Shown piece by piece: positions 1 through 64,000 of a stretch of 64,000 bases of DNA (positions are counted from its first letter, which is position 1; each line of letters starts with the position of its first letter). The stretch is from positions 32,941,967-33,005,966 of the forward strand of contig CM120640.1 of assembly GCA_051362555.1 (NCBI GenBank), read 5' to 3'. The translations under genes were made by a program, and so were the position numbers. Origin of the DNA: Lingula anatina. Its lineage: Eukaryota > Animalia > Brachiopoda. The notes beneath the pieces are model-generated. The model saw only the letters and a list, made by a program, of their open reading frames with translations, was not told where the DNA came from and searched no databases.

Positions 1-1837
1 GTGGAACTTATTCAAATGATCAGGGAAGAATTGCTCAAAGTCTTAAAGATAATCATTACAGGAGTAAATCAGCTGATATTCCACATCTGTCATCAGCTGT
101 GCACAAGAAGGTGGCACTGCGCTTGGACTTGATGGCAAGAAACACGGTGTCGGATGAGATGGTTTCTGTTGCAACAGAGGCCAGACAATCAATTGTAAAC
201 ATAAGAGGCACCAGTCATCAAGGTCAGTTTCGTAAAAGATTTTTTTGAAAGTGAAAAGATTTCTTTTCTTAGTCCTTTATGGGGGAATTTTGCAACTTAT
301 GGAAATAGAATAACAAATTTACTAACTTCAATTTCTATTTGTGAAATAATATGATTTATAGTTATTTGTAAAAAATAACCTGGAATTTTTAGCATTTTCA
401 TTGGTATGATATAAATTATTTCATACTTCAGGAAGTGGCCATCGTGTAATATCACCAACAGGTACATGCTGTGAAACTCCAATGACTCCACAGACTGCAG
501 TGGCCAAACGTTTAGCACTTTTAGGAGACCAGATTTGCCAAGATCCAGAGTTAAACCGCAGACTGCAGGAAGCCATAGATACCATACTCACCTATCCATC
601 TGAAACCCTGACTTATGACATATTTCAGAACACGGCATCACATGTGATGGGGCAGCAAATGCCAGGAACTACACAGGTGAGGGGAATTATGGAATATAAT
701 AGCAAATAGAATTTAAGTATTTAAAGCCATATTATATTAATTTTTTGTTCAGTTTAGGCATGTTTGAGATTTTTTTAAAAAAATTGATGTACATATAGGC
801 AAAGTGCAACACAAAAAAATATTTTGACAAGTATTTCCAAAGCAATATTTAAAAAACAAGACAAGGCCAATTGCAGCAGCTGGGACTGTCAGGACACTTG
901 CTGGAGTGGAACTACACTATCAGTGAATTCAATTGCACTATGATAAAGTGGGGCAAAATGTATCTCTAAGACAATTACCCTTGTGTTGTTTGTAGGTGGC
1001 CCTTTTATTGCGCTTCACCAAACTGGCAGCAGTGGGCTTGACAAAATCTGGTACCTCAGGCATTGGCAGGCTGACAGAATATGCTACTAAACTGATAGCT
1101 GACAGGACTGCAGACTTTATTCTGCAAAATGGAGGATGGGTAAGTGTTTATGAAAAACTTCAATGGTCTGTTTATATACTCCATGTGATGTCCTACAGGA
1201 AAAACATCTGGTTAAAATATACATCTCATCATGGTTTTAGCTAAACCCACAAATACCAGATGATTCATGAAGTTATAAAAAAAAAACACCAACTATATAT
1301 TCTAACTGATACTATTGCAATTTATTCATTTTAAAGGAAAAAGGGAATTAAGATTTGATGAGACAAAAGTCATTTTGAATATTATTTTCTTTGAAGGACG
1401 CAGTTGCGAATGTTGATCCAGATCACATTGACACCAACCCCCTCTTCAGTTCTTCCGACATCAGTCTCCCCGGTGCCCTGTCTCCATTAGAAGTACAGCT
1501 GCCACCTGTTCAGGAAGATGATACTGTAGTCCCAGAGGCTACTGCAAAGGATCAGTCTGATGCACCTGACAGTGGAGGAGAACCTCGAGCTGATGAATCA
1601 ACTGCTGAATCAGAGAAAACCCCTGTTGAACAGTTTGTCTTGAGGAAAAGGGAAAGATCGTTTTCGAGAGAAAGGTCTGATGAATCGGTATTTGCAAATG
1701 AGGATGAAGATGGCACTAGTGATTTTGACTCAGATAGGTTTAGTTACTATACTACGATGGCTATTTATTCAGCGGGTGCAGCAGCAATTGCTGTACTGAC
1801 TCTTGGAGTCTGTATCTTGCTGCTTCGAAAACGCTGA
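1..1837 (+). CDS. Bcl-2 family protein, Bcl-rambo/BCL2L13-like architecture (5'-truncated by the window)
   Basis: Exons <1-222, 432-676, 996-1139, 1397-1837 join in frame (phases 1,0,0; GT-AG). The protein has a BH3-like helix VHKKVALRLDLMAR, a canonical BH3 VAKRLALLGDQI and a degenerate BH1 (GTTQVALLLRF, no NWGR). BH2 ADFILQNGGW|D carries the family-typical intron after GGW. A ~115-aa acidic low-complexity linker follows, then a C-terminal TM (MAIYSAGAAAIAVLTLGVCILLL-RKR). A long linker between BH2 and TM is the BCL2L13 layout. Confidence 0.85.
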
Positions 1838-4298
1838 ACGAAATGAAAATTTTAACACAGGATTACCAGCATAACATCGTATCAAAGCTTTTCCAACAAT
1901 TAAGACTAAGACAATTTAAATAGGCAGATTATCACCTTTTATAAAGCATTTTAATGGACATCATAAGGCATTACTATAGGACTGGCAGCATTTTTTTTTT
2001 CAACTATATCAGTTATATATAGTGTTTCTCATATGGTCATCAAAACATTCCATAAAAGAAGTTTAACAATTTATTATTTTCAATACATTATAAATGTTGA
2101 TAAGCGTATTTGATATTTCAGCAGTAGGACTTTTTAATATTTTAATCACATGCAAAATACTCTCTGGTTGTGCAACAATTATATGTGTTTTGCATGTAAT
2201 GGTTGTTATGTAACTTTTTTATTGATAAGATCTTAATAACATTACATACAGTATACACGTATATAGGTATGAATTTGATAAAAATCATATTTTAATATGA
2301 AAGGCCTTAAAAGTGTTCACATGAAATAATCGATTGGCACATTTGCCAAATTTGAAGCATCAACTTTAGTTTAAATGACTGTATTTGTGATTGTGTCATA
2401 AAAAAGAAAATTGTATACATGTAATAAAATTCATGGATAAAAGTAAAATGAATTTTCATTTACAGAACTGATTGCTTCTCATCCCATCCAACAGCAGTTA
2501 ACTATGTCAAGGAGAAAGACTGTAAAGCTAGGGTTTAATGTTTACTTAAAAATCCACTTTAAGAAGTGAATTGAATTCATAAAATTGTCCATTCAAGGAA
2601 TCACTTACTCCATCCTGCGACTTAACATTTTTTAATGAAATCAAAATAATCGGCAATGATTAAAGAGCATTGTGTCTAAAACCCGTATTGTATGGAGAAT
2701 GTGACCAGTTTTAAAATTTACAACATATACAAATAAGCTGGGTCAGGAAGCTCAGGATTAATTTAGATTGATGATTGCCAGATGCATAAATTCTCAACAA
2801 TTAATTCACATAATTACAGGATTTTAATCATTTTAATTACAAAGAGAGGTAAAAATTGGATGTTTTGCTTCAACATGGCTTATCAAAAATCTCCAGTACC
2901 TGTGGTTGTATTTTCATTGATACGAGAGGAAATAAGATGGAGGATACAATAAAAATTGAATTTGACTGACCAACAAGAGGTCTAGAAAAGTGTAACTGGG
3001 ACATTATCAAAAACCTGAATAACATTACTCATTTCACTTCATTTTATTAAACAAATATGTCATTATTACAAAATTGTATTGCTTATAAAGATTGTATCAC
3101 AACCAACACAGAACTGGTTTCCGGCATCCAAACTCAGAATTGAACCCTCCTCTAAACCAGAAAAGGTTTACATGTATACTGGGTAGAGGAGAGTCGCCAC
3201 TCTGATAATAAGGATGCTGGCAGGTTTCTGGACAGGTTTCCAAGTGCACTTCAAAGGTTTTATAGACTTGTAAGTTACTTAATTTGACAATGGAAGATAT
3301 CCTAAGGAAAGTGATACTACAGATGCATAGATTTTGTGCCATTTTGATGATGGCTTTCAAAGGTATGGAAAACGAACAATAAATATTTCTTCTGAGAAGC
3401 AACAAATTCACTTTTGAAAAAGCCAGTCTAAGAATTGGAAACAAAATGTTTATATGGCAATGTTTTAAAAACTTCATAGCCAATAACCACAATCTTGAGA
3501 CACTGAAATATTTACATCATATAATTCAACACACACAAGACAAAACACTATACTTGTAACATTTCTAAATCACAAGCTTATTAAATCTTAGCAATATTAT
3601 GCTTAATCTCTTTCTATAACTTGCCCTTTTCATCTCATCAAACCAATGGTTTAAAATTAGCCATTACCTTTTTTAGTAATGCAAGTAATTCACCCTCACT
3701 TAAATCAGTCAAATATAAATTAAAGGACATTAGTTACACCTGAGAAAAATTTAACAATAAAATTAACATTAGTAAATAAAAATTAAAACTTTTTAACACA
3801 ATCAATGTAAAATACTTCGTCTTTTCAGATATATATAGATCAAAATAAATATCCAGACACATAGTGTCTGTCCATAAAGACCATAATCTCTCTGATGTAC
3901 TGGGCTATTATTTAGTAATCAGTGAGTAATTTTTGTGCTTCAAAGTCATTTACTAGAAATGACAACAAATTGCCTTTGTTTTTTGGGTTGTCCAGCTTTG
4001 GACCACCTCAATCATGTGTGCAATTCTTATCGTTGTTCAACTTCAACTCCACAGCACTTTTCATCTGCGATGACTGTAATCACCTGTGATAACCCTTGTT
4101 TAACTTGAAGAGCTCTATTCAGTACTTTACTTTCAGTTTGCCTTTCATAAAAAAACTCCTTTACATCTTTCCTAATACTGACTGATATCACGTATAATGC
4201 TCTTCATCAGGCTTATTCGGACAACTAGGCCTTCAACAATCTGTGGTCTGCCTTGACTCAGGCTTTGACTAAGGAACCAGAAAAAGCATCTCCTTTGC

Positions 4299-7200
4299 TC
4301 AGTCTAACTCTGAATCTGTTTCTTCCATTACAGAGTCCTGAAAAACATAATGTACACCAGTCAGTAAATGATGTTATAATTCCATCTAATTATTTATTCA
4401 TTTTTCATTATTCCTTCATCCTTTGTTTCATTTCCTCGATGCTATGACATAGGCACATATTCTCTTTTTCAATCAATTGATGTAGCAATGAAACAAGTTA
4501 CTGACAAAGCATAGTACTTATTCATTTTTAAAAATCATCCAGGATACAACCAAATGCTTCTGATCCTACTTCAATTCCTCATAAAAAAATACCTACCCAT
4601 CCTCCTTTGTCCACAAGCCAACCTGCAAATTTGTCCGTAAAGTAAGCCAAAGACATCTCCTTAATCTGAAGAGCCATTGCTCCACCAGCTCCAACAGCAT
4701 TCACTGCAGCTTTTGTGATTTGAAACAGAAGAGCAATTTGCTGAACCTCTGGCTTAGAACCTATGTACCCTGTCAGAGTCTGTTTGAATGAATTATAGGA
4801 GGCATGTTGGATTATTTCTGCTACAGTGGAAGAGAAGGCCTGTGTAGTGGCATAAGACATCTGAAAAATTAAGAAAAATCATTTCATTATCTATTATGTG
4901 CTACTGGGTAGTATGACTTAAATTTTACAGAAACAGTGACACTCTATCATTCTTTTTGGACACAGTTTATTAATGTAATATTTGCACTCAGTGACACTGT
5001 GAGTCACTTTCTTGTCTTCCTCCATAATGACTTCTGAAACTGCTACCTGTTCAGAGTCATGTACTGCATTACAGCACATTATTACTGGCAATTTTCTTAG
5101 AAGTTCCATTTTTGTCAAATAAACAGAAACTGCAATTTTCTTTTTAAAATTTTACTTGTTGACAGCACTTATTTTCAGGACATCTGATTGGTTTTGTTGA
5201 CATTAATAGCATAACTTACTTGAGCATTGATTCTGTCTCCATGACACTTTAAGCACTGGCCCAGGTGAAGTTCCAGTGAGGATGGTTCATGGCTGTGGGG
5301 AGCAGCAGCTGTAGCACCTTCACCAGATCCACCAAATCCTTTATATATAAAGTAATTGCATACATTTATATAGTGCTTTCAATGAAAATGCCACATTTAC
5401 TGGATACTTACTAGTAACTAGAGGATCAGAGAGGCGATACCGCCTCCTGATATTGTACCACCAGCTGGGGTAAGCGCATTTGTATGGGAAAGAAAAAGAA
5501 AGTGGGGCCCCACCTGTATGGTTGTGGGTGACAAGCTGCAGGAAATGTAGTAAACAAGGTGTTTTTTTTTGTTTTTTTTTTGTTTTTTTTTTCAGTTTTG
5601 GCATCTAATGGCTGCTTTTCCCATGAAAATGCATCGATTGACCCCGAACTTCCACACATTAAAGCAGTCTGCAATTGTAACCCCTCAGTATAATATGAGA
5701 GGTAAGGTCTGCTTAGTTTCTGAACATTGGCACAAACAAATATCTTTTTGCAGAAATTCCCTTTTTTGCGATCTAGGAGGATAATTGGTAATGGTGCCTT
5801 TTATCCCACGCCACCCTGCGGAGCCGTACGATATGGGTTGGTACTAAAACCACGAATATTACACACTGGTGGTACTAACTATGGCCATATCTTTGCCAGT
5901 TTTGAAAGTATAAGCACTGAAAAAAGTTGCAATGTTCAGTCCATGGTGAAAAGTAGGTCAAAGGTCAATTTCAAGGTCACAGTTAAATTGCCAGTATATG
6001 ACTTCCTATTCAACTTCAATAGTAACTATTGACCCAACTCTCCTAGTTTTGGGGATATAAGAGACTAAAATTTTTCAAACTTCAGTTAATGGTGAAAAGT
6101 AGGAATGTACTTTTTGATACAGCATAACTCGTGAACCGTATGGAAAACAAAAAAACGGAGACCACTTCCAGTGTTGGGCTTGACATGCTCTATCAAATGC
6201 AAAAAACAAGAGGTCTCTAGCATTAACGACTCCAGAATTAGAGAGAGTTTTATGTTTCAGCATCTAATGGCCGCTGCTCCCGTGAAAATGCATCGATTGA
6301 CTCGAAACTCACAGAGATGAAAGATAACCTGAAGGGTAACAACTACCAAAAATATTAGAGGTTAGGTCTGCTTAGTTTCTGAATATCAGCACAAATAATT
6401 TTTTTTTCGTAAAAAATTCCCTTTTTTTGAAAATTTTGGCCTGTTTGACCTTGAAATAAAGGTCAAAGGTCAAATCCAAGGGCATATTTGGAATCCTCAT
6501 ATGTGACTTTCGGTCAGACTTCTATATTAATTTTTCCCATAATTCCTTCAGTTTGGGAGATATATAGCATTGAATTTTCAAAAATTTTGACAAGGGTGCA
6601 TTTCAACGAGCGTCATGCCCAGGCAATTGCACCGATCGAGACAAAAAAACCAGGGGTTCAAGTTGAGATTATATGTGACCTAAATCCAAGAGATGGGGAC
6701 ACAGGCCCATGCAGTCTAGGAGGAGAAGCGGTAACGGTGACTTGTATCCCACGCCACCCTGCGGAGCCGGCGGAGCTCACGGAGCCGGCGGAGCTTACGG
6801 AGCCGGCGGAGCCGTACGATACGGGTCGGGACTAAAACCATGAGTACCGCCAGCGTACACGCTGGTGGTACTAATAAGTAGCATAACTCTTTTTTAAACG
6901 TGTTAATTTTCAATATGTTCTAAATCTTTTTTTTTTTTTTACTAATTCAAAGTCATGCCAGGTGTTTATTTTTCACAAAAGAAATAAAAATTTACCAGTG
7001 AATTTCTCTCATACAAGTTTTTTGTACATGTCTTACAAAAATTCTGTTGCAATATCTTCAATAACTCACCTGAATCCACTCTATCCCTTGGAGACTCTTT
7101 ATCAGACTGAGTACTTTCTGATTCCACAAAGCTGTCTGCAATGGCTGCAAGCTTTTGTGCAATTTTTTCATACATTTCTTCTTTCTGCTCATGCGTTCGG

Positions 7201-10200
7201 TCATGGTGAGCAGTTCCATCATCAGAAACTGAAAATAAAATGGATTTGAAAATTAACCATTGGTTTTCCCTCAACAATGAAATATCCTACCAGTTGAATA
7301 TCTGGGTATACTTTTTATAAAATAGATATTATTTTAAAAATCCTCAAATACCTTGAACTGTGAGATAATCCCTTGCCATTGTAATGGTTTGAAATAGAAT
7401 ATACCCTCTATGCCTTCTGTTAATACTACAGATAAAATGTATTCCTCTCTGATGATACAATTATAATTAAGTGATGTTTTGTTTTCTATCTCCTTTATAA
7501 GACTAAAGTAACTTCCCTCCATCGCTGGCATATATATATACACCAGGCGATGTGCCACTTTACAGGTCAGAGGTAGGGACGGCTGACATCACCAAACTTC
7601 CACAGACAGTAAGTTTGTTTACTCATATATTTCTTTGAAAGACAGTTATCTGCACCAGGCGCTCAGAAGCACTTGGTGCTTGGGATGTATCGAGACTGAC
7701 ACATTGTGGTTGTCTGTGAACCCGATCCCCAACAATAACGATACTGACGGGAAGATATATACGTATTTAATGTAATAATCGAAAGTCTTCTTTAATAATT
7801 AGATCAGGGGATTTGAATCTAAATCGCCACTTTGTTTGCCAACAAAAGAGAAATATCTAGTCTCCAGTGGTTATAAGAATAGCAATAGGTACATAAATTC
7901 TAGTCCATAGCCCCAAACATTGTTTTCAATAGGAACATGCTGAACAGGAACTGAGGAATTTGTATTCCCTGAATATCTACCAAGAAGTAGGGTTATGGGT
8001 TAATTACATTACCTAGAGTTCATCAACCACACCAAAGGAAGTGGTTGGAGATTCCAAGACGTTTAGTTTTACTCAATTCCAAATACTAGTTTAAAAGAAA
8101 AGTCTCCGTAATGCATTATTTTTTTTTAAATACTAGAGCCCTCAATATGTGGAAAAACTGCAGGCACTATGAGCTGCTTTCTACATTTTCAGTTATCACT
8201 TGGTAACTTAAACAGACAACAAGACTATGGGGTATGCTAAGGACTCGCATTTATTTCCCAGGGATGCTCAAAATGATAGACACCCATACTTAAGATACCT
8301 ACGTGGGGGTACTAATTTCCCCCATTAGTTACCCATAAGTGAAACCAATATGCATGGACATAAATCTTCCTCCCTTGAACCTATACTGTAAGTCTTATTC
8401 CCATGAACATATTGTTACTTATTTTCATAGACAACCATGGTGAAATCAGTGAAACCCCTTTCCTTGGACATGTCACATTGGTTCTGCTTTTTTAAGTCTC
8501 TAACAAATAGATATTTTCAAACACTGGTAAAAAATTTGTTTGTTTGTTTTTCGTTTTGTTGTTTGTTTCTTCTTTAATACATATACCATCATTTTGCTTG
8601 CTGCATATGCAGTTCTCTTATGTCTTACTTTAAAGAGTTAAAAATACAATTCATATCATCAACCTTTTTTCAAAAATGTCACTTGCCTTAACAAGAGACA
8701 TCCAGATAAATGCTAACAAAAGCACAAGCTCAAAAAATACAGGGCCTCTAGTAACAGGTGTGCCTGCAACCTAACCAGCATGTGTTTTTGACACTTCACC
8801 TTAAGACAATACATCACCCCATGTGCACCTGTAAGTACCTGCAAGAGTGATTGGGTGTGATGATTCATTATTCATGTACTGTACAGTCCTGTTCTATAAC
8901 ATATAATTCCTGGGATTTCAAGTGAAGGCAACCTACGGAGGAGCTCAAATTAAGATGAATGAGAATGACATAAAACGCTGACTTAACATTGATACCATAT
9001 GATAAAAATATCTCAGTATTTTTTTTTTTGATAGTGGAATACATAAAATATCCTGTTAACTTGTAAGAAAGCAAAATGATGGATATTTTTGTGATTTAAA
9101 TTTGGAGTGTTTTTTTACTGTTCATTTAATCGTAAGGTTATGAAATATCCATTCTTTCCTTCTAAACCTCTCTCAATATTGATATAATTCACATGTTCAT
9201 TCTATAATTGCTTGATACTGTGCAAATAACACAAATATTATTTGGGAAAATATCTTTGGAAACTGAACTAAATGCCCTCCATGCACAGCAATTAATTAAG
9301 TTCAGGTCAATCATTAATAACAATTCCTGTCAGATTGGACTGGGTTTCTGAACCATGTACTTGGCCATTGCATATTGCCAAGAATGGGGTCATGCCTCAC
9401 ATTAGCAGTGCTTAACATAAGAAAAGGAGCTGGTCTCTCTGGAAAGCACCTGTTTGGTTGGCAGGAGAGGGAAACAATCAGGAAGTGAAGTGTTGCAGAT
9501 ATTATTAATTGAGAAAGACAACAAGGCCGTGTCTGAAAACTGATTAATGCTTTCAGTGAACATCTGCTGATTCTAAATTTTAGGACTACATGCTCTGGGT
9601 ATGGGGTTTCACCTTATGACTTCCTATTATGATCATTCCTTTGTTTTTACAGTGATTCACCTAAGCACTCATTAAAAGGGATTATCATAACATCTCATTT
9701 CCAACCAAAGTTTTACAGATCATAGGTATTTCTCATGAGGGTTACCTTGAAACACAGCCTTAATCAACTAATACCAGGCCAGAAAAAGAGGTGTAAGGAG
9801 CTTACAGATCTTTTATACCTTCTTGATGTTAAATAAGTAGTAAGTGCAAAAGAAAAGGCAGAGATTGTTATTACCGTATGTAACAGTCAGCTGAACAATA
9901 CTTTGCGGTCAAAACAACTGAGGAAACATAGGGTTAAACAATAAAAACTTAAAATTAACAGGGGAATTTGGTTGACAGGCTTAACAAAATTTCTTACATC
10001 TTTAAGACAACAGTAGGTTGCAAAAGCATATGAACTTCTGGTGATACTTACTTCCTGGAGTTACCAAGCCATCTTCGACAACACTACTCTGCAAGGTAAG
10101 ATGATGACGCTGACATTTGTGACTGACAATATTCTCCACTGTTCCATCAGGGTGGCGGACTTTTCTCTCTGTAGTATCACAATCAATTTCAACCTCACAG

Positions 10201-12425
10201 TTTTCATACTGAGAACAGGGCCTGTGACACGCCAGACCGTGAAGTTGAAGTTGACTGCGATCTGCAGGAGGGCCCATTGGAGAGATGGGCATTGTTGACC
10301 CCTGAGAGGAATCAATGCCCATCTGAGACATGGTCAGTCCGTCCACATCATCCAGACTGTCCTGGCGCTCAAGCACTTGCTGAAACACCCTGGTCACTTT
10401 GCGTTTGTCACTTCCATCAACTTCTACATTGGATGCCACGTATGGTAAGTTATGGAATACAGCAACAGCAGCACTGTTGGACGGAGTCTGAGGAGTAGTG
10501 CCACTACTTGATTTTTTCCTTTTTTCAGCTGTAAAAAAACATTTTTAATTAAAACATTTTTCTTTTTTCATGAAAGCTTTAATCAAAGATTAATCAAACT
10601 ATCATCATGTATTAATAAGTCAATAATTAAACTGGCTTCCAGTATTAACTCCTTATTTATCTATTTTACTGATTACTCAAGTATTCCATTTACTAAAGTA
10701 TTTCATAATATACACCCGTTTTAAAAATGAGAGGCTAGATAAGAGTCCAGTAGCAATCCCATGACTCCAATACATAAATTTAGAAATTGTGTTTCCTATG
10801 ATTTTTTATGGTTCCATAGGGATATGGCCCAAGTATGTATCTACTACATGAAATCAAAGGGAACCTTTCTCAATGGCAACCGTTTGCCATCTTGTTAAAA
10901 TGCATTGTTTAGAATGTGATTCTGACTTTCATGCTTGGGGATCTAAACCAAAATTACTAGTACCCTGCAATATTTTAAACAAGTTCTAGTGAAAAATAAT
11001 ATTTCTGCTGCTGGCCATTAAAATCCAAACGGTAAAGGGATATCTATAAACAAGTTTCAAGTGCAAAAATGGGCTGAAACGGAGGCATGAACCAACATCA
11101 AGGGTTTTTCTATGCAAGGGTGTTTATCTTTCAACTGCTAAAAGTTCCCAAAGAGGCTGCCATGTACTAAATTTGTTCTGTGACTGACCCAATGGGACCT
11201 TGAATAAAAAGACACTCCACAGGAAACAATTTCTAGGTTCCAAAAAAATTACCTGACCTATAAGAAATAATGACAACTACTTCTTTCTCTCATACTGATT
11301 TGGAAACTTACATTTGGAAAATTTTCTCTTCAGTGATGAACTACTTTTTTTCATCTGCTTTAAGACATTGTCAAAGGCTCCACTACTTTCTTTCACTTTG
11401 CTAGTCTTTTCTTTATGCATCTTGGTGCCATGTTCCATATCATTGACATCAGTAACTTGCTGGGTATTCTCAGTGCGTAGAATGACTCCACTGCTCAAAC
11501 TACCAGACTTGTTGGTTAGCTGGGACTGACTTGACGGTGTCAATTCTTGGTGGTAATGTGTTTTTGTGTGAGTATGTTTTTCTGATAAGATGTCATCCTT
11601 GTCTAATAATTCAAAAGAGCTTAAAGTGGATCGTGATTTTAAGCTATCCAGGGTCGAACCCAAGTCTACAGCTTGACTTGACTTCACGCTGTCTACGCTG
11701 TCCCGTTTTCTCAGGCTCCATCTTGAACTTTTCTTTGGTTTATTTTTCTTCTCTTTTTTTGCTTTGTTCTTTTCTATTCTCTCGGCATTTAATTCAACAC
11801 GTGAAATTTCTGCTGATTTAGAAAGCTCTTTGTTTTTGAAATTATCCTTCTTTTTTCTGCGAAATGTTTCTCGTAATCTTTCTGTAGCTCGTTTAAAGGG
11901 ACTTTTCTTTTTCTTCTTGCTGGCAACAGAAGTAGCATCAGATGTCTCACTGCTCGATTCAAAATCAGTGTCTTTCCTTGGTGAGGGAGATGTGCTTTTC
12001 TGCTCGTGTGTTGATGTTGCTGTTAACCTTTGCATGCTTGTGTGGTCATTTGCTAATATATCCAAGTCCATCTCAATGCTAGAACCTCGAGAATTTCTTA
12101 TTTTTTCCCTTAAGTTGGCATTAAAATCTGAAGATGACACAGTGTGTGCTTTGCGTACAGGAGGGCGATATTTGTAAGTTCCATTTTCAATATCATCAAT
12201 AACCTGATCCTCTGAGGCTAAACAGTAACTCTGCCTTTTCCACTGCTGTCTCTCTTCTTCACGGACTTCAACTTCAATTATTTTCTGTTTCATTGGTGTT
12301 GGTGGAGCACTTGTGCGCAGGTTGCGTTGCAGCATATGCTCCAGCACACGCCGTGCTTCCTCTGTCACCAGAGGGATACTGGTAGACCTTCCAGCTCCCA
12401 TACCAGGACGAGTCTTGGTACTCAT
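4299..12425 (-). CDS. Large soluble Bcl-2 family protein, Bcl-G (BCL2L14)/BCL2L12/BID-like, 723 aa
   Basis: Exons 12425-11312, 10528-10052, 7228-7070, 5338-5220, 4860-4597, 4337-4299 total 2172 nt with all phases compatible. N-terminal BH4-like EARRVLEHML, then a long basic/Ser-rich disordered region. BH3-like MYEKIAQKLAAIADSF and BH3 LGQCLKCHGDRI follow, then SYNSFKQTL, QQIALLFQITK and BH2 AGWLVDKGGW|D. It ends DSVMEETDSELD* with no TM, like Bcl-G's short acidic tail. Confidence 0.85.
5418..6875 (-). mobile_element. Non-autonomous Helitron/Helentron (HINE-like) element, copy 1, with internal partial duplication
   Basis: On the minus strand the 5' end is TTATTAGTACC followed by a palindrome (plus 6844-6871 GTACCGCCAGCGT-AC-ACGCTGGTGGTAC) and a GC-rich 9/18-bp minisatellite (6761-6813). 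TTGACCTT-rich blocks follow. The 3' hairpin GAGGCG-N4-CGCCTC lies ~9 nt before a terminal CTAG at ~5418. Segment 5592-5878 is an internally deleted second copy of 6255-6873. Similar to 16406-17978 and 18690-19335. Confidence 0.7.
6761..6813. repeat. GC-rich minisatellite (CGGAGCCGG/CGGAGCTYA units) inside the Helitron-like element
   Basis: About three 18-bp units built from 9-bp subunits; it produces the PAELTE repeat in ORF 6488..6835. Confidence 0.85.
7352..7379 (-). CDS. Candidate alternative first coding exon (MARDYLTVQ) of the Bcl-G/BID-like gene, giving a ~202-aa short isoform
   Basis: ATG at 7379 has a strong context (ACAATGG). The donor AG|GTATTT at 7351 is phase 1, matching the phase-1 acceptor at 7228 (123-nt intron). 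A TATAAAG box lies on the minus strand at ~7499-7493 with no ATG between it and 7379. Confidence 0.5.
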
Positions 12426-13407
12426 TGTGTGACCTAAAAAGGTAAAATAAAACAAAGGTAAGAAGACCTGTACAAATATAAGGCTACTAAAGAAATAAAA
12501 AGAAATTTCTCTAAATAAACTTACAATTTTCTTAAACCAAACTTGTACCTCAATGTTTTTTCAGTGAACTTTTCCTTTTTTTTTCTCCTAGCACCTTTGG
12601 TCAGGATTAACCCAGACAGTATGACTCTAGTAAGTGGAACTGATACTTACACCTTTAACCAGACATCTTATAACTGATAACCTAACTTTCTACACTTATC
12701 ACAAACCTTTTTATACAAATAATTCATATTATTGACCTATGTACCTAACAGACCCAACCTCACAATATTTGATGACATAATGACAAATTTCTTGGAAATC
12801 TTGACACCTACTGTGTAAAATGAAAGTAAAAATAAATTAAATGGCAAAGGGCATAAAACAGGACTTGGGCATTCAAAATAGAATCAGTAAGTTTTCCAAG
12901 CTTCACTGTGGATTTTCTATTACTAAATGACAAAACTATTATCATGATAACATGTGAGACTATGTGAGACAGCATACAATGGTCAAAAAGAATATTGAAC
13001 AAAGAATAAACCTTTATAAATACAATTAGTTGTAACATTACACAATGGACACAATGGAAACATGACTCAAAGCATTCAATAACAAATGTTGATTTTCCTC
13101 CTACACTTTTATAGCATATGCATATTACTCAGTTCAACCCACATCTAAATCTCTACACTGATAAAAAAAAACATACATTGATAATTAATATTTCCTGTTA
13201 AGATAAATAATCAATCACTTTAAACTGCATTTCATTACTGGTTATAATGAGTATGAATCCCTGTCATATTTCAACATATAATAAATAGCAACTGACCTAA
13301 ATCACCTTTGTTTTGGGATGTTTCATTTTTTTTAACTACCTTATAGCACTGCATTTCAATATTTATACATTTATGGATCAACTTGTTTAATTTTAAACAC
13401 ATGATAT

Positions 13408-13731
13408 TAGACATGCTGAAAACTTTTTAAGAATGGCCGGACATTTGGACCGGCAGTTATGAAAAATTTGCCCGACTTAATGGATTTTTGCCAGACCGTA
13501 AATCACCCTATTTGTTTGAGACAGATACTAATATTAGGTAGCTCACTTTGTTTTTGAATGTGGGATTTATACAATTTTATTCTTGAAGTACATTGAACAA
13601 TGACTGTAAATTCAAAATGGCGCCTCTTAAAACTCTTGTCGGTCTTTTGGACCAACCAAGTCCAATTTTTTACCGGTCCAGAAAAACTTTGCTGGTCATG
13701 ACCGATTGAACCGACAGTTTCAGCATGTCTG
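13408..13731. mobile_element. MITE (hAT-like termini) in the 5' intron of the Bcl-G-like gene
   Basis: Terminal inverted repeats (T/C)AGACATGCTGAAA(A)CT ... AGTTTCAGCATGTCTG, with the direct repeat TGATAT(TA) on both flanks as a probable target-site duplication. Confidence 0.7.
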
Positions 13732-13816
13732 TGATATTAGCAAAAATGCTATATTAATTAAAGCAGCTTCCAATCATCCAATCAATAAAAAAAATTATAA
13801 AAAAATATATATATAC

Positions 13817-13986
13817 TGGGGTAGCACTAGCAATTTTTTTTTCATTTAGCCAAATCATCACTTTTTTGTCAATTTGTTATCCAAATGGTGTTAATTTGAC
13901 TAAAATGAGTCGAATCAAGCCCTTTTTGTTTAGCCAATTTAAGTCAATTTTAGCATTTGGCTAAATTGGCGAGTGTTTACACTACC

Positions 13987-13989
<3 letters not shown>
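13817..13989. mobile_element. Short foldback MITE in TA-rich DNA
   Basis: Ends TGGGGTAG...CTACCCCA with internal inverted TTTAGCCAAAT/ATTTGGCTAAA. It is flanked by TA runs, and a related end sequence occurs at ~29106-29166. Confidence 0.55.

Positions 13990-14043
<54 letters not shown>
13990..14043. repeat. (TA)n microsatellite
   Basis: Uninterrupted AT dinucleotide run. Others occur at ~17780-17811 and ~51793-51856. Confidence 0.95.
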
Positions 14044-14046
<3 letters not shown>

Positions 14047-15029
14047 TTTTTCATCTTTTTCTTTTGGTCCACTGAAACATACTGATATCTGTCTCAATTA
14101 AGAAATTATGTAAGACATCTTTATTTTAGTTTTGTCTTTCTAACAGCTTTTCATGTTTCAATGTGCTGAATGAGAGAAAGTGAAAAAAAGTAAGTCCAAC
14201 TTACAGATATGTGTCATTCTCTTTAAAAATCTTAGTAAAATTGAGTCAAATGTTGTCTTATAGTTTCCAGCAAAATTATTTTTTAGTTAAATTAAAGTAC
14301 TGTACATTAAAGTACTGTATTAAAATATATCAAACAAAATTAGATGATTAATTTATAGAGAAAGTCTACAAAATGTCACAAACTTACTGTTATGTCTTTC
14401 CTTCAGTTTAAATCTGACTAAAATATTTAAGGAAACCAGCTATAAATACTAGTAAATGGAAGCTATTTATAACTACAAAAACTCCCCCTCAAGCAGTGAC
14501 AGCACCTGTATGTGACACAGAAAGTTGATGATGTCATCAATCTCTATGTGGACAATCACATGAATAGATGCTTAATTAGCCAGAAAAGTAATCTTCAGCT
14601 ATACTGATAAGTTGATAACTCATTATATTGCTTTGAATAATCAGAAAATTTTAGGTTGGCATCAAAATTCTTCTCAGGGCTCTTTTTTGTGAGAAAGTCT
14701 TAGTACAAATGACCAATAAAACTTTTCCCCCAAAGATATTTGAACTTGGAAACCATCATTAAGTCAGCTCCTAAAATACCATTCTTTTTCTCTTTAGACT
14801 GGTAAAAAGAGGTGTCGTACAGTATTACTATTAATTAGATTTTCACATAAAACTTGTCCACATATCAGACATGATAATACTTACACTTAAGATAAGATAG
14901 CATGGGTTACCAACTGCGCTAAATGAATATTTACCAGTACAAAAATGTCAAAAACCCGAAGATCCAGTGGCAGTAGACGTATCTGAGATAATATTTAGCG
15001 TTCCACTTACACTTTCAGTGGTCACATAC

Positions 15030-15370
15030 CTTGACGTGTTCTTTTCTCCCTGTTTCGTTAAGTAATATCACAGCTTTTCCTCTATTTGGTGTCTCTGTAG
15101 TTCGCATAAACGACAACACAAGTGTGTGACCTCAAAATGTTCTCAGGTGTAAGATGACTCAACACAGGAAGTGCTTCTTCACAAATACAACGGGAAATAT
15201 TTTATCCAATGAACGGCGTCAACATTTACACTGCAAGGCTTTTCTCGTGTGTGTTCACTTTTCCACGTTTAAACCTCGTTCTCGAGAATTTCGGATATGC
15301 GAAACTCTACATCTATTAGTAAAATTGTCCCTGAAAATGAGAACATGACCTAAAAAAACCACACGTAAAA
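15030..15370. promoter_or_regulatory. Bidirectional promoter shared by the Bcl-G-like gene (-, non-coding first exon ending at donor 15029) and MRPL23 (+)
   Basis: Locally CpG-rich. Minus-strand donor GTATGT at 15029; MRPL23 ATG at 15371. Motifs: AP-1 TGACTCA 15155-15161, ETS CAGGAAGTG ~15166, CCAAT ~15206, TTC-N4-GAA 15279-15288. Confidence 0.6.
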
Positions 15371-17776
15371 ATGGCACATTGGATGAAAAGGGCAGGCTCT
15401 ATGTAAGTTTGTATATTTTATAGAATGTGATACACAGGATAAAACCATGTAGGTGCAGCAGCAATCGGTAGCACTGCATCACACTTGCTTATTATGTCAG
15501 TAAGATGCACGTAACTGTGAGTGTTACAATTATATATCTTGATTACTCCCGAATCCTACCAAGATTAGTTAGTTACATTAAGTCTAGCTGTTCCTAACAA
15601 CTATTTATAAGATTGGATACACGTATATTGCAAATGCAATAATATCCATGACATGTTCAGGGTTGGCAGAAGGACTTGTGTTAAGGTAAATGCCCCGATA
15701 GAAAGTTATGTTTGGGTCGCTTCTTCATGTAATATCGATTGCCCCCTGTTTGACATCTACTGGGGCGCATCTACTGTACTGGTAAAAAGCACACTTCAGT
15801 GATCCATACAGAGTGCAACATACAGGTCAAAGCAACTAATTTGAAATATTGACCCTGAGTGTCTTTGGCAATGTTTTCTCATACAGGCATGACATGGCAA
15901 TAAACACATGATGGTAAACATAAATAATAAGTCGTTTCCAGGGGACTTTTTTATTCAAAATTGTATTCATTGTTATGATTCCTGTTCATGCTTCTCATTT
16001 CAGACTTCCATTTTGGAAAAGAACAATTCCGCCATTCCCTGTCTACTGGAAAGGAGATCCGAAGAACAGAGTATTTCTACCTACCTTTTGGATGAAATTA
16101 GTAAAACCAGACCGTGAAATGCCCCCAGACTATTTGCAATTTATAGTACATAAACAGTAGGTTTCACAGTAGCTTTTGAATCCCATATGATGGAATATGG
16201 GATAAAATGTGTTTATGTGATGGTCAGCATTAAAATTCAGGCATAGCTGAAATCTGCCAAGTTTGATTAACGTAAGGGATTTTGTTTAAATGAGAAAACT
16301 TTGTATTAAGCAAAGAACTTAATTTTTACCCTGGCATGTAATAAATTTTCATTTGGTTCTAAAGTTGTTTAAGACTGTTCATTTGGACTCTCTTCTGGGC
16401 TAATTTTATTGTACCACCAGCGTAGGCGCTGGCAGTACACATGGTTTTAGTCCTGTTCTGCCGGCTCCGCCGCCATGTCACCGTTACTGCTTCTCCTCCT
16501 AGATTACAAGGGCCTGGGTACCCATCTCTTCGATTTAGGTCACCTATAATCTTAACTCGTTCCACTTAAAATTTGGGCTTCGTCGGTGCTGGGGTCTAGG
16601 TGTGGCACTCATTGCAATGCACCTTTGTCCAAAATTGGCAAAATTAAATGCTAATTATCTACCATACCAAAGGAATTAAGGGAAAAATTTCTACAGACGG
16701 CTGACCGGAAGGCATATGTGGAGATTTCAAGTATGCCCTTGGATTTGACCTTTGACCTTTATTTCAAGGTCAAACTGACCAAAATTTTCAAAAAAACAAT
16801 TTTTTATGGAAAATTCATTCATTTGCGCTGATATTCAGATACTACATAGACCTAACCAATAATATTATTGTCAGGTCATCTTTCCTCTCTGTGAGGTTGG
16901 GGTCAATCAGTGCATTTTCACAGGAGTAGCGGCCATAAGTTACCGAAACTGAAAACTCTCTAATTCAGGAAAAGCATGTCAAGCCCAACACTGAGGTGGT
17001 CTCCGTTTTTTGTGTTCCATACGGTTTATGAGTTATGCTGTATCAAAAAGTACATTGTGGTGGTGAAAGTTAAATGTGCAATACGGTAATATGCATAAAA
17101 TTTTGAACATATAGAAAAGATAACATAAGGCTTGGCAAGGCAGACAACTTCTGGTCAAAAATGACATTTTTTCATGAAATTTGAACATCTGATCACCTCC
17201 CATTTCAAGAATCTCAAACAAAATGATCCTTCTTTATTTGAATTAATTTATTCTGTAGGAATTTTATGGCACATTATTGTAACTCCAAAATTGTAACATT
17301 TAGTCCCTTATATCTCCAAAACTGGCAGAGATAGGTCCATAGTTACTATTGAAGTTAAATGCTAAGTCATACACTGGTTATCTAACTGTGACCTTGAAAT
17401 TGACCTTTGACCTACTTTTCATGATGAACTGCACTTTGCATGTTTTCTGGCCTTTAAATCTGCAAAATTGGCAAAGAAATGCCCATGGTTACTATAGAAC
17501 TTGAATAGGAAGTCATATACTGTGACATTGAAAATGACCTTTGACCTACTTTTTCACCATGAACTGAACTTTGCATATTTTCTTGCCCCTCATATCTTCA
17601 AAACCAGCTGAGATATGCCGAGTTGCCCCTAGGTTTTCTCTTTGTGAGCATATATGCAACACTGACAACACATTTCAAGAAAAACCAATAGGCCTTTTGT
17701 CTAGAAAATCACATGAGTGATCAATGTTTAGAAAATACAGGTCAATTTGAAAATCTGCTTCATTGTACCATTTAAA

Positions 17777-17814
<38 letters not shown>

Positions 17815-19633
17815 ACATTTTTCTGCAAATTTTTAGAACTGTTGTTGATTGTATTTTATAGAGCTTGTCAAGCACAAGACTGGTGGTGGTGTCCCTTTTT
17901 TGGGGGGTCAATATGAATGTGCTTACTCCAACTGGTGGTACAACATCCGGAGGCAGTATGGCCTCTCTGATCCTCTAGTTTCTGTCTGGATTTCAGACTT
18001 GACTGTGACATTTTCATAACATGAAGAAATGACCACACTTGACCATCCTGTTGCAAATTAACAAATGACTCGAGTATGTTCAAAGTGTAAGCACTTTCAC
18101 TAAAATTGTTTGACAGTCGTAAGGTTTATCTAGGAATATGATTGAACTTTTGAATGGCCTTTCTTTTCTAGAATGAGCACCCATGATGTGAAAAATTACT
18201 TGGAAAAGATATATGAGGTACCAGTTCTTAGGGTCAGAACAGAAATAAGAAGAGGTATGTGTGATATATATAAACCGAACTTTAAAAAAAAAACTTGCTT
18301 AAGTGTCTGTATAGTGTCTGGAGATAAAAAATTTAGTCATTTCAAATGTCACTGTTCAATAATATATAAGTGATTTGACTTCTCATTTACCAGATGATTG
18401 TGATATATGAACCATTTCATATTTCTATATTTAAGGTATACCATTTACTAAGGAAATGTGGCTTAAATATGTTCGGAATCCAGGTTATCCAATTCATCAG
18501 CGGTTTCCACGCGATGCTGAGCGAGAAATGTCAGGGGTTATCAACTTTACAGATGAATTTAAAGTAGCCTATGTGCAAGTGGTAAGAACTTAATTTGAGC
18601 ATTTGTATGCTATTTGCTTTTATTGATGTAAATTGAGTATTATGCATGTGTAAGTTGTGAATATTGGAAATATTTATTTTTGAAGTTGATTATTAGTACC
18701 ACTAGCGTGTACGCTGGCAGTACTTATGGTTTTAGTACCGATCCATCTCAGCTCTGCCGCATGGGATACAAATCTCCTTTACTGCTTCTCCTCCTAGACC
18801 ACAAGGACCTGTGTCCCCATCTCTTGGATTTAGGTCACATATGATTTCAACTTGAACCCTCTGTTTTTTTGTCTTAGTCAGTGCATTGGACTGACCGTGA
18901 TGCTCGTTGAAATGCACCCTTGTCAAAAATTTTGAAAATTCAATGCTAAATATCTCCCAAGCCAAAGGAAACATGGGAAAAATTGTTATAGAAGTCTAAC
19001 TGAAAGTCATATGTGGAGATTACAAATATGCCCCTGGATTTGACTTTTGACCTCTGTTTCAAGGTCAAACTGGCCAAAATTTTCTAAAAATGGGAATTTT
19101 CGGCCAAAAAATGTTTGTGCCAATTCTCAGAAATTACACAGACCTTAGCTCTCATATTATAGTGAAAGGTTACAATTAGGGACTCCTTTCATCTTTGGGA
19201 GTTTGGGGTCAATCGGTGCATTTTCAAGGGAGAAGGAGCCATGAGATACCAAAACAGAAAACTCTCTCTTATTCTAGAACCGTAAATGCTAGAGGCCTTT
19301 TGTTTTTTGTTTTGTAGAGCTTGTCAAGCGCAATACTTTTTTTTTTTTTTTTTGTCTTAACTGCACCATGTCTCTGTATATAAAATATTTATTGTAATTC
19401 TTATATTTTCTTGCAACTTCACAAATGTTTCAATTTATTTATATATAATCTGGTAATTGTATTATTTGGTTCATTTGCAGCCTGAGGAAGTGAAATTTAC
19501 TTGGCCGGATATTTTTAAAGAAAATAAACCACTTATGGAAAAGGCTTTGGAAGAAAGGAAGAAATTTTCAAAAGAACAAAAGCGTTTGGAAAAATCCAAA
19601 GGCAGTAAAGACTTGCCAGCATGGTTTAGGTGA
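15371..19633 (+). CDS. MRPL23: Mitochondrial ribosomal protein L23 (uL23m)
   Basis: Exons 15371-15402, 16004-16156, 18172-18254, 18436-18581, 19481-19633 are in frame. Motifs PVYWKGDPKNRVFLPTFWMKLV, MSTHDVKNYLEKIYEVPVLRVRT, DEFKVAYVQ, FTWPDIF and LPAWFR* parallel MRPL23. Confidence 0.93.
16406..17978 (+). mobile_element. Helitron/Helentron-like element, copy 2 (interrupted), MRPL23 intron 2
   Basis: Starts TTATTGTACCACCAGCGTAGGCGCTGGCAGTAC and shares TTGACCTTTGACC blocks and the 16976-17053 block with copy 1. Ends with hairpin GAGGCAGTATGGCCTC + TCTGATCCT-CTAG|T. Confidence 0.65.
18690..19335 (+). mobile_element. Helitron/Helentron-like element, copy 3 (3'-truncated), MRPL23 intron 4
   Basis: 5' end TTATTAGTACCACTAGCGTGTACGCTGGCAGTAC; colinear reverse-complement similarity to ~6180-6875. 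Confidence 0.7.
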
Positions 19634-20313
19634 AATCTGTTCTGTCAACAACTGATGAAGAACCGTCAATACTCATCTGATTTTCAAGACCAAAAGTTCT
19701 CAGTACATTGGTATGGAAATAATGGGAAATTTAACATTTTAAGGGCCCACTTGATATGACATCTGGTTTAATGTAGAAGAAAAAACAGATATCATACCAG
19801 AAGAAAACTATTACTTTTAGAGAGATCGTGGTTTAAAACTGAAAAGGTGATAACTGCATTTGCATGGGAGAGACGTTTTATAGCACATCATTGCTGGTAA
19901 CAATCTGTAGTGTTTACCCTAGGTTCTAGATTCCGGTATTGTCAGCTCGATCTTGATTTCTTATATAACCCATATCAACAATACCGGCTCTAGTGAACAG
20001 CGGCCATGTTACACTTCCGTCAATCAAATAGAACTGCTCCGCAGTGAATCTGCAGTTGATTGTCATCAGACCAAAATGAAACGTAAAACAGATTTAATTC
20101 TGCTTTATTTAATTTTATTTGCTGTATTTAAGATGTAAAGTGAAAAAATAAATAATATTATTCGAAAAGAAAAGATATATCCAATGTTTTTGTATTTTTT
20201 GCTTATCAAAGAACATTTAGTCCTGAGATGTACACGTGCGCAATACACGTGCTTGTCGTGTGCCAAATTTGACAGCTTCACTGTATGCCCGATACCACTA
20301 TAAGGGCTGCGCA

Positions 20314-20442
20314 ATGGCTACACCAAAATCAGTTTTTAAAGCAGAATGTTGCTTCTATTGTGGCACTGACCTTCGACTGCAAGATATTTTCAATTCAAAC
20401 TTCGTCAGGCACTTTGCTTCTTGTCTCGTCTGCACGAGATAA
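20314..20442 (+). CDS. Candidate 42-aa C2HC (UBZ-like) zinc-finger microprotein
   Basis: MATPKSVFKAECCFYCGTDLRLQDIFNSNFVRHFASCLVCTR*, with strong Kozak GCAATGG and C-x2-C...H-x3-C spacing. It lies in a CpG-rich island with AATAAA at ~21015. Confidence 0.3.
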   Translation: MATPKSVFKAECCFYCGTDLRLQDIFNSNFVRHFASCLVCTR

Positions 20443-21352
20443 CTTCAGTGCAAGGCGGGAAAGGCAGCTCCAGGCGGTAAAACCTGTGACGTACGAGACT
20501 TATGACTTCCAAATATGGATCCAGGCGGACACAGCTGTGACGTGTGACTTCCAAATATGGAAGTGCCCCAGGCAAAATTTTGAAGAAGAACGCCCTCAGA
20601 TTGTCGCTGTTCGTCAGAGCTAGTAAAAGCGACTCCATCACAAGGTATATTTAAGCTAGTTAGCTTTTACGTTGCTCTGACACTCAGGGTAGTAGTGTTC
20701 AGCGTAGACACAAAAAAAATTGACAAGTAGACTTAGTGGATGGTAATGCGCAGAAGTGCTGTTAGAAAGTATTTGGAAATTTGACAAGCTGGACTGTCCA
20801 GGCAGGGGAAAATTTAATCTGTCGACTACATTGTTCATTGCAGTCAAAAAAAGGTGAAGACCTATCATTTTCCATTATATTACATTATGAAAACATTTTT
20901 CATTTGGATATTGTTCAGTGATGTTCATCTCTGGCAAGTTTTCAAACTGAGAGCAGCCTTTCATTTGTTTTGATGAAATCAAAACATTCATGTACGATTT
21001 TATATATAATATGAAATAAAAATCATCAGTGAGTTAAAGACAAGTTGTTTATTTTATTTCCCTTAAAAAAGATTTTTAAGTGAAATAGTTAATAATATTT
21101 AAATTAAAATTAACCACTTTCTCTTTTGGTTTGTCAAAATGTCTATACCATTTGGCTCTGCATATTTTTCATAATTTTATTAATGTCTCTTGATGCACTT
21201 GGTTGTAAATAGTATTTCCACATGATATACTTTGCAAGATTTTTTCATGACATTGTCTATGCCTTGCAACAATTACTTGAAGGCTGATATGAATGACACT
21301 AAATGTTCTGAAGAAATTAAAATATTTTTCTTGTACTTATAGCCTAGTATCA

Positions 21353-24300
21353 TCATGTGGAATGTATCACCCAAAATTTCAGTTGTCTATCAACCCCGGC
21401 CACCAGTATCGGCATTCTAAAATGCCACGACAAACCATAGGAAACTGGACAGGTCACATTTAATAGCACCTGTAAAATAAATATCCCCTATTATGAATAA
21501 AGAAAGAGAAACCCTAGGAGAACATCTGATACAATGTCTAAAGTATCTGAAAATATTTTCTCCATTAACCATCATCTTTTCATTGCACTTAAAGAAATTT
21601 GACAGAAAATGCATATTCTCATTAGATGCTGGTTGGCCTGTGAACGATTCCAAGTGAGAATCATTGACAGATCAACCAACATGACGACCTGTGGATGTTC
21701 AGCCTGATGATGCTCTTGTGACAAGACCTCTTTCAAATATAATTCATGCTCCAAAGTAAGTGATAATCATCATTAAGACATTACTTAAATAAATGTTCAA
21801 TTAACAAATTAAAAACAGTAATTTTCTTTGAGCTCTTGCATTGAAGTTAATCTATCAACTTACCTGGTTGAACTTTGTATTTAATACTTTGATTTGCCCT
21901 TGTGGTGCTCCAACTGTTGCTACAATGTTTGGATTGCTTTTACACCATAGTGCTTGTTTGCCTCCCTCACTGAAAATGGGTTTCTTTTCAACAGGAAGGC
22001 TGGAAAGCAAACACTAAACATTTTTACATGTGAACTGTTTAGTTTTCAAACCATTGCTTCCAGTGTTGTCAAATATCACAACTCCTATATAACATTGATA
22101 TGAGGAACTTTACCTTGATCTCGATGTATCGAAAATAAGAAGGTCCCCTGCTCCCATCACGGCCACTTTGAGAGCATCCCCCAGGCACCAGTCCGCAGAC
22201 CTCAGAGGTTTACTTGTGCAGTCTAATGATAAAAGAGGCTGCTGGCTTAGTAAGTTGTAGAAACGTATGGTGCCATTCTTTTCTCCCACCATTATCTGAA
22301 AATGAAATCCAGGGTACTTATTTTGAATATTTCTTTACAATAATATTTACATGGTAAAAAAAGAAAAATTCCCAAGTTTTATACTAATAGCCAATTATTT
22401 TTATAAAACAGTAACTTAATGACAGCTTATTGAAAACATTTGGAACAATCCATTTTTCTAAAATCAAAAATCAAGTATTAAACATGATGCATGTATATTT
22501 CCATTTACAACTCTAATACCACTTCTCGTAACAGTGCATACTTTCAAAGAGTCCATTGGATGCCACTTAATACTCATTCCCGCTGAACCAAGAGGGAAAG
22601 AAGCCTTCTGTACCCCGCTCAAGTCCCATACTCTACAAGTGTGGTCATCACTAACACTGGCCAACTGGTCACCCTTCTCTGGCTCAAATACAACATCATT
22701 CACATAGTCTGTGTGTCCTTCCAGTAGCTGAATATAAAAAATTATCACATGAAAATGACACAAAAAAGATTATGGAAGAGAGACTGACTACAAATTTTAA
22801 AAAAATAATAACAATAATGCATCCATGTATACCTGATAGTGACTTTCCTCTTCTGCTTAAAGCTCCACCAAAATATGACACACTTCTTGATTTAAAGAAA
22901 AAAACTGTGCCAAGGAAATTCAAGAAAACACGAAATAAGAATATTGCTTTTATATCACAACGTAAAGGTACTGCACGTAGAGCTGTTTAGAATACCTGTA
23001 CAGCATCTTCATTTTTTAGGTCAGACTTGAAAAGACGCAATATCCTGTCCCCTCCTGCTGTCACCAACCTACAACAAAGTAGGACAAAATAGAACAACTT
23101 TTCCTTTGCGCTCAGAGGCAGAATATCTTAAATAAAGTGTGAATCTGGTTTGCTTTTCTGTGATGCATACTAGTAACTCTTTGCTCATAAGGCCACACTT
23201 TTTTATTTTTATGGATGACATCCTGCGCGCGCACCGATTTTCGCCCGTTCTCCAAATAAAAAAAAAAAAAAAATCCCCCCCCCAGCCCCAACGAAGTCGG
23301 TTGTCGCAAACGTTGTCATTGAATTTGCCAGGAAATAACCTTTCTGCGCATGCGTATTATCGCCACGTGGAAATGCGGCCGCTTTGCCGTCAAATTCATC
23401 TCTAGGATTACTTTCAAATTACACAGCAATAAAAGTCATAAAGATAACGGGCGCCGTCGTTTTGGATTGGTATGCCATGATATTGGGCATGGAGATATCA
23501 CCTTTGTACAATTGTGCGAAAGGCTGGCGGCGGCCAGCAATTATCGCCCGAAAAATTTCTGTGACATTCTGTACAAAGTAGCACATTAATACCAGGTTTT
23601 CTGTAGCGAAAAAAGGGTCGACAAGGGCGTCGAGGTATTCGGTGGGCTGAAGGTCGGACAGGCCACCTGACAGTTTGGTTGCTTCGTGTGAGTTGAAGTA
23701 GACAAAATGGCATCGTCCGAAATGACCTTTAATAGATTTGGTAGTATTAAGCATATCTTTGCATCATTTTTTAAACATTTCTACGAAGTATTCACAATGC
23801 TTTAATATTTTGAGAGCATGGATAAAGACATATTGTTAGTTTGATACGTGTTTCTGTGGTAAAATTTGTTTCCAGCTGTGTACTGACAGCATTCCTTTAC
23901 TTAAGCAGTATTTTTTTTTTTTGGACTGTTTTTTTTTTTTTTTCGCCCTCTCGCACCGATTTTGGGGTACCCAGAGGATATCATCCATAAAAATAAAAAA
24001 GTGTGGCCTAAATAGAGTGCAGATCATACAACTGAGAAATGGCAAATAAACGAAAATATCTGTAACACTTAAAGCAGTGTATGCTGTGTTTACAATTTAT
24101 TGCACTTAAATAATTATTTAATACAAACATATCAGCCACACTGACTATTAATACCTCAAAATTCTGGGAATAATCGCTAGTGCTGTCTGTGGACTCCACG
24201 CTATTGCTGTTACTCTTGGCCCATGATGAAAATCTCTCAACTGCTCAAATTGCAACCCATCCACCTCTTTATCTTCTTCCTAAATAATAAATAATACAGA

Positions 24301-24658
24301 TGCAGTTGTTAAAATATAGCATATTAGTCTTATTTAAACTGCGTCACCAGAATGCTAAAATGGAATCCAAACACATACATGACTCCCAGGAGTTTCTGAC
24401 TCAATATTAGTTTAACGAAATCAAATAAATTTAGCACTGGGAAAACAAAGGGAAATACACATACTGCAGTAGGTTGCTGTCCACAATAAGACCGACTGGT
24501 GGAGGACTAACCTGAAATCTGCAAGAACCCACGATGACTCTTGACGTCGTGCCTACAGCTAATAAGTTGCTTGACCATTCGAATGGAGAAAATTCTACCA
24601 CTTGGACAATGTCTTTAATTTCTAGAAAGTAATCGCTGCCCTGGTGATTCTCTATCAT
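21353..24658 (-). CDS. NUP37: Nucleoporin Nup37 (WD40 beta-propeller)
   Basis: Exons 24658-24512, 24279-24155, 23068-22996, 22727-22542, 22295-22114, 21999-21864, 21469-21353. Motifs VQVVEFSPFE, FHHGPRVTAIAWSPQT, LEGHTDYVNDVVFEP, SVSDDHTCRVW, EKNGTIRFY and GLSWH...LKFWV match NUP37. Confidence 0.95.
21626..21682 (-). ncRNA. Pre-miRNA-like hairpin in the last NUP37 intron (candidate)
   Basis: 57-nt stem-loop with 23 of 25 positions paired in the NUP37 sense orientation, including three G-U pairs. Confidence 0.4.
23191..24008. mobile_element. PIF/Harbinger-type MITE in NUP37 intron 2
   Basis: Perfect ~28-bp TIR GGCCACACTTTTTTATTTTTATGGATGA at both ends, a TAA target-site duplication on both flanks and a CpG-rich non-coding interior. 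Confidence 0.85.
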
Positions 24659-26012
24659 TGTTGATGCAAAAACTAAACACCGCGCTTGTTCTCACTTCCG
24701 GTTAATGAGCAAGGAAGAATTCCAAACTCCGATGTGCGAAACGAACCTAGCAGCCTAGGTCCTACTTGCTTTAAAACGTGTTAAAACAGCAAAAAGTGTC
24801 CGCGATCTAACTGTTTTATCAAATTTATTGTAGGCTCCTTGTGCCCTAGTACCTTAGTCTGATTTTATAGAGTTAGGTCAAAATTTTTCTACTAGACAAA
24901 ATACTGCAACGCTTCGCTAATTTTAATGTTTGCAGATGGGGGACTACGATTTTGCTTTAGAGAAGGGGAGGGGGCAAAGATAAAATTCTTACCTATCTTC
25001 TATCGGGCTTATATGTTATAAAACATTTAAAGCAGGCATTCAAACTGTAGGCCTAATGTATCTATGTAGGATCATGTATCGGATGTAGGGCGCAGAAAGG
25101 GCTGATAGGTTAGCAAAAAGACAGAAAAGGGGGAAAAACGCTTACCGCTTGCTTTTGACGCGATCGTTTCTTTCGCCATTGAACTGTACTTTTCATGACT
25201 TAAATCTGAGGTAGAGGAGGGAGGGGACCTCTGAAGCTACAGAGAAGTCAAGTGCCGGCTGTCGAGGCTTTGCCATCCCCAGACTAAATCACTGCAAATA
25301 TAATTGACATACTTCTGAAGTATAGCCGGATTTAAGATGAGAAGGGTGAAAAAACGACTGAAAAAATAATTAAGGAGGATTTTCTGCTATTATTTATTGG
25401 TGTTTTGGGGTTAAATTGGTCATTCCACTTTCTTAAGTAACCTACTTCCTCATCAGAGTAATTAGTCTACATTGTACATGGTTGTTAGTCTACTTTTCTC
25501 TGAACTGCGCATCCCAAACTGATCCTTTTGGCGACAATACAAGGCCATTAACCAAATAATCAGATCAATCAGAATAAAGAGCAGGTCTAGAATTTGGTTA
25601 ATGTCACGATGAGATATGTTCTGTCTTCGATTTCATTAATTTCAAGAAGCGACTGTGTTTAGGTCCAAGCTTCCGTGCGTCATCGGTTTAAAAACGAAAG
25701 TTATTTACTTTTTCGGCTTATTTTACAAGCCGGTTTCACCTCAGCCAGGAAATTGGTCTAACTTTTTTGAATAAAGAATGACTTGCTTCAATTGAAGATA
25801 ATCATTGGTTGTACACTTCACTTTAAAATAGTTTTATCTAAAATATAAGTCATGTCTTATGTATTACAAAACTTGCGCAATGTTTCATTTAATGAGCTAG
25901 GCCTTATTTATGTTGGTTAAAAGTTAACTAAATTTTGACCTTTGTAACGTTTTAAAACGGGTGCTATTTACTTGAAATAATTAGTTGCACTTGGACAGAG
26001 ATTTAAAAACGT

Positions 26013-26015
<3 letters not shown>

Positions 26016-26055
<40 letters not shown>

Positions 26056-26066
26056 CTCTCTCTCTC
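26016..26066. repeat. (CT)n microsatellite
   Basis: CT run. Another (CT)n lies at ~47187-47218 and (TAAA)n at ~33534-33581. Confidence 0.95.
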
Positions 26067-27404
26067 ACATGAGGCTATGTTTCTGACACGTGAAGAGTTG
26101 GTATTTTTACGGAGTTTCGGAGAGTCTTGTTTAAAGAGAAGTAGGCCTATCTTTTGAGTTTCAATTTTTCACATGTTGTCAGTAAGTTTAAATAAATAGA
26201 GAGCAAGTGTTTTAGAAATGACGTTAATTTTGTTAGCAATTTCATTCTAATATGATATGAAAGACGTTATTTATCATTTACAATCGTTGTCTTTTAATTG
26301 TTCAGTTGGATTGCCTGCTGGACACGCAAAGAAAGGGCCGTATCTTAATAAAATACCCTTTCAGAATTAAAATGTCTACCTTTTCCATTTGACATACACG
26401 GCACAATTATCGTTTTTCTTGTTATTCCATCCAATCACAAAGTATTTCTTCAACGATACTTTTGTGTCACCCTGTCACGCGGTTTTCACAGCGAAACGGG
26501 GAACTCCTTATATAAGCTAGGTCCATCATGCACTCAACAAGGAAAAAATCGCACGCCGCCACTACAAGATGAACATGAATTCGCATCTTCTATTTTTATT
26601 TCTTGCTGCCTTTTTTAAGGGGTCGGTTGAGATTTCGCCAGCTTATCCAGTTGGAGTAAACCGCCCACTGGTAAGTAAGAAAAAGACAAAAAGTGAAATT
26701 TTTGGTCTGCAAGTATCTATATTATATTTAAGCTTGTGTATTGCAATGGACCATTTTCAAAACTTTTTAAAAATTGGTTGTCGTTGTAGATAACCTCACC
26801 CTGAACTTTTTCATGTGTGCGTGAGATATTTTTTCAATAAGTGAATAATACCAAATTTCTTCCTTTGATATTTGATTGTACATATGTAATAAAATGAAAT
26901 ACAACTGAGATTTGAAAAGGAGAAAAGGAAGAAAAGAAAAAAAGAAATTAATTAAACATTGTGTATATATGCATGTGAGTTAGATTTTTTACAAATACAA
27001 AAAGTACTATGGCCATTATTACCCGTTTTTTTAAATTAAAAACTGGCAGTTATGAGTTTTTTTCTTCTTTACAATTTATACAAATTATTTGTGGACTAAA
27101 CGGTCTTTTGGGTATTCTTTTCTCACTGACTGCATAAACATGCTTGTTACCGTTTATGCTTGTTACCGTCTCTCTCTCTCTGCCTCTCTCTCTCTCACAT
27201 GAGGCTATGTTTCTGACACGTGAAGAAGTTGGAATTTTTACGGAGTTTCGGAGAGTCTTGTTTAAAGAGAAGTAGGCCTATCTTTTTAGTTTCAATTTTT
27301 CACATGTTGTCAGTAAGTTTAAATAAATAGAGAGCAAGTGTTTTAGAAATGACGTTAATTTTGTTAGCAATTTCATTCTAATATGATATGAAAGATGTTA
27401 TTTA
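26041..27404. repeat. ~233-bp near-identical direct duplication (26041-26273 and 27171-27404) bracketing exon 1 of the peptide gene
   Basis: Both copies start in a (CT)n tract and differ at about four positions. Confidence 0.9.
26509..26515 (+). promoter_or_regulatory. TATA box of the secreted peptide gene
   Basis: TATATAA ~55-60 nt upstream of ATG 26569; CCAAT at ~26431. Confidence 0.6.
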
Positions 27405-30067
27405 CATGTATTTAATATATATAGGCTACATGTATTTAATTATTGCATCTATTGGGACCTTTTATTTAATTGTAAAAGTCAATTAATTAATGAAATAAAT
27501 AAATAAATTGATTTATAAATATATAAATAGAAATACTAATAAATATATGAAAAAGTATTGCGTTCAAGCGTATCATTTTCACATCACATATTAAGGTTTG
27601 GTAATAATATGTCTCATGGTACATGTAACGACCAAGTTTGTCAATGTTATGAAAGCACAAGTAGAAATTTAAAAGTTAGCATCATTTTTACATTTACTTA
27701 TTTATTTAATTCCTTATTTTCTATTATGTATCCATTTATTCATTTTTGCAGTACAACAAAAATGTACGTACTGATATACTGAAGACTGCCAATTTATTTC
27801 GTAATATAAATAACAGAGTGACACCTGAAAACGGTGAGTAGCGATGGTCCAAAGTGCATAGACTATGCGTAAAACTTCGGCAACCCTGCATTCAAATTGT
27901 AAAAACATTTTATTTATTTTTTCTTTTCCAAAGTTTCACCTTAGTTTCCCAGAAGACGCCGGTGACAGACAGAGCATCTTGCGTTTCTTCGTCCCTGGCG
28001 ACGTTTTGAATTTCAAGGTGGGACAACCAAGGAATGAACGACATACGATTGTCTCTGAGCCGATGGTGAGAAGAAATAAAACAATAACAAAACGTGAGTC
28101 GCAACTTAGACAACTGTTTTGATTATGCATTGTATATTAATCATATTCACGAGACATTTAATAATAATCATTATTATTTTAACCCAAAGAGGCAACATTC
28201 AACCCAGGTTTGCAATTATAAGCAATAATAAATTAGTCAATAACAAATACAGGACAGGATTGAATTAAGTTTTTAATACTTATTATTAAGTTTTTTATAC
28301 TTAACTAGATACGTATCTATTTAAGTTTAAATAGATACATGTACTTAAATCTCCTCGAAACTACGTGCATTCCCACATTCAAAGTTCGTCATTTTTTTAG
28401 TGTATTTTCTGTAATAATGTCTGAAGAAACTATTACGGAAGGTAGCCATCCATGAATGTCCGCGTGGTCCGATAGCAAGCCCAGATTTCAGAATATTTGC
28501 AATAAACGCCGCTTTTGTGGTAAAATGAAATTTATCATATTTCTATGTGTTGTTTTCAATGTGTAAATTATGGTATGTTGAATCTCATATGAACAGTTGT
28601 TATCCCTTAAACATCCAAAATTGCAACATTAAGGTCCCGAAGACACATTCTGTTTGTATTAGCATTGGAAGTTATTAATATCTAAGATATGCGAGATACA
28701 AACGCGTAGAAATTAAGCTTCAAACAGTGTTAACAATGCGTTGTATAAATGTAAGTAACTTTTATAAAAGTCCATTTGAAATCTCCAAAACATGTAGTAG
28801 CACAATTTTACATGAAAACCTTCGGTCTAATTAGAAAAAGAGTGAAAGAAAGGTATCCATCCTCTAAGATTAAATTAACATTTTTTCTTGTTAAGAATGG
28901 TAATATAATTAATTAAGAGAAATGCAGTTTCTGGTCATCGTATTGTCCTTTTTTGGCACTAGTAATCTTTTAGCACAATCTACGGTACATGTGTCATGCA
29001 AAATAACTATATTACGTCTACCATAATGAAAAAGAATAAAAAGCATCTAATTAAAAAAGTTTTATTTTAAAATGCTTTTATGTAATCTGTATAGAATTAA
29101 CCGCGATGGGGTAGTGAAAAACAAGGGGGTGGCATGAGAATGATTTAATTGGTACACTCGCCAAATACGCTGTCGTGCAAATAACCTTATACATAAAAGT
29201 TATCATATTTTGGTGTATCTTTGGAAGAAAAATTTTGAACGAGATTTCATTTTATTTGACAGTTATTTGTAGAATACACATCTGAGACGTATGTCTTTTG
29301 ACAACGTACATATTTTGTGCAGGGCATATTCGTAGTATAGAGGCAAGACTTTGAGTTTACCACTTGAAGTCCCGGGATTAATATATATGCAAATAAGAAT
29401 TATAATAAAAATTGATTGAATAACTATATTCATCTCTTTCAGAAACTGCGAGGGTTTTTCCTTAAAAGGCGTCTTCAAATGGTTTTATACAAATAATTAC
29501 TTATAGCTTTACCTTCAAAAAAACATAGGTACAAAAATAACATAAAGTTTATCACTATGAATACAAAAAAGAGAGGCTTAAACGAAATTAAGTGCAATAT
29601 GTATTTAACAGCCTTTATGCTAACGTTTGCATAGAGAAAATGCAATGCTTTCTTAATTTAACCGTTTTCCAAATGTACACGTAAGCCTTGCATTACAAAT
29701 TGTGTTTCTAATTTACCAATCACACAGTCCAGTAGGCATATTGCAAGGAAATAAAATATGTTAATAAATTAACTGTTTTCCAATACAAACGTACTCTCTA
29801 CATTATGTAATATGCTTCCTATCAATTAATCACACATTCGAGTTCGTGGCATCAAGGGAGCACAACAGATAATATTCCTTAGTGGCATTGAGGCATTCCT
29901 CCTTACATATATCTACGATACCCGTTTGTTTGGTTGGGGGTGGGTGTGGTTATCTTTTTATTTTATTTTGAAAAATACTTAAAATCACTAAAAATATTTA
30001 TTTACTTTTCTTCACAGGGCGCTGTTTCGATGTCAAAGACATATGTTGTTGGTGGCAAATCTGTTAG
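26569..30067 (+). CDS. Secreted prepropeptide, 103 aa, with C-terminal 4-Cys peptide CFDVKDICCWWQIC (neuropeptide/toxin-like, family unassigned)
   Basis: Exons 26569-26670 (signal peptide; donor GTAAGT), 27934-28093 (pro-region; donor GTGAGT, phase 1) and 30018-30067 (acceptor TTTTCTTCACAG) total 312 nt. Splicing creates a KRR convertase site immediately before the Cys-rich peptide and the stop. Confidence 0.75.
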
Positions 30068-31726
30068 AAGGTGAAGCAGTTGAAGCATCGCCAGTGAAAC
30101 AAGCATAAATGACTATTTTTTTTTAATCTGTTTACCTACACAGTGTTTTATTTCCTGCCTGACATATACGAACCGCTGCCGTTAATCACTATGCTGCGCA
30201 CTTTGACTTCTGTGGAAAGCGTCCAAATAGAACTCAATTTGAAACGTTTTGGCCTTCGTTATCACGAATGCAAAAGTTCTTTAATGAGAATATAAACCTA
30301 CTACTTAAATACTTCCTGTTATTGTTGTTAGTCTGCACTATGAAATACGATTTTTTGGATCATAATGCCAAAATTACACGAATACTTTGAATACTTTAAT
30401 ATGCAGATATTAATTCTATTCTGCCTTAAAGATGTGCTATTGATTTATGTCCCTCTGACTTATATCCCATTATAAGCCTCAGTGTTAATTTTTTTCCGAG
30501 AAAAAAATAAAGATCGTCCAATAAATCTTGCAGTGTGGTCAAACTGAAGACTTGTTTAGCAGACTGCCTGGCAAATTTGAATGAATTATCGGTATTTATA
30601 GGTAAATTAAAGGTCTTTACCACTGGCGCACTATTATTTCATCGTCTCCATTAAAAGACGATGACGAGCGGTGTCTATGTGGTATCTTGCTGAATAGCTA
30701 AGCAACGATGTAATTTCCTTTGAAAAGATCATTAATAAATGTAAGTGCACTGTATGAAATTGTATGTGTAGCTTTTTCTATTTTATTCTAATTCTTTCGC
30801 ATGTATTTGGAGTCTTTTGTTTCTTCAGCGGCTACTAGTGTATAGTCTAACAAAGTGTACTTGTGGTGAGGTCATTAAATTTGATAAAAAGTTAACTAAT
30901 TTTGACCGTTTTTTATTTTGGTAGGCTAGGGGGTGGTGTTCTCAGGTATTTTTTTTATGTTGCTTTTAGATTCATTTACTGTTCACGGCGACAACCGAGC
31001 ATACACAAAATCAGAAAATCCACCCTATGATGGAAATTATGAAGTAGTAATATTACACTCTCATTGCGCATCAATTCCAAGCACGTATATAAATGACAAG
31101 TTCCCATGACAGTTTCAATACGTGTGAAAGAAAAGCAGAAGACTCTAAAATATCACTTGAAAGGTTTTTCTCTTATTATTACAAAGTTTCTATATGAATA
31201 TACAAGTATGGTAATTCTGCACCTTTCGTTCAACTAGCCAGTAGCTGAAAAACATGCATAGGTTTCAATGCACAGAGATAAAAGAAAAATAAAGTTGTGG
31301 CAAAATGTCTTTTCTAATATAATGAATGTCTAACTGGAATGTGCCTTATACGGATATTTCTTGATTAAAATAGCATTTCCACTCGATTGGACGGACGGAT
31401 ACATCACAGTAAAATCATTATGTTTTAAGATTATATTATAATGCTACATGTCATAAAAATAAGCATATGATATACAAAATGATATTGAACAAAAATTCTT
31501 CTTAAATCACAAAAATAATACATGTTAAAGATTAGTCTACAAACATGTAAATTTTAATATTGACAAGTTTAATGAATACATTCAAAAATTAAAAATGGCA
31601 AAATCTTATATAAATATGTGTTATTCTGTATAAATATAGTCTACATGCGTATATATGACTCTAGATTGGTGTATATAATTGTCCAAGAAATGATGTAAAA
31701 TATCCCCAGCTGTTCTTAATTCAGAT

Positions 31727-33532
31727 TCAGACGTCCTCATCCACTTCTTCACCTGCTTTCAGTTTTGCAATCACCTAAATTATAAAATAGTTATATTTAA
31801 ACTTCACTTTACTAACATTCATACATGTTCCAGCAAACATAATATATTACTCAATAATGATAATAACAATTTTGTGAAACTGACTTTATTTTAATTAAAA
31901 TCATGATTTTAAGCTGTCTTTACAAAAAGGTTAGTGTATGTCTTACCTGTTTAAGTCTATTAATCTCTTTGTTGTCTGCATTCTTTGAGGCTGAATTGGT
32001 TATCAGTTTCACTCGAGATGCATACCTATAAACACAGAATTTTTAAAGAATCATGTGATTGTGGCTGTGTTAAATCACATGTTAAATCACATGTTAAACA
32101 GAAAAACATAAATTCTGTAAAACTGATGGACTCGAAACACTTCAATGGATTGTATTATTCAAAGAAAAATGTAAGATATCTACTCACGTGAGAGAAATCA
32201 CCGTTTCATCAACATTGTAATCTGCCGGTGACACATTGACAAACATGAGCGTCTTTGCATTGCCCCCAAGGGAGTCCTGCATCAACATGGTCAGCTTGTT
32301 GTTACGGTAAGGGATGAAGGACTGCTCACTGGACAGGGCAGAAATCACGTCACCAAGTGCAGACAGAGATTTGTTGATAGAGTTGGCTTCCTGGAATGAC
32401 ATACAAATGTGAATTTAAAGAGGAAACATGATTGAAATAAAATAAACAAACAACCAGAAAATAATCAAACCCTAAAGGTTTTCAATATTCACATATTAAT
32501 TTTATTATTATTATTATGATAATAAGTTTATAGTGATTCAAACAATTCTAATTAACAATCCCCATATCTTCAATTTTTCATACCTTCAACTGCTCAGCAC
32601 TTGCATTGGTCTTTGCAACACGTTCACTGCCTGCCAAATCAACTAAGCTCAACTGAAATTTAAACAAAAAGTTGAAAAAGAATGTTAAACAGAAAATATC
32701 ATTCACACTATTCAAAACCCAATTATACAGTTTTTGTAATTTAAAAAAATCCTTCAATACTTCACCCAGAATATTCCACAGAACTCGTCAATTTAAATGA
32801 TCGTTAAAGAACTATTTTCATTAGTTCCATACACACCTTGCCCCTCGTCACTGTGCCAGATGTCCTGTTTGTACTTTCAATAATAACACCAACCACCAAA
32901 TGTGACCTGGAACTCTCTGCGTTCATGCCTAGAAGACAAATAAGTTGACTGTCATCATTATCTTTTAATGCTCTCTGTGTAAAATGCACCCTGAGTTTTA
33001 AAGGACACTTCTTACTCGCCTCTATTATCTACATGCCTCTGCCATATTCAATGTCCTCTAAAACTCAGGGTGGTTAGATGGGGCTAAATATGACAACCTG
33101 CACTGGAGAAAATCTGCACTTCATTTGTAATATGTAATTAATAAAATTATCTCACTGGCATTTTGTATCTCGTCTACACAAAAGCTTAGGTGCAGTAATT
33201 TATGACATATTCTTAAGAGTCAACATTTTGCACAATTTCAATGCATAAATTAGTTTTATCACAGACATCTTTTCCTTACTTGTGCTTGCAACGTGTCTGC
33301 TCTTGGAGCCTGCATCAAACAATGCCATAAGTTCTTTGGCATTGTGGGCATCTTTCACCTCTGCTCCCTGGACAAACACCATACCCTTCTTATCTTTCTT
33401 AATCTCCATCTTAACATCAGCCTCAGACTTCTTTCCAAACAGATCCAGAAGTTGGTCATTGTACAACTCCAACATATAAACTGACACTTTGAAGAGGAAC
33501 TTACTCCTGTAATAAACAATCCACAGAACTCG

Positions 33533-33579
<47 letters not shown>

Positions 33580-36500
33580 ATATAATAATTCAATGTGCTC
33601 AATTTACTACTAGATCTTTAACTAATAAACAAATTCAATGTCTGTACAAGTAGTTACAATGAATGAAATTGTGATGTACATAAATGAACTGCTGGGACTT
33701 CAGGTAATGACAGCAAAGCAAAATAAAATCAACCACAGACACACTTAGTCACAATATTTTCTGCTCGATTTATTTTGAACTCATAACAGGTAAATGTACT
33801 CTCATAACTTACTTGTTTTCCTCAAGTAGCTCAAATATCCTTTCAAATGCCCTTGGTGCTATGCCAGGGGACTTTTGTTCACTATCTCCAATCATGGTGT
33901 ATGTTTTCCCAGAGCCTGTCTGGCCATAAGCAAATATACACACATTGTAGCCATCTGCTGCAGACTGTACAAGATTCTGAAAATAAAGCAATGTAAATAG
34001 TTACATTATTATAAATAATATACAAAAATAACTGATTTAAATGTGCATGGTTGGTCTTACAAAAGGTGCTTTGGTCACAGTGATGACATTATTCGCCCGC
34101 TTAAATGAGTTTGAATGAAAATAAATGTGATCTTTAACCCATACGTTATACAGCTGATGATAATTCCCAGCACTGGTAGATCAGTTAACAGAGTGGATTT
34201 TTTCCCTTTTATCTAAAAAATGATACTCACTTTAACATCTGGGAATAGGAACAGGGTAGGTATTGTTGTTAAAAAAGAAAATAAAAGAGAAAGGGACTTT
34301 TCTGTTTTAAATATTTTAATATTTAAAAAAAACTGAAATGATCAAAAACTGATCCAAAGTTGAAAAATATAGTCATGCATGTCATACTAAATGACAACAA
34401 GGTCTAACCTCTTAATATCAAAGTGACATGAACTGGGAATTAACAGCTCTAAAGGGAACAACTTATCTCCCAAATCCTTAGAATTAGAGGGCCATCAACT
34501 TTTTATTTCCTAATGTACTTTTTGCATGGAAAGAGGATTGACACAAATCCAATTAACCAATAATGTCTAATTAAGCACATAAACACGAATACTGCAACAG
34601 AATGCAAACATGAAACATTGCTAAATCATCTTCAATTGCATCCCTGTATAATCCAGACAAATCCAAAATAAAACTTCTGGTTCTTCACTACAAGGAAGAG
34701 ATTTATAAAATATATCAACGTATTTCAAATGCATGTGCCCATTGGGACACCACAAAGAAGCACATTATTCCAGCTTTCTTTCCTCGCACATTATTCCACC
34801 TTGTTTTCCTCAATCTTACATGAGTGTCCTCAAAGACCTTTTCTTGGGAGTGCTCTGGCATAAAAATCTGGTCAAACTGGAATTCTTTCAATCCACGCTT
34901 GCTGTCAACCTGGACTGTATATTCATCTGGAGATTTCAACACCAAGACATTGCCCTGCAAAAGTAAAAGGTAATCAAGTCATTGCATGATGTACATGTTA
35001 GGTCTTATTAAGTTATTCATATTAAATTTTTTTGTCCTAAAAATATATAAAATCTGTTTTAAGTGGGTGTGAAACAAGAAAATCTTTATGAATATACGTA
35101 ATGTTTCTACCTAATAAAAAAGATAAAAGAAGATCAAAATAGTGATTTGTTCATTAAAAAAATAATAAATAAAAAATACCTTTACTTTTTAAAAAGTCAT
35201 GAAAACAATTCTTACCCTGTCTAATTCACTCTTGCTCATAGGCCTTGCTCTGGCATACACTCTAATCTTTCCTTTCATGTCTTCAACCATGTTGTAATAC
35301 TTCTTTCTAAGTACCTTTTAAAACAAAACCAAAAATGTGTTTATTCCATTTAAAAATTAAAGAGCATACAATAATGACCTATAATTTGAAGATTTTTATC
35401 CCAAATTTTATCCAGTCTTATCTCTGGCTATATTTTCATATTACATGTGCAAATAACAGAATATCAATAAAATCAAATGTGATTTTTAATTGCCTACCCT
35501 CTCACTGTTGAAATTTTCAGTCAATACATGGTTCTCCTCTTGCAATCTTTTCACTTCTTTTTCCAGCTCCTCCACCCTGGCCAAGGCCTTGATACCATCA
35601 CTGGCTGCCACGCCCAGCTGCTCCATCTCGGCCTGCAGCTTCTTGATTTCATTACTTTTGTTATCATTGTCCTATTTTAATAAATAAAAAAGATTCTCCA
35701 ATCAAAGTCATACTCATATGAAGCAGATGAAGTCATTATTGTAGTTTAAACTTCTCAATTTCTACACAGTTTGAAAGCTATTTGACATGTTTTAATTTCA
35801 TCAAACACTTTGGACTTTTCCATTCATTCTCAGACAGTGCCTAGTGAACTCTCTCAGTATGATGATAGGGAGAGACAGTAGAAGATCTCTAAGGAGAATA
35901 TCTCAAATGTAAAATAGCTTTCAAATTATGTGTATAAATTGAAAAGTTAAAACTATGAAAATGAACAAAGAATGCACAATGAACATAAATTCCAAAATTG
36001 TTTCTTAAAAGAGAATTATTATAATTCTAAAATATTAACCTGATATTTGTTTATAAATAGAGTGCACTACACAAAATTATCAATATACATATACAAACCT
36101 TCTTCAGCTGTTTAAGCTCCTCCTCTTGTGTCTTTAAATTCTCAGCCTGTTTTGCAGATTTCTGCTTTTCCATTTCCATTTTCTTTTCAAGTTCTTTCAA
36201 GATTTTCTCATGCTTCTGCTGTTTTGCTTTCTGCAAATTATGTGAATTGAAGATAGGCTAAAATTAGGTTCTTAGAGACAAGCTGTTTCAGCTATTTACT
36301 TACAATCCTTGAAATTCAGTCTTAAAATCCAATATCTGGATATTAAAATCCAACAATAATCCAATAAATTCTAATGCAAGGATACACTAAGTGCAGTGAT
36401 GTTAAAAATTTTCCAGGAAAATATCTTTATATGTCATACTATTATTTAAAAGAAAAATAATAACAAATAGACATTTTTTACTTACATCCTGTGCTGAATT

Positions 36501-39500
36501 GGCATCTGCTTTCACTTTCTTCATCTCTGCCTCCATTTGTTTCAGTTTGTTGTCTTTCTCAGCACTCTCCTTCTTCACTGCAGCATACTGCTCCTGCAGT
36601 TTCTTCAGCATTGCTTCTGACTTGCCATCTCCTGCCTTTCCCTGAGAAAATGCACAAATAACATATCCCTCAGATGTTACATTTTATGATTTTCCCAGTG
36701 TGAAGCACAAATGCACCAGTATATAAGGTTATTTGTTTTCTTGAACATATTTAATGTTTGGATATGTTATTAACATGATAAATGCATATTACATGGTTCA
36801 ATTAAAAATATGACAAATAAAATGTATTCGAATATTTTAAACAAGTTAGTATTAACCAGAGAATAAATTAAACTTACTCTTTCAGGTCTGCCAGCACCAG
36901 CACCAGCAGCACCAGCTGCGCCAGCTGCCTCAAGGGCACGTATCTTAAAAATAAATAAATAAATAAATAAATAATTAAATACCATTGGACTATGGTCCAA
37001 AGGTGTGATTATAAACTAGTTATTAATTACCCTACAAAAGTTATAAATTGTTATAGCCTTACAGCATCTATAGCAGGAAACTTGAAACAATGTATAATTG
37101 CACTTAGTCTATAAAAAGTTAATACTAGATTTTACCCATTAAAGGGAACCTTACAATAAAATAAGGATCGACAATACCTCAAAAAAACTTACCTTTTTCT
37201 GTAAAGCTGCAATTTTAGTCTTCTCTTCAGCAGCTCTTTTTTGCTCTTTGGCCTCAAACTGTTCTGAAAGCTTCTTTGTCTGAGCATCTTTTTCAGCCTT
37301 TATCTGTTTAAACTTGGCCTAGAATAATATGATAATTGTTGTAGATTCCAGGAGGATGGCAAGTGCATCAAATATGGCTAAAACTTAGTAACAGATTGTT
37401 GGCCTATCTATCTGAGATCTACAGTAGTTTTAATCAGTAGCAATATATTTCCACCATACCAGTTACATAATTTCTACCAGAGGTATTATCTACAGAATCC
37501 TTATATTAGTAGTGTCCCTTTTCATACCTTCTTCCAAATATTGAGATTTCTTCTGAAATTATCAGTGCACAAAATAATATCAAACCATACCTCTGACTGC
37601 TCAACTGCTGCTTTCTGTGATTCTAAACTTTTCTGTAAGTTACTTGCTTTCCCCTCAAGTTCTGCTACTTTATGCTTTGATGCTGTTGCCTCCTTGGCTT
37701 TGCCATCTCTTTCTTTCTCAAGTGCAGCCTAAAAGGAGTAAACCTCAATTAATTTGAGTCAATGTGAAAATTTTCTGGTATCTTCGTGAAGAAAAATTGT
37801 ACCTGAACATCATAAAAAAGGGAGCAACATATTACTATGGATGGGGGCTTTGTAACGTTCCTGGTGAATTTTTCAATGTACTTAAGAAATAAAGGATGTT
37901 CATGTTTATGACAGTACTCACTATTTTAGTCTTCAGTTTCTTAATTTCATTGGCTGTATTTATTGGTACATTTGCCAACTGCACCCTCTCCAGTTCATCA
38001 GCTCTAGTCTTGGATTCTGCCAGTGACTAGGAAAAAAATTAAAAGAAAAATTGGAATGGTGAAGTTGATTTCTTAAAATGACTGGTACTTAAAATTCTAA
38101 TCAATGATGTCCTTAATATCTATCTGATTTATGACCTGTTAGCTACATTTGGATAATGCGCTTTGTGTATTACATAAATTACTACATGTTGCTTGACTCC
38201 ACAAAACCAAATATATGTTCAACTACATGTATTTCACCTTTTCTTTTGCTTTGAGTTCTTCCTGTAGGGACTCTAAAGCCCCTTTCAGCTTCAAGTCTGA
38301 TTCTGATTTCTGAATCTCAGTTTCCTCCCTAAGATTTGCAATTTGTAGTTTCAGTGCCTCCAGTTCCTCTCTGGTGTTCTCATGTGCCGCTTGCTCCTCT
38401 CTCAGTGCAGCCTCAGCTTTGTCTAATTGGGCCTGCAACTCGGACATCTGGGCATTTTGGAGCTGAATATCACAAAATAATATAATTCTGTTAAAAAATT
38501 GCCTTTCTGATTTTTAAGGTTAGTTTTAATTTTAAGCAAATGCATACATTTGTTTATTTGTTAATATAAATGCTCTAAATTTGCACTGCTACTGAGCCTA
38601 AAATTGGTGTTTTTGGTGTAACTTCAAATTGTTACTACATGCACCCATTAACTGGCAAATTTTTGACACCCAATATGTAAATCCATTGTGTAGTAATAAT
38701 GTGCACAGTTTCCACTCCTGTACCTCAGCATCCACCTGTTCTGTATCAAGGTCAACCTCCACAGTATCTGTCTTCTGCATTGTTGTTACTGTAACTGCTG
38801 CTGGTTGGTCTACTGTCACTGTTGTTGGCAGGCCTGCTGTCACTGTGACGGCTGCTTTTGCAGCTGCCAACTCTTTTTCCAACTGCTGGATAGTTTCTGC
38901 CTTCTCCTTTAAAAAATTTCACCAGAAATAATGATAAAAGATGGTTATCTATTAGATGGAACATAAATTCAAGTCATACATATAATAGTATAGTAGATTG
39001 TTTGTTTGGTTGTTCTTTCTCATAAAAAATATTAATGAATATGGTCATGGACATGATATTAAAATGGTGGACATACCCATAGTCATATATGTTTCTTTTT
39101 TTTATGGCAAAAAGCATAAATTATTCAGTAAAACTTAAACTGCACATTTTAATTCAAATTGATTACAAGGAAGACTTGACTGTTACATTAAGTTCCAACT
39201 TACTTTGTCTTCCTCTTCCAGTGAAGAAACTTTTTCTTTCAGGGTGTCATTGTCAGATTCCAACTCAGATATTTTGTCTTCAAGCTCAGATATTTGCTGT
39301 TCCAGTTTCTCCAACTCTTCTTTTCCAACTCCTAAACAAAAAATAGAATGAATATAAAAAGAAAAGTAACAAATATAAATAACAGGAATTCACTTGGTTT
39401 TCAAAAAAAAAAAAAAAATTTATTTGTTACATTTTCGTCCTTAAATAACTTCTCCTAATCTTCAAATAAACTGCCCTCTAATCTTTTTACCCATAAAAAA

Positions 39501-42500
39501 AAGTACAGGAACAAAACCACCAATATCTGTAGCTACAATATCTAAGACACCGAATTGCATTCAAAGTAGAAATCATTCTGTTTAACAATAGCATTTTTAC
39601 CTGTAGCACTGCTTCCCATCATTGCTGCTGCAGGCTTCCATTTCTCAGGTATCACCCCAGTCTTCAACATGGCCAGTGCTGTGAGCTTCAGCTCTGCCTT
39701 GGTGACTTCCTCGCCTGACTTCTCAAGTTCAGCAAAAAGTTTTTGGGCATCAGCATCCCTAATTAACAAAATTTGAAACCATTTACATAGTGCAATGGAC
39801 TGAGATATTATAGGCATCTTAAAATGGTCAGTATTATTCAAATTGAAGAAAAGATCTCCCCCTACCCCACAAAAAATTATTCTGCATGTCTTTTTTTTTT
39901 AAATAATCACATAAATATTAGTAAATAACATAAATAAGGTGTCCTTCAAGTTTCTGCCTATTGCTAGTATTGTATGCCAGCATTTACTATTTTCAAATAT
40001 TGTTATGCTTATAATATAATATAATTATTTTACCTGTCTGCCTCCTCTGGTGCCTTCCCATTCTTTTCTGTATATTTCTTGGCCCAAGCCTCTGTATTCT
40101 GTTTACACTTATCATACTTTGTCATCACTTTTGGAGTCTCCTTTTCTGCTGCACCATGGTTGGTTTCCACTTTCTTAGCAGCAGCTGATACTTCAGCATG
40201 CACCAGTTTGGCCTAAAGAAAATTTTTTAAAAATGAGCATGCATGTCATATTTTTATTTACATAGAATTTTTGTGCCAAATTACTTTTTTTTGTTGGTAA
40301 AAAAAAAAATTTACAATACTGACCCAACACCGAAAAAAATCTGTTTACCATTTTCAAAGAAATTGTTTACACAGACACCATTTCAAGAGCTTATAAAATG
40401 TTTTCCAATTAAACACTGGCGATAACTGTTGTTCACCAAACATCCATGAAATAAATCAGTAGGATTATCACCTCATCAACCACAGCTTTTAGCAACAACT
40501 TCAGATTCTGAGAATCCTGGTCAGACTTCTTCCCTGCCTCCTGCTTGGCCATGGCTTTGATCACTTTCTTCATGTCTCTCTCCATGGTTTTCTTTTCTCT
40601 TTCCTTTTCTTTCATCTGGTGGTCATGTTCCTAGAAATTGTGAACCAATAAATTAAAATGTGTTATTGGATAACTCTCATTAAAATTGATGACGTTCACT
40701 AGAATAATTATAAAGTCTGGAATAAATGAAAGCCAAAAGATCAAAATCAAGTCAATTTACTTGTTTTACAATGTGTTCACTTCAGAGGTAGCCCAAGGAT
40801 ATATACTTACCTTCTCTTTCTCTTTTAACTGTTTCTCTAGTTCCTTAATGTTGTTCTCCAGATCTGCCTTCAGCTGTGCATGAACAGTGGCATCAATACC
40901 CCCAGAACTAGTACTGCCTGCACTGACCTGAACACAAAACATCTCTCTGAGAAACGTGTTTCAAGAAAATTTCCAAGAAAAGTTCAAAACACTATGCCAA
41001 TTTACACCTTGCACAAGAGAGACATTATTTCACTTAATAAGCAATTTTAAAAAAATATGAAAGTGTTCACAAATTAATTGTATTCAAGCATTATAAAGCA
41101 CCATTTCCCCTGACAAGTAAGACAATTCTTCAAAGCAATAGTTCTAATTACCTAAACATATAAATGTTAAACTTTAAATGCAAGCAATCATTAAGAGTTC
41201 ACTCTGGTACCTCTGCTGTGACAGCTCCAGAGACTGCCGCTGCAGCTAAAGCTGCCTTCAGCTGCTCCAGTAGTCCAGACTTCTCTGCCTCCACTGTAGA
41301 CAGGGAGGCACTCTTTGCCAACACTTCAGCCTGCAGCCCTGATATCTCTCCCTGTAACTTGCTGTTTGTTTCTTGGAGAGCAGCGATCTGTTTGTGCAGG
41401 TCTGCAAGCTCTGCCTGTGTCTTTTCTAGCTCTGCAACTACCTCTGGGTCCTGTACCTTGATCTACATGTGGACATTTAGAAAATGTTAAAATTGATTTA
41501 CTTGACCAAAACATTATTCTGTTTTCTTACAACACAGCACACAATACAGATTGGCACATAAAATGTATGATTGGCAGAAGAAACAAATCCACTTAAAAAT
41601 ATTTCACAAATAAGAAACAGAATATTTACTTCTACGGTCTTAATTTCTGGCTCAACCACTGTCACTGGTTTGGGCTCAACTTTGGGTGCTTCTGGAACCT
41701 TGCCCTCTTTCAGCTGTTCTAAGGTTGTGATTTTGGTATCTAACTTGTGAACCATACCATCTGTTTCTTCTTTCATCACATAAAATTCCTTGATTGAATC
41801 CGTTCTAAAATGTAATTGTAATTTCTCACATCATTTACAGGTCTTTTTTGAATTTTCTCTTTTCCTGAGATGATTTAAATTTTTTGTCAATATTAGATTC
41901 AGAATAAAAGTTAATTATAAAAAATAAAGACAATTTAATGAATTCAGCTTCCTTTCAACTAAACAAACCTGCAGAATACTAAATGTTAAAAGTCTTTTTT
42001 TATCAACATGCATTGTAGCTGTCAGCATTTGAAACGCAAAGAAATCAACAGTTCAGTAATGAGCCAATGTGATTAAAAGAAAAAAAGGCCCAATACTGTA
42101 AATAATAATTATATAGTAAAGAGACCTGTCCTCCTCTTTTGGCTCTCTGCCATTTTGCTGTTTAAAGTCCTCCTCCCATTTCTTGATGTCATTTTCAAGG
42201 TTTTTACTTTCCTCCATCATTATGATTCTTTCTGACTCTACTTTCTTAATATTTTCCTGAAGAAAAGGAATATAATACTTGATATTGAATTACTGACAGG
42301 ATGCAAACAATAAATAAATAAATATTTCAAGAAATTGTCAATAATTGAAATTCTAAACCCCCAGAAAAATGTTTTTAAATACTGATTTCTAGAAACATAT
42401 TCAAAGAAATAATGGCATCTCAAAAACAACTCTTTCATAGCTGCATGTCCTACTCAATATTGCAGACCTCAGAAAAAGATGAACCAACACTCCATTACAT

Positions 42501-45500
42501 ATGCTTTCATTTTAAATATATTTCTAAAAATCCAACAAGCATGAAATAAAATGTCTCACCTCGGCCTTTTTCTTGTCTTCCTCACTTGACACTGTCACTG
42601 CTGCAGCTACTACTGTAAACTGTGTCTGAAGTGCTTCGTAATTAGCTCTCAATTCAGCAACATCACCAAGCTGAGCCTTTAGAGAGTCATACTTAGCCTG
42701 CACTTCCAACAGTTCCTATAATAAAAATAAAAATAAATAGATTCAGTGTGAATAGGTAACATTCCGTGGATGAATAATAAATTATATGTGAAAAATATTT
42801 TGCACGAAGTTAACTTAGTTGTACAGTGAAATTAAAGAGAACATTTTAAAAATGAAATGAGTTTGTCATTGTTAAACTTTACCTACTAAAAGGATACACC
42901 TTACATGTAATGTTGAACCTAATTTCAGACTTTGATAAGTGGCTGTTTGTTTTAGTAAAACTACTTTCTACATATAATCCTTCATCCCAAATAACGAGAG
43001 ACTCACTCGCTGAACATTGGTCAAATCTTGCACAAGTTTATTTCTCTCTTCATGGAATTTCTTTCTGTCTTCTTGGAACTCCTCTCTTTCTTTGTTGGTC
43101 CTTTCTCTTTCTTCTGCCATCTTGTTTCTTTCTTCTGCCATCTTGTTTCTTTCTTCTTCCATTCTCAAACGTTCTTCCTCAGACATGTCTTTGACCACCA
43201 CCTTGGTTGCTGTGACAGCAGAGGGAACAGGAGCACTGGTCACCACAGTATCTGTAGCAGGTTTTGATTCAACATGCACTGCCTGAAAGCAAAAAAAAAA
43301 AAAGTTAAAAACATAATTTCTTTTTACTGATAAATTTGAAATGTCTTATTAAGATGTTTTATATTATACCTATAATTAAAAAAAACTCAAATATTATACA
43401 AATATTATAATTATAATCATCCATCTCATTAGATTATAAAAATTCTACTAAATTGTTTCTAATTTTAAGTGCATTCCAAACATTGTGAAGTAATTGGAAA
43501 GCCTACCATTGTCTTGTGTTCTTCTTCCTTAATAGTTGTAGCCACTATGGCCACTCCTGCAGCTGCAGCTTGAGCACGGGCATTCTCTAATTCCTCATGC
43601 ATCTTCTTCAATTCTTCCTCCAACTTGATTACCTTATCTTTTTCATGTTGAAGTGCTTCATTGAGAACCTAAGGAACATTTAAAAAAATGACTTTACAAA
43701 AAAGGTTTACTTTGTTAAAATCCTTTTAATGTTCAAAAAAATATAGTGCTTCTTCAATGTCATAGCTAGCCAACACTGTTTTTTTCTAGTTTAAATAAGG
43801 ACACAACACAGATAACGTGTAACAGCAATTTGAAAAGAATGTCATCAGGTTTTACACATTAAATTATTTTTATAAAATGTTAAATCATTTAAAATATCTG
43901 AGATAGTTTTATTTAAAATGGGCTCATTATTACCTTTCTTTCCTCCTCCTCTTTTAAACGAAGTTCTTCATATTTCTTTGAAAACTCTTCATCTTTCTGA
44001 GCCAAAACAACATGCATTTCTTCTCCATGCATCTTCTTGAGTGCTTCAATTTCTTCCAGGTATTTCTTTTCCTTTTCTGCAAACTGTACTCTCTCATCTT
44101 CAAGTGTCTTGTTAGCTATAAGTAAAAATTTTTGTTAATTACAAGAAATAAAAAATACAATAAAAAGAATTAAAAGAATACCTTGAACTGAGGAAGCAAA
44201 AACCAAGTTTTTGAAGCAATTATACAATAAGATTATGTTAATATGGTACTTGCAAGAAACTGTACTGGAAAAAGTTACAATCACAGAAGTAATCAATTTT
44301 ACCTTTTGACAATGCAATGCCAGCTTCATCCAATTTGTGAGTAAACTCAACCGTTATTTCATCCTAGAAATGTCACAAAATTAAAGAAGAATAGATTGGC
44401 TCATAACATGCTCAGTTTTAAAACAGATGCAACTGAAATCATGTAGGACAAAGCATAAAACTGTTTTTTTTTTTTTACTTATATTTAAAAAAGGAATGTG
44501 CTTCTTAAATGCACAAGCTTGTTTTTTTTTGTAACTACTCACATATACTATGTTTTATTTATTTTTAATATCTCAGCTTTTCTATGCTTTCAGTAACATT
44601 GCCTTTACTTTTCAACCATCAATATCATAAAACTGAAATGATATATTACTTTTTCTTTCTCCAGCTGGTCCACTTCTATTTTGTTTTTTATGAGCAGTGC
44701 TCTCTTGTCTCGCAACAATTCATTGTTACGCTTGGACAGACTCTGAAATGAAGGCCAGCTTACAATTAACATAAATTTAATATCAACCACATTGTCTACA
44801 CAAGCTATAGATGTTATAAATTTTAAAAACATTATAAATAGATTTTTTTACTTTTTAATATCTGCATATTAAGATCACTTTTGACTTCTACCCAATTCTA
44901 CCCAAAGCTTACACAGATATAAAGCATACACATCTCTTTTAAAGACTGTTCAATAAAAATGACCATAAACACCAAGAATCTAATCAAACTTACTGCTAAC
45001 ATGCTATCCCAGTAGAGCTGTTTCTGACTGAGTTCTTCCCTGTGCACATTGATTACATGGCGAAATGTGCTGACCTTCTCAGCATACTGATGACGTAGGT
45101 TGAGGACAAACAGGTTAAACTGGCCCTAGAAATAAAATATAATACTTGTGACAAATATTAATTTCATAGGGGTATGGTGTCATCTGGTTCCATATAACAT
45201 TCTTACTTGAAATAACACTATCAGTTTATAGCAGGTTGGTTAGTTGATATTATAAAACACACCTATTTACTGAAAATATGGAAGCAATGATAAGAAAATA
45301 AATCTGGTCCAATATAACATTCTTACTTGTAATACCACTACCAGTTTATAGTTGAGATTATAAAACACACCAAAATGCGGAAACAATGATAAGAAAATAA
45401 ATGCCCTCACCTGGGTTTCATTTTCAATGTCTTTGTAAGCATCCTGGATTTGCTGCACAATCAAGATATGACTTCCTTTCATTTTCTTCATGTCGTCTAC

Positions 45501-47183
45501 AATCTTTGCAATACAATTCCGCGCCTGCAGGTATGGAATATAAGCTTGCTGTTCCCCGTGTAGCTCTGGTGGCGCAAGCATAGGGGAGGATGTACGGGAT
45601 GTGATACTTTGTGTATCCGCATTATCTCCACCGATGTCTCCGATTCTGTTCTCTGCTTTGGCCTCAGACACACTGATAATGCTTGGACCTAAGAAAGGAT
45701 AAAAGAAGCTAAAGGCCAAGACCTAACAGAACCTGCCAGAAATGGTATGCAAAATGTTATGCAAAAATGGTATGCAAAATATTAGAAGATAAAGATTGAG
45801 GAGAAAGTTAAGTCTATACCCCAAAGGAGTGCTTGGCTGTGTTAAAGGTAATAATCCATGAGTACAGCTACAGTGTGTACAGAACAACTGTGTACAACTG
45901 ATTTGTTTATAGAGCTAGAAATTTATAGTGATGGTGTGTGAGAAAAAGTATTTCCTAGGCTTATGTTAAGATGTAAAATGCTCATCAATTACTTCAATAT
46001 TTCCTCTACTTAAAGAAACTACAAAATATTAATTTGATGTACATGACTTTGTTACTGGTCTGGTGAAAATTGATCATTTACCTAAATTAAGAAATCACAT
46101 TACAGTAAACCCAGAAATTATTGTTAAAAACATAAAAATGAGTAATTGTGTCCAGGTAAGTATAGATTTGTTGTTGTTGTTGTGACCTAATCCAACTCAC
46201 CAGGAGACTTCGTGTGTCTTTGTGAAGCAGCTGACTGTGGTCTGGATTCTGTAGCACCTCCAGAGGATGGGCGGACTATGGGCTCTTCATTCTCATCAAT
46301 CCAAGCATCTAAAATTTAACAAATCTGGTATGTTTCATGGCTTTAATGTTGACTGTAGTGCACCATCTTGTTTATCTTACTTTTGTAATGCTCACAATGA
46401 GAAATAAATACTTTCAATTCACTATAGAGAAATTCATAGCAAAAAATAAAGAGGCATACCTTTTGCAGTATGGGAAGACTTCATAGAGACCATGCTTCCC
46501 ATCTGAGAAGCTTGCTCATCATCTATGGGTTGAACTACATTCTTATTCAAAAATGGCAGTGGTGACTTGCGTGCGCTGGCTACACTGGCTGGACGTGTTT
46601 CTGTCTCCAGGCTTGGACTTCTTTTACCTGGAGTACCTCTTGCTGAAGGAGGGTTAAGGTTCTGACTAGAGGTACCAGGCTCAGGAGTCTTTTCATTCTC
46701 TTCCTCGTCTCCTTTCTGAAATGACAGGCATTGTATTTCAAAAATAAATACAACAGAGATAAAGATGACCATAGCCCCATGTTCAAAATGGCCCTCACTG
46801 ATGTACGTGTGTTCATATGTTGAAAGTATGCTGAGATGAAAATCTCACAACTCATATAAGTCATATTTAATTCATAAAAGTCATATTTAAGTGTAAACAT
46901 ATAACAAGAAATCAAAATATACTGATTTAATGAAGTGGATCATTATAAAAAGTAAGTGCTCAAAGAACTTACCAAGTACAATTTCTGTTTAACTCACCTC
47001 TTTCTCGCTGTCAATCTGATTGCTTTCAACAGCTTCCTTCACAGATATAACACTTCCTTTCTGTGGAACACTGCCACCTGAGTTCCCCTCATCTTCCCCT
47101 GGTTTCTCATATGTACCAGGCAATGAAGGGTCATCTAAAGGATTTTTAAATATTTCACTTTAAGTCTATAATATACATTTTTG

Positions 47184-47221
<38 letters not shown>

Positions 47222-47564
47222 CACATGCACACACTTACTTTCACCTCAAGGTATGACATAATAATTCAAGATGCTATTTTATGAAATACCATAAAAAAGC
47301 AGAATCTTGAAGCATTTTGTAATATTTAACTATGAAATGACTATATAGAGAGTACATAAATCAATTGTCTTAATATAAATCCTTTTACAAATTGCAGTTT
47401 ATCTTAGTCTTTTATAGTATATTTGTAGGAACCTGTATTTCCATGAAATTGTTCAAAACATTAGATCAAATTTAATTAAAAACAATACCTTTCAAGCCTT
47501 TGTAAGTAGGAGTTTCTGGCTTGACTCTAACATTTCTTCTTTTAATCTTTTCTCTAGTTGCCAT
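31727..47564 (-). CDS. Kinesin-14 with C-terminal motor and calmodulin-binding helix (Kinesin-C / KCBP-like), long coiled-coil tail, ~38 coding exons
   Basis: ATG 47564 ([10 protein letters not shown]). Neck [27 protein letters not shown] (~35500-35217), P-loop YGQTGSGKT (33976-33813), SSRSH (32928-32836), DLAGSE (32652-32584) and IPYRNNKLT (32390-32188). The C-terminus [24 protein letters not shown] resembles the KCBP CaM-binding helix plus acidic coil. A non-coding first exon has its donor at ~48392. Confidence 0.9.
43110..43160 (-). repeat. 21-bp coding tandem repeat (EERNKMA heptads) in the kinesin tail
   Basis: TTCTTCTGCCATCTTGTTTCT repeated, giving [20 protein letters not shown]. Confidence 0.85.
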
Positions 47565-48389
47565 CTATGACTGGTTAATTCCTGGCCAGCAGGAATATTG
47601 ATCTAAAACAAAAACAGTTTCATGTAATATAGATATTGAATTAATGACTTTGTTTGATGTGATTTCTACATATAAAAAATACATGCATTTGTATGTACAT
47701 GTATTTTGGACCACTACTGTAACAGTTAAATGCAAATTCATTTACTGGACAGCTTGTAACTTTTACGAATGTGTTCATAGACGAACAATTACTGGCACTA
47801 TTAAAAGCATATTAAATGCGGTATTGCCAGTAAAGCTACTTCTAGCACTTGCAATACCAGTACTACTACTAGTACTACTCTAGTGGAATTATAAACGTAA
47901 CAAGCAATAATGAACTGTTTAATTTTCTTATGGGTGCTCAAGACGTAGATATGCTTAGAATGGTTATGTGTTTTGTAAATAGATGCTTCCAACAAAGGGA
48001 ACAGGCCTTCTCTTAATACATTGTACTCTTTCTTGTGTATGTATTCAAATTAATCACCTATAGATTATCATTATACATTTTATATATATATATTTTTATA
48101 AACTAATTTATTGGTATTATTATACATGTAAACATTAAAATCATGTATATTTATTCATTTACTTGTTTGTGTTGTTATAGTTAGATGTACTGTCTTTGAT
48201 TGTACCTTATTTGTGAAGGTGTATCAATAAAGAATCTGTAATCTGTAACGCCGAGCACCTTGCAATAAAATAAAATATCCGTCGTGTAAAATCCACATCA
48301 ATAAACTAAATGTACGAAAGCGTAATGTTTGCTAATTCAATATGTTAAATATAGTAAGTCTGAGAACCACAAAACTGCGATAATCAACT

Positions 48390-48555
48390 CACCACAGACG
48401 AAAAATAACGATAGCTAAAATGTCCATTTACGCCTCCATCTTGATTATCTTGTTGACATTGTTGTAGCGACACTAAAGCAAATGACGTATTACACACATT
48501 CCGATGACGTTTATAGAAGCCGTCTGCAGCGGGATGCATGAATGATCAAAGAAGT
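48390..48555. promoter_or_regulatory. Bidirectional promoter between the kinesin (-) and INCA1-like (+) genes
   Basis: CpG-enriched. Minus-strand donor GTGAGT at ~48392 and plus-strand donor GTATGG at ~48554. Two TGACGT (CRE-like) sites at 48483 and 48505. Confidence 0.55.
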
Positions 48556-50314
48556 ATGGTTTTGATGAGAAATTTAGCTCTAAAGTTATTATTCATTGAA
48601 TATTTGCAATATCACACCAAGCAAATTAAAAGTGCAAGAATTGAAATAAATGCCCAAGTGTGAAACATATTGAAAAGTAGCTTAAATAGTGTTTAGATGG
48701 TTTTGGATGGGTACATCCAATCTTAGAATGCCTTATCTATTTTGTTTATATGTGCCTTAATACAGTTACTCTAACACTGTAGTAGATATAAAATCAATAG
48801 ATAGTACTTGGAACTGGCAATTTGAATTTATTCAACCTTTATGTATGATATTATATTCAGATCCTCTGCCTCTGAGGGTAGGATCAAACAAAAAACTGTA
48901 AATCTCCTCCCAACTTCTTGGCTTCCTAAAAGGCTAATATTATGCTAGGATTTTGTCGCTGTTATGTTGAGTCCTAGTCTTTTAGAAGGATGACCACTTT
49001 GTCTGCCATTATGATTAATTTAACTTTAAGTACAAGCAGATATTTAAAAATGAATTGGTTTACTACCTTTAGCACATGTACTAAAACATGTAAAGGTTAT
49101 AAAAAGGTATCTAATTTAGGATTTCCTGCCATATTGAATTTTCCTTGAAAAATAAAAGTAATTTACCCTACTCATAAGTTGCACTTTCTATTTGACTGTT
49201 ACTGACTGCGCTGTATGTGGATGTTGTTGCCAGAATCGTTCAGATTTACAGAATAGTTATAGACTATGTTTGAAAAAATTAGTTTTATCTCATTAAAAAA
49301 TACAATCAAATGATATAGAATAAATTTTCTTTAAACTTTATAGTACATGTAACTATTCTTCTTGTAATAAAACTTGTACTTTTTGAAATTCTAATGTTAT
49401 ATTTGTTTCAAGGTCACTCATTTTACTTAAAAACTTTTTGCATTTCAGAATTTTTCAGATATAACTTTTAATATATTGGTTTGGGAAAAGAATAGGTTAT
49501 TTGTGTTTGGACTTCACTGGTACATTTAACTTTTTAAAATCCACCAAGAATATCTAATATCTTTCATTGGTTTCAGAGTATCGAATCGTGTTATAAATGA
49601 CAAATAACAAGGCTGTAAATAAGTGTATTTTTAACACCTAAACAAGATGAAAGGGATCAAATATATTTGTTGGTGACAAAATTCTAGGTAAATATAAAAA
49701 ATAAGGCAAAATTTGAACAATATTGACTTGACATTGGATTGCATAAATTGATTTAATCTTTTTTAATACTTGCATGATTTATTGTAATTTCTGTCAGTTT
49801 TTCTTCACTTTTTCAGTATCATGCAAATAAGTTCCATGCAGGAAAAAAGGATCGATTGCAGCAGACACACTCATTTGAATAAATACAAAATCCAATTTTT
49901 GGGAAATCTGCCACATTATGGTTTTCCTCTCTGAGGCATCCATGCTACATTGTTATACTGTCTGCAAATGTATAGATCTCTCATAATGTTGAAATATTAC
50001 AGATATTATAATTCTGGCAAGTTTAACCAGAGGATACTTTGAACCATTGATAAAAATGCTTTCTTCGGCAATTAAGACATGCATTAATTATCATCTGTGA
50101 TGCAAATAACAGTATTATTCACATCTTACTGGCAGGAAAACAGCTGACTGTAAAGATTGGGAAATTTGAGACTTATTGAACCACACTGATTTCATCAACC
50201 TCATTCTGACCACGTGAATGTACAATGCTTGGGCTTGAAGATTCACTACAGTGCACTGGAGAGAGGAATTACGGAGGGAGCTCTAATATCCAAATGTATA
50301 TCTGAAGGTATCCA

Positions 50315-50422
50315 ATGGTGATTACACCAAATTTGGTGATATTTGGAGTGATTATTGCTGTGGTTGTTTTGACAGTGTACTGCATAGTTTGTCTTTGCTT
50401 CTGCATAGGAGAAGAAGAGTGA
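50315..50422 (+). CDS. Candidate 35-aa single-TM micropeptide / uORF
   Basis: MVITPNLVIFGVIIAVVVLTVYCIVCLCFCIGEEE*: a hydrophobic span of more than 20 residues with juxtamembrane cysteines. Confidence 0.35.
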   Translation: MVITPNLVIFGVIIAVVVLTVYCIVCLCFCIGEEE

Positions 50423-50960
50423 CACCTCGCATGGATGTTTATATATATGTGGTCAAATGTTCATATTTGTTACTGAGCCTGATTGGAGTGAACTTTCACC
50501 CACACTGATTTATGGGACAACTGTAACAATTAGCTTTTTGTCTTTTATTGCTGTTGATACTTCTTTAGAAATTTGGATGTTTATATGCATTTTGATGGGG
50601 AACTTAGACTTGACTAATAGATATGACTGAATTACAAGTATTAATTTTGGCCCTCAATACTGCATGGAGGATCTAACTTGTAAACATTGTCTTCTAATCA
50701 AGTTGAACAGTTTTCCTTTGCACAACTCACTTGGATATCAATAAATGCTAGGGCTCCTAAGGTCTCGATGGATTTCTATGAAACAGAAAACAAAAACTGC
50801 TTATAGGAACAAGTAGAATTAATGGACCTTAACCTACTGTATTATTAGTCAAACCTTGGCCTTGTCAGGCAGAACAGCACTGTTTGTTATGGCTTGAAGA
50901 CGTTTTGTGGATGTACATGTATGGGTTACAACTTGGGAAAGTTTGCAGTTGGATAGACAG

Positions 50961-51161
50961 ATGTCAATGGATGGTGAATTTGCAGCAGTAGCATACACTG
51001 CTTTAGTTGTACTGGTATTTGTGACTTGTGCTAGCTATCTTTTGTGCTTATATCGTTTAAGAGAGAGACATGTTATGGATACTTCAAGATTTGTGATGAA
51101 GTTACAGCTGAAGGAATACAAAGTTGCTAAACGCCAACATAATCAAGAGTTTCTTGTTTGA
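50961..51161 (+). CDS. Candidate 66-aa single-TM small protein / uORF
   Basis: MSMDGEFAAVAYTALVVLVFVTCASYLLCLYRLRERH...QEFLV*: acidic N-terminus, TM helix and a positive-inside RLRER motif. Confidence 0.45.
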   Translation: MSMDGEFAAVAYTALVVLVFVTCASYLLCLYRLRERHVMDTSRFVMKLQLKEYKVAKRQHNQEFLV

Positions 51162-51256
51162 AGAATTTTAGGGATAGACAGGTCACAGAAAAATATTTGC
51201 AATCATATACATAGATAGCAACAGTTACAGATACTTCCAGTAAAGAAAATATTTAA

Positions 51257-51789
51257 ATGGAAGATTTCAGAGTCACATGCAGTACTATTGAAACTGGCAC
51301 ACCTGTAAAATCCAATGAGTCCAAAGAACATGGAGGGCTTGGAAAATTTGATATTGAATATCACTATGAAAAGAAAAGGGCAAAACTACCCTTTGGAAGG
51401 TATGGCTACAAAACATTTTGAATTTCCTGCATGGCTGAAATAACATCCCATAGAATTAGAAAATGTCTGATTTGTGCAAAATTGTGCTTGTATGGAAAGT
51501 TAACTTTTCATTCTTTATTCTAAAAATTTACAAAAAAAAAATATTTATGATTATTTTTTGTGCAGGGTTTCTAAAACTGTTCGGCGTGAATTTAAACCTA
51601 AATACCATCCTGAAGATGTTAATGTTGATGATGGTGTCTCCGCTGAAGAAGCATCAGAGGATGCTGGACTACCATGGTTTGAAAGGTTGTGTAGTGAAAA
51701 GCCAACCTTAAGCAAATATACACATTCCTTATTTACCAGAAATCATTTCATGTCACATTGATAATAACTGGCAATTTAAAGACCCTTAA

Positions 51790-51865
<76 letters not shown>

Positions 51866-54800
51866 TTCATATTATGCAACAACAGAAACAAAAAGTGCAA
51901 ATTTACATCGTAAAATTAAGATGTATTCTAAAAATCAAATTAGTTTTGCAAAATGTATATTGATAACTAATTAAGCCTATTTTAGTCCTTTTGTCAATAA
52001 TAGATTCATGTTAATAGTCTTACAAACCAGCAATCAATCATTTTCTAAAGGAAAGACTTATTATCTGCTTTTTTTTAAAGAATGCTGTAATCAATGAGAA
52101 AGGTTTTCATGGTCTTCAGATAAGATGATGAAACACTTATATATGCTAAGAGACTAAGTAGTGAGAGTTATACACTATGTTTTGATCCACCATGTGTGGG
52201 CCTTGTGAAACTTGCGTGATCTGTCAGGTCTATAGAGGTTGGATCAAAAAGTAGTATATGACTCTATTTATTTTGCCTCTCAGTCAAGACTAGCTCTGTT
52301 TTATTATGCTATTACTGTTTCAGGTCAAATACACTTTGTGATGAGAAACCTACTACTGTTGGTTTGGATGTTTACAGTAGGATAGGATCAGTAAGTTTTT
52401 TAAAAATATATTTTTATATTTTTTTGTCATTATTGTTTGAAATTAATACATTTGAAATTCTGTTTTTTTCTGTTTTATTGTTTTGAATAGTTGATGTTAA
52501 AATATATTATTTTTTTAACAAATTGATGTATTGGGCATTGGGAATGTTTTGATAGAAATTGCATGGTTCTTATTTCAATGTGAAATATTTAAAAGATACA
52601 TATCATGAACTACAGTTAAGGTCCTGTAACATATAATTTATTAATACCAGTTTCTTAAACAACACAGGCAAAATACACATGCCCCCTGAAAAAAAAAACA
52701 CTAGGGCATTAAAAGGCTTTAATATTGAAATTTCTTCTTAATTTTGGATGGTAATTTAGACCTTCCGTTTTCCCTCTAGTCTGTAAGCCACAAGAAGAAA
52801 GCAAAAATATCTTTGCAAATATATATTTTTTTCAGGAAATAATGTAATGAATCTTTGTGGTGTATCTTTAAGTCATAGTATTTGAAAGGCTATAATGGCA
52901 TTTGCTTTGGTTTAATGGTATTGATTTCACTTAAGTATTTGCTTAATATGCATCTATAAATGAAATAAGTGAGTTTTGGAATTAAAAAACAAAAATGTTT
53001 TAGAGGACTAGCAGAACTGCAAGCAGACATGGAACTTTGCATCATTCTAGACAGCTAGTGCAAAGTAAAAGTAGAGAAGAGCTGATCCATCCAAGCAAAC
53101 TCAGGTAGTGTATAGTGGGATTAAAACAATAGTTGGGCATTTTCAGTTGCAAAAATTTTTATTAATAATAAGATTTTGTTTTAAATTTTTTTATTTAATT
53201 GTTCAAATTCATACTTGCATAGAGGATAAAAACTGAAAAAAGAAAATTTAACATGGAAAAAGGTCAGAATTGTTGATTTCTTTTATTTATTTCTTTTTTT
53301 TTTTTAGATCCAAATCAAGAAACCAGGACAACAAAAGAAAAATTAAACATGAAAAGACTGAAACTGTGCAGGAGCATATATTTCAGTTGAAAAGGAAGCA
53401 AGCTTCGTGGTATGTTGCAGCACAAGTAACTTCTCCATGAAGTTTATTGCTCTTGAAACTTAATATTTACCATATTTTCAATTTAACTGTATCTATTTAA
53501 ATCTCATACTTGGTCTCAGGCTTTTTGTATGAATTCACTGTTTAGTGTCTGTATACAGTAGGGACAGAAATTCATGACACATTGACAGTGATTATTAATT
53601 TTTAAGGTTTGAAAATGACATACATATATTATTGTCATGCTGTCCAACTTAAAAAAGCAAAACAGAATGTAAAAATAGTTTGCATAATGTGCACTGATAG
53701 CACTAGAAAATATTCTGTTTTGAATAGTTCATGGCCAAATATCCCCTGAAAACTTTTGATATATTGTAGGAAGTCTACTAATTAATTGTTGGTTTTATTA
53801 TTAGCCATATACTAACATAGTTGCTTTTTTTATGATTTTGGTTATTAAAAGGGATTTATTTCAAATCTTTAAATTTTTTGTATCACAGCAATGTTTTTTT
53901 TTCAGTTTATATCAAAGTCTACATATCAAAGTCTATAAGTGTCTGATCACTGGTATCTGTTAATGCTGTCAACTTTTGTCATCTGATACATCCTTGCTTG
54001 CCCCACAGCTGCCCAGTGATTTACCTGAAATGTACTGGCAGGATTTCAGTCTAGGCGATTATGTTCAATAGATGATTGATAATATGTTTTCTCTAAAACA
54101 TACTTTGTTTTTAATTTAAATTTATTTTATGTTGAACAGGTCAATTGCATGCTTGTTATTTATCAAATAATTTTTAATTATAATTATGTTCAGGGACAAT
54201 CTCACACATTGTGCCAGTGATGAAAGAATTCGGAAGATGAGGAAAAGCAGTGAATGTTTTCCAGCTGGTCCTGATAGTAGTGTATACTTAACTTACATGA
54301 ACCCTGTGTCCAGCAGTAGCAGTCTCCATCCCACTTCCTGGCATGCACCAGATGGGGATCTCTCACTCCATGAAGCCTTTGGGACACAATATGCTTCAAC
54401 ACCAGTTTCACTACTTGGCCATGAAACAAGAGTAAGATGAATTAATTATTAATCAATTTCTTTATTCTTACTTTAAAATTTCCTTTTTCATTTAATTTTT
54501 TTTATTATTGTCTTATTCTGTATTTATTATCATTATTTTATTTTCATCATCTAGAAGGTGACTGATTTTTTATGCCAGGGCTTACTGTTATGAAAAAAAG
54601 AGTTGCAAATCTGCAAGTGCTGTGTTTCATAACAATGTTTATTTCAGTTTTGGTCAGTTTTGTATCATTTTCCAATTTATTCACTTATTTTGAAATTTCC
54701 CATTGGCCCAGTAATTAAACATAACGGATATAAAATTTATTGGCTATATTAAAATATCTTTTCAAAATTAGAGAAGATATTATTAAAGGCAAAGTTATAG

Positions 54801-56116
54801 TTAATATACTTCATACTTCTGCCCTTTTTCTTTCTTTTTGTTTTGTTACATTGATGCAGAAGATTTGTTTAAGGCCATCATTTAAGTATTTCTTCTCCAG
54901 CCATGGTGAAAAGTTCATCACTCCATAGGATTGAGAAATTGAGTCTCCTTTGCTATCGATTTCTTTTAAAAAAGGCATTGGCTGTAGTCTGGATATTTCA
55001 ACAGTCTCAAGAGTTATTGATTGGCAAAGACAGAGAGCTTTCCCTCAAATGTTTCTGCAAGTAGTTTGAATTGGATATTGGATCAGCAGCGTGCATTTGA
55101 AGGAAAAACTTGTATATATAGCCCCATGTAATTGTGGTCTATTACAGATTGACGCTTGAAGCCTTATTGATGTTGTTCAGCTCACAAGTTTGCACTGGTT
55201 TCTATTTTACGAATTGGAGGTTGAGGCAGCCTCTTTTTTTGTATTTTTTCATGAGGCATTTTACATTAAAATTTTTTACTTATGTAATTCAGAGTGTAAA
55301 ATGCTTGCAACTTACCATTGAAATTATAATAGATCACATGAGAAAGTAATTAGCATTCATATCCAGATTTGGTCTTTTCTCTGGTGTCCTCAATTACCTT
55401 GTTGAAGGAAAACTATCCAGAGCTACTTTGGTGCATGTGATACAACTTGGCTCTCCCCCAGGATTTTGTGATTTGATTTGTCTCAGTGGATCAATTTAAC
55501 AATGCCAGTCTCAGCAATTCTTAATGACTTACTGTGGGGTAGAGTGGGGTCCTTGTGTAATTTATGAGACCAGTTGGGTGTAGATCGATGCATGGTTACA
55601 GGTTTCAAGTATTATCAAATTTGCTTGTTCTTATGAGTATTATACAGAGCTTGTGCAGAGTATAAATTGATAAACAAATTATAAAATGAATGGATTTGTA
55701 GCATTACCAAATATGTCCTGTTACATGTTTGTTGTGTTAATTACGTAATTACTAATTAGCAAGGGCATAAATGCATCTGTAATTTTTTTTCAATTTGTGG
55801 TTGTGAAATTTTTTTCAGTTTCTAATTGTATTGTTTTGTGTGTATGAAGATGTGCATTATAAAAGACATTTACTTGGCACTTCCCTTGATTATTGATGTA
55901 TCCATTGTCTACTGAAATTTATTGATTACCTTTCAGACAAACAGCAAGCCATCATTTTCCTTCCCGGATGACTATTTACAATCAGAAACTGCCTCAGTTG
56001 CACCATTGCAAGTTTTCAATCAAGCCCTCATGTGGCAAGCAGAAGATATCCAACAAGTCCCCCAGACACCCAAAGATAATGAGACTCTTGGGACATTCTC
56101 CCTCCAGAGTACTTGA
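51257..56116 (+). CDS. INCA1: INCA1-like protein (inhibitor of CDK, cyclin A1-interacting family), 316 aa
   Basis: Exons 51257-51399, 51566-51685, 52324-52390, 53004-53104, 53308-53409, 54194-54431, 55937-56116 total 951 nt in frame. LPFGRVSKTVRR and VQEHIFQLKRKQASWDNL resemble the two conserved INCA1 blocks as recalled (IPFAKCSRVVSR; HLEDLRRRQSIINEL). The gene structure is solid; the name is less certain. Confidence 0.65.
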
Positions 56117-57915
56117 CAGATATTATTAAAATACTATAATATGGCCAATGTTTGGTACATCAAACTGGCGTCTCCAGTTTCTTGGAATGAACATTATTTG
56201 CTGTTGACATCTGTTGTAATGTATTAAGGAGATAGTTGTTAAAAAGATGGCTTTCTAAAGAAAACTGTTTGAGATATTAAATGCATTTTGGATTGCTGGC
56301 AAACATTTGTTGAAAAAGTTAGGATAGTTGGTATTGTATCTCGGTGTACTGTTTCTCATATTTTCATGTTGGCCAAATGCTTTAGCAAGACAAAATTTAT
56401 GTATTGGGAAAATTATACCCCGGTGCAAGATAGGATAAAGTAAAATACTGTTATAGGCAGAAACACAAAAAAGAAGTGGGCCCTTTACAGATGTGTTATA
56501 ATTCTTTTATTATACTTAGAATGCTGCATAATAATGTTTAAATAGAAACTTAAATGTATTACATCCTTGTTGAATATTCTACTTAGAATGTTTTTATTAC
56601 TTTGAAAACAATCAATTCAACATTTATTGCTTTGTTCGATTTTGTGACTGAGTATTTTTGTAAGCAGAAGTCTAATTAATATAAACAATTGTTATTAAGT
56701 TTTAATAGAAACTATGTTTATAGATTTTTGCATTTTTCAGATGTTTTAAATGATTGGAAAATCAGTTTTCTAAATGTACAATTTTACTTGTATTGTTAAA
56801 GAATTTTTCTTTTGTATTATAAATCAATTAAAAATTATTTGTCATAGCCAACTAGACTTCTTGATTTTTTTTTTGAAAATATTTTTTTCTTCCCCAAAAC
56901 AGAAATGTAAAACATAATCACATTGAATGATGACTTCCTACATGATTTATTACGTGTAATAAATCATGATTTTTAGATGATTTATAACACCTTACAGCTG
57001 TTGCTCATCAGAAGCATGAGGTTCAAATGGCAAAATTGTACAAATGGAAAAGTGCAATGTATATATATACTTCAGTTCTAGTCAGCATAATAATGTTATC
57101 ATAAATTGAAGCTCACAATGAAAGTTGTTTATTAACAAAGAGAAATATCAAGAATATAATGGGCCTGAAATGTCTAAATAAATTGGCTTTGGTTAAGTGT
57201 TGAAAAAATATACTGAAGGTCAGAACTGCTTTTTCCACCATGGGTACATGAATTCTTTAAATATTACAATATATGCCAGAATCTAATTCTGTTTATGCTT
57301 AAATGTAAAATCTGTAATCTGTAAAATATCACAGTTTCAAGGACGGAATGGCACTTTGTACTTTAACAGTATTACTAATGTCTCTTTAGGGCCAGTCATG
57401 GCAGTAAGTTAAAAACTTAATATAGATATGTTAAGAAAAATTGTATAAAATATTATGAAACTGTTATATTGATGAAAATGGTATATTGATGAACATATAT
57501 TCATCTTCATAAAAATAACTAATGCATAGTCTTAGAACAGCCGCTTCTCTAATAAAATTTATATGGCACTTAACTGTAGGTTACAATCCCCACCCACCTC
57601 TAAAAATGATAGCAATTACCCTTGAGTTTACAATAAAATTTGGGAATTTTGTTCTTACACAGACATAAGGAAAATACTGAGTGTCTTAACTAAGTTTTTT
57701 TTTGCACTATAAATCTGTCTTAACTAAGTATTTTATTTCCGTTACTCTTGGTTTAAATGTGATTTATCGTTTTGTATTGTATTTTCACATAAACCTTGCC
57801 AGTCCAGAGGTCCTGTGATATCAAAAATCTTGCTTGGGCATTTCAAGCAGCCATGACCAGTTGGACAGGCAGTTTCCCCATGTCTGATAAGTTAAACATG
57901 ATTAGCTATTCAATT

Positions 57916-60900
57916 TTAAGCCTTTTCCCCTGCTATCTTTTTTGCAATATATTGGTATCTTTCACCATCCAAAATCTCCTGAAGCTGTACAGCTTTGGGA
58001 TGTTTTGGTCCATACAAATCCTCCAGGGTATCCTTTGCTTTCTTAAAATGCCCATAAGCTTTGGTATACTGGTCAACATCTTCATAAAAGGCAGCAATGT
58101 TGCTGTTGATGCGTGCACCCAGTGGGGAACATTCCCCATATGAACGCTGGCACTTGTCTAAGGCTTGTTTGTACAGCTAATTCAAAATGAAAAAGGGACA
58201 GTTTTTAAATTAAATATAACTATTTTTGATATCATTAAATCCAATTATGCTAAAATATTTTTTCAAAATGTACTTGTAGAAACTTGTGATGCAGTACTAG
58301 TAAGATGGCAGATTCAGACACTTCATTAGAAAGAATCAATCGACTCTGTTACAGGCCAGCACATACATCCCATATTTCCAACTGATTAACCAAGACAGCA
58401 AATGAAAATGGATCAACTTTAATGGAACCAATACACTTGATTGAATATGTTTGTTCACACATGAAGAAGGAAGAAGGGACAAACCATTGAGTTTTTTGTA
58501 GATATCAAATAAAGCAGGAAACTGTGGATGTTTTGCTTTAACAAAGAAAGACCATTTTCAAGTACAGTTCAAATAAAACATGATGACCCACCTCCAGCTG
58601 GTCCCTTGTTCCTGGTTCGGCCATTACTGCTTTCATCATCATTGCTTCAGCTTGTCTCCCAAAGTCATTACACTGGAAATACAAACACGTTTTTGGTGCA
58701 ATATAATATCATTTTAAAAAGAGAAAACAGTTCAATCAATCAAACATCTCTCCTTTCCCCCCATTTTTGACAATCTTTTTGTTTTGTCAATTATTGTGCG
58801 TGCACACATGCTAATGATCCGCTACAGTACTTATGTTCTACTCATTGAAATGCCAACTGTGGAACAAACCTACCTCTTCAAATACCTTCATTACTTCATC
58901 AACATACTCTGTCCCTTTCTTTCTTGCATCCTCTTTGCTCATCTGGTTTCCACCGCCCAACTGTATCCAGTGAGATAAATACATAGCAGACTGTAATTTA
59001 TACTGGGCACATTTTATCTGAAAGTTTAAAGAATTCATTAAAAAATTAATCATATAATGATGCAAAAAGAATGTCTTGTCATTAACACTTCAGAAATGAT
59101 GTTTGTTAAAAAAGAAGTAATTGGTTGAAAAAAGAAGAGATCATATCAAGGCCAAGCCTAGAATAACTGTATGCCAGTGACTTAAATTTGAATGCCCATC
59201 TAATTAAAATAAACAAATAAAACATGTAAATTACTTCATTTAAATTTTAATTTCAACTGAAAATTACCTTATCTTCTTTATCTTGTATGCTTTGCTCTCT
59301 GACTTCTACAGCTCTGAAGGCATTTTCCAAGATGGTCCACACAGAGTCTGATTGTATTGTATTGATGTGGTCCCCAAGTTTCTGAATAGCAATTTGTGTA
59401 AATGAAAATACAAAGGATATTCAGACTTAAATGAAATTTTTATCATAACTTGGTAGTTTACAACTTTGAAGTAATCACTGGTCAGTGACTGCAAGGGTAC
59501 GACATTTAAAATCCTAAACTTGAAAACTGAATATAAAATCTGCATAATAATGTGGTTATTAACACATAACATTAAGACACACCTGGTAAAGTAATTGGGC
59601 TTTTAAAGAAAGGAGATTTGATAGTTGCCCAGGTCTGCCACCAAGACTATGTTCTTCCAACATTCTAGCCTTCTCAGCTAATGCCAGTGAATCGTCATAC
59701 AATCCTGCTTGAAAGCTACAACAGTAAAAAATGTCATTCATGTTTTTGGTACAATATGGCTTCAGAAACTTAAAACATTTATATCAATTAAAAACAATTT
59801 CTTCAAATTGTTACATAATTTTTGATTAAATTTTCATTCATGTTTTTGCTGCAAAATGGGTACAGAAATTTAACAGATTCTTAAAAATTAAAAATCATTT
59901 CTTCCAGTTGTTAGTTTATTTTCACTAAAAGTTGAACTCTGCACCAGCAGTGTAAACCACTTACAACAGCCTGGCCACTTGCTCTTGTCTTCTGGCCAAG
60001 TCTTCCTTTCCTACGCCATCTTTTTCCATCTTCTGTAGACTTGCAAGGTAATATTTCTTCATCATATTCACAACTTTCGCCTGGATGAAAATTTTTTAAG
60101 GATGAAATGTTCATATTCAGAATACATTTCCTCATAATGCTGTAAGCCAGCACATGTATGCCATCAACATTCACTTATTAGGCATGAGATCTATGTACTG
60201 TATACAGCAAAACAATTTGATAATAAAAAAGAGCATAGTTCATTAATTCATTCTACCTCATTTTGGTTTGATGCCAAGTTCTGTGTGTCCAGTGATTTTG
60301 CCTTGATGGCAGCCAACTTTGCCTCGATAGCAGCTTGCTTTTTACGTTTAGCTTCTTCTTTTGCATCAACTCCTGCAACATTAGCCTGACCATCAGTACC
60401 CCCTGTATCTCCTGCATTTTCTGCCTAAAAAGAAAATGAAACATTTCATACCTGATTAATGTTGTCCAATGACTTTGCAATTGATACAAGCATATGCTTA
60501 ATATTCATGCCAAAATATATGTATCTTCACTAGTAGATAAATATATTTGACTGTTAAAAGCATGTTTGCTTCTGGGTCATCAAAATACTTATAAAACAAG
60601 AATTAAAAAAAAATACACTTCTCTTTTCTTTAAATTTTCGCCGATTTTAGACATTTCATAAAAATCCAACAACTATCTGACTTTCGCTATTACACATGCA
60701 TGCAGCAAGAGTGTTATCCCACAGAAGGAAGAAAACATTCATCCCTGATTAAAAGTACACTCTCAGTTGTAATATTTTGTGTACCTTCTGCCAATACTGT
60801 AGCAGTGTGCTACTCCACTCCTCATTGTAAAGCTTGTCAAACACCTGCCAGTCTGTAAGGAACTCTGCCAGTTTGGTTGTCTTCTGCAGGAATATCAAAT

Positions 60901-63642
60901 GGTGAGGAAGCTCCTGGAAATAACAAGTAGGGTACATGCATGATGCTAATTCCAAACATTTCAGGGCACTTATTATTTATTAGTTATAATGTTAAGTTGA
61001 TATCAATGATTGATGTACACCCTTATGTTAAAAATAATTTGGTATATCTAATAAATGTTATGACAAAAGAGGTTTACTTTCTGTTGGTTAATGCCCGTGG
61101 AATAAAAAAAAAAAATCTCAAATTGTTCTCTAAATATTAAAACTGTTTACCTCTACTTTTCTGTCCAAAACATCAGAATTTGTGAAGAACAACTCCAGTT
61201 TCTCATGCCACCATTTTAGGTGCTGTTCACTTTGCATATATCTGTAAAAAATTAATGTAAAATTCAGATATAACTCACTTTTACTGTAAGCCTTATTTCA
61301 TGCTCTGTCTTACTTACACAAAAATGAACACTTATATCTAATCATACATAATACATGGAATAAAATAGCTGTTTATCACAACTCTATGCCACATACTGAA
61401 TAAAATGTGAATATTTTTTGTTCACATTTATTTAAAATTTGAGGATCAAAAAGACTAAGTTAAGTAACAAAGTAGTGCCAATACCTGTCTCTAACAACTT
61501 TGCTAAGTGATCTATGATAGAAATCTAGCCTTCCTTCCCCACGATTTCCATATGGTCTGAGAAAGGATCTCAGATGTCTGTAGACTACTGCCCATTTAAA
61601 AGGCGAGATGTAACCAGGAGTTGGGTCTTCTGGTCCAACAGCAAACCATCCTTCAGAAAAGATGCAAACATGAAACTGCCATATAATATACAATGTTCAT
61701 ATTGACATATATGGTTATGCAACAAATATAATATTACACATTCAGTATTTTCAAGGTGGTGAAGAAAACATAACCAACAAAAAATTCAAGAAAGTGACAG
61801 CAACTATGTTGCCAACAACCATGACAGAATCTGATGCTGGTGTTTGGTTATATGTCCAGGCACATTCTACCTATCCACTAAAAATGACATTAAATTTACC
61901 CTTTATTTCCTTTAAGCATATAATTTACAAAACACCTTAAACAAATAATAAATTCATAAGGCTGAATGTGGTTTCTTACCATCATCTTTCCCCACAGTAG
62001 GTGGTATAACAAAGGCAAGGAGTCTCCTAAGCTCGGATTCCTTCAGACCAGAGGCAGAGGCTTCTATCAAACACAGTGTACATTTCAACATCTCAGCTCC
62101 TGCTTCTGCCTCATATCTTTCTAATACTTGGTTTAACAAACTAAAAACATAACACAAAATACTTTACATACTCGACTTAGGCCATAAAAAAAGTACACAA
62201 AAAATGAATCTGACATTTCAAATTCAGATAAAGACAGGTTGGGCTACAGGTGGTGCTCACAGAGAAACCAAAGTGCTACCAACATTAAAATTAAAAATTT
62301 TGTTCTGCTTAGATTTTCTAATTTTTTTAATGAAAGATACATGGTTACATCTTCAATATGACACTTACGGTTCTAAACCATCAGCCAAATCATTGATCTT
62401 ATTTTCCAACTTGCTGAAGAACCCAAAAACCCTGAGCTCCTCCAAAGCAACAGTCAACCAGAGAGGGTTTTCAGAATATTTCTTGTTGATGATCAGTTCA
62501 GTGTGTGCCTGGTTCAGCTTTTTATTGTACTTCTGGAGATATGTTGTCACAATTTCCTGCAAAACAAGAAAAACAAGATACATACAACTCATGGCCTTAT
62601 TTGCCTTATGCATTTTTCTTTAAAAATTCTCCCATATTAATAAATAACATAATAAAGAAAATATAATAAAATTTCAGGAAGTTTCTTGTGCCTTTTTTTA
62701 AAGCATTCAAAAGAAAATTCATTGCAAAACCACATAAATGGCTTTTTTTAAAGCATTCAAAAGAAAATTCATTGCAAAACCACATAAATAAGTATTTACA
62801 TGCAAATTAATTCCTCCCAAGATGCACAAATTGCAGTGTGTCCCTAACATAAGCCTGAGCATCCCAAATCATAAATCATTTCACATAGTAAATGCAATAT
62901 ACATGTATAATTCCCTCACCTCTTTTATCTTCTTATCTGAAAGTGGAGTCACTTTAATCTCCTTCATCTGTGTCCCCATCTTCCTGAGTGACTGGAGGTG
63001 AGGAGAGTCTTCAGTCACAGAAACAACACATTTCACATTAGGGGACAGCATTCCAGGGAGGAAGTCCATGTTCAAGGCAGGAGGGCATATTGTTAACTAA
63101 AATATAAAGAAAAATATATGTTATTTTATCATTCAATATGAAATATTCTTTCACAGCTCTTTTTTCAAAAGGACAATAGCCCAGAATCTGAACAACGTGT
63201 ATCAAACTTTTACATAAAATATATCCAAGATTTTCCACCCAAATCAAATTTCTTTGGAAAAAAAAAACAAATTTCTCTTATTCATGAATCATTGCTCAAC
63301 TCATGAATCATTGCTCAACGTGTGAATGACTTACTTCTAAATGAATGGCAAGTCACTTTGTCTGCACTGTCTTCCTCTACATCCAAGAAGGGAATAGCCA
63401 CATGCAGTACTTTCATTTGTGGGAATTTATCATATTAAAGGTTTAAATAGGAAAAGATTAGGATATATTGGCACAGAATATGACTTATGGGAATTTTCAA
63501 AGCTTAATCATTTACACAAAACAAATGTTCTGACCTGGTTGACAGCATCAATGAATATGACAGCCGGTTTAGTGTCTGGGCTTGCCAGAATACTTCTGCA
63601 CATATTACAAGCTGAATCCAGGTCCTTCATTGCATCATTATC
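57916..63642 (-). CDS. NACHT-type (TEP1/NPHP3/TTC41-like) NTPase with C-terminal TPR repeats, 5'-truncated by the window
   Basis: Walker B PAVIFIDAVNQ (63642-63535), NPLWLTVALEELRVFG (62557-62369), GLKESELRRLL, RLDFYHRSLSKVV, ELPHHL...FLTDW, and KLC-type TPRs ending LYGPKHPKAVQLQ...IAGEKA* (58176-57916). Confidence 0.85.
62692..62789. repeat. 50-bp tandem duplication in an intron
   Basis: CTTTTTTTAAAGCATTCAAAAGAAAATTCATTGCAAAACCACATAAAT occurs twice. Confidence 0.9.
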
Positions 63643-63826
63643 CTGAAAGTACAAAATGATTTTAATATTTTTTATATTTAGAGTAGAAGGAGGTTCACCA
63701 AATACATCAATAACAAACACAATATGTAGATTGATTAATATCTGGTTGGTTTAAACTATTAATCAGTCAGTCGTAAAGTCTCATATGAGTTGGGCAAAAA
63801 TAAAAGCAGTCCGTTGTTATAGATTA

Positions 63827-63995
63827 CAGGGGCGGATCCAAAGATATTTTCTGACAGTCTTCCAAATTATCTTTGTTGATCCATCCTCCAATTTTGACCG
63901 TCTTCCAACAGAAAAAAATATAGATACCGTCAATGTAAACTTGAAAATCTGACCGTCTTCCGGAAGACCCAGAAGACGGCCTAAATCCGCCCCTG
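63827..63995. mobile_element. Short MITE with CAGGGGCGGAT termini
   Basis: TIR CAGGGGCGGAT...ATCCGCCCCTG, GATTA on both flanks (5-bp TSD as far as the window shows), and internal TGACCGTCTTCC repeats. Confidence 0.8.
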
Positions 63996-64000
63996 GATTA

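Follow-up and report, generated by a model that had tools for sequence, protein, structure and literature searches.

The question raised by this minus-strand locus, within an analysed window of 64,000 nucleotides of the Lingula anatina genome, is whether a BID-sized, cleavage-activated protein arises here from a cryptic internal promoter, as a preliminary description had proposed, or whether the gene acts through a longer product. The exons in question belong to LOC106152312, for which all three RefSeq transcripts encode the same protein of 723 aa and the RefSeq entries of L. anatina contain no short form. The window-encoded protein differs from P0001 by 6 substitutions across 723 aa, and the long-form gene was transcribed in 6 of 6 RNA-seq runs examined. 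The gene comprises the following features:

11312..12425, minus strand: coding exon 1, residues 1-371, including a basic helix at ~176-222 (P0001 match; joint 11312/10528, 26 reads)
12309..12377, minus strand: BH4-like α1 helix, residues ~17-39 (family motif and model alignment to Bcl-2 folds)
10052..10528, minus strand: coding exon 2, residues 372-531, mainly disordered loop (joint 10052/7228, 52 reads; pLDDT <50 at 378-401 and 407-478)
10338..10352, minus strand: DDVD↓G, residues 431-435, predicted caspase-3/7-type site (sequence)
7493..7499, minus strand: TATAAAG, putative internal promoter (sequence; crossed by unspliced read pairs)
7352..7379, minus strand: putative cryptic first coding exon, likely intron (valid frame; no joint listed; intron-level depth)
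7070..7228, minus strand: exon with BH3-like helix 1 (543-571; L557-D562) and DRVD↓S (579-583) (joint to 5338, 23 reads)
5220..5338, minus strand: exon with BH3-like helix 2 (LKCHGD, L613-D618) (BAX/Bcl-xL BH3 alignment; joint 5220/4860, 53 reads)
4597..4860, minus strand: core helices up to the BH2 motif, ending GGW (Pfam Bcl-2 and Bcl-xL profile matches)
4299..4337, minus strand: terminal coding exon, acidic tail with DSELD at its end, without a transmembrane helix (sequence; junction not among the displayed RNA joints)

The signals described for the short form are present (TATAAAG at 7499, ATG at 7379 in ACAATGG, phase-1 GT donor at 7351, acceptor before 7228), and the 202-aa frame (7379-7352, 7228-7070, 5338-5220, 4860-4597 and 4337-4299) holds, with L36, DRVD61↓S and L92-D97 at the residues claimed. 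The 2.8-kb intron contains 64 ATG-to-phase-1-GT pairs, and Markov simulation of introns produced the combination of TATA, Kozak ATG and good donor in 4-36 % of cases, according to how strict the post-hoc criteria were; no ATG-donor pair of the intron scores higher than the candidate at 7379, and under the strictest criteria only 4 % of the simulated introns contain such a pair.

Same-species raw reads were taken from 6 of 9 listed runs (~6-30 % of each run), the direct junction count covering 4 of them; an earlier alignment was dominated by intronic repeats, and 68 of its joint rows lay outside those displayed. Exon 7228 was joined to the upstream exon 10052 by 52 reads (16/9/25/2 in the 4 runs), the one joint listed, and 3 loose-end reads of run X9 at exon 7228 also carry the letters of exon 10052. 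Against these 52-55 reads, no 7352-to-7228 junction occurred among the joints listed, one loose-end row not being displayed. Depth across 7350-7469 was 0.19/0/0/1.73 in 4 runs, which by arithmetic is consistent with a single unspliced pair per run: in run X1 every covered base lies at or above 7364, and in run X9 a read continues through the donor into the intron. Runs X4 and X7 show zero depth at 7364-7810. The putative first exon has intron-level coverage only in 6 runs. Since the summed depth of exon 7228 (69) equals that of exon 10052 (72), no extra internal start is apparent, and a rough upper bound for the short form is ~5-6 % of transcripts in the sampled runs. Hence the proposed internal promoter and short isoform found no RNA support, and RefSeq provides the 723-aa protein only. 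The 202-aa transcript is likely a chance splice model and its first exon likely intron sequence; the alternative-promoter account is best abandoned unless such a start appears in new RNA data.

The residue-by-residue mapping of the short form onto BID is likewise unsupported, since α1 of the fold is the helix near the N-terminus that exon 12425-11312 encodes and that is missing from the short form. A DxxD at the position of the claimed DRVD loop site occurs in 2/55 family members (shuffle mean 2.0), i.e., at chance level, and the supposedly BID-specific spacing (Asp61/Leu90-Asp95) also fits Bcl-xL, which is cut at D61 in its α1-α2 loop (PMC4880054) and whose residues 90-95 align to this BH3. 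Moreover, LKCHGD is less agonist-like than the other BH3-like helix, so that a cut at DRVD would discard the BID-like one.

The 723-aa protein itself is a member of the Bcl-2 fold. The family profile matches Bcl-xL at E 5e-13, and Pfam Bcl-2 matches 48/60 members (P0001 had no match at E<0.1; exon 4597..4860 alone reached E 0.058). An AlphaFold model built with a 60-row alignment (pTM 0.44) gave VIA Z scores of 10-12, all 22 chains at Z of at least 8 being Bcl-2-fold proteins; BOK (Z 12.4, rmsd 3.6, 132 aligned), Bcl-xL (Z 11.8) and BFK (Z 10.2, rmsd 3.5, 117 aligned) lie within ~2 Z units of one another, and a model of 723 aa does not separate closely related Bcl-2 subfamilies. The rows listed for the Foldseek and VIA comparisons do not include BID, which does not exclude it, and Foldseek returned nothing at E<=0.001. 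A single-sequence AlphaFold model (pLDDT 42) was set aside, and so was the structure search of the ESM Atlas, which started from a poor model made by the Atlas itself. Among the best 60 of 167 matches of the PDB profile search only Bcl-xL and Bcl-2 occurred, the ranks of BID and BFK lying outside these.

BH3 and BH2 are present and the BH1 motif NWGR is absent, according to sequence and alignment, with the BH2 motif W-x-x-x-x-GGW aligned to that of BAX. A C-terminal transmembrane helix is lacking; the protein ends instead in the acidic tail DSELD, and 34/55 relatives share a [ED][LVI][DE] C-terminus. At the other end, the BH4-like helix motif was found in 40/47 aligned members of at least 440 aa; AlphaFold assigns pLDDT 75-91 to residues 11-40, and the VIA alignment extends from model residues 14-23 to 719, onto known folds from their first helix. 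Conserved elements outside the BH motifs include the basic helix and predicted β-hairpins.

The family comprises 110 clusters, with named members in brachiopods, molluscs, nemerteans, annelids, a nematode, echinoderms, hemichordates and amphioxus; family searches returned no vertebrate sequences, and the family tree, built without vertebrate rows, has an unresolved base. Its members carry two tandem BH3-like helices, the pattern L-x-x-hydrophobic-[GA]-D occurring in 45/55 at helix 1 and in 8/55 at helix 2; Lingula has AD in place of GD in the first. Searched against PDB, the helix-1 family profile retrieved the BID BH3 as the top 7 of 11 matches (E 0.017-0.97), followed by BMF and designed binders, a test picked after the likeness had been noticed and hence not blind. 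The helix-2 profile lacked specificity: unrelated helices ranked highest, and BID, BAX, BIM and PUMA peptides were intermixed; LKCHGD aligns to the BAX BH3. Pfam BID (PF06393) matched 8/60 members at 12.7-19.7 bits against a cut-off of 25, 7 of these 8 over helix 1; none of the 60 reached the curated cut-off, and P0001 gave no match. Against PDB, P0100 retrieved BID alone (3/3 matches, E 0.09-0.23), P0001, P0034 and P0097 retrieved BAX, Bcl-xL or Bcl-2 rather than BID, and the Lingula helix-1 exon alone retrieved designed proteins only and no BID. At these weak E-values (all BID similarities lie below the 25-bit Pfam cut-off or at PDB E>0.01), helix 1, which cleavage at DRVD would remove, is by profile comparison the candidate BID-type BH3 of the family.

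Upstream of this helix, DxxD[GSA] sites are enriched: 28/55 relatives have one 10-60 aa before helix 1, compared to 7.9 on average in shuffled sequences (max 17) and a rate of 11 % in other loop windows, and the median distance from DxxD↓G/S to helix 1 is 29.5 residues. Half of the site-bearing sequences (14/28) fall into a single clade of 18 rows, the named members of which are gastropods, and the named echinoderm and hemichordate members have no DxxD[GSA] in the 10-60 aa window. Lingula likewise has none within 60 aa before helix 1; its nearest canonical site, DDVD↓G, is the best caspase-3/7-type candidate and lies 123 residues before L557. As judged from these motifs, the long-form protein is likely caspase-gated. 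Of the cleavage-gated BID-like switch originally proposed, the gating is plausible for the long protein, in another register, and the 202-aa isoform is unsupported.

The preliminary description of a transmembrane-less, Bcl-G-like gene is supported by ESM Atlas leads (BCL2L14 clusters 0.88 and 0.86, BCL2L15 0.85; all below the 0.9 bar). Bcl-G (BCL2L14) shares BH3 and BH2, the missing canonical BH1 NWGR, a long N-terminal region and the lack of a transmembrane helix, but has 327 aa (PMC10244440) instead of 723, and differs from the Lingula protein with its two BH3-like helices, the first intact and agonist-type, and its family-level upstream caspase-type site. Bfk (BCL2L15) has the Bcl-2 fold too; a lid helix at its N-terminus is followed by a loop with a DEVD-type site ahead of BH3, BH2 is retained, a transmembrane helix is absent, and a Bid-like cleavage activation was proposed for it (PMC8814693). 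It is a small protein, however, its loop is short, it has a single BH3, and other Bcl-2 folds score equally or higher against the Lingula model. BID may resemble the family in its BH3, which the helix-1 profile ranks first at weak E-values, and, as far as many relatives are concerned, in the order lid helix, putative cleavage-type site, ~30 residues, BH3; it also lacks a transmembrane helix and lies beside BCL2L13, like the Lingula gene. In contrast to BID, which has no BH2 (PMC8814693), the Lingula protein retains BH2 and is not BH3-only. BID also has only 195 aa and one BH3 after the cut, and the Lingula similarity lies below curated cut-offs. For the Lingula core, Bcl-xL, BAX and BOK gave the highest scores in sequence and fold; these are multidomain proteins with BH1 and a transmembrane anchor, both of which the Lingula family lacks, its loop spanning ~500 residues.

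The genomic neighbourhood adds a further BID-like trait:

1..1837, plus strand: BCL2L13 (Bcl-rambo)-like gene, exons 1-222, 432-676, 996-1139 and 1397-1837 (P0136/P0154 map here)

This gene begins before the window start and encodes a Bcl-2 domain (Pfam Bcl-2 E 5e-6), an acidic insert and a C-terminal hydrophobic (TM-like) tail; the top ESM Atlas matches include BCL2L13 clusters (0.91, 0.90). It is convergent (tail-to-tail) with LOC106152312, its own stop codon lying 2.5 kb away from that gene, and human BCL2L13 and BID are likewise oriented tail-to-tail. LOC106152312 of Lingula thus occupies a BID-like position beside BCL2L13, a linkage observed in one invertebrate genome; the search with the neighbour protein returned Lingula sequences only. 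In human the gene order is BCL2L13, BID, MICAL3 (PMC7862319), and BID is reported to appear first in cartilaginous fishes (PMC8998228). Full-text searches of mainly open-access literature listed nothing on an invertebrate BID-like protein or invertebrate BCL2L13 linkage.

Taken together, we give an even chance to the following explanation: LOC106152312 encodes a 723-residue, transmembrane-less protein with Bcl-2 fold, its family, spread over bilaterian invertebrates, is likely the counterpart of the vertebrate Bcl-G/Bfk/BID group, and the protein is likely a latent death switch that a caspase cut in the long loop would open. The N-terminal helix is predicted by the model to fold back as α1 over ~500 mostly disordered residues. 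Caspase cleavage at a loop DxxD↓G (at 434 in the DDVD↓G of Lingula; in many relatives, ~30 residues ahead of BH3-1) would release this lid, leaving a C-terminal fragment with its putative BID-type BH3-1 exposed, as in tBID and as proposed for tBfk, for binding to pro-survival Bcl-2 proteins or BAX/BAK. In Lingula the cut is predicted at D434 and perhaps at D524 or D534, and D582 would be dispensable. An internal promoter would not be required. Against this explanation speak the weakness of the BID similarities, the matches of P0001, P0034 and P0097 to other Bcl-2 proteins, the lack of a nearby site and the AD of BH3-1 in Lingula, the concentration of sites in one clade, the retained BH2, the linkage seen in a single invertebrate genome and the low pTM of the model; in addition, mouse and human work finds no apoptotic role for Bcl-G (PMC10244440), brachiopods are without APAF-1 (PMC11463336), and Pfam Bcl-2 matches 48/60 members as compared to 8/60 for BID.

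Distinctly less probable, but a serious competitor, is a Bcl-G-like protein with a non-apoptotic task, e.g., trafficking or scaffolding via the long loop and acidic tail, its BID-like BH3 and DxxD↓G being generic or vestigial. The BCL2L14/BCL2L15 leads and the combination of BH3 and BH2 without transmembrane helix agree with it, as does mammalian Bcl-G, which binds TRAPP, is dispensable for apoptosis and had no apoptotic role in mouse and human work (PMC10244440); the conserved basic helix and predicted β-hairpins suggest other partners. Such a function would leave the cross-phylum BH3 consensus of helix 1 (45/55) and the enrichment of upstream DxxD↓G (28/55 vs. 7.9) to be explained. Unlikely is a constitutive BH3 donor, in which helix 1 projects from the loop and engages Bcl-2 proteins uncut, with acidic DG motifs serving phosphorylation or inactivation: the α2 slot cannot take both BH3-like helices and Lingula has no nearby canonical site, yet in relatives the distance from site to helix clusters around 30 residues, as it does in BID, and permanent exposure of an agonist BH3 would come at a cost where the gene is transcribed in 6/6 runs. 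Least probable of all is a tissue- or stage-specific internal promoter yielding the 202-aa isoform activated at DRVD↓S, to which the valid frame, the top-ranking ATG-donor pair and a sampling that does not span all tissues and stages lend some room, against the absent junction, the intron-level depth, the isoforms of relatives, all long (Lineus 768-853 aa, Acanthaster 644-772, Branchiostoma 523-564), the short relatives P0006 and P0080, which look like fragments because their close kin are 623 and 575 aa, and a short form without α1 in which cleavage at a non-conserved site removes the better BH3.

Returning to the caspase-gated long form, this lamp-shell protein may, judging from its motifs and its neighbour, function as a switch that caspases activate, and it may be related to vertebrate BID, which couples death-receptor caspases to mitochondria. 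Lingula has DED caspases and FADD according to the parts of PMC11463336 consulted, which name no linker of this kind for Lingula and whose supplement does not contain these Lingula accessions. A widespread family, mostly labelled 'uncharacterized', with lid helix, caspase-type site and putative BID-type BH3, lying beside BCL2L13 in Lingula, is a concrete candidate for the origin of BID, and it bears on the open question of a review concerning the conservation of Bcl-G across species (PMC10244440). Tentatively, and at somewhat less than even chance, the family may be the invertebrate co-orthologue of BID: a BCL2L13/'proto-BID-Bcl-G' pair with a caspase-gated BID-type BH3 would predate the protostome-deuterostome split, vertebrate BID having stayed by BCL2L13 and kept the first BH3, and Bcl-G and its kin having kept the second BH3 and BH2. 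If this co-orthology is true, BID would be a trimmed ancient gene and not an invention of jawed vertebrates.

Searching with exon 4860–4597 retrieved LOC106152312 of Lingula anatina (723 aa, P0001), and a six-exon model on the minus strand (12425–11312, 10528–10052, 7228–7070, 5338–5220, 4860–4597 and 4337–4299) yields this protein with 6 substitutions; a single protein sequence is common to all three RefSeq accessions of LOC106152312. The preliminary description had proposed a BID-like isoform arising from an internal promoter of this gene, a claim that is unsupported overall. Its promoter, ATG and donor motifs (TATAAAG at ~7499, 7379 and 7351) are all found in place, and the five-exon splice does yield 202 aa with L36, D61 and L92-D97. 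A TATA/Kozak/donor set of this kind arises in 4–36 % of simulated introns, depending on criteria chosen post hoc.

RNA evidence was drawn from six of nine same-species runs (X1, X2, X3, X4, X7 and X9; ~6–30 % of each sampled). Among the joints listed over 6990–10589 for X1, X2, X3 and X9, the only one links 10052 to 7228 (16, 9, 25 and 2 reads, respectively), and three further X9 reads, among the loose-end reads listed, end loosely at 7228 and carry exon-10052 letters. No read among 52–55 supports the predicted 7352 to 7228 junction, and depth at the proposed exon is at intron level: over 7350–7469 it is 0.19, 0, 0 and 1.73 (X1, X2, X3, X9), resembling other intron bins. The base counts there are consistent with one unspliced pair in X1 (no base below 7364) and another in X9 that crosses donor and TATA; X4 and X7 have zero reads at 7364–7810. 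Exon depth is equal on either side of the intron (69 vs 72). The short form thus amounts to at most ~5–6 % in the sampled runs (0/52–55 junction reads), a bound loosened by 5' under-coverage and by the runs' tissues not being given. It is without support in the sampled RNA; rare tissues may differ. On exons 10528–10052 and 7228–7070, most X9 reads fall below 99 % identity and show many differences that X1–X3 lack; X7 has such differences elsewhere, and both runs possibly derive from a distinct population or cryptic species.

An interspersed repeat (5413–6877) lies in the intron joining exons 7070 and 5338, where RNA depth rises hundreds-fold through reads that originate elsewhere in the genome. 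Related copies (16411–17553, 18690–19309) are 70–90 % alike and lie in both orientations; the family is probably a non-autonomous transposon.

Among 1.84 billion representatives searched, 110 matched, many of them proteins of 440–930 aa or single-exon fragments; the short relatives appear to be pieces of longer proteins. Named members come from molluscs, nemerteans, annelids, Plectus, echinoderms, hemichordates and amphioxus. The family set comprised 55 sequences of at least 195 aa with the C-terminal domain (from P0001–P0111; three N-terminal fragments omitted). Their common layout begins with an N-terminal helix (40/47 aligned members of at least 440 aa) and a long loop of low complexity; BH3-like helices 1 and 2 follow, separated by a linker of mostly 20–50 aa, and the core helices, BH2 and an acidic tail lacking a TM complete it. 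Helix 1 is the only BH3-like helix in P0097, P0098 and P0100, three unnamed members grouped in a weakly supported clade. The nematode sequence P0108 (Plectus sambesii) is a full member (N-terminal helix, helix 1 with GD, acidic tail) clustering with amphioxus on long branches; it represents either real retention or contamination. A conserved basic helix at P0001 ~170–222, with a KKKS-x-F pattern in 23/45 long members, is possibly a nuclear or membrane-targeting signal.

The P0001 model from a 60-row alignment (pLDDT 62, pTM 0.44) is confident at residues 11–40, 541–570 and 641–710. VIA-align superposes residues 14–23 through ~719 on solved Bcl-2 folds starting at their first helix (Z: BOK 12.4, Bcl-xL 11.8, BAK 11.2, BFK 10.2), which makes the N-terminal helix the predicted alpha1. 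The 202-aa product would be devoid of this predicted alpha1. Beta-hairpins are predicted within the long loop (278–295, 315–329, 482–514; pLDDT up to ~90), encoded by exons 12425–11312 and 10528–10052; one is His/Thr-rich, some relatives have similar segments, and we know of no such hairpins in Bcl-2 proteins.

The likeness to BID falls on helix 1 (L557-D562), which the proposed cut at DRVD would discard, and not on helix 2 (LKCHGD, L613-D618), previously taken as the BID-equivalent BH3. The pattern L-x-x-hydrophobic-[GA]-D is complete in 45/55 sequences for helix 1 and 8/55 for helix 2 (plain LxxxGD: 25 and 30). A 38-column helix-1 profile was built from Lingula and 21 of 27 listed sequences, leaving out P0052, P0065 and P0085 (misaligned), P0035 and P0080 (near-duplicates) and P0100 (already matching BID). 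Against 177,635 PDB sequences it gave 11 matches, the top seven being BID entries (E 0.017–0.97), followed by BMF and then designed binders; the helix-2 profile (Lingula and 21 of 27 others) was unspecific in PDB. P0100 matched BID alone in PDB, along tBID residues ~75–188; P0001, P0034, P0097 and the Lingula exon alone did not match BID. Pfam BID matches 8/60 members, all under its cut-off and seven of them over helix 1. The family's likeness to BID is consistent but weak. By the Pfam cut-off the Lingula protein falls short of BID membership, and it has a BH2, which BID lacks, placing it outside the BID family on that criterion. The numbering of D61 and the BH3, earlier read as a BID signature, is undiagnostic, because Bcl-xL is likewise cleaved at D61 (PMC4880054) and L613-D618 falls on its residues 90–95 in an equal-length match.

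DRVD, the cleavage site formerly proposed, lies in the linker between both helices, where DxxD[GSA] occurs in 2/55 sequences (shuffles 2.0). Such motifs are found 10–60 residues before the helix-1 leucine in 28/55 (shuffles: mean 7.9, max 17; other loop windows: 11 %), five being exactly DEVDG. They can be read as putative caspase sites because they match the established caspase-3/7 preference. Their median distance to the leucine is 29.5; the D60-L90 spacing of BID is 30 by the numbers of the preliminary description. Fourteen of the 28 fall in a single clade, the named members of which are gastropods; the others include sequences from bivalves, a cephalopod, annelids, a nemertean and amphioxus, as well as the single-BH3 forms. 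Lingula has only the poorer VVED|G and ISDD|G near helix 1; its DDVD|G sits 123 residues upstream of the leucine.

Further genes in the window are:
up to 1837, plus strand: BCL2L13-like neighbour gene (proteins P0136, P0154)
21.3–24.7 kb, minus strand: WD40 protein, which we take to be NUP37-like
32–47 kb, minus strand: C-terminal-motor kinesin with coiled coil
57.9–63.8 kb, minus strand: TPR protein with NPHP3-type repeats

The neighbour protein has a Bcl-2 domain, an acidic insert and a hydrophobic tail; in ESM Atlas, BCL2L13 clusters (0.91 and 0.90) rank behind an unnamed chordate Bcl-2 cluster (0.93). Two BH3-like helices occur in this neighbour as well (the first looks degenerate on inspection by eye), with a phase-1 intron between them, an arrangement in keeping with an ancient duplication. 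LOC106152308 (547 aa) and LOC106152310 (259 aa), on one older RefSeq contig, both match this gene, reflecting either a tandem duplicate or an assembly artefact. Human BCL2L13 and BID are presumably convergent. PMC7862319 lists human BCL2L13, BID and MICAL3 as consecutive genes; the invertebrate linkage comes from one genome. At ~14963–15400, X1 depth on both strands and a candidate donor (15031) mark a likely non-coding first exon and promoter shared with a ribosomal-L23-like gene (plus strand, ~18.1–18.4 kb).

We give about even chances to the LOC106152312 protein being a latent member of the Bcl-G/Bfk/BID group: a caspase would cut the long loop, the cut would free the alpha1 lid, and loss of the lid would expose BH3-1 (helix 1). 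Activation by cleavage is established for BID and has been suggested for Bfk (PMC8814693). A non-apoptotic Bcl-G-like role (PMC10244440) is a tentative second reading; a constitutive BH3 donor appears improbable, and the short isoform, given its absence from the junction reads, more improbable still. Full-text literature gave no account of the family or its BCL2L13 linkage, older Bcl-2 phylogenomics being incompletely covered; the available parts of PMC9800997, PMC2683874, PMC7022251, PMC13303787 and PMC10887287 hold nothing bearing on the family or BID question. The LOC106152312 product may work like BID and share common ancestry with it, and the locus matters as a candidate for the origin of BID.

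What the first reader, a model, noticed from the sequence alone, without database searches (positions are those of the whole stretch)
26569..30067. Orphan disulfide-rich peptide precursor with conotoxin-like exon layout and a urotensin II-like ring
Seen only after splicing: a signal exon, a pro-region exon and a mature-peptide exon give ...ITKRR|CFDVKDICCWWQIC*. This is a 14-mer with a C-x6-CC-x4-C framework under a TATA promoter. Established: urotensin II/somatostatin-related peptides have a six-residue ring C-F/L-W-K-Y/V-C, and many conotoxin genes put signal, pro and toxin regions on separate exons. The terminal C-W-W-Q-I-C matches that ring size and Trp position but has Gln for Lys, and there is a second Cys pair. 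Inference: an undescribed bicyclic neuropeptide/hormone or defensive peptide family.
Basis: partly seen in the sequence, partly recalled or inferred. Interest (0 to 1): 0.85.

Follow-up and report, generated by a model that had tools for sequence, protein, structure and literature searches.

The report
Unnamed two-disulfide peptide gene in Lingula
A small gene of the lamp shell Lingula is transcribed and spliced onto an exon coding a 14-residue, four-cysteine peptide with no relative found; the peptide is predicted to be secreted and likely acts as a signalling hormone, possibly a distant cousin of somatostatin/urotensin-like peptides.

Summary
The window is from the brachiopod Lingula anatina: a neighbouring gene matches RefSeq XP_013381289 at 99%. 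A TATA box and three exons give a 103-residue precursor ending in KRR then CFDVKDICCWWQIC-stop (C-x6-CC-x4-C). Stranded RNA reads cover all three exons and show the decisive joint 28093-30018 (3 reads, 3 starts, in 1 of 8 runs); the rival donor 28065 was not listed. Expression is low and seen in one study's three runs only. The exon 1-2 joint is not shown, and a peptide-less isoform likely exists. No relative was found in protein, family, structure or supplement searches, which are weak for a 14-mer. Best reading: a secreted two-disulfide signalling peptide (0.5). Its intron phases (0, 1) and last ring (CWWQIC, against CIWKIC in Lingula's own SSRP-like peptide) fit the somatostatin/urotensin-like family. 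But the defining WK motif is absent, so it is not a member; descent from that family about 0.3. 'Conotoxin-like' layout is generic: O2/contryphan, CRP-I and CCWamide genes have phases 1 and 2. Processing, disulfide pairing and receptor are untested.

The parts
26509..26515 (+). TATA box (TATATAA), 60 bases before the ATG
   Evidence: sequence; no RNA cover upstream of about 26548 (inferred from bin depth)
26569..26670 (+). Exon 1 coding part: predicted signal peptide (cleavage likely after Ala25, inferred) and start of the pro-region; phase 0 donor
   Evidence: (hydropathy peak 3.2); low stranded RNA cover in X1 only
27752..27833 (+). Candidate extra exon (phase 0 in, phase 1 out, open frame). 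It gives open precursors of 124 aa (with acceptor 27952) or 77 aa (joined straight to exon 3)
   Evidence: only such exon in 7.5 kb of + strand; 0 in 22 kb of background; no RNA cover in X1-X3
27934..28093 (+). Exon 2: pro-region ending in the basic cleavage site, which the phase 1 intron splits; 5' edge uncertain
   Evidence: RNA depth 7 at 28006 in X1 and X3; the one listed difference T28006C is synonymous
28094..28250 (+). Likely alternative 3' end inside intron 2 (stop at 28120-28122, AATAAA at 28227), which would give a precursor without the cysteine peptide
   Evidence: reads past the donor in X1 (4 reads, 2 starts at 28107 and 28116); excess letters in bin 28056-28201 in X1-X3; zero depth from 28202; inferred
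30018..30067 (+). Exon 3 coding part: last Arg of the cleavage site, mature 14-mer CFDVKDICCWWQIC (30023-30064), stop TAG
   Evidence: joint 28093-30018 in RNA
30068..30540 (+). 3' UTR with AATAAA at 30506 and 30520 (one run has cover up to the bin 30538-30683)

Best explanation
This Lingula gene is transcribed and spliced onto the exon coding CFDVKDICCWWQIC, and its product is predicted to be a secreted precursor that a convertase would cut after KRR to release a 14-residue peptide, likely closed by two disulfides and likely acting as a low-abundance signalling hormone on a G-protein-coupled receptor. Shown: the gene, its transcription and the exon 2-3 splice. Inferred from sequence: signal peptide, cleavage at KRR, two disulfides (oxidised monoisotopic mass about 1756.69). 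Inferred by analogy: signalling role and receptor class. The most likely pairings are I-II/III-IV or I-III/II-IV; in the one C-CC-C conotoxin read about, the vicinal isomer was inactive. The best lead for its origin is duplication of an SSRP-like (somatostatin/urotensin-related) gene, with loss of the Lys and gain of a second cysteine pair (about 0.3).
For: Neuropeptide-type layout: signal, spacer, basic site, one C-terminal peptide followed directly by the stop. Low expression, about 2.2, 0.4 and 1.0 RPKM-like units in X1-X3, and no gene cover in 5 runs of two other studies, as expected of a cell-type-restricted transcript. No second copy in the 64 kb by blastn or motif, unlike expanded toxin or defence clusters. 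The peptide is acidic and hydrophobic (charge -1.3, pI 4.2), not a cationic antimicrobial. In X1 the coding part of exons 2-3 shows 1 listed difference (synonymous) in 210 nt, against 7 substitutions and 2 insertions in 178 nt of UTR (Fisher p = 0.007, or 0.026 for substitutions only). That points to purifying selection rather than a hypervariable mature region. Intron phases 0 and 1 with the ring on exon 3 match protostome SSRP-like genes (PMC9048919). The ring matches Lingula SSRP-like CIWKIC at 4 of 6 positions.
Against: No homologue found, so no conservation across species is shown. The joint to the peptide exon is listed in only 1 of 8 runs, and about as many X1 reads run into intron 2 (4) as splice (3). 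The tissue of the runs is unknown, so neural expression is not shown. The signal peptide is atypical (no basic n-region; Lys and Glu in the c-region) and no signal predictor was available. The WK motif, which every protostome SSRP-like peptide has, is absent, as is their Pro/Trp-rich C-terminal tail. The second intron lies in the cleavage site, not within the mature peptide as in SSRP-like genes. Given the peptide's own composition, the Trp and aliphatic match in the ring arises by chance in 6.7% of shuffles. The coding-versus-UTR test rests on one individual and on uneven depth.
Confidence: 0.5

Rival explanations
1. It is a defensive or toxin-like secreted peptide that acts outside the animal on ion channels, receptors or microbes.
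For: Small disulfide-rich peptides behind a pro-region and dibasic site are used this way in mussels (CRP-I, also very low expression) and cone snails. The C-CC-C order is known from conotoxin VxXXIVA, a nicotinic receptor antagonist. Orphan status fits a fast-evolving gene.
Against: Single copy in the window; net negative charge; no listed amino-acid change between the reference and the RNA allele while the UTR differs; intron phases differ from CRP-I and O2/contryphan. VxXXIVA is 40 residues, has much longer loops and no pro-region. Brachiopods have no venom apparatus (recalled).
Confidence: 0.2
2. The cysteine peptide is incidental: the gene is young, decaying, or mainly makes the peptide-less isoform that ends in intron 2.
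For: Very few reads (about 22, 4 and 9 in X1-X3). Reads continue into intron 2 and stop near an AATAAA at 28227. No protein database entry was found for exon 2 or the peptide. An unused-looking extra exon sits in intron 1.
Against: TATA box, hydrophobic leader, strong splice sites, a tribasic site exactly before Cys1, a stop exactly after Cys4 and an even number of cysteines all line up; the peptide-giving joint is in RNA; the coding part is more conserved than the UTR.
Confidence: 0.15
3. It is a cut-down member of the knottin-type CCWamide/agatoxin-like or CLCCY peptides that kept only the central C-x6-CC-x4-C part.
For: The spacing equals the middle of the CLCCY framework in Phoronis (C-x6-C-x6-CC-x4-C...). 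CCWamide genes have three exons with the last intron inside the basic cleavage site, as here. The 4 of 6 brachiopod CCWamide entries shown were from Hemithris and Novocrania, not Lingula.
Against: CCWamide introns are phase 1 and 2 (Lottia example; phase 2 conserved in all genes analysed), against 0 and 1 here. The family has eight cysteines and an amidated aromatic end; no further cysteines lie before the peptide or behind the stop. The loops share no residues.
Confidence: 0.07

Closest known systems
Protostome SSRP-like (somatostatin/urotensin II-related) peptides, incl. Lingula XP_013393589.1 and GDJY01003198.1, and consomatins (Koch et al. 2022, PMC9048919)
   Same: Precursor of similar size; single C-terminal peptide after a basic site; three exons with phase 0 then phase 1 introns, signal on exon 1 and loop on exon 3; four-residue loop with Trp second and an aliphatic residue fourth
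   Different: WQ in place of the defining WK; Trp in place of an aliphatic residue first in the loop; two extra cysteines; no Pro/Trp tail; second intron in the cleavage site rather than within the mature peptide; no evident pro-region likeness on comparison by eye
Allatostatin C (Lingula GDJY01002997.1, ring C-QVWIVS-C)
   Same: A six-residue loop, if Cys1 pairs with Cys2; C-terminal peptide; phase 0 intron in the pro-region
   Different: No shared loop residues of note; Lingula already has its AstC; spiralian AstC genes are described with a phase 0 intron only
CCWamide / agatoxin-like peptides and CLCCY (Thiel et al. 2021, PMC8557429)
   Same: Three exons, intron within the basic cleavage site, CC-x4-C spacing
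   Different: Eight cysteines and amidation against four and a free end; phases 1 and 2 against 0 and 1
alphaB-conotoxin VxXXIVA, C-CC-C framework (PMC3559828)
   Same: Order of the four cysteines
   Different: 40 residues, long loops, no pro-region, venom peptide; no sequence likeness
Mytilus CRP-I (PMC4558851)
   Same: Pre-pro-peptide with dibasic site, cysteine-rich last exon, very low expression
   Different: Six cysteines (C-C-CC-C-C), short conserved pro-region, phases 1 and 2, large hypervariable family

Membership tests
SSRP-like / urotensin II-related | WK motif inside the disulfide loop | tested here: not met
   loop reads W-W-Q-I; family rule in PMC9048919
SSRP-like / urotensin II-related | Four-residue loop between two cysteines | tested here: inconclusive
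   Cys3-x4-Cys4 spacing is present, but it is a ring only if III pairs with IV; pairing unknown
SSRP-like / urotensin II-related | Three exons, phase 0 then phase 1 introns, loop on exon 3 | tested here: met
   the exon 2-3 joint is shown in RNA, the exon 1-2 joint is not; this phase pair is common by chance (recalled)
SSRP-like / urotensin II-related | Mature peptide begins at the 3' end of exon 2 | tested here: not met
   the intron splits the first Arg of the final RR; the whole peptide is on exon 3
SSRP-like / urotensin II-related | Single C-terminal peptide copy after a basic site | tested here: met
SSRP-like / urotensin II-related | Activates an SSTL/SST/UT-type receptor | not testable with these tools
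   needs synthesis and a receptor assay
SSRP-like / urotensin II-related | Precursor clusters with SSRP-like precursors by sequence | not tested
   compared by eye only, from the supplement text; no computed alignment
CCWamide / agatoxin-like peptide | Eight conserved cysteines and an amidated aromatic C-terminus | tested here: not met
   four cysteines, no Gly before the stop; definition
CCWamide / agatoxin-like peptide | Phase 2 intron in the basic cleavage site | tested here: not met
   position fits, but the phase is 1
Allatostatin C | One six-residue loop, commonly with Asn or FxP | tested here: not met
   Cys1-x6-Cys2 spacing is present, without Asn or FxP and with a second pair
CRP-I / knottin | C-C-CC-C-C six-cysteine array | tested here: not met
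Conotoxin | Cone snail venom-gland peptide with a superfamily signal sequence | tested here: not met
   host is a brachiopod; no Pfam match for exon 1 or the peptide frame

The most novel reading that the evidence does not exclude
A third, strongly diverged offshoot of the somatostatin/urotensin-like genes in Lingula: the first with two disulfides and without the WK motif, joining an allatostatin C-sized six-residue ring to a urotensin-sized four-residue ring in one 14-mer that signals through its own orphan receptor, with an intronic poly(A) site that switches peptide output off.
Probability: 0.25. Interest if true: 0.72.

Novelty: new variant of a known kind. Interest (0 to 1): 0.5.

Why it matters
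Brachiopod peptide inventories were built by similarity and motif searches, and this expressed precursor was not found in the three lists searched. It adds a candidate ligand for orphan brachiopod receptors and a very small two-disulfide scaffold that is easy to synthesise in all three isomers. If it descends from SSRP-like genes, it would show that this family can drop its WK motif and gain a ring in an animal without venom. That bears on the debated relation of somatostatin, urotensin II and allatostatin C. If it does not, it is one more lineage-specific secreted peptide of modest general interest.

Tried and rejected
No whole genome was held, so paralogues outside the 64 kb could not be sought. 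No RNA holder was listed by the index; the nine runs came by species label, and 8 of 9 were laid (X6 was not), reading about 6-30% of each. No housekeeping gene was laid as a control, so the five blank runs are weak evidence of tissue restriction. Homologue search with exon 2 among proteins of 94-2000 aa: 2 candidates, none at E<=10; shorter proteins were not searched. phmmer of the 31-residue open frame that ends in the peptide (its first 16 codons are wholly or partly intronic) against 1.84 billion representatives: 1 hit, P0002, a repetitive unnamed ORF that matches residues 10-28 and does not map to the window by tblastn; rejected. This search would likely show an identical peptide but miss diverged relatives. 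Pfam: no family for exon 1, exon 2, the extra exon or the peptide frame. ESM Atlas: no usable hit for the peptide frame; Pelota_N clusters at 0.82-0.85 for exon 2 are within chance range and were rejected. PDB sequences: one match at E 3.2, chance. The single-sequence AlphaFold2 model was low confidence (pLDDT 61, pTM 0.24) and gave no Foldseek match, so it is uninformative. No complex prediction was run, as no receptor was at hand. Full-text search for four peptide motifs: 2 irrelevant papers. Supplement searches found no peptide or precursor motif in PMC8557429, PMC9048919, PMC8398477 or PMC6425005 (two files cut when stored, so incomplete). Donors 28065 and 28017 give cysteine-free frames and were not listed in RNA. 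The extra exon does not resemble exon 2 (135 of 1000 shuffles score as high). My first guess that the host was a bivalve was wrong. Four look-ups of earlier scan findings returned nothing. Prokaryote, phage and metagenome collections were not scanned, as they are not expected to hold brachiopod genes.

Full report
Host. The window is animal DNA of about 34% GC. The long exon at 11277-12422 (-) matches P0003 at 99%, named LOC106152312 / XP_013381289.1 of Lingula anatina, and five stretches of that protein map to the window. The host is therefore a brachiopod. Neighbours are Bcl-2-like exons, a WD40 gene and a kinesin gene. No whole genome was held.

The observation. Splice-site scoring and translation give exon 1 26569-26670, exon 2 27934-28093 and exon 3 30018-30067. 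The frame is 103 aa with introns of phase 0 and 1, the second splitting the first Arg of the final RR. The mature part CFDVKDICCWWQIC lies wholly on exon 3 and is followed at once by the stop. There is a TATA box at 26509 and AATAAA at 30506 and 30520. The exact framework occurs once in the window and 0 times in 100 simulations; a loose version occurs 4 times against 1.0 expected.

RNA. The index listed no RNA holder but offered nine runs by species label; eight were laid. In X1, reads of one orientation cover exons 1, 2, 3 and the UTR, and three reads with three starts join 28093 to 30018 at GT..AG. X2 and X3, of the same study, show exon 2 and a little exon 3 or UTR cover but no listed joint. 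X4, X5, X7, X8 and X9 show only repeat-derived cover, apart from traces in X9. Levels are about 2.2, 0.4 and 1.0 RPKM-like units. Three caveats apply. First, the exon 1 joint is not shown. Second, four X1 reads from two starts pass the donor into intron 2; X1-X3 all have more letters in bin 28056-28201 than the exon explains, and depth falls to zero before an AATAAA at 28227. That suggests a peptide-less isoform, though unspliced RNA is not excluded. Third, an 82-nt stretch at 27752-27833 has strong splice sites and fits two further open models, of 124 and 77 aa, but has no cover in X1-X3. In X1 the only listed coding difference is synonymous, against 7 substitutions and 2 insertions in the first 178 nt of UTR (p = 0.007; one individual, uneven depth).

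Relatives. None was found. Exon 2 had no hit among proteins of 94-2000 aa. The peptide frame gave one spurious repetitive hit among 1.84 billion representatives. Pfam, the ESM Atlas and PDB gave nothing usable. As an identical protein would likely have scored, the gene seems absent from the public protein sets searched (inference); diverged relatives of a 14-mer would be missed. The motifs were absent from the supplements of PMC8557429 (searches; it covers Lingula, 15 of 161 entries viewed), PMC9048919, PMC8398477 and PMC6425005 (two files cut), and from a full-text search. The claim 'not in print' rests on these and on literature searches. Subscription papers, such as a recalled 2018 study of Lingula immune genes, were not seen.

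How it likely works. The layout is that of a prohormone: a hydrophobic leader, a 61-residue spacer, KRR and one terminal peptide. Inferred steps are entry to the secretory path, convertase cleavage after KRR, and oxidation to two disulfides. The peptide is acidic and hydrophobic, single-copy in the window, rare in RNA and apparently conserved between alleles. This fits a signalling peptide better than a cationic antimicrobial or a hypervariable toxin. I give signalling 0.5, defence or toxin-like 0.2, incidental or decaying 0.15, and a cut-down CCWamide/CLCCY 0.07. The pairing is open: in conotoxin VxXXIVA, with the same cysteine order, the I-II/III-IV and I-III/II-IV isomers were active and the vicinal one was not (PMC3559828, passages). 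The predicted model was too poor to help.

Comparison with known families. PMC9048919 (passages, sections 10 and 11, supplement searches; figures not seen) describes protostome SSRP-like genes as three exons with phase 0 and 1 introns and a four-residue WK loop on exon 3, and lists two Lingula precursors with C-I-W-K-I-C and C-I-W-K-M-C. This gene shares the phases, the loop size (if III pairs with IV) and 4 of 6 ring positions. The four-exon model would have phases 0, 1, 1, like the pattern given there for urotensin genes. Against membership: no WK, no Pro/Trp tail, two extra cysteines, and the intron sits in the cleavage site. The ring match arises in 6.7% of shuffles of the peptide's own residues, and the phase pair is common (recalled). 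So it is not a member; descent is about 0.3. CCWamide/agatoxin-like genes (PMC8557429, passages, sections 5 and 9, supplement part 10) also have an intron in the cleavage site and CC-x4-C spacing, but eight cysteines and phases 1 and 2. Mussel CRP-I (PMC4558851, passages) and contryphan/O2 genes (bioRxiv 10.1101/2022.08.05.502922, passages; supplements not seen) also have phases 1 and 2, so 'conotoxin-like' holds only loosely, apart from consomatins, which derive from SSRP-like genes. None of the five peptide families in the passages of that preprint fits a 14-mer of this form. PMC8398477 (passages) and PMC13311285 (passages) added no match.

Verdict. A real, expressed, apparently unannotated pre-pro-peptide gene of Lingula with an unnamed four-cysteine 14-mer: a new variant of a known kind. 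The evidence for the gene is good, for its function circumstantial, and for a family absent. Interest 0.5.

Noticed in passing
window 400-12500: Several Bcl-2-like exons on both strands (weak Pfam Bcl-2 matches at 996-1142 + and 4579-4875 -). The second is the last exon of the 723-aa LOC106152312, which has no Pfam match as a whole; an Owenia relative exists.
   Followed up: partly
window 26039-26273 and 27169-27404: A 236-base direct repeat at 98.3% identity, next to a CT microsatellite, with one copy upstream of the promoter and one in intron 1; a recent insertion or local duplication.
   Followed up: no
window 28294-28611: Repeat element in intron 2 with a short inverted repeat (28294-28331); reads from other transcripts cover it at 90-95% identity in all eight runs. 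Possibly a miniature inverted-repeat element.
   Followed up: no
window 27752-27833: Candidate alternative exon with strong splice sites and compatible phases but no RNA cover in the three expressing runs.
   Followed up: partly
window 5413-6877, 16406-19337: A family of diverged repeats of 0.2-0.6 kb in direct and inverted orientation, 72-90% alike.
   Followed up: no
window 22464-24691 (-): WD40 gene, recalled as Nup37-like; a short motif appears in opposite orientations near 23200 and 23950 in the ORF list.
   Followed up: no
window 33200-47000 (-): Multi-exon kinesin gene with a motor-domain exon at 33290-33520 and coiled-coil-like exons; TPR-containing exons lie further on at about 57900-58200.
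   Followed up: no
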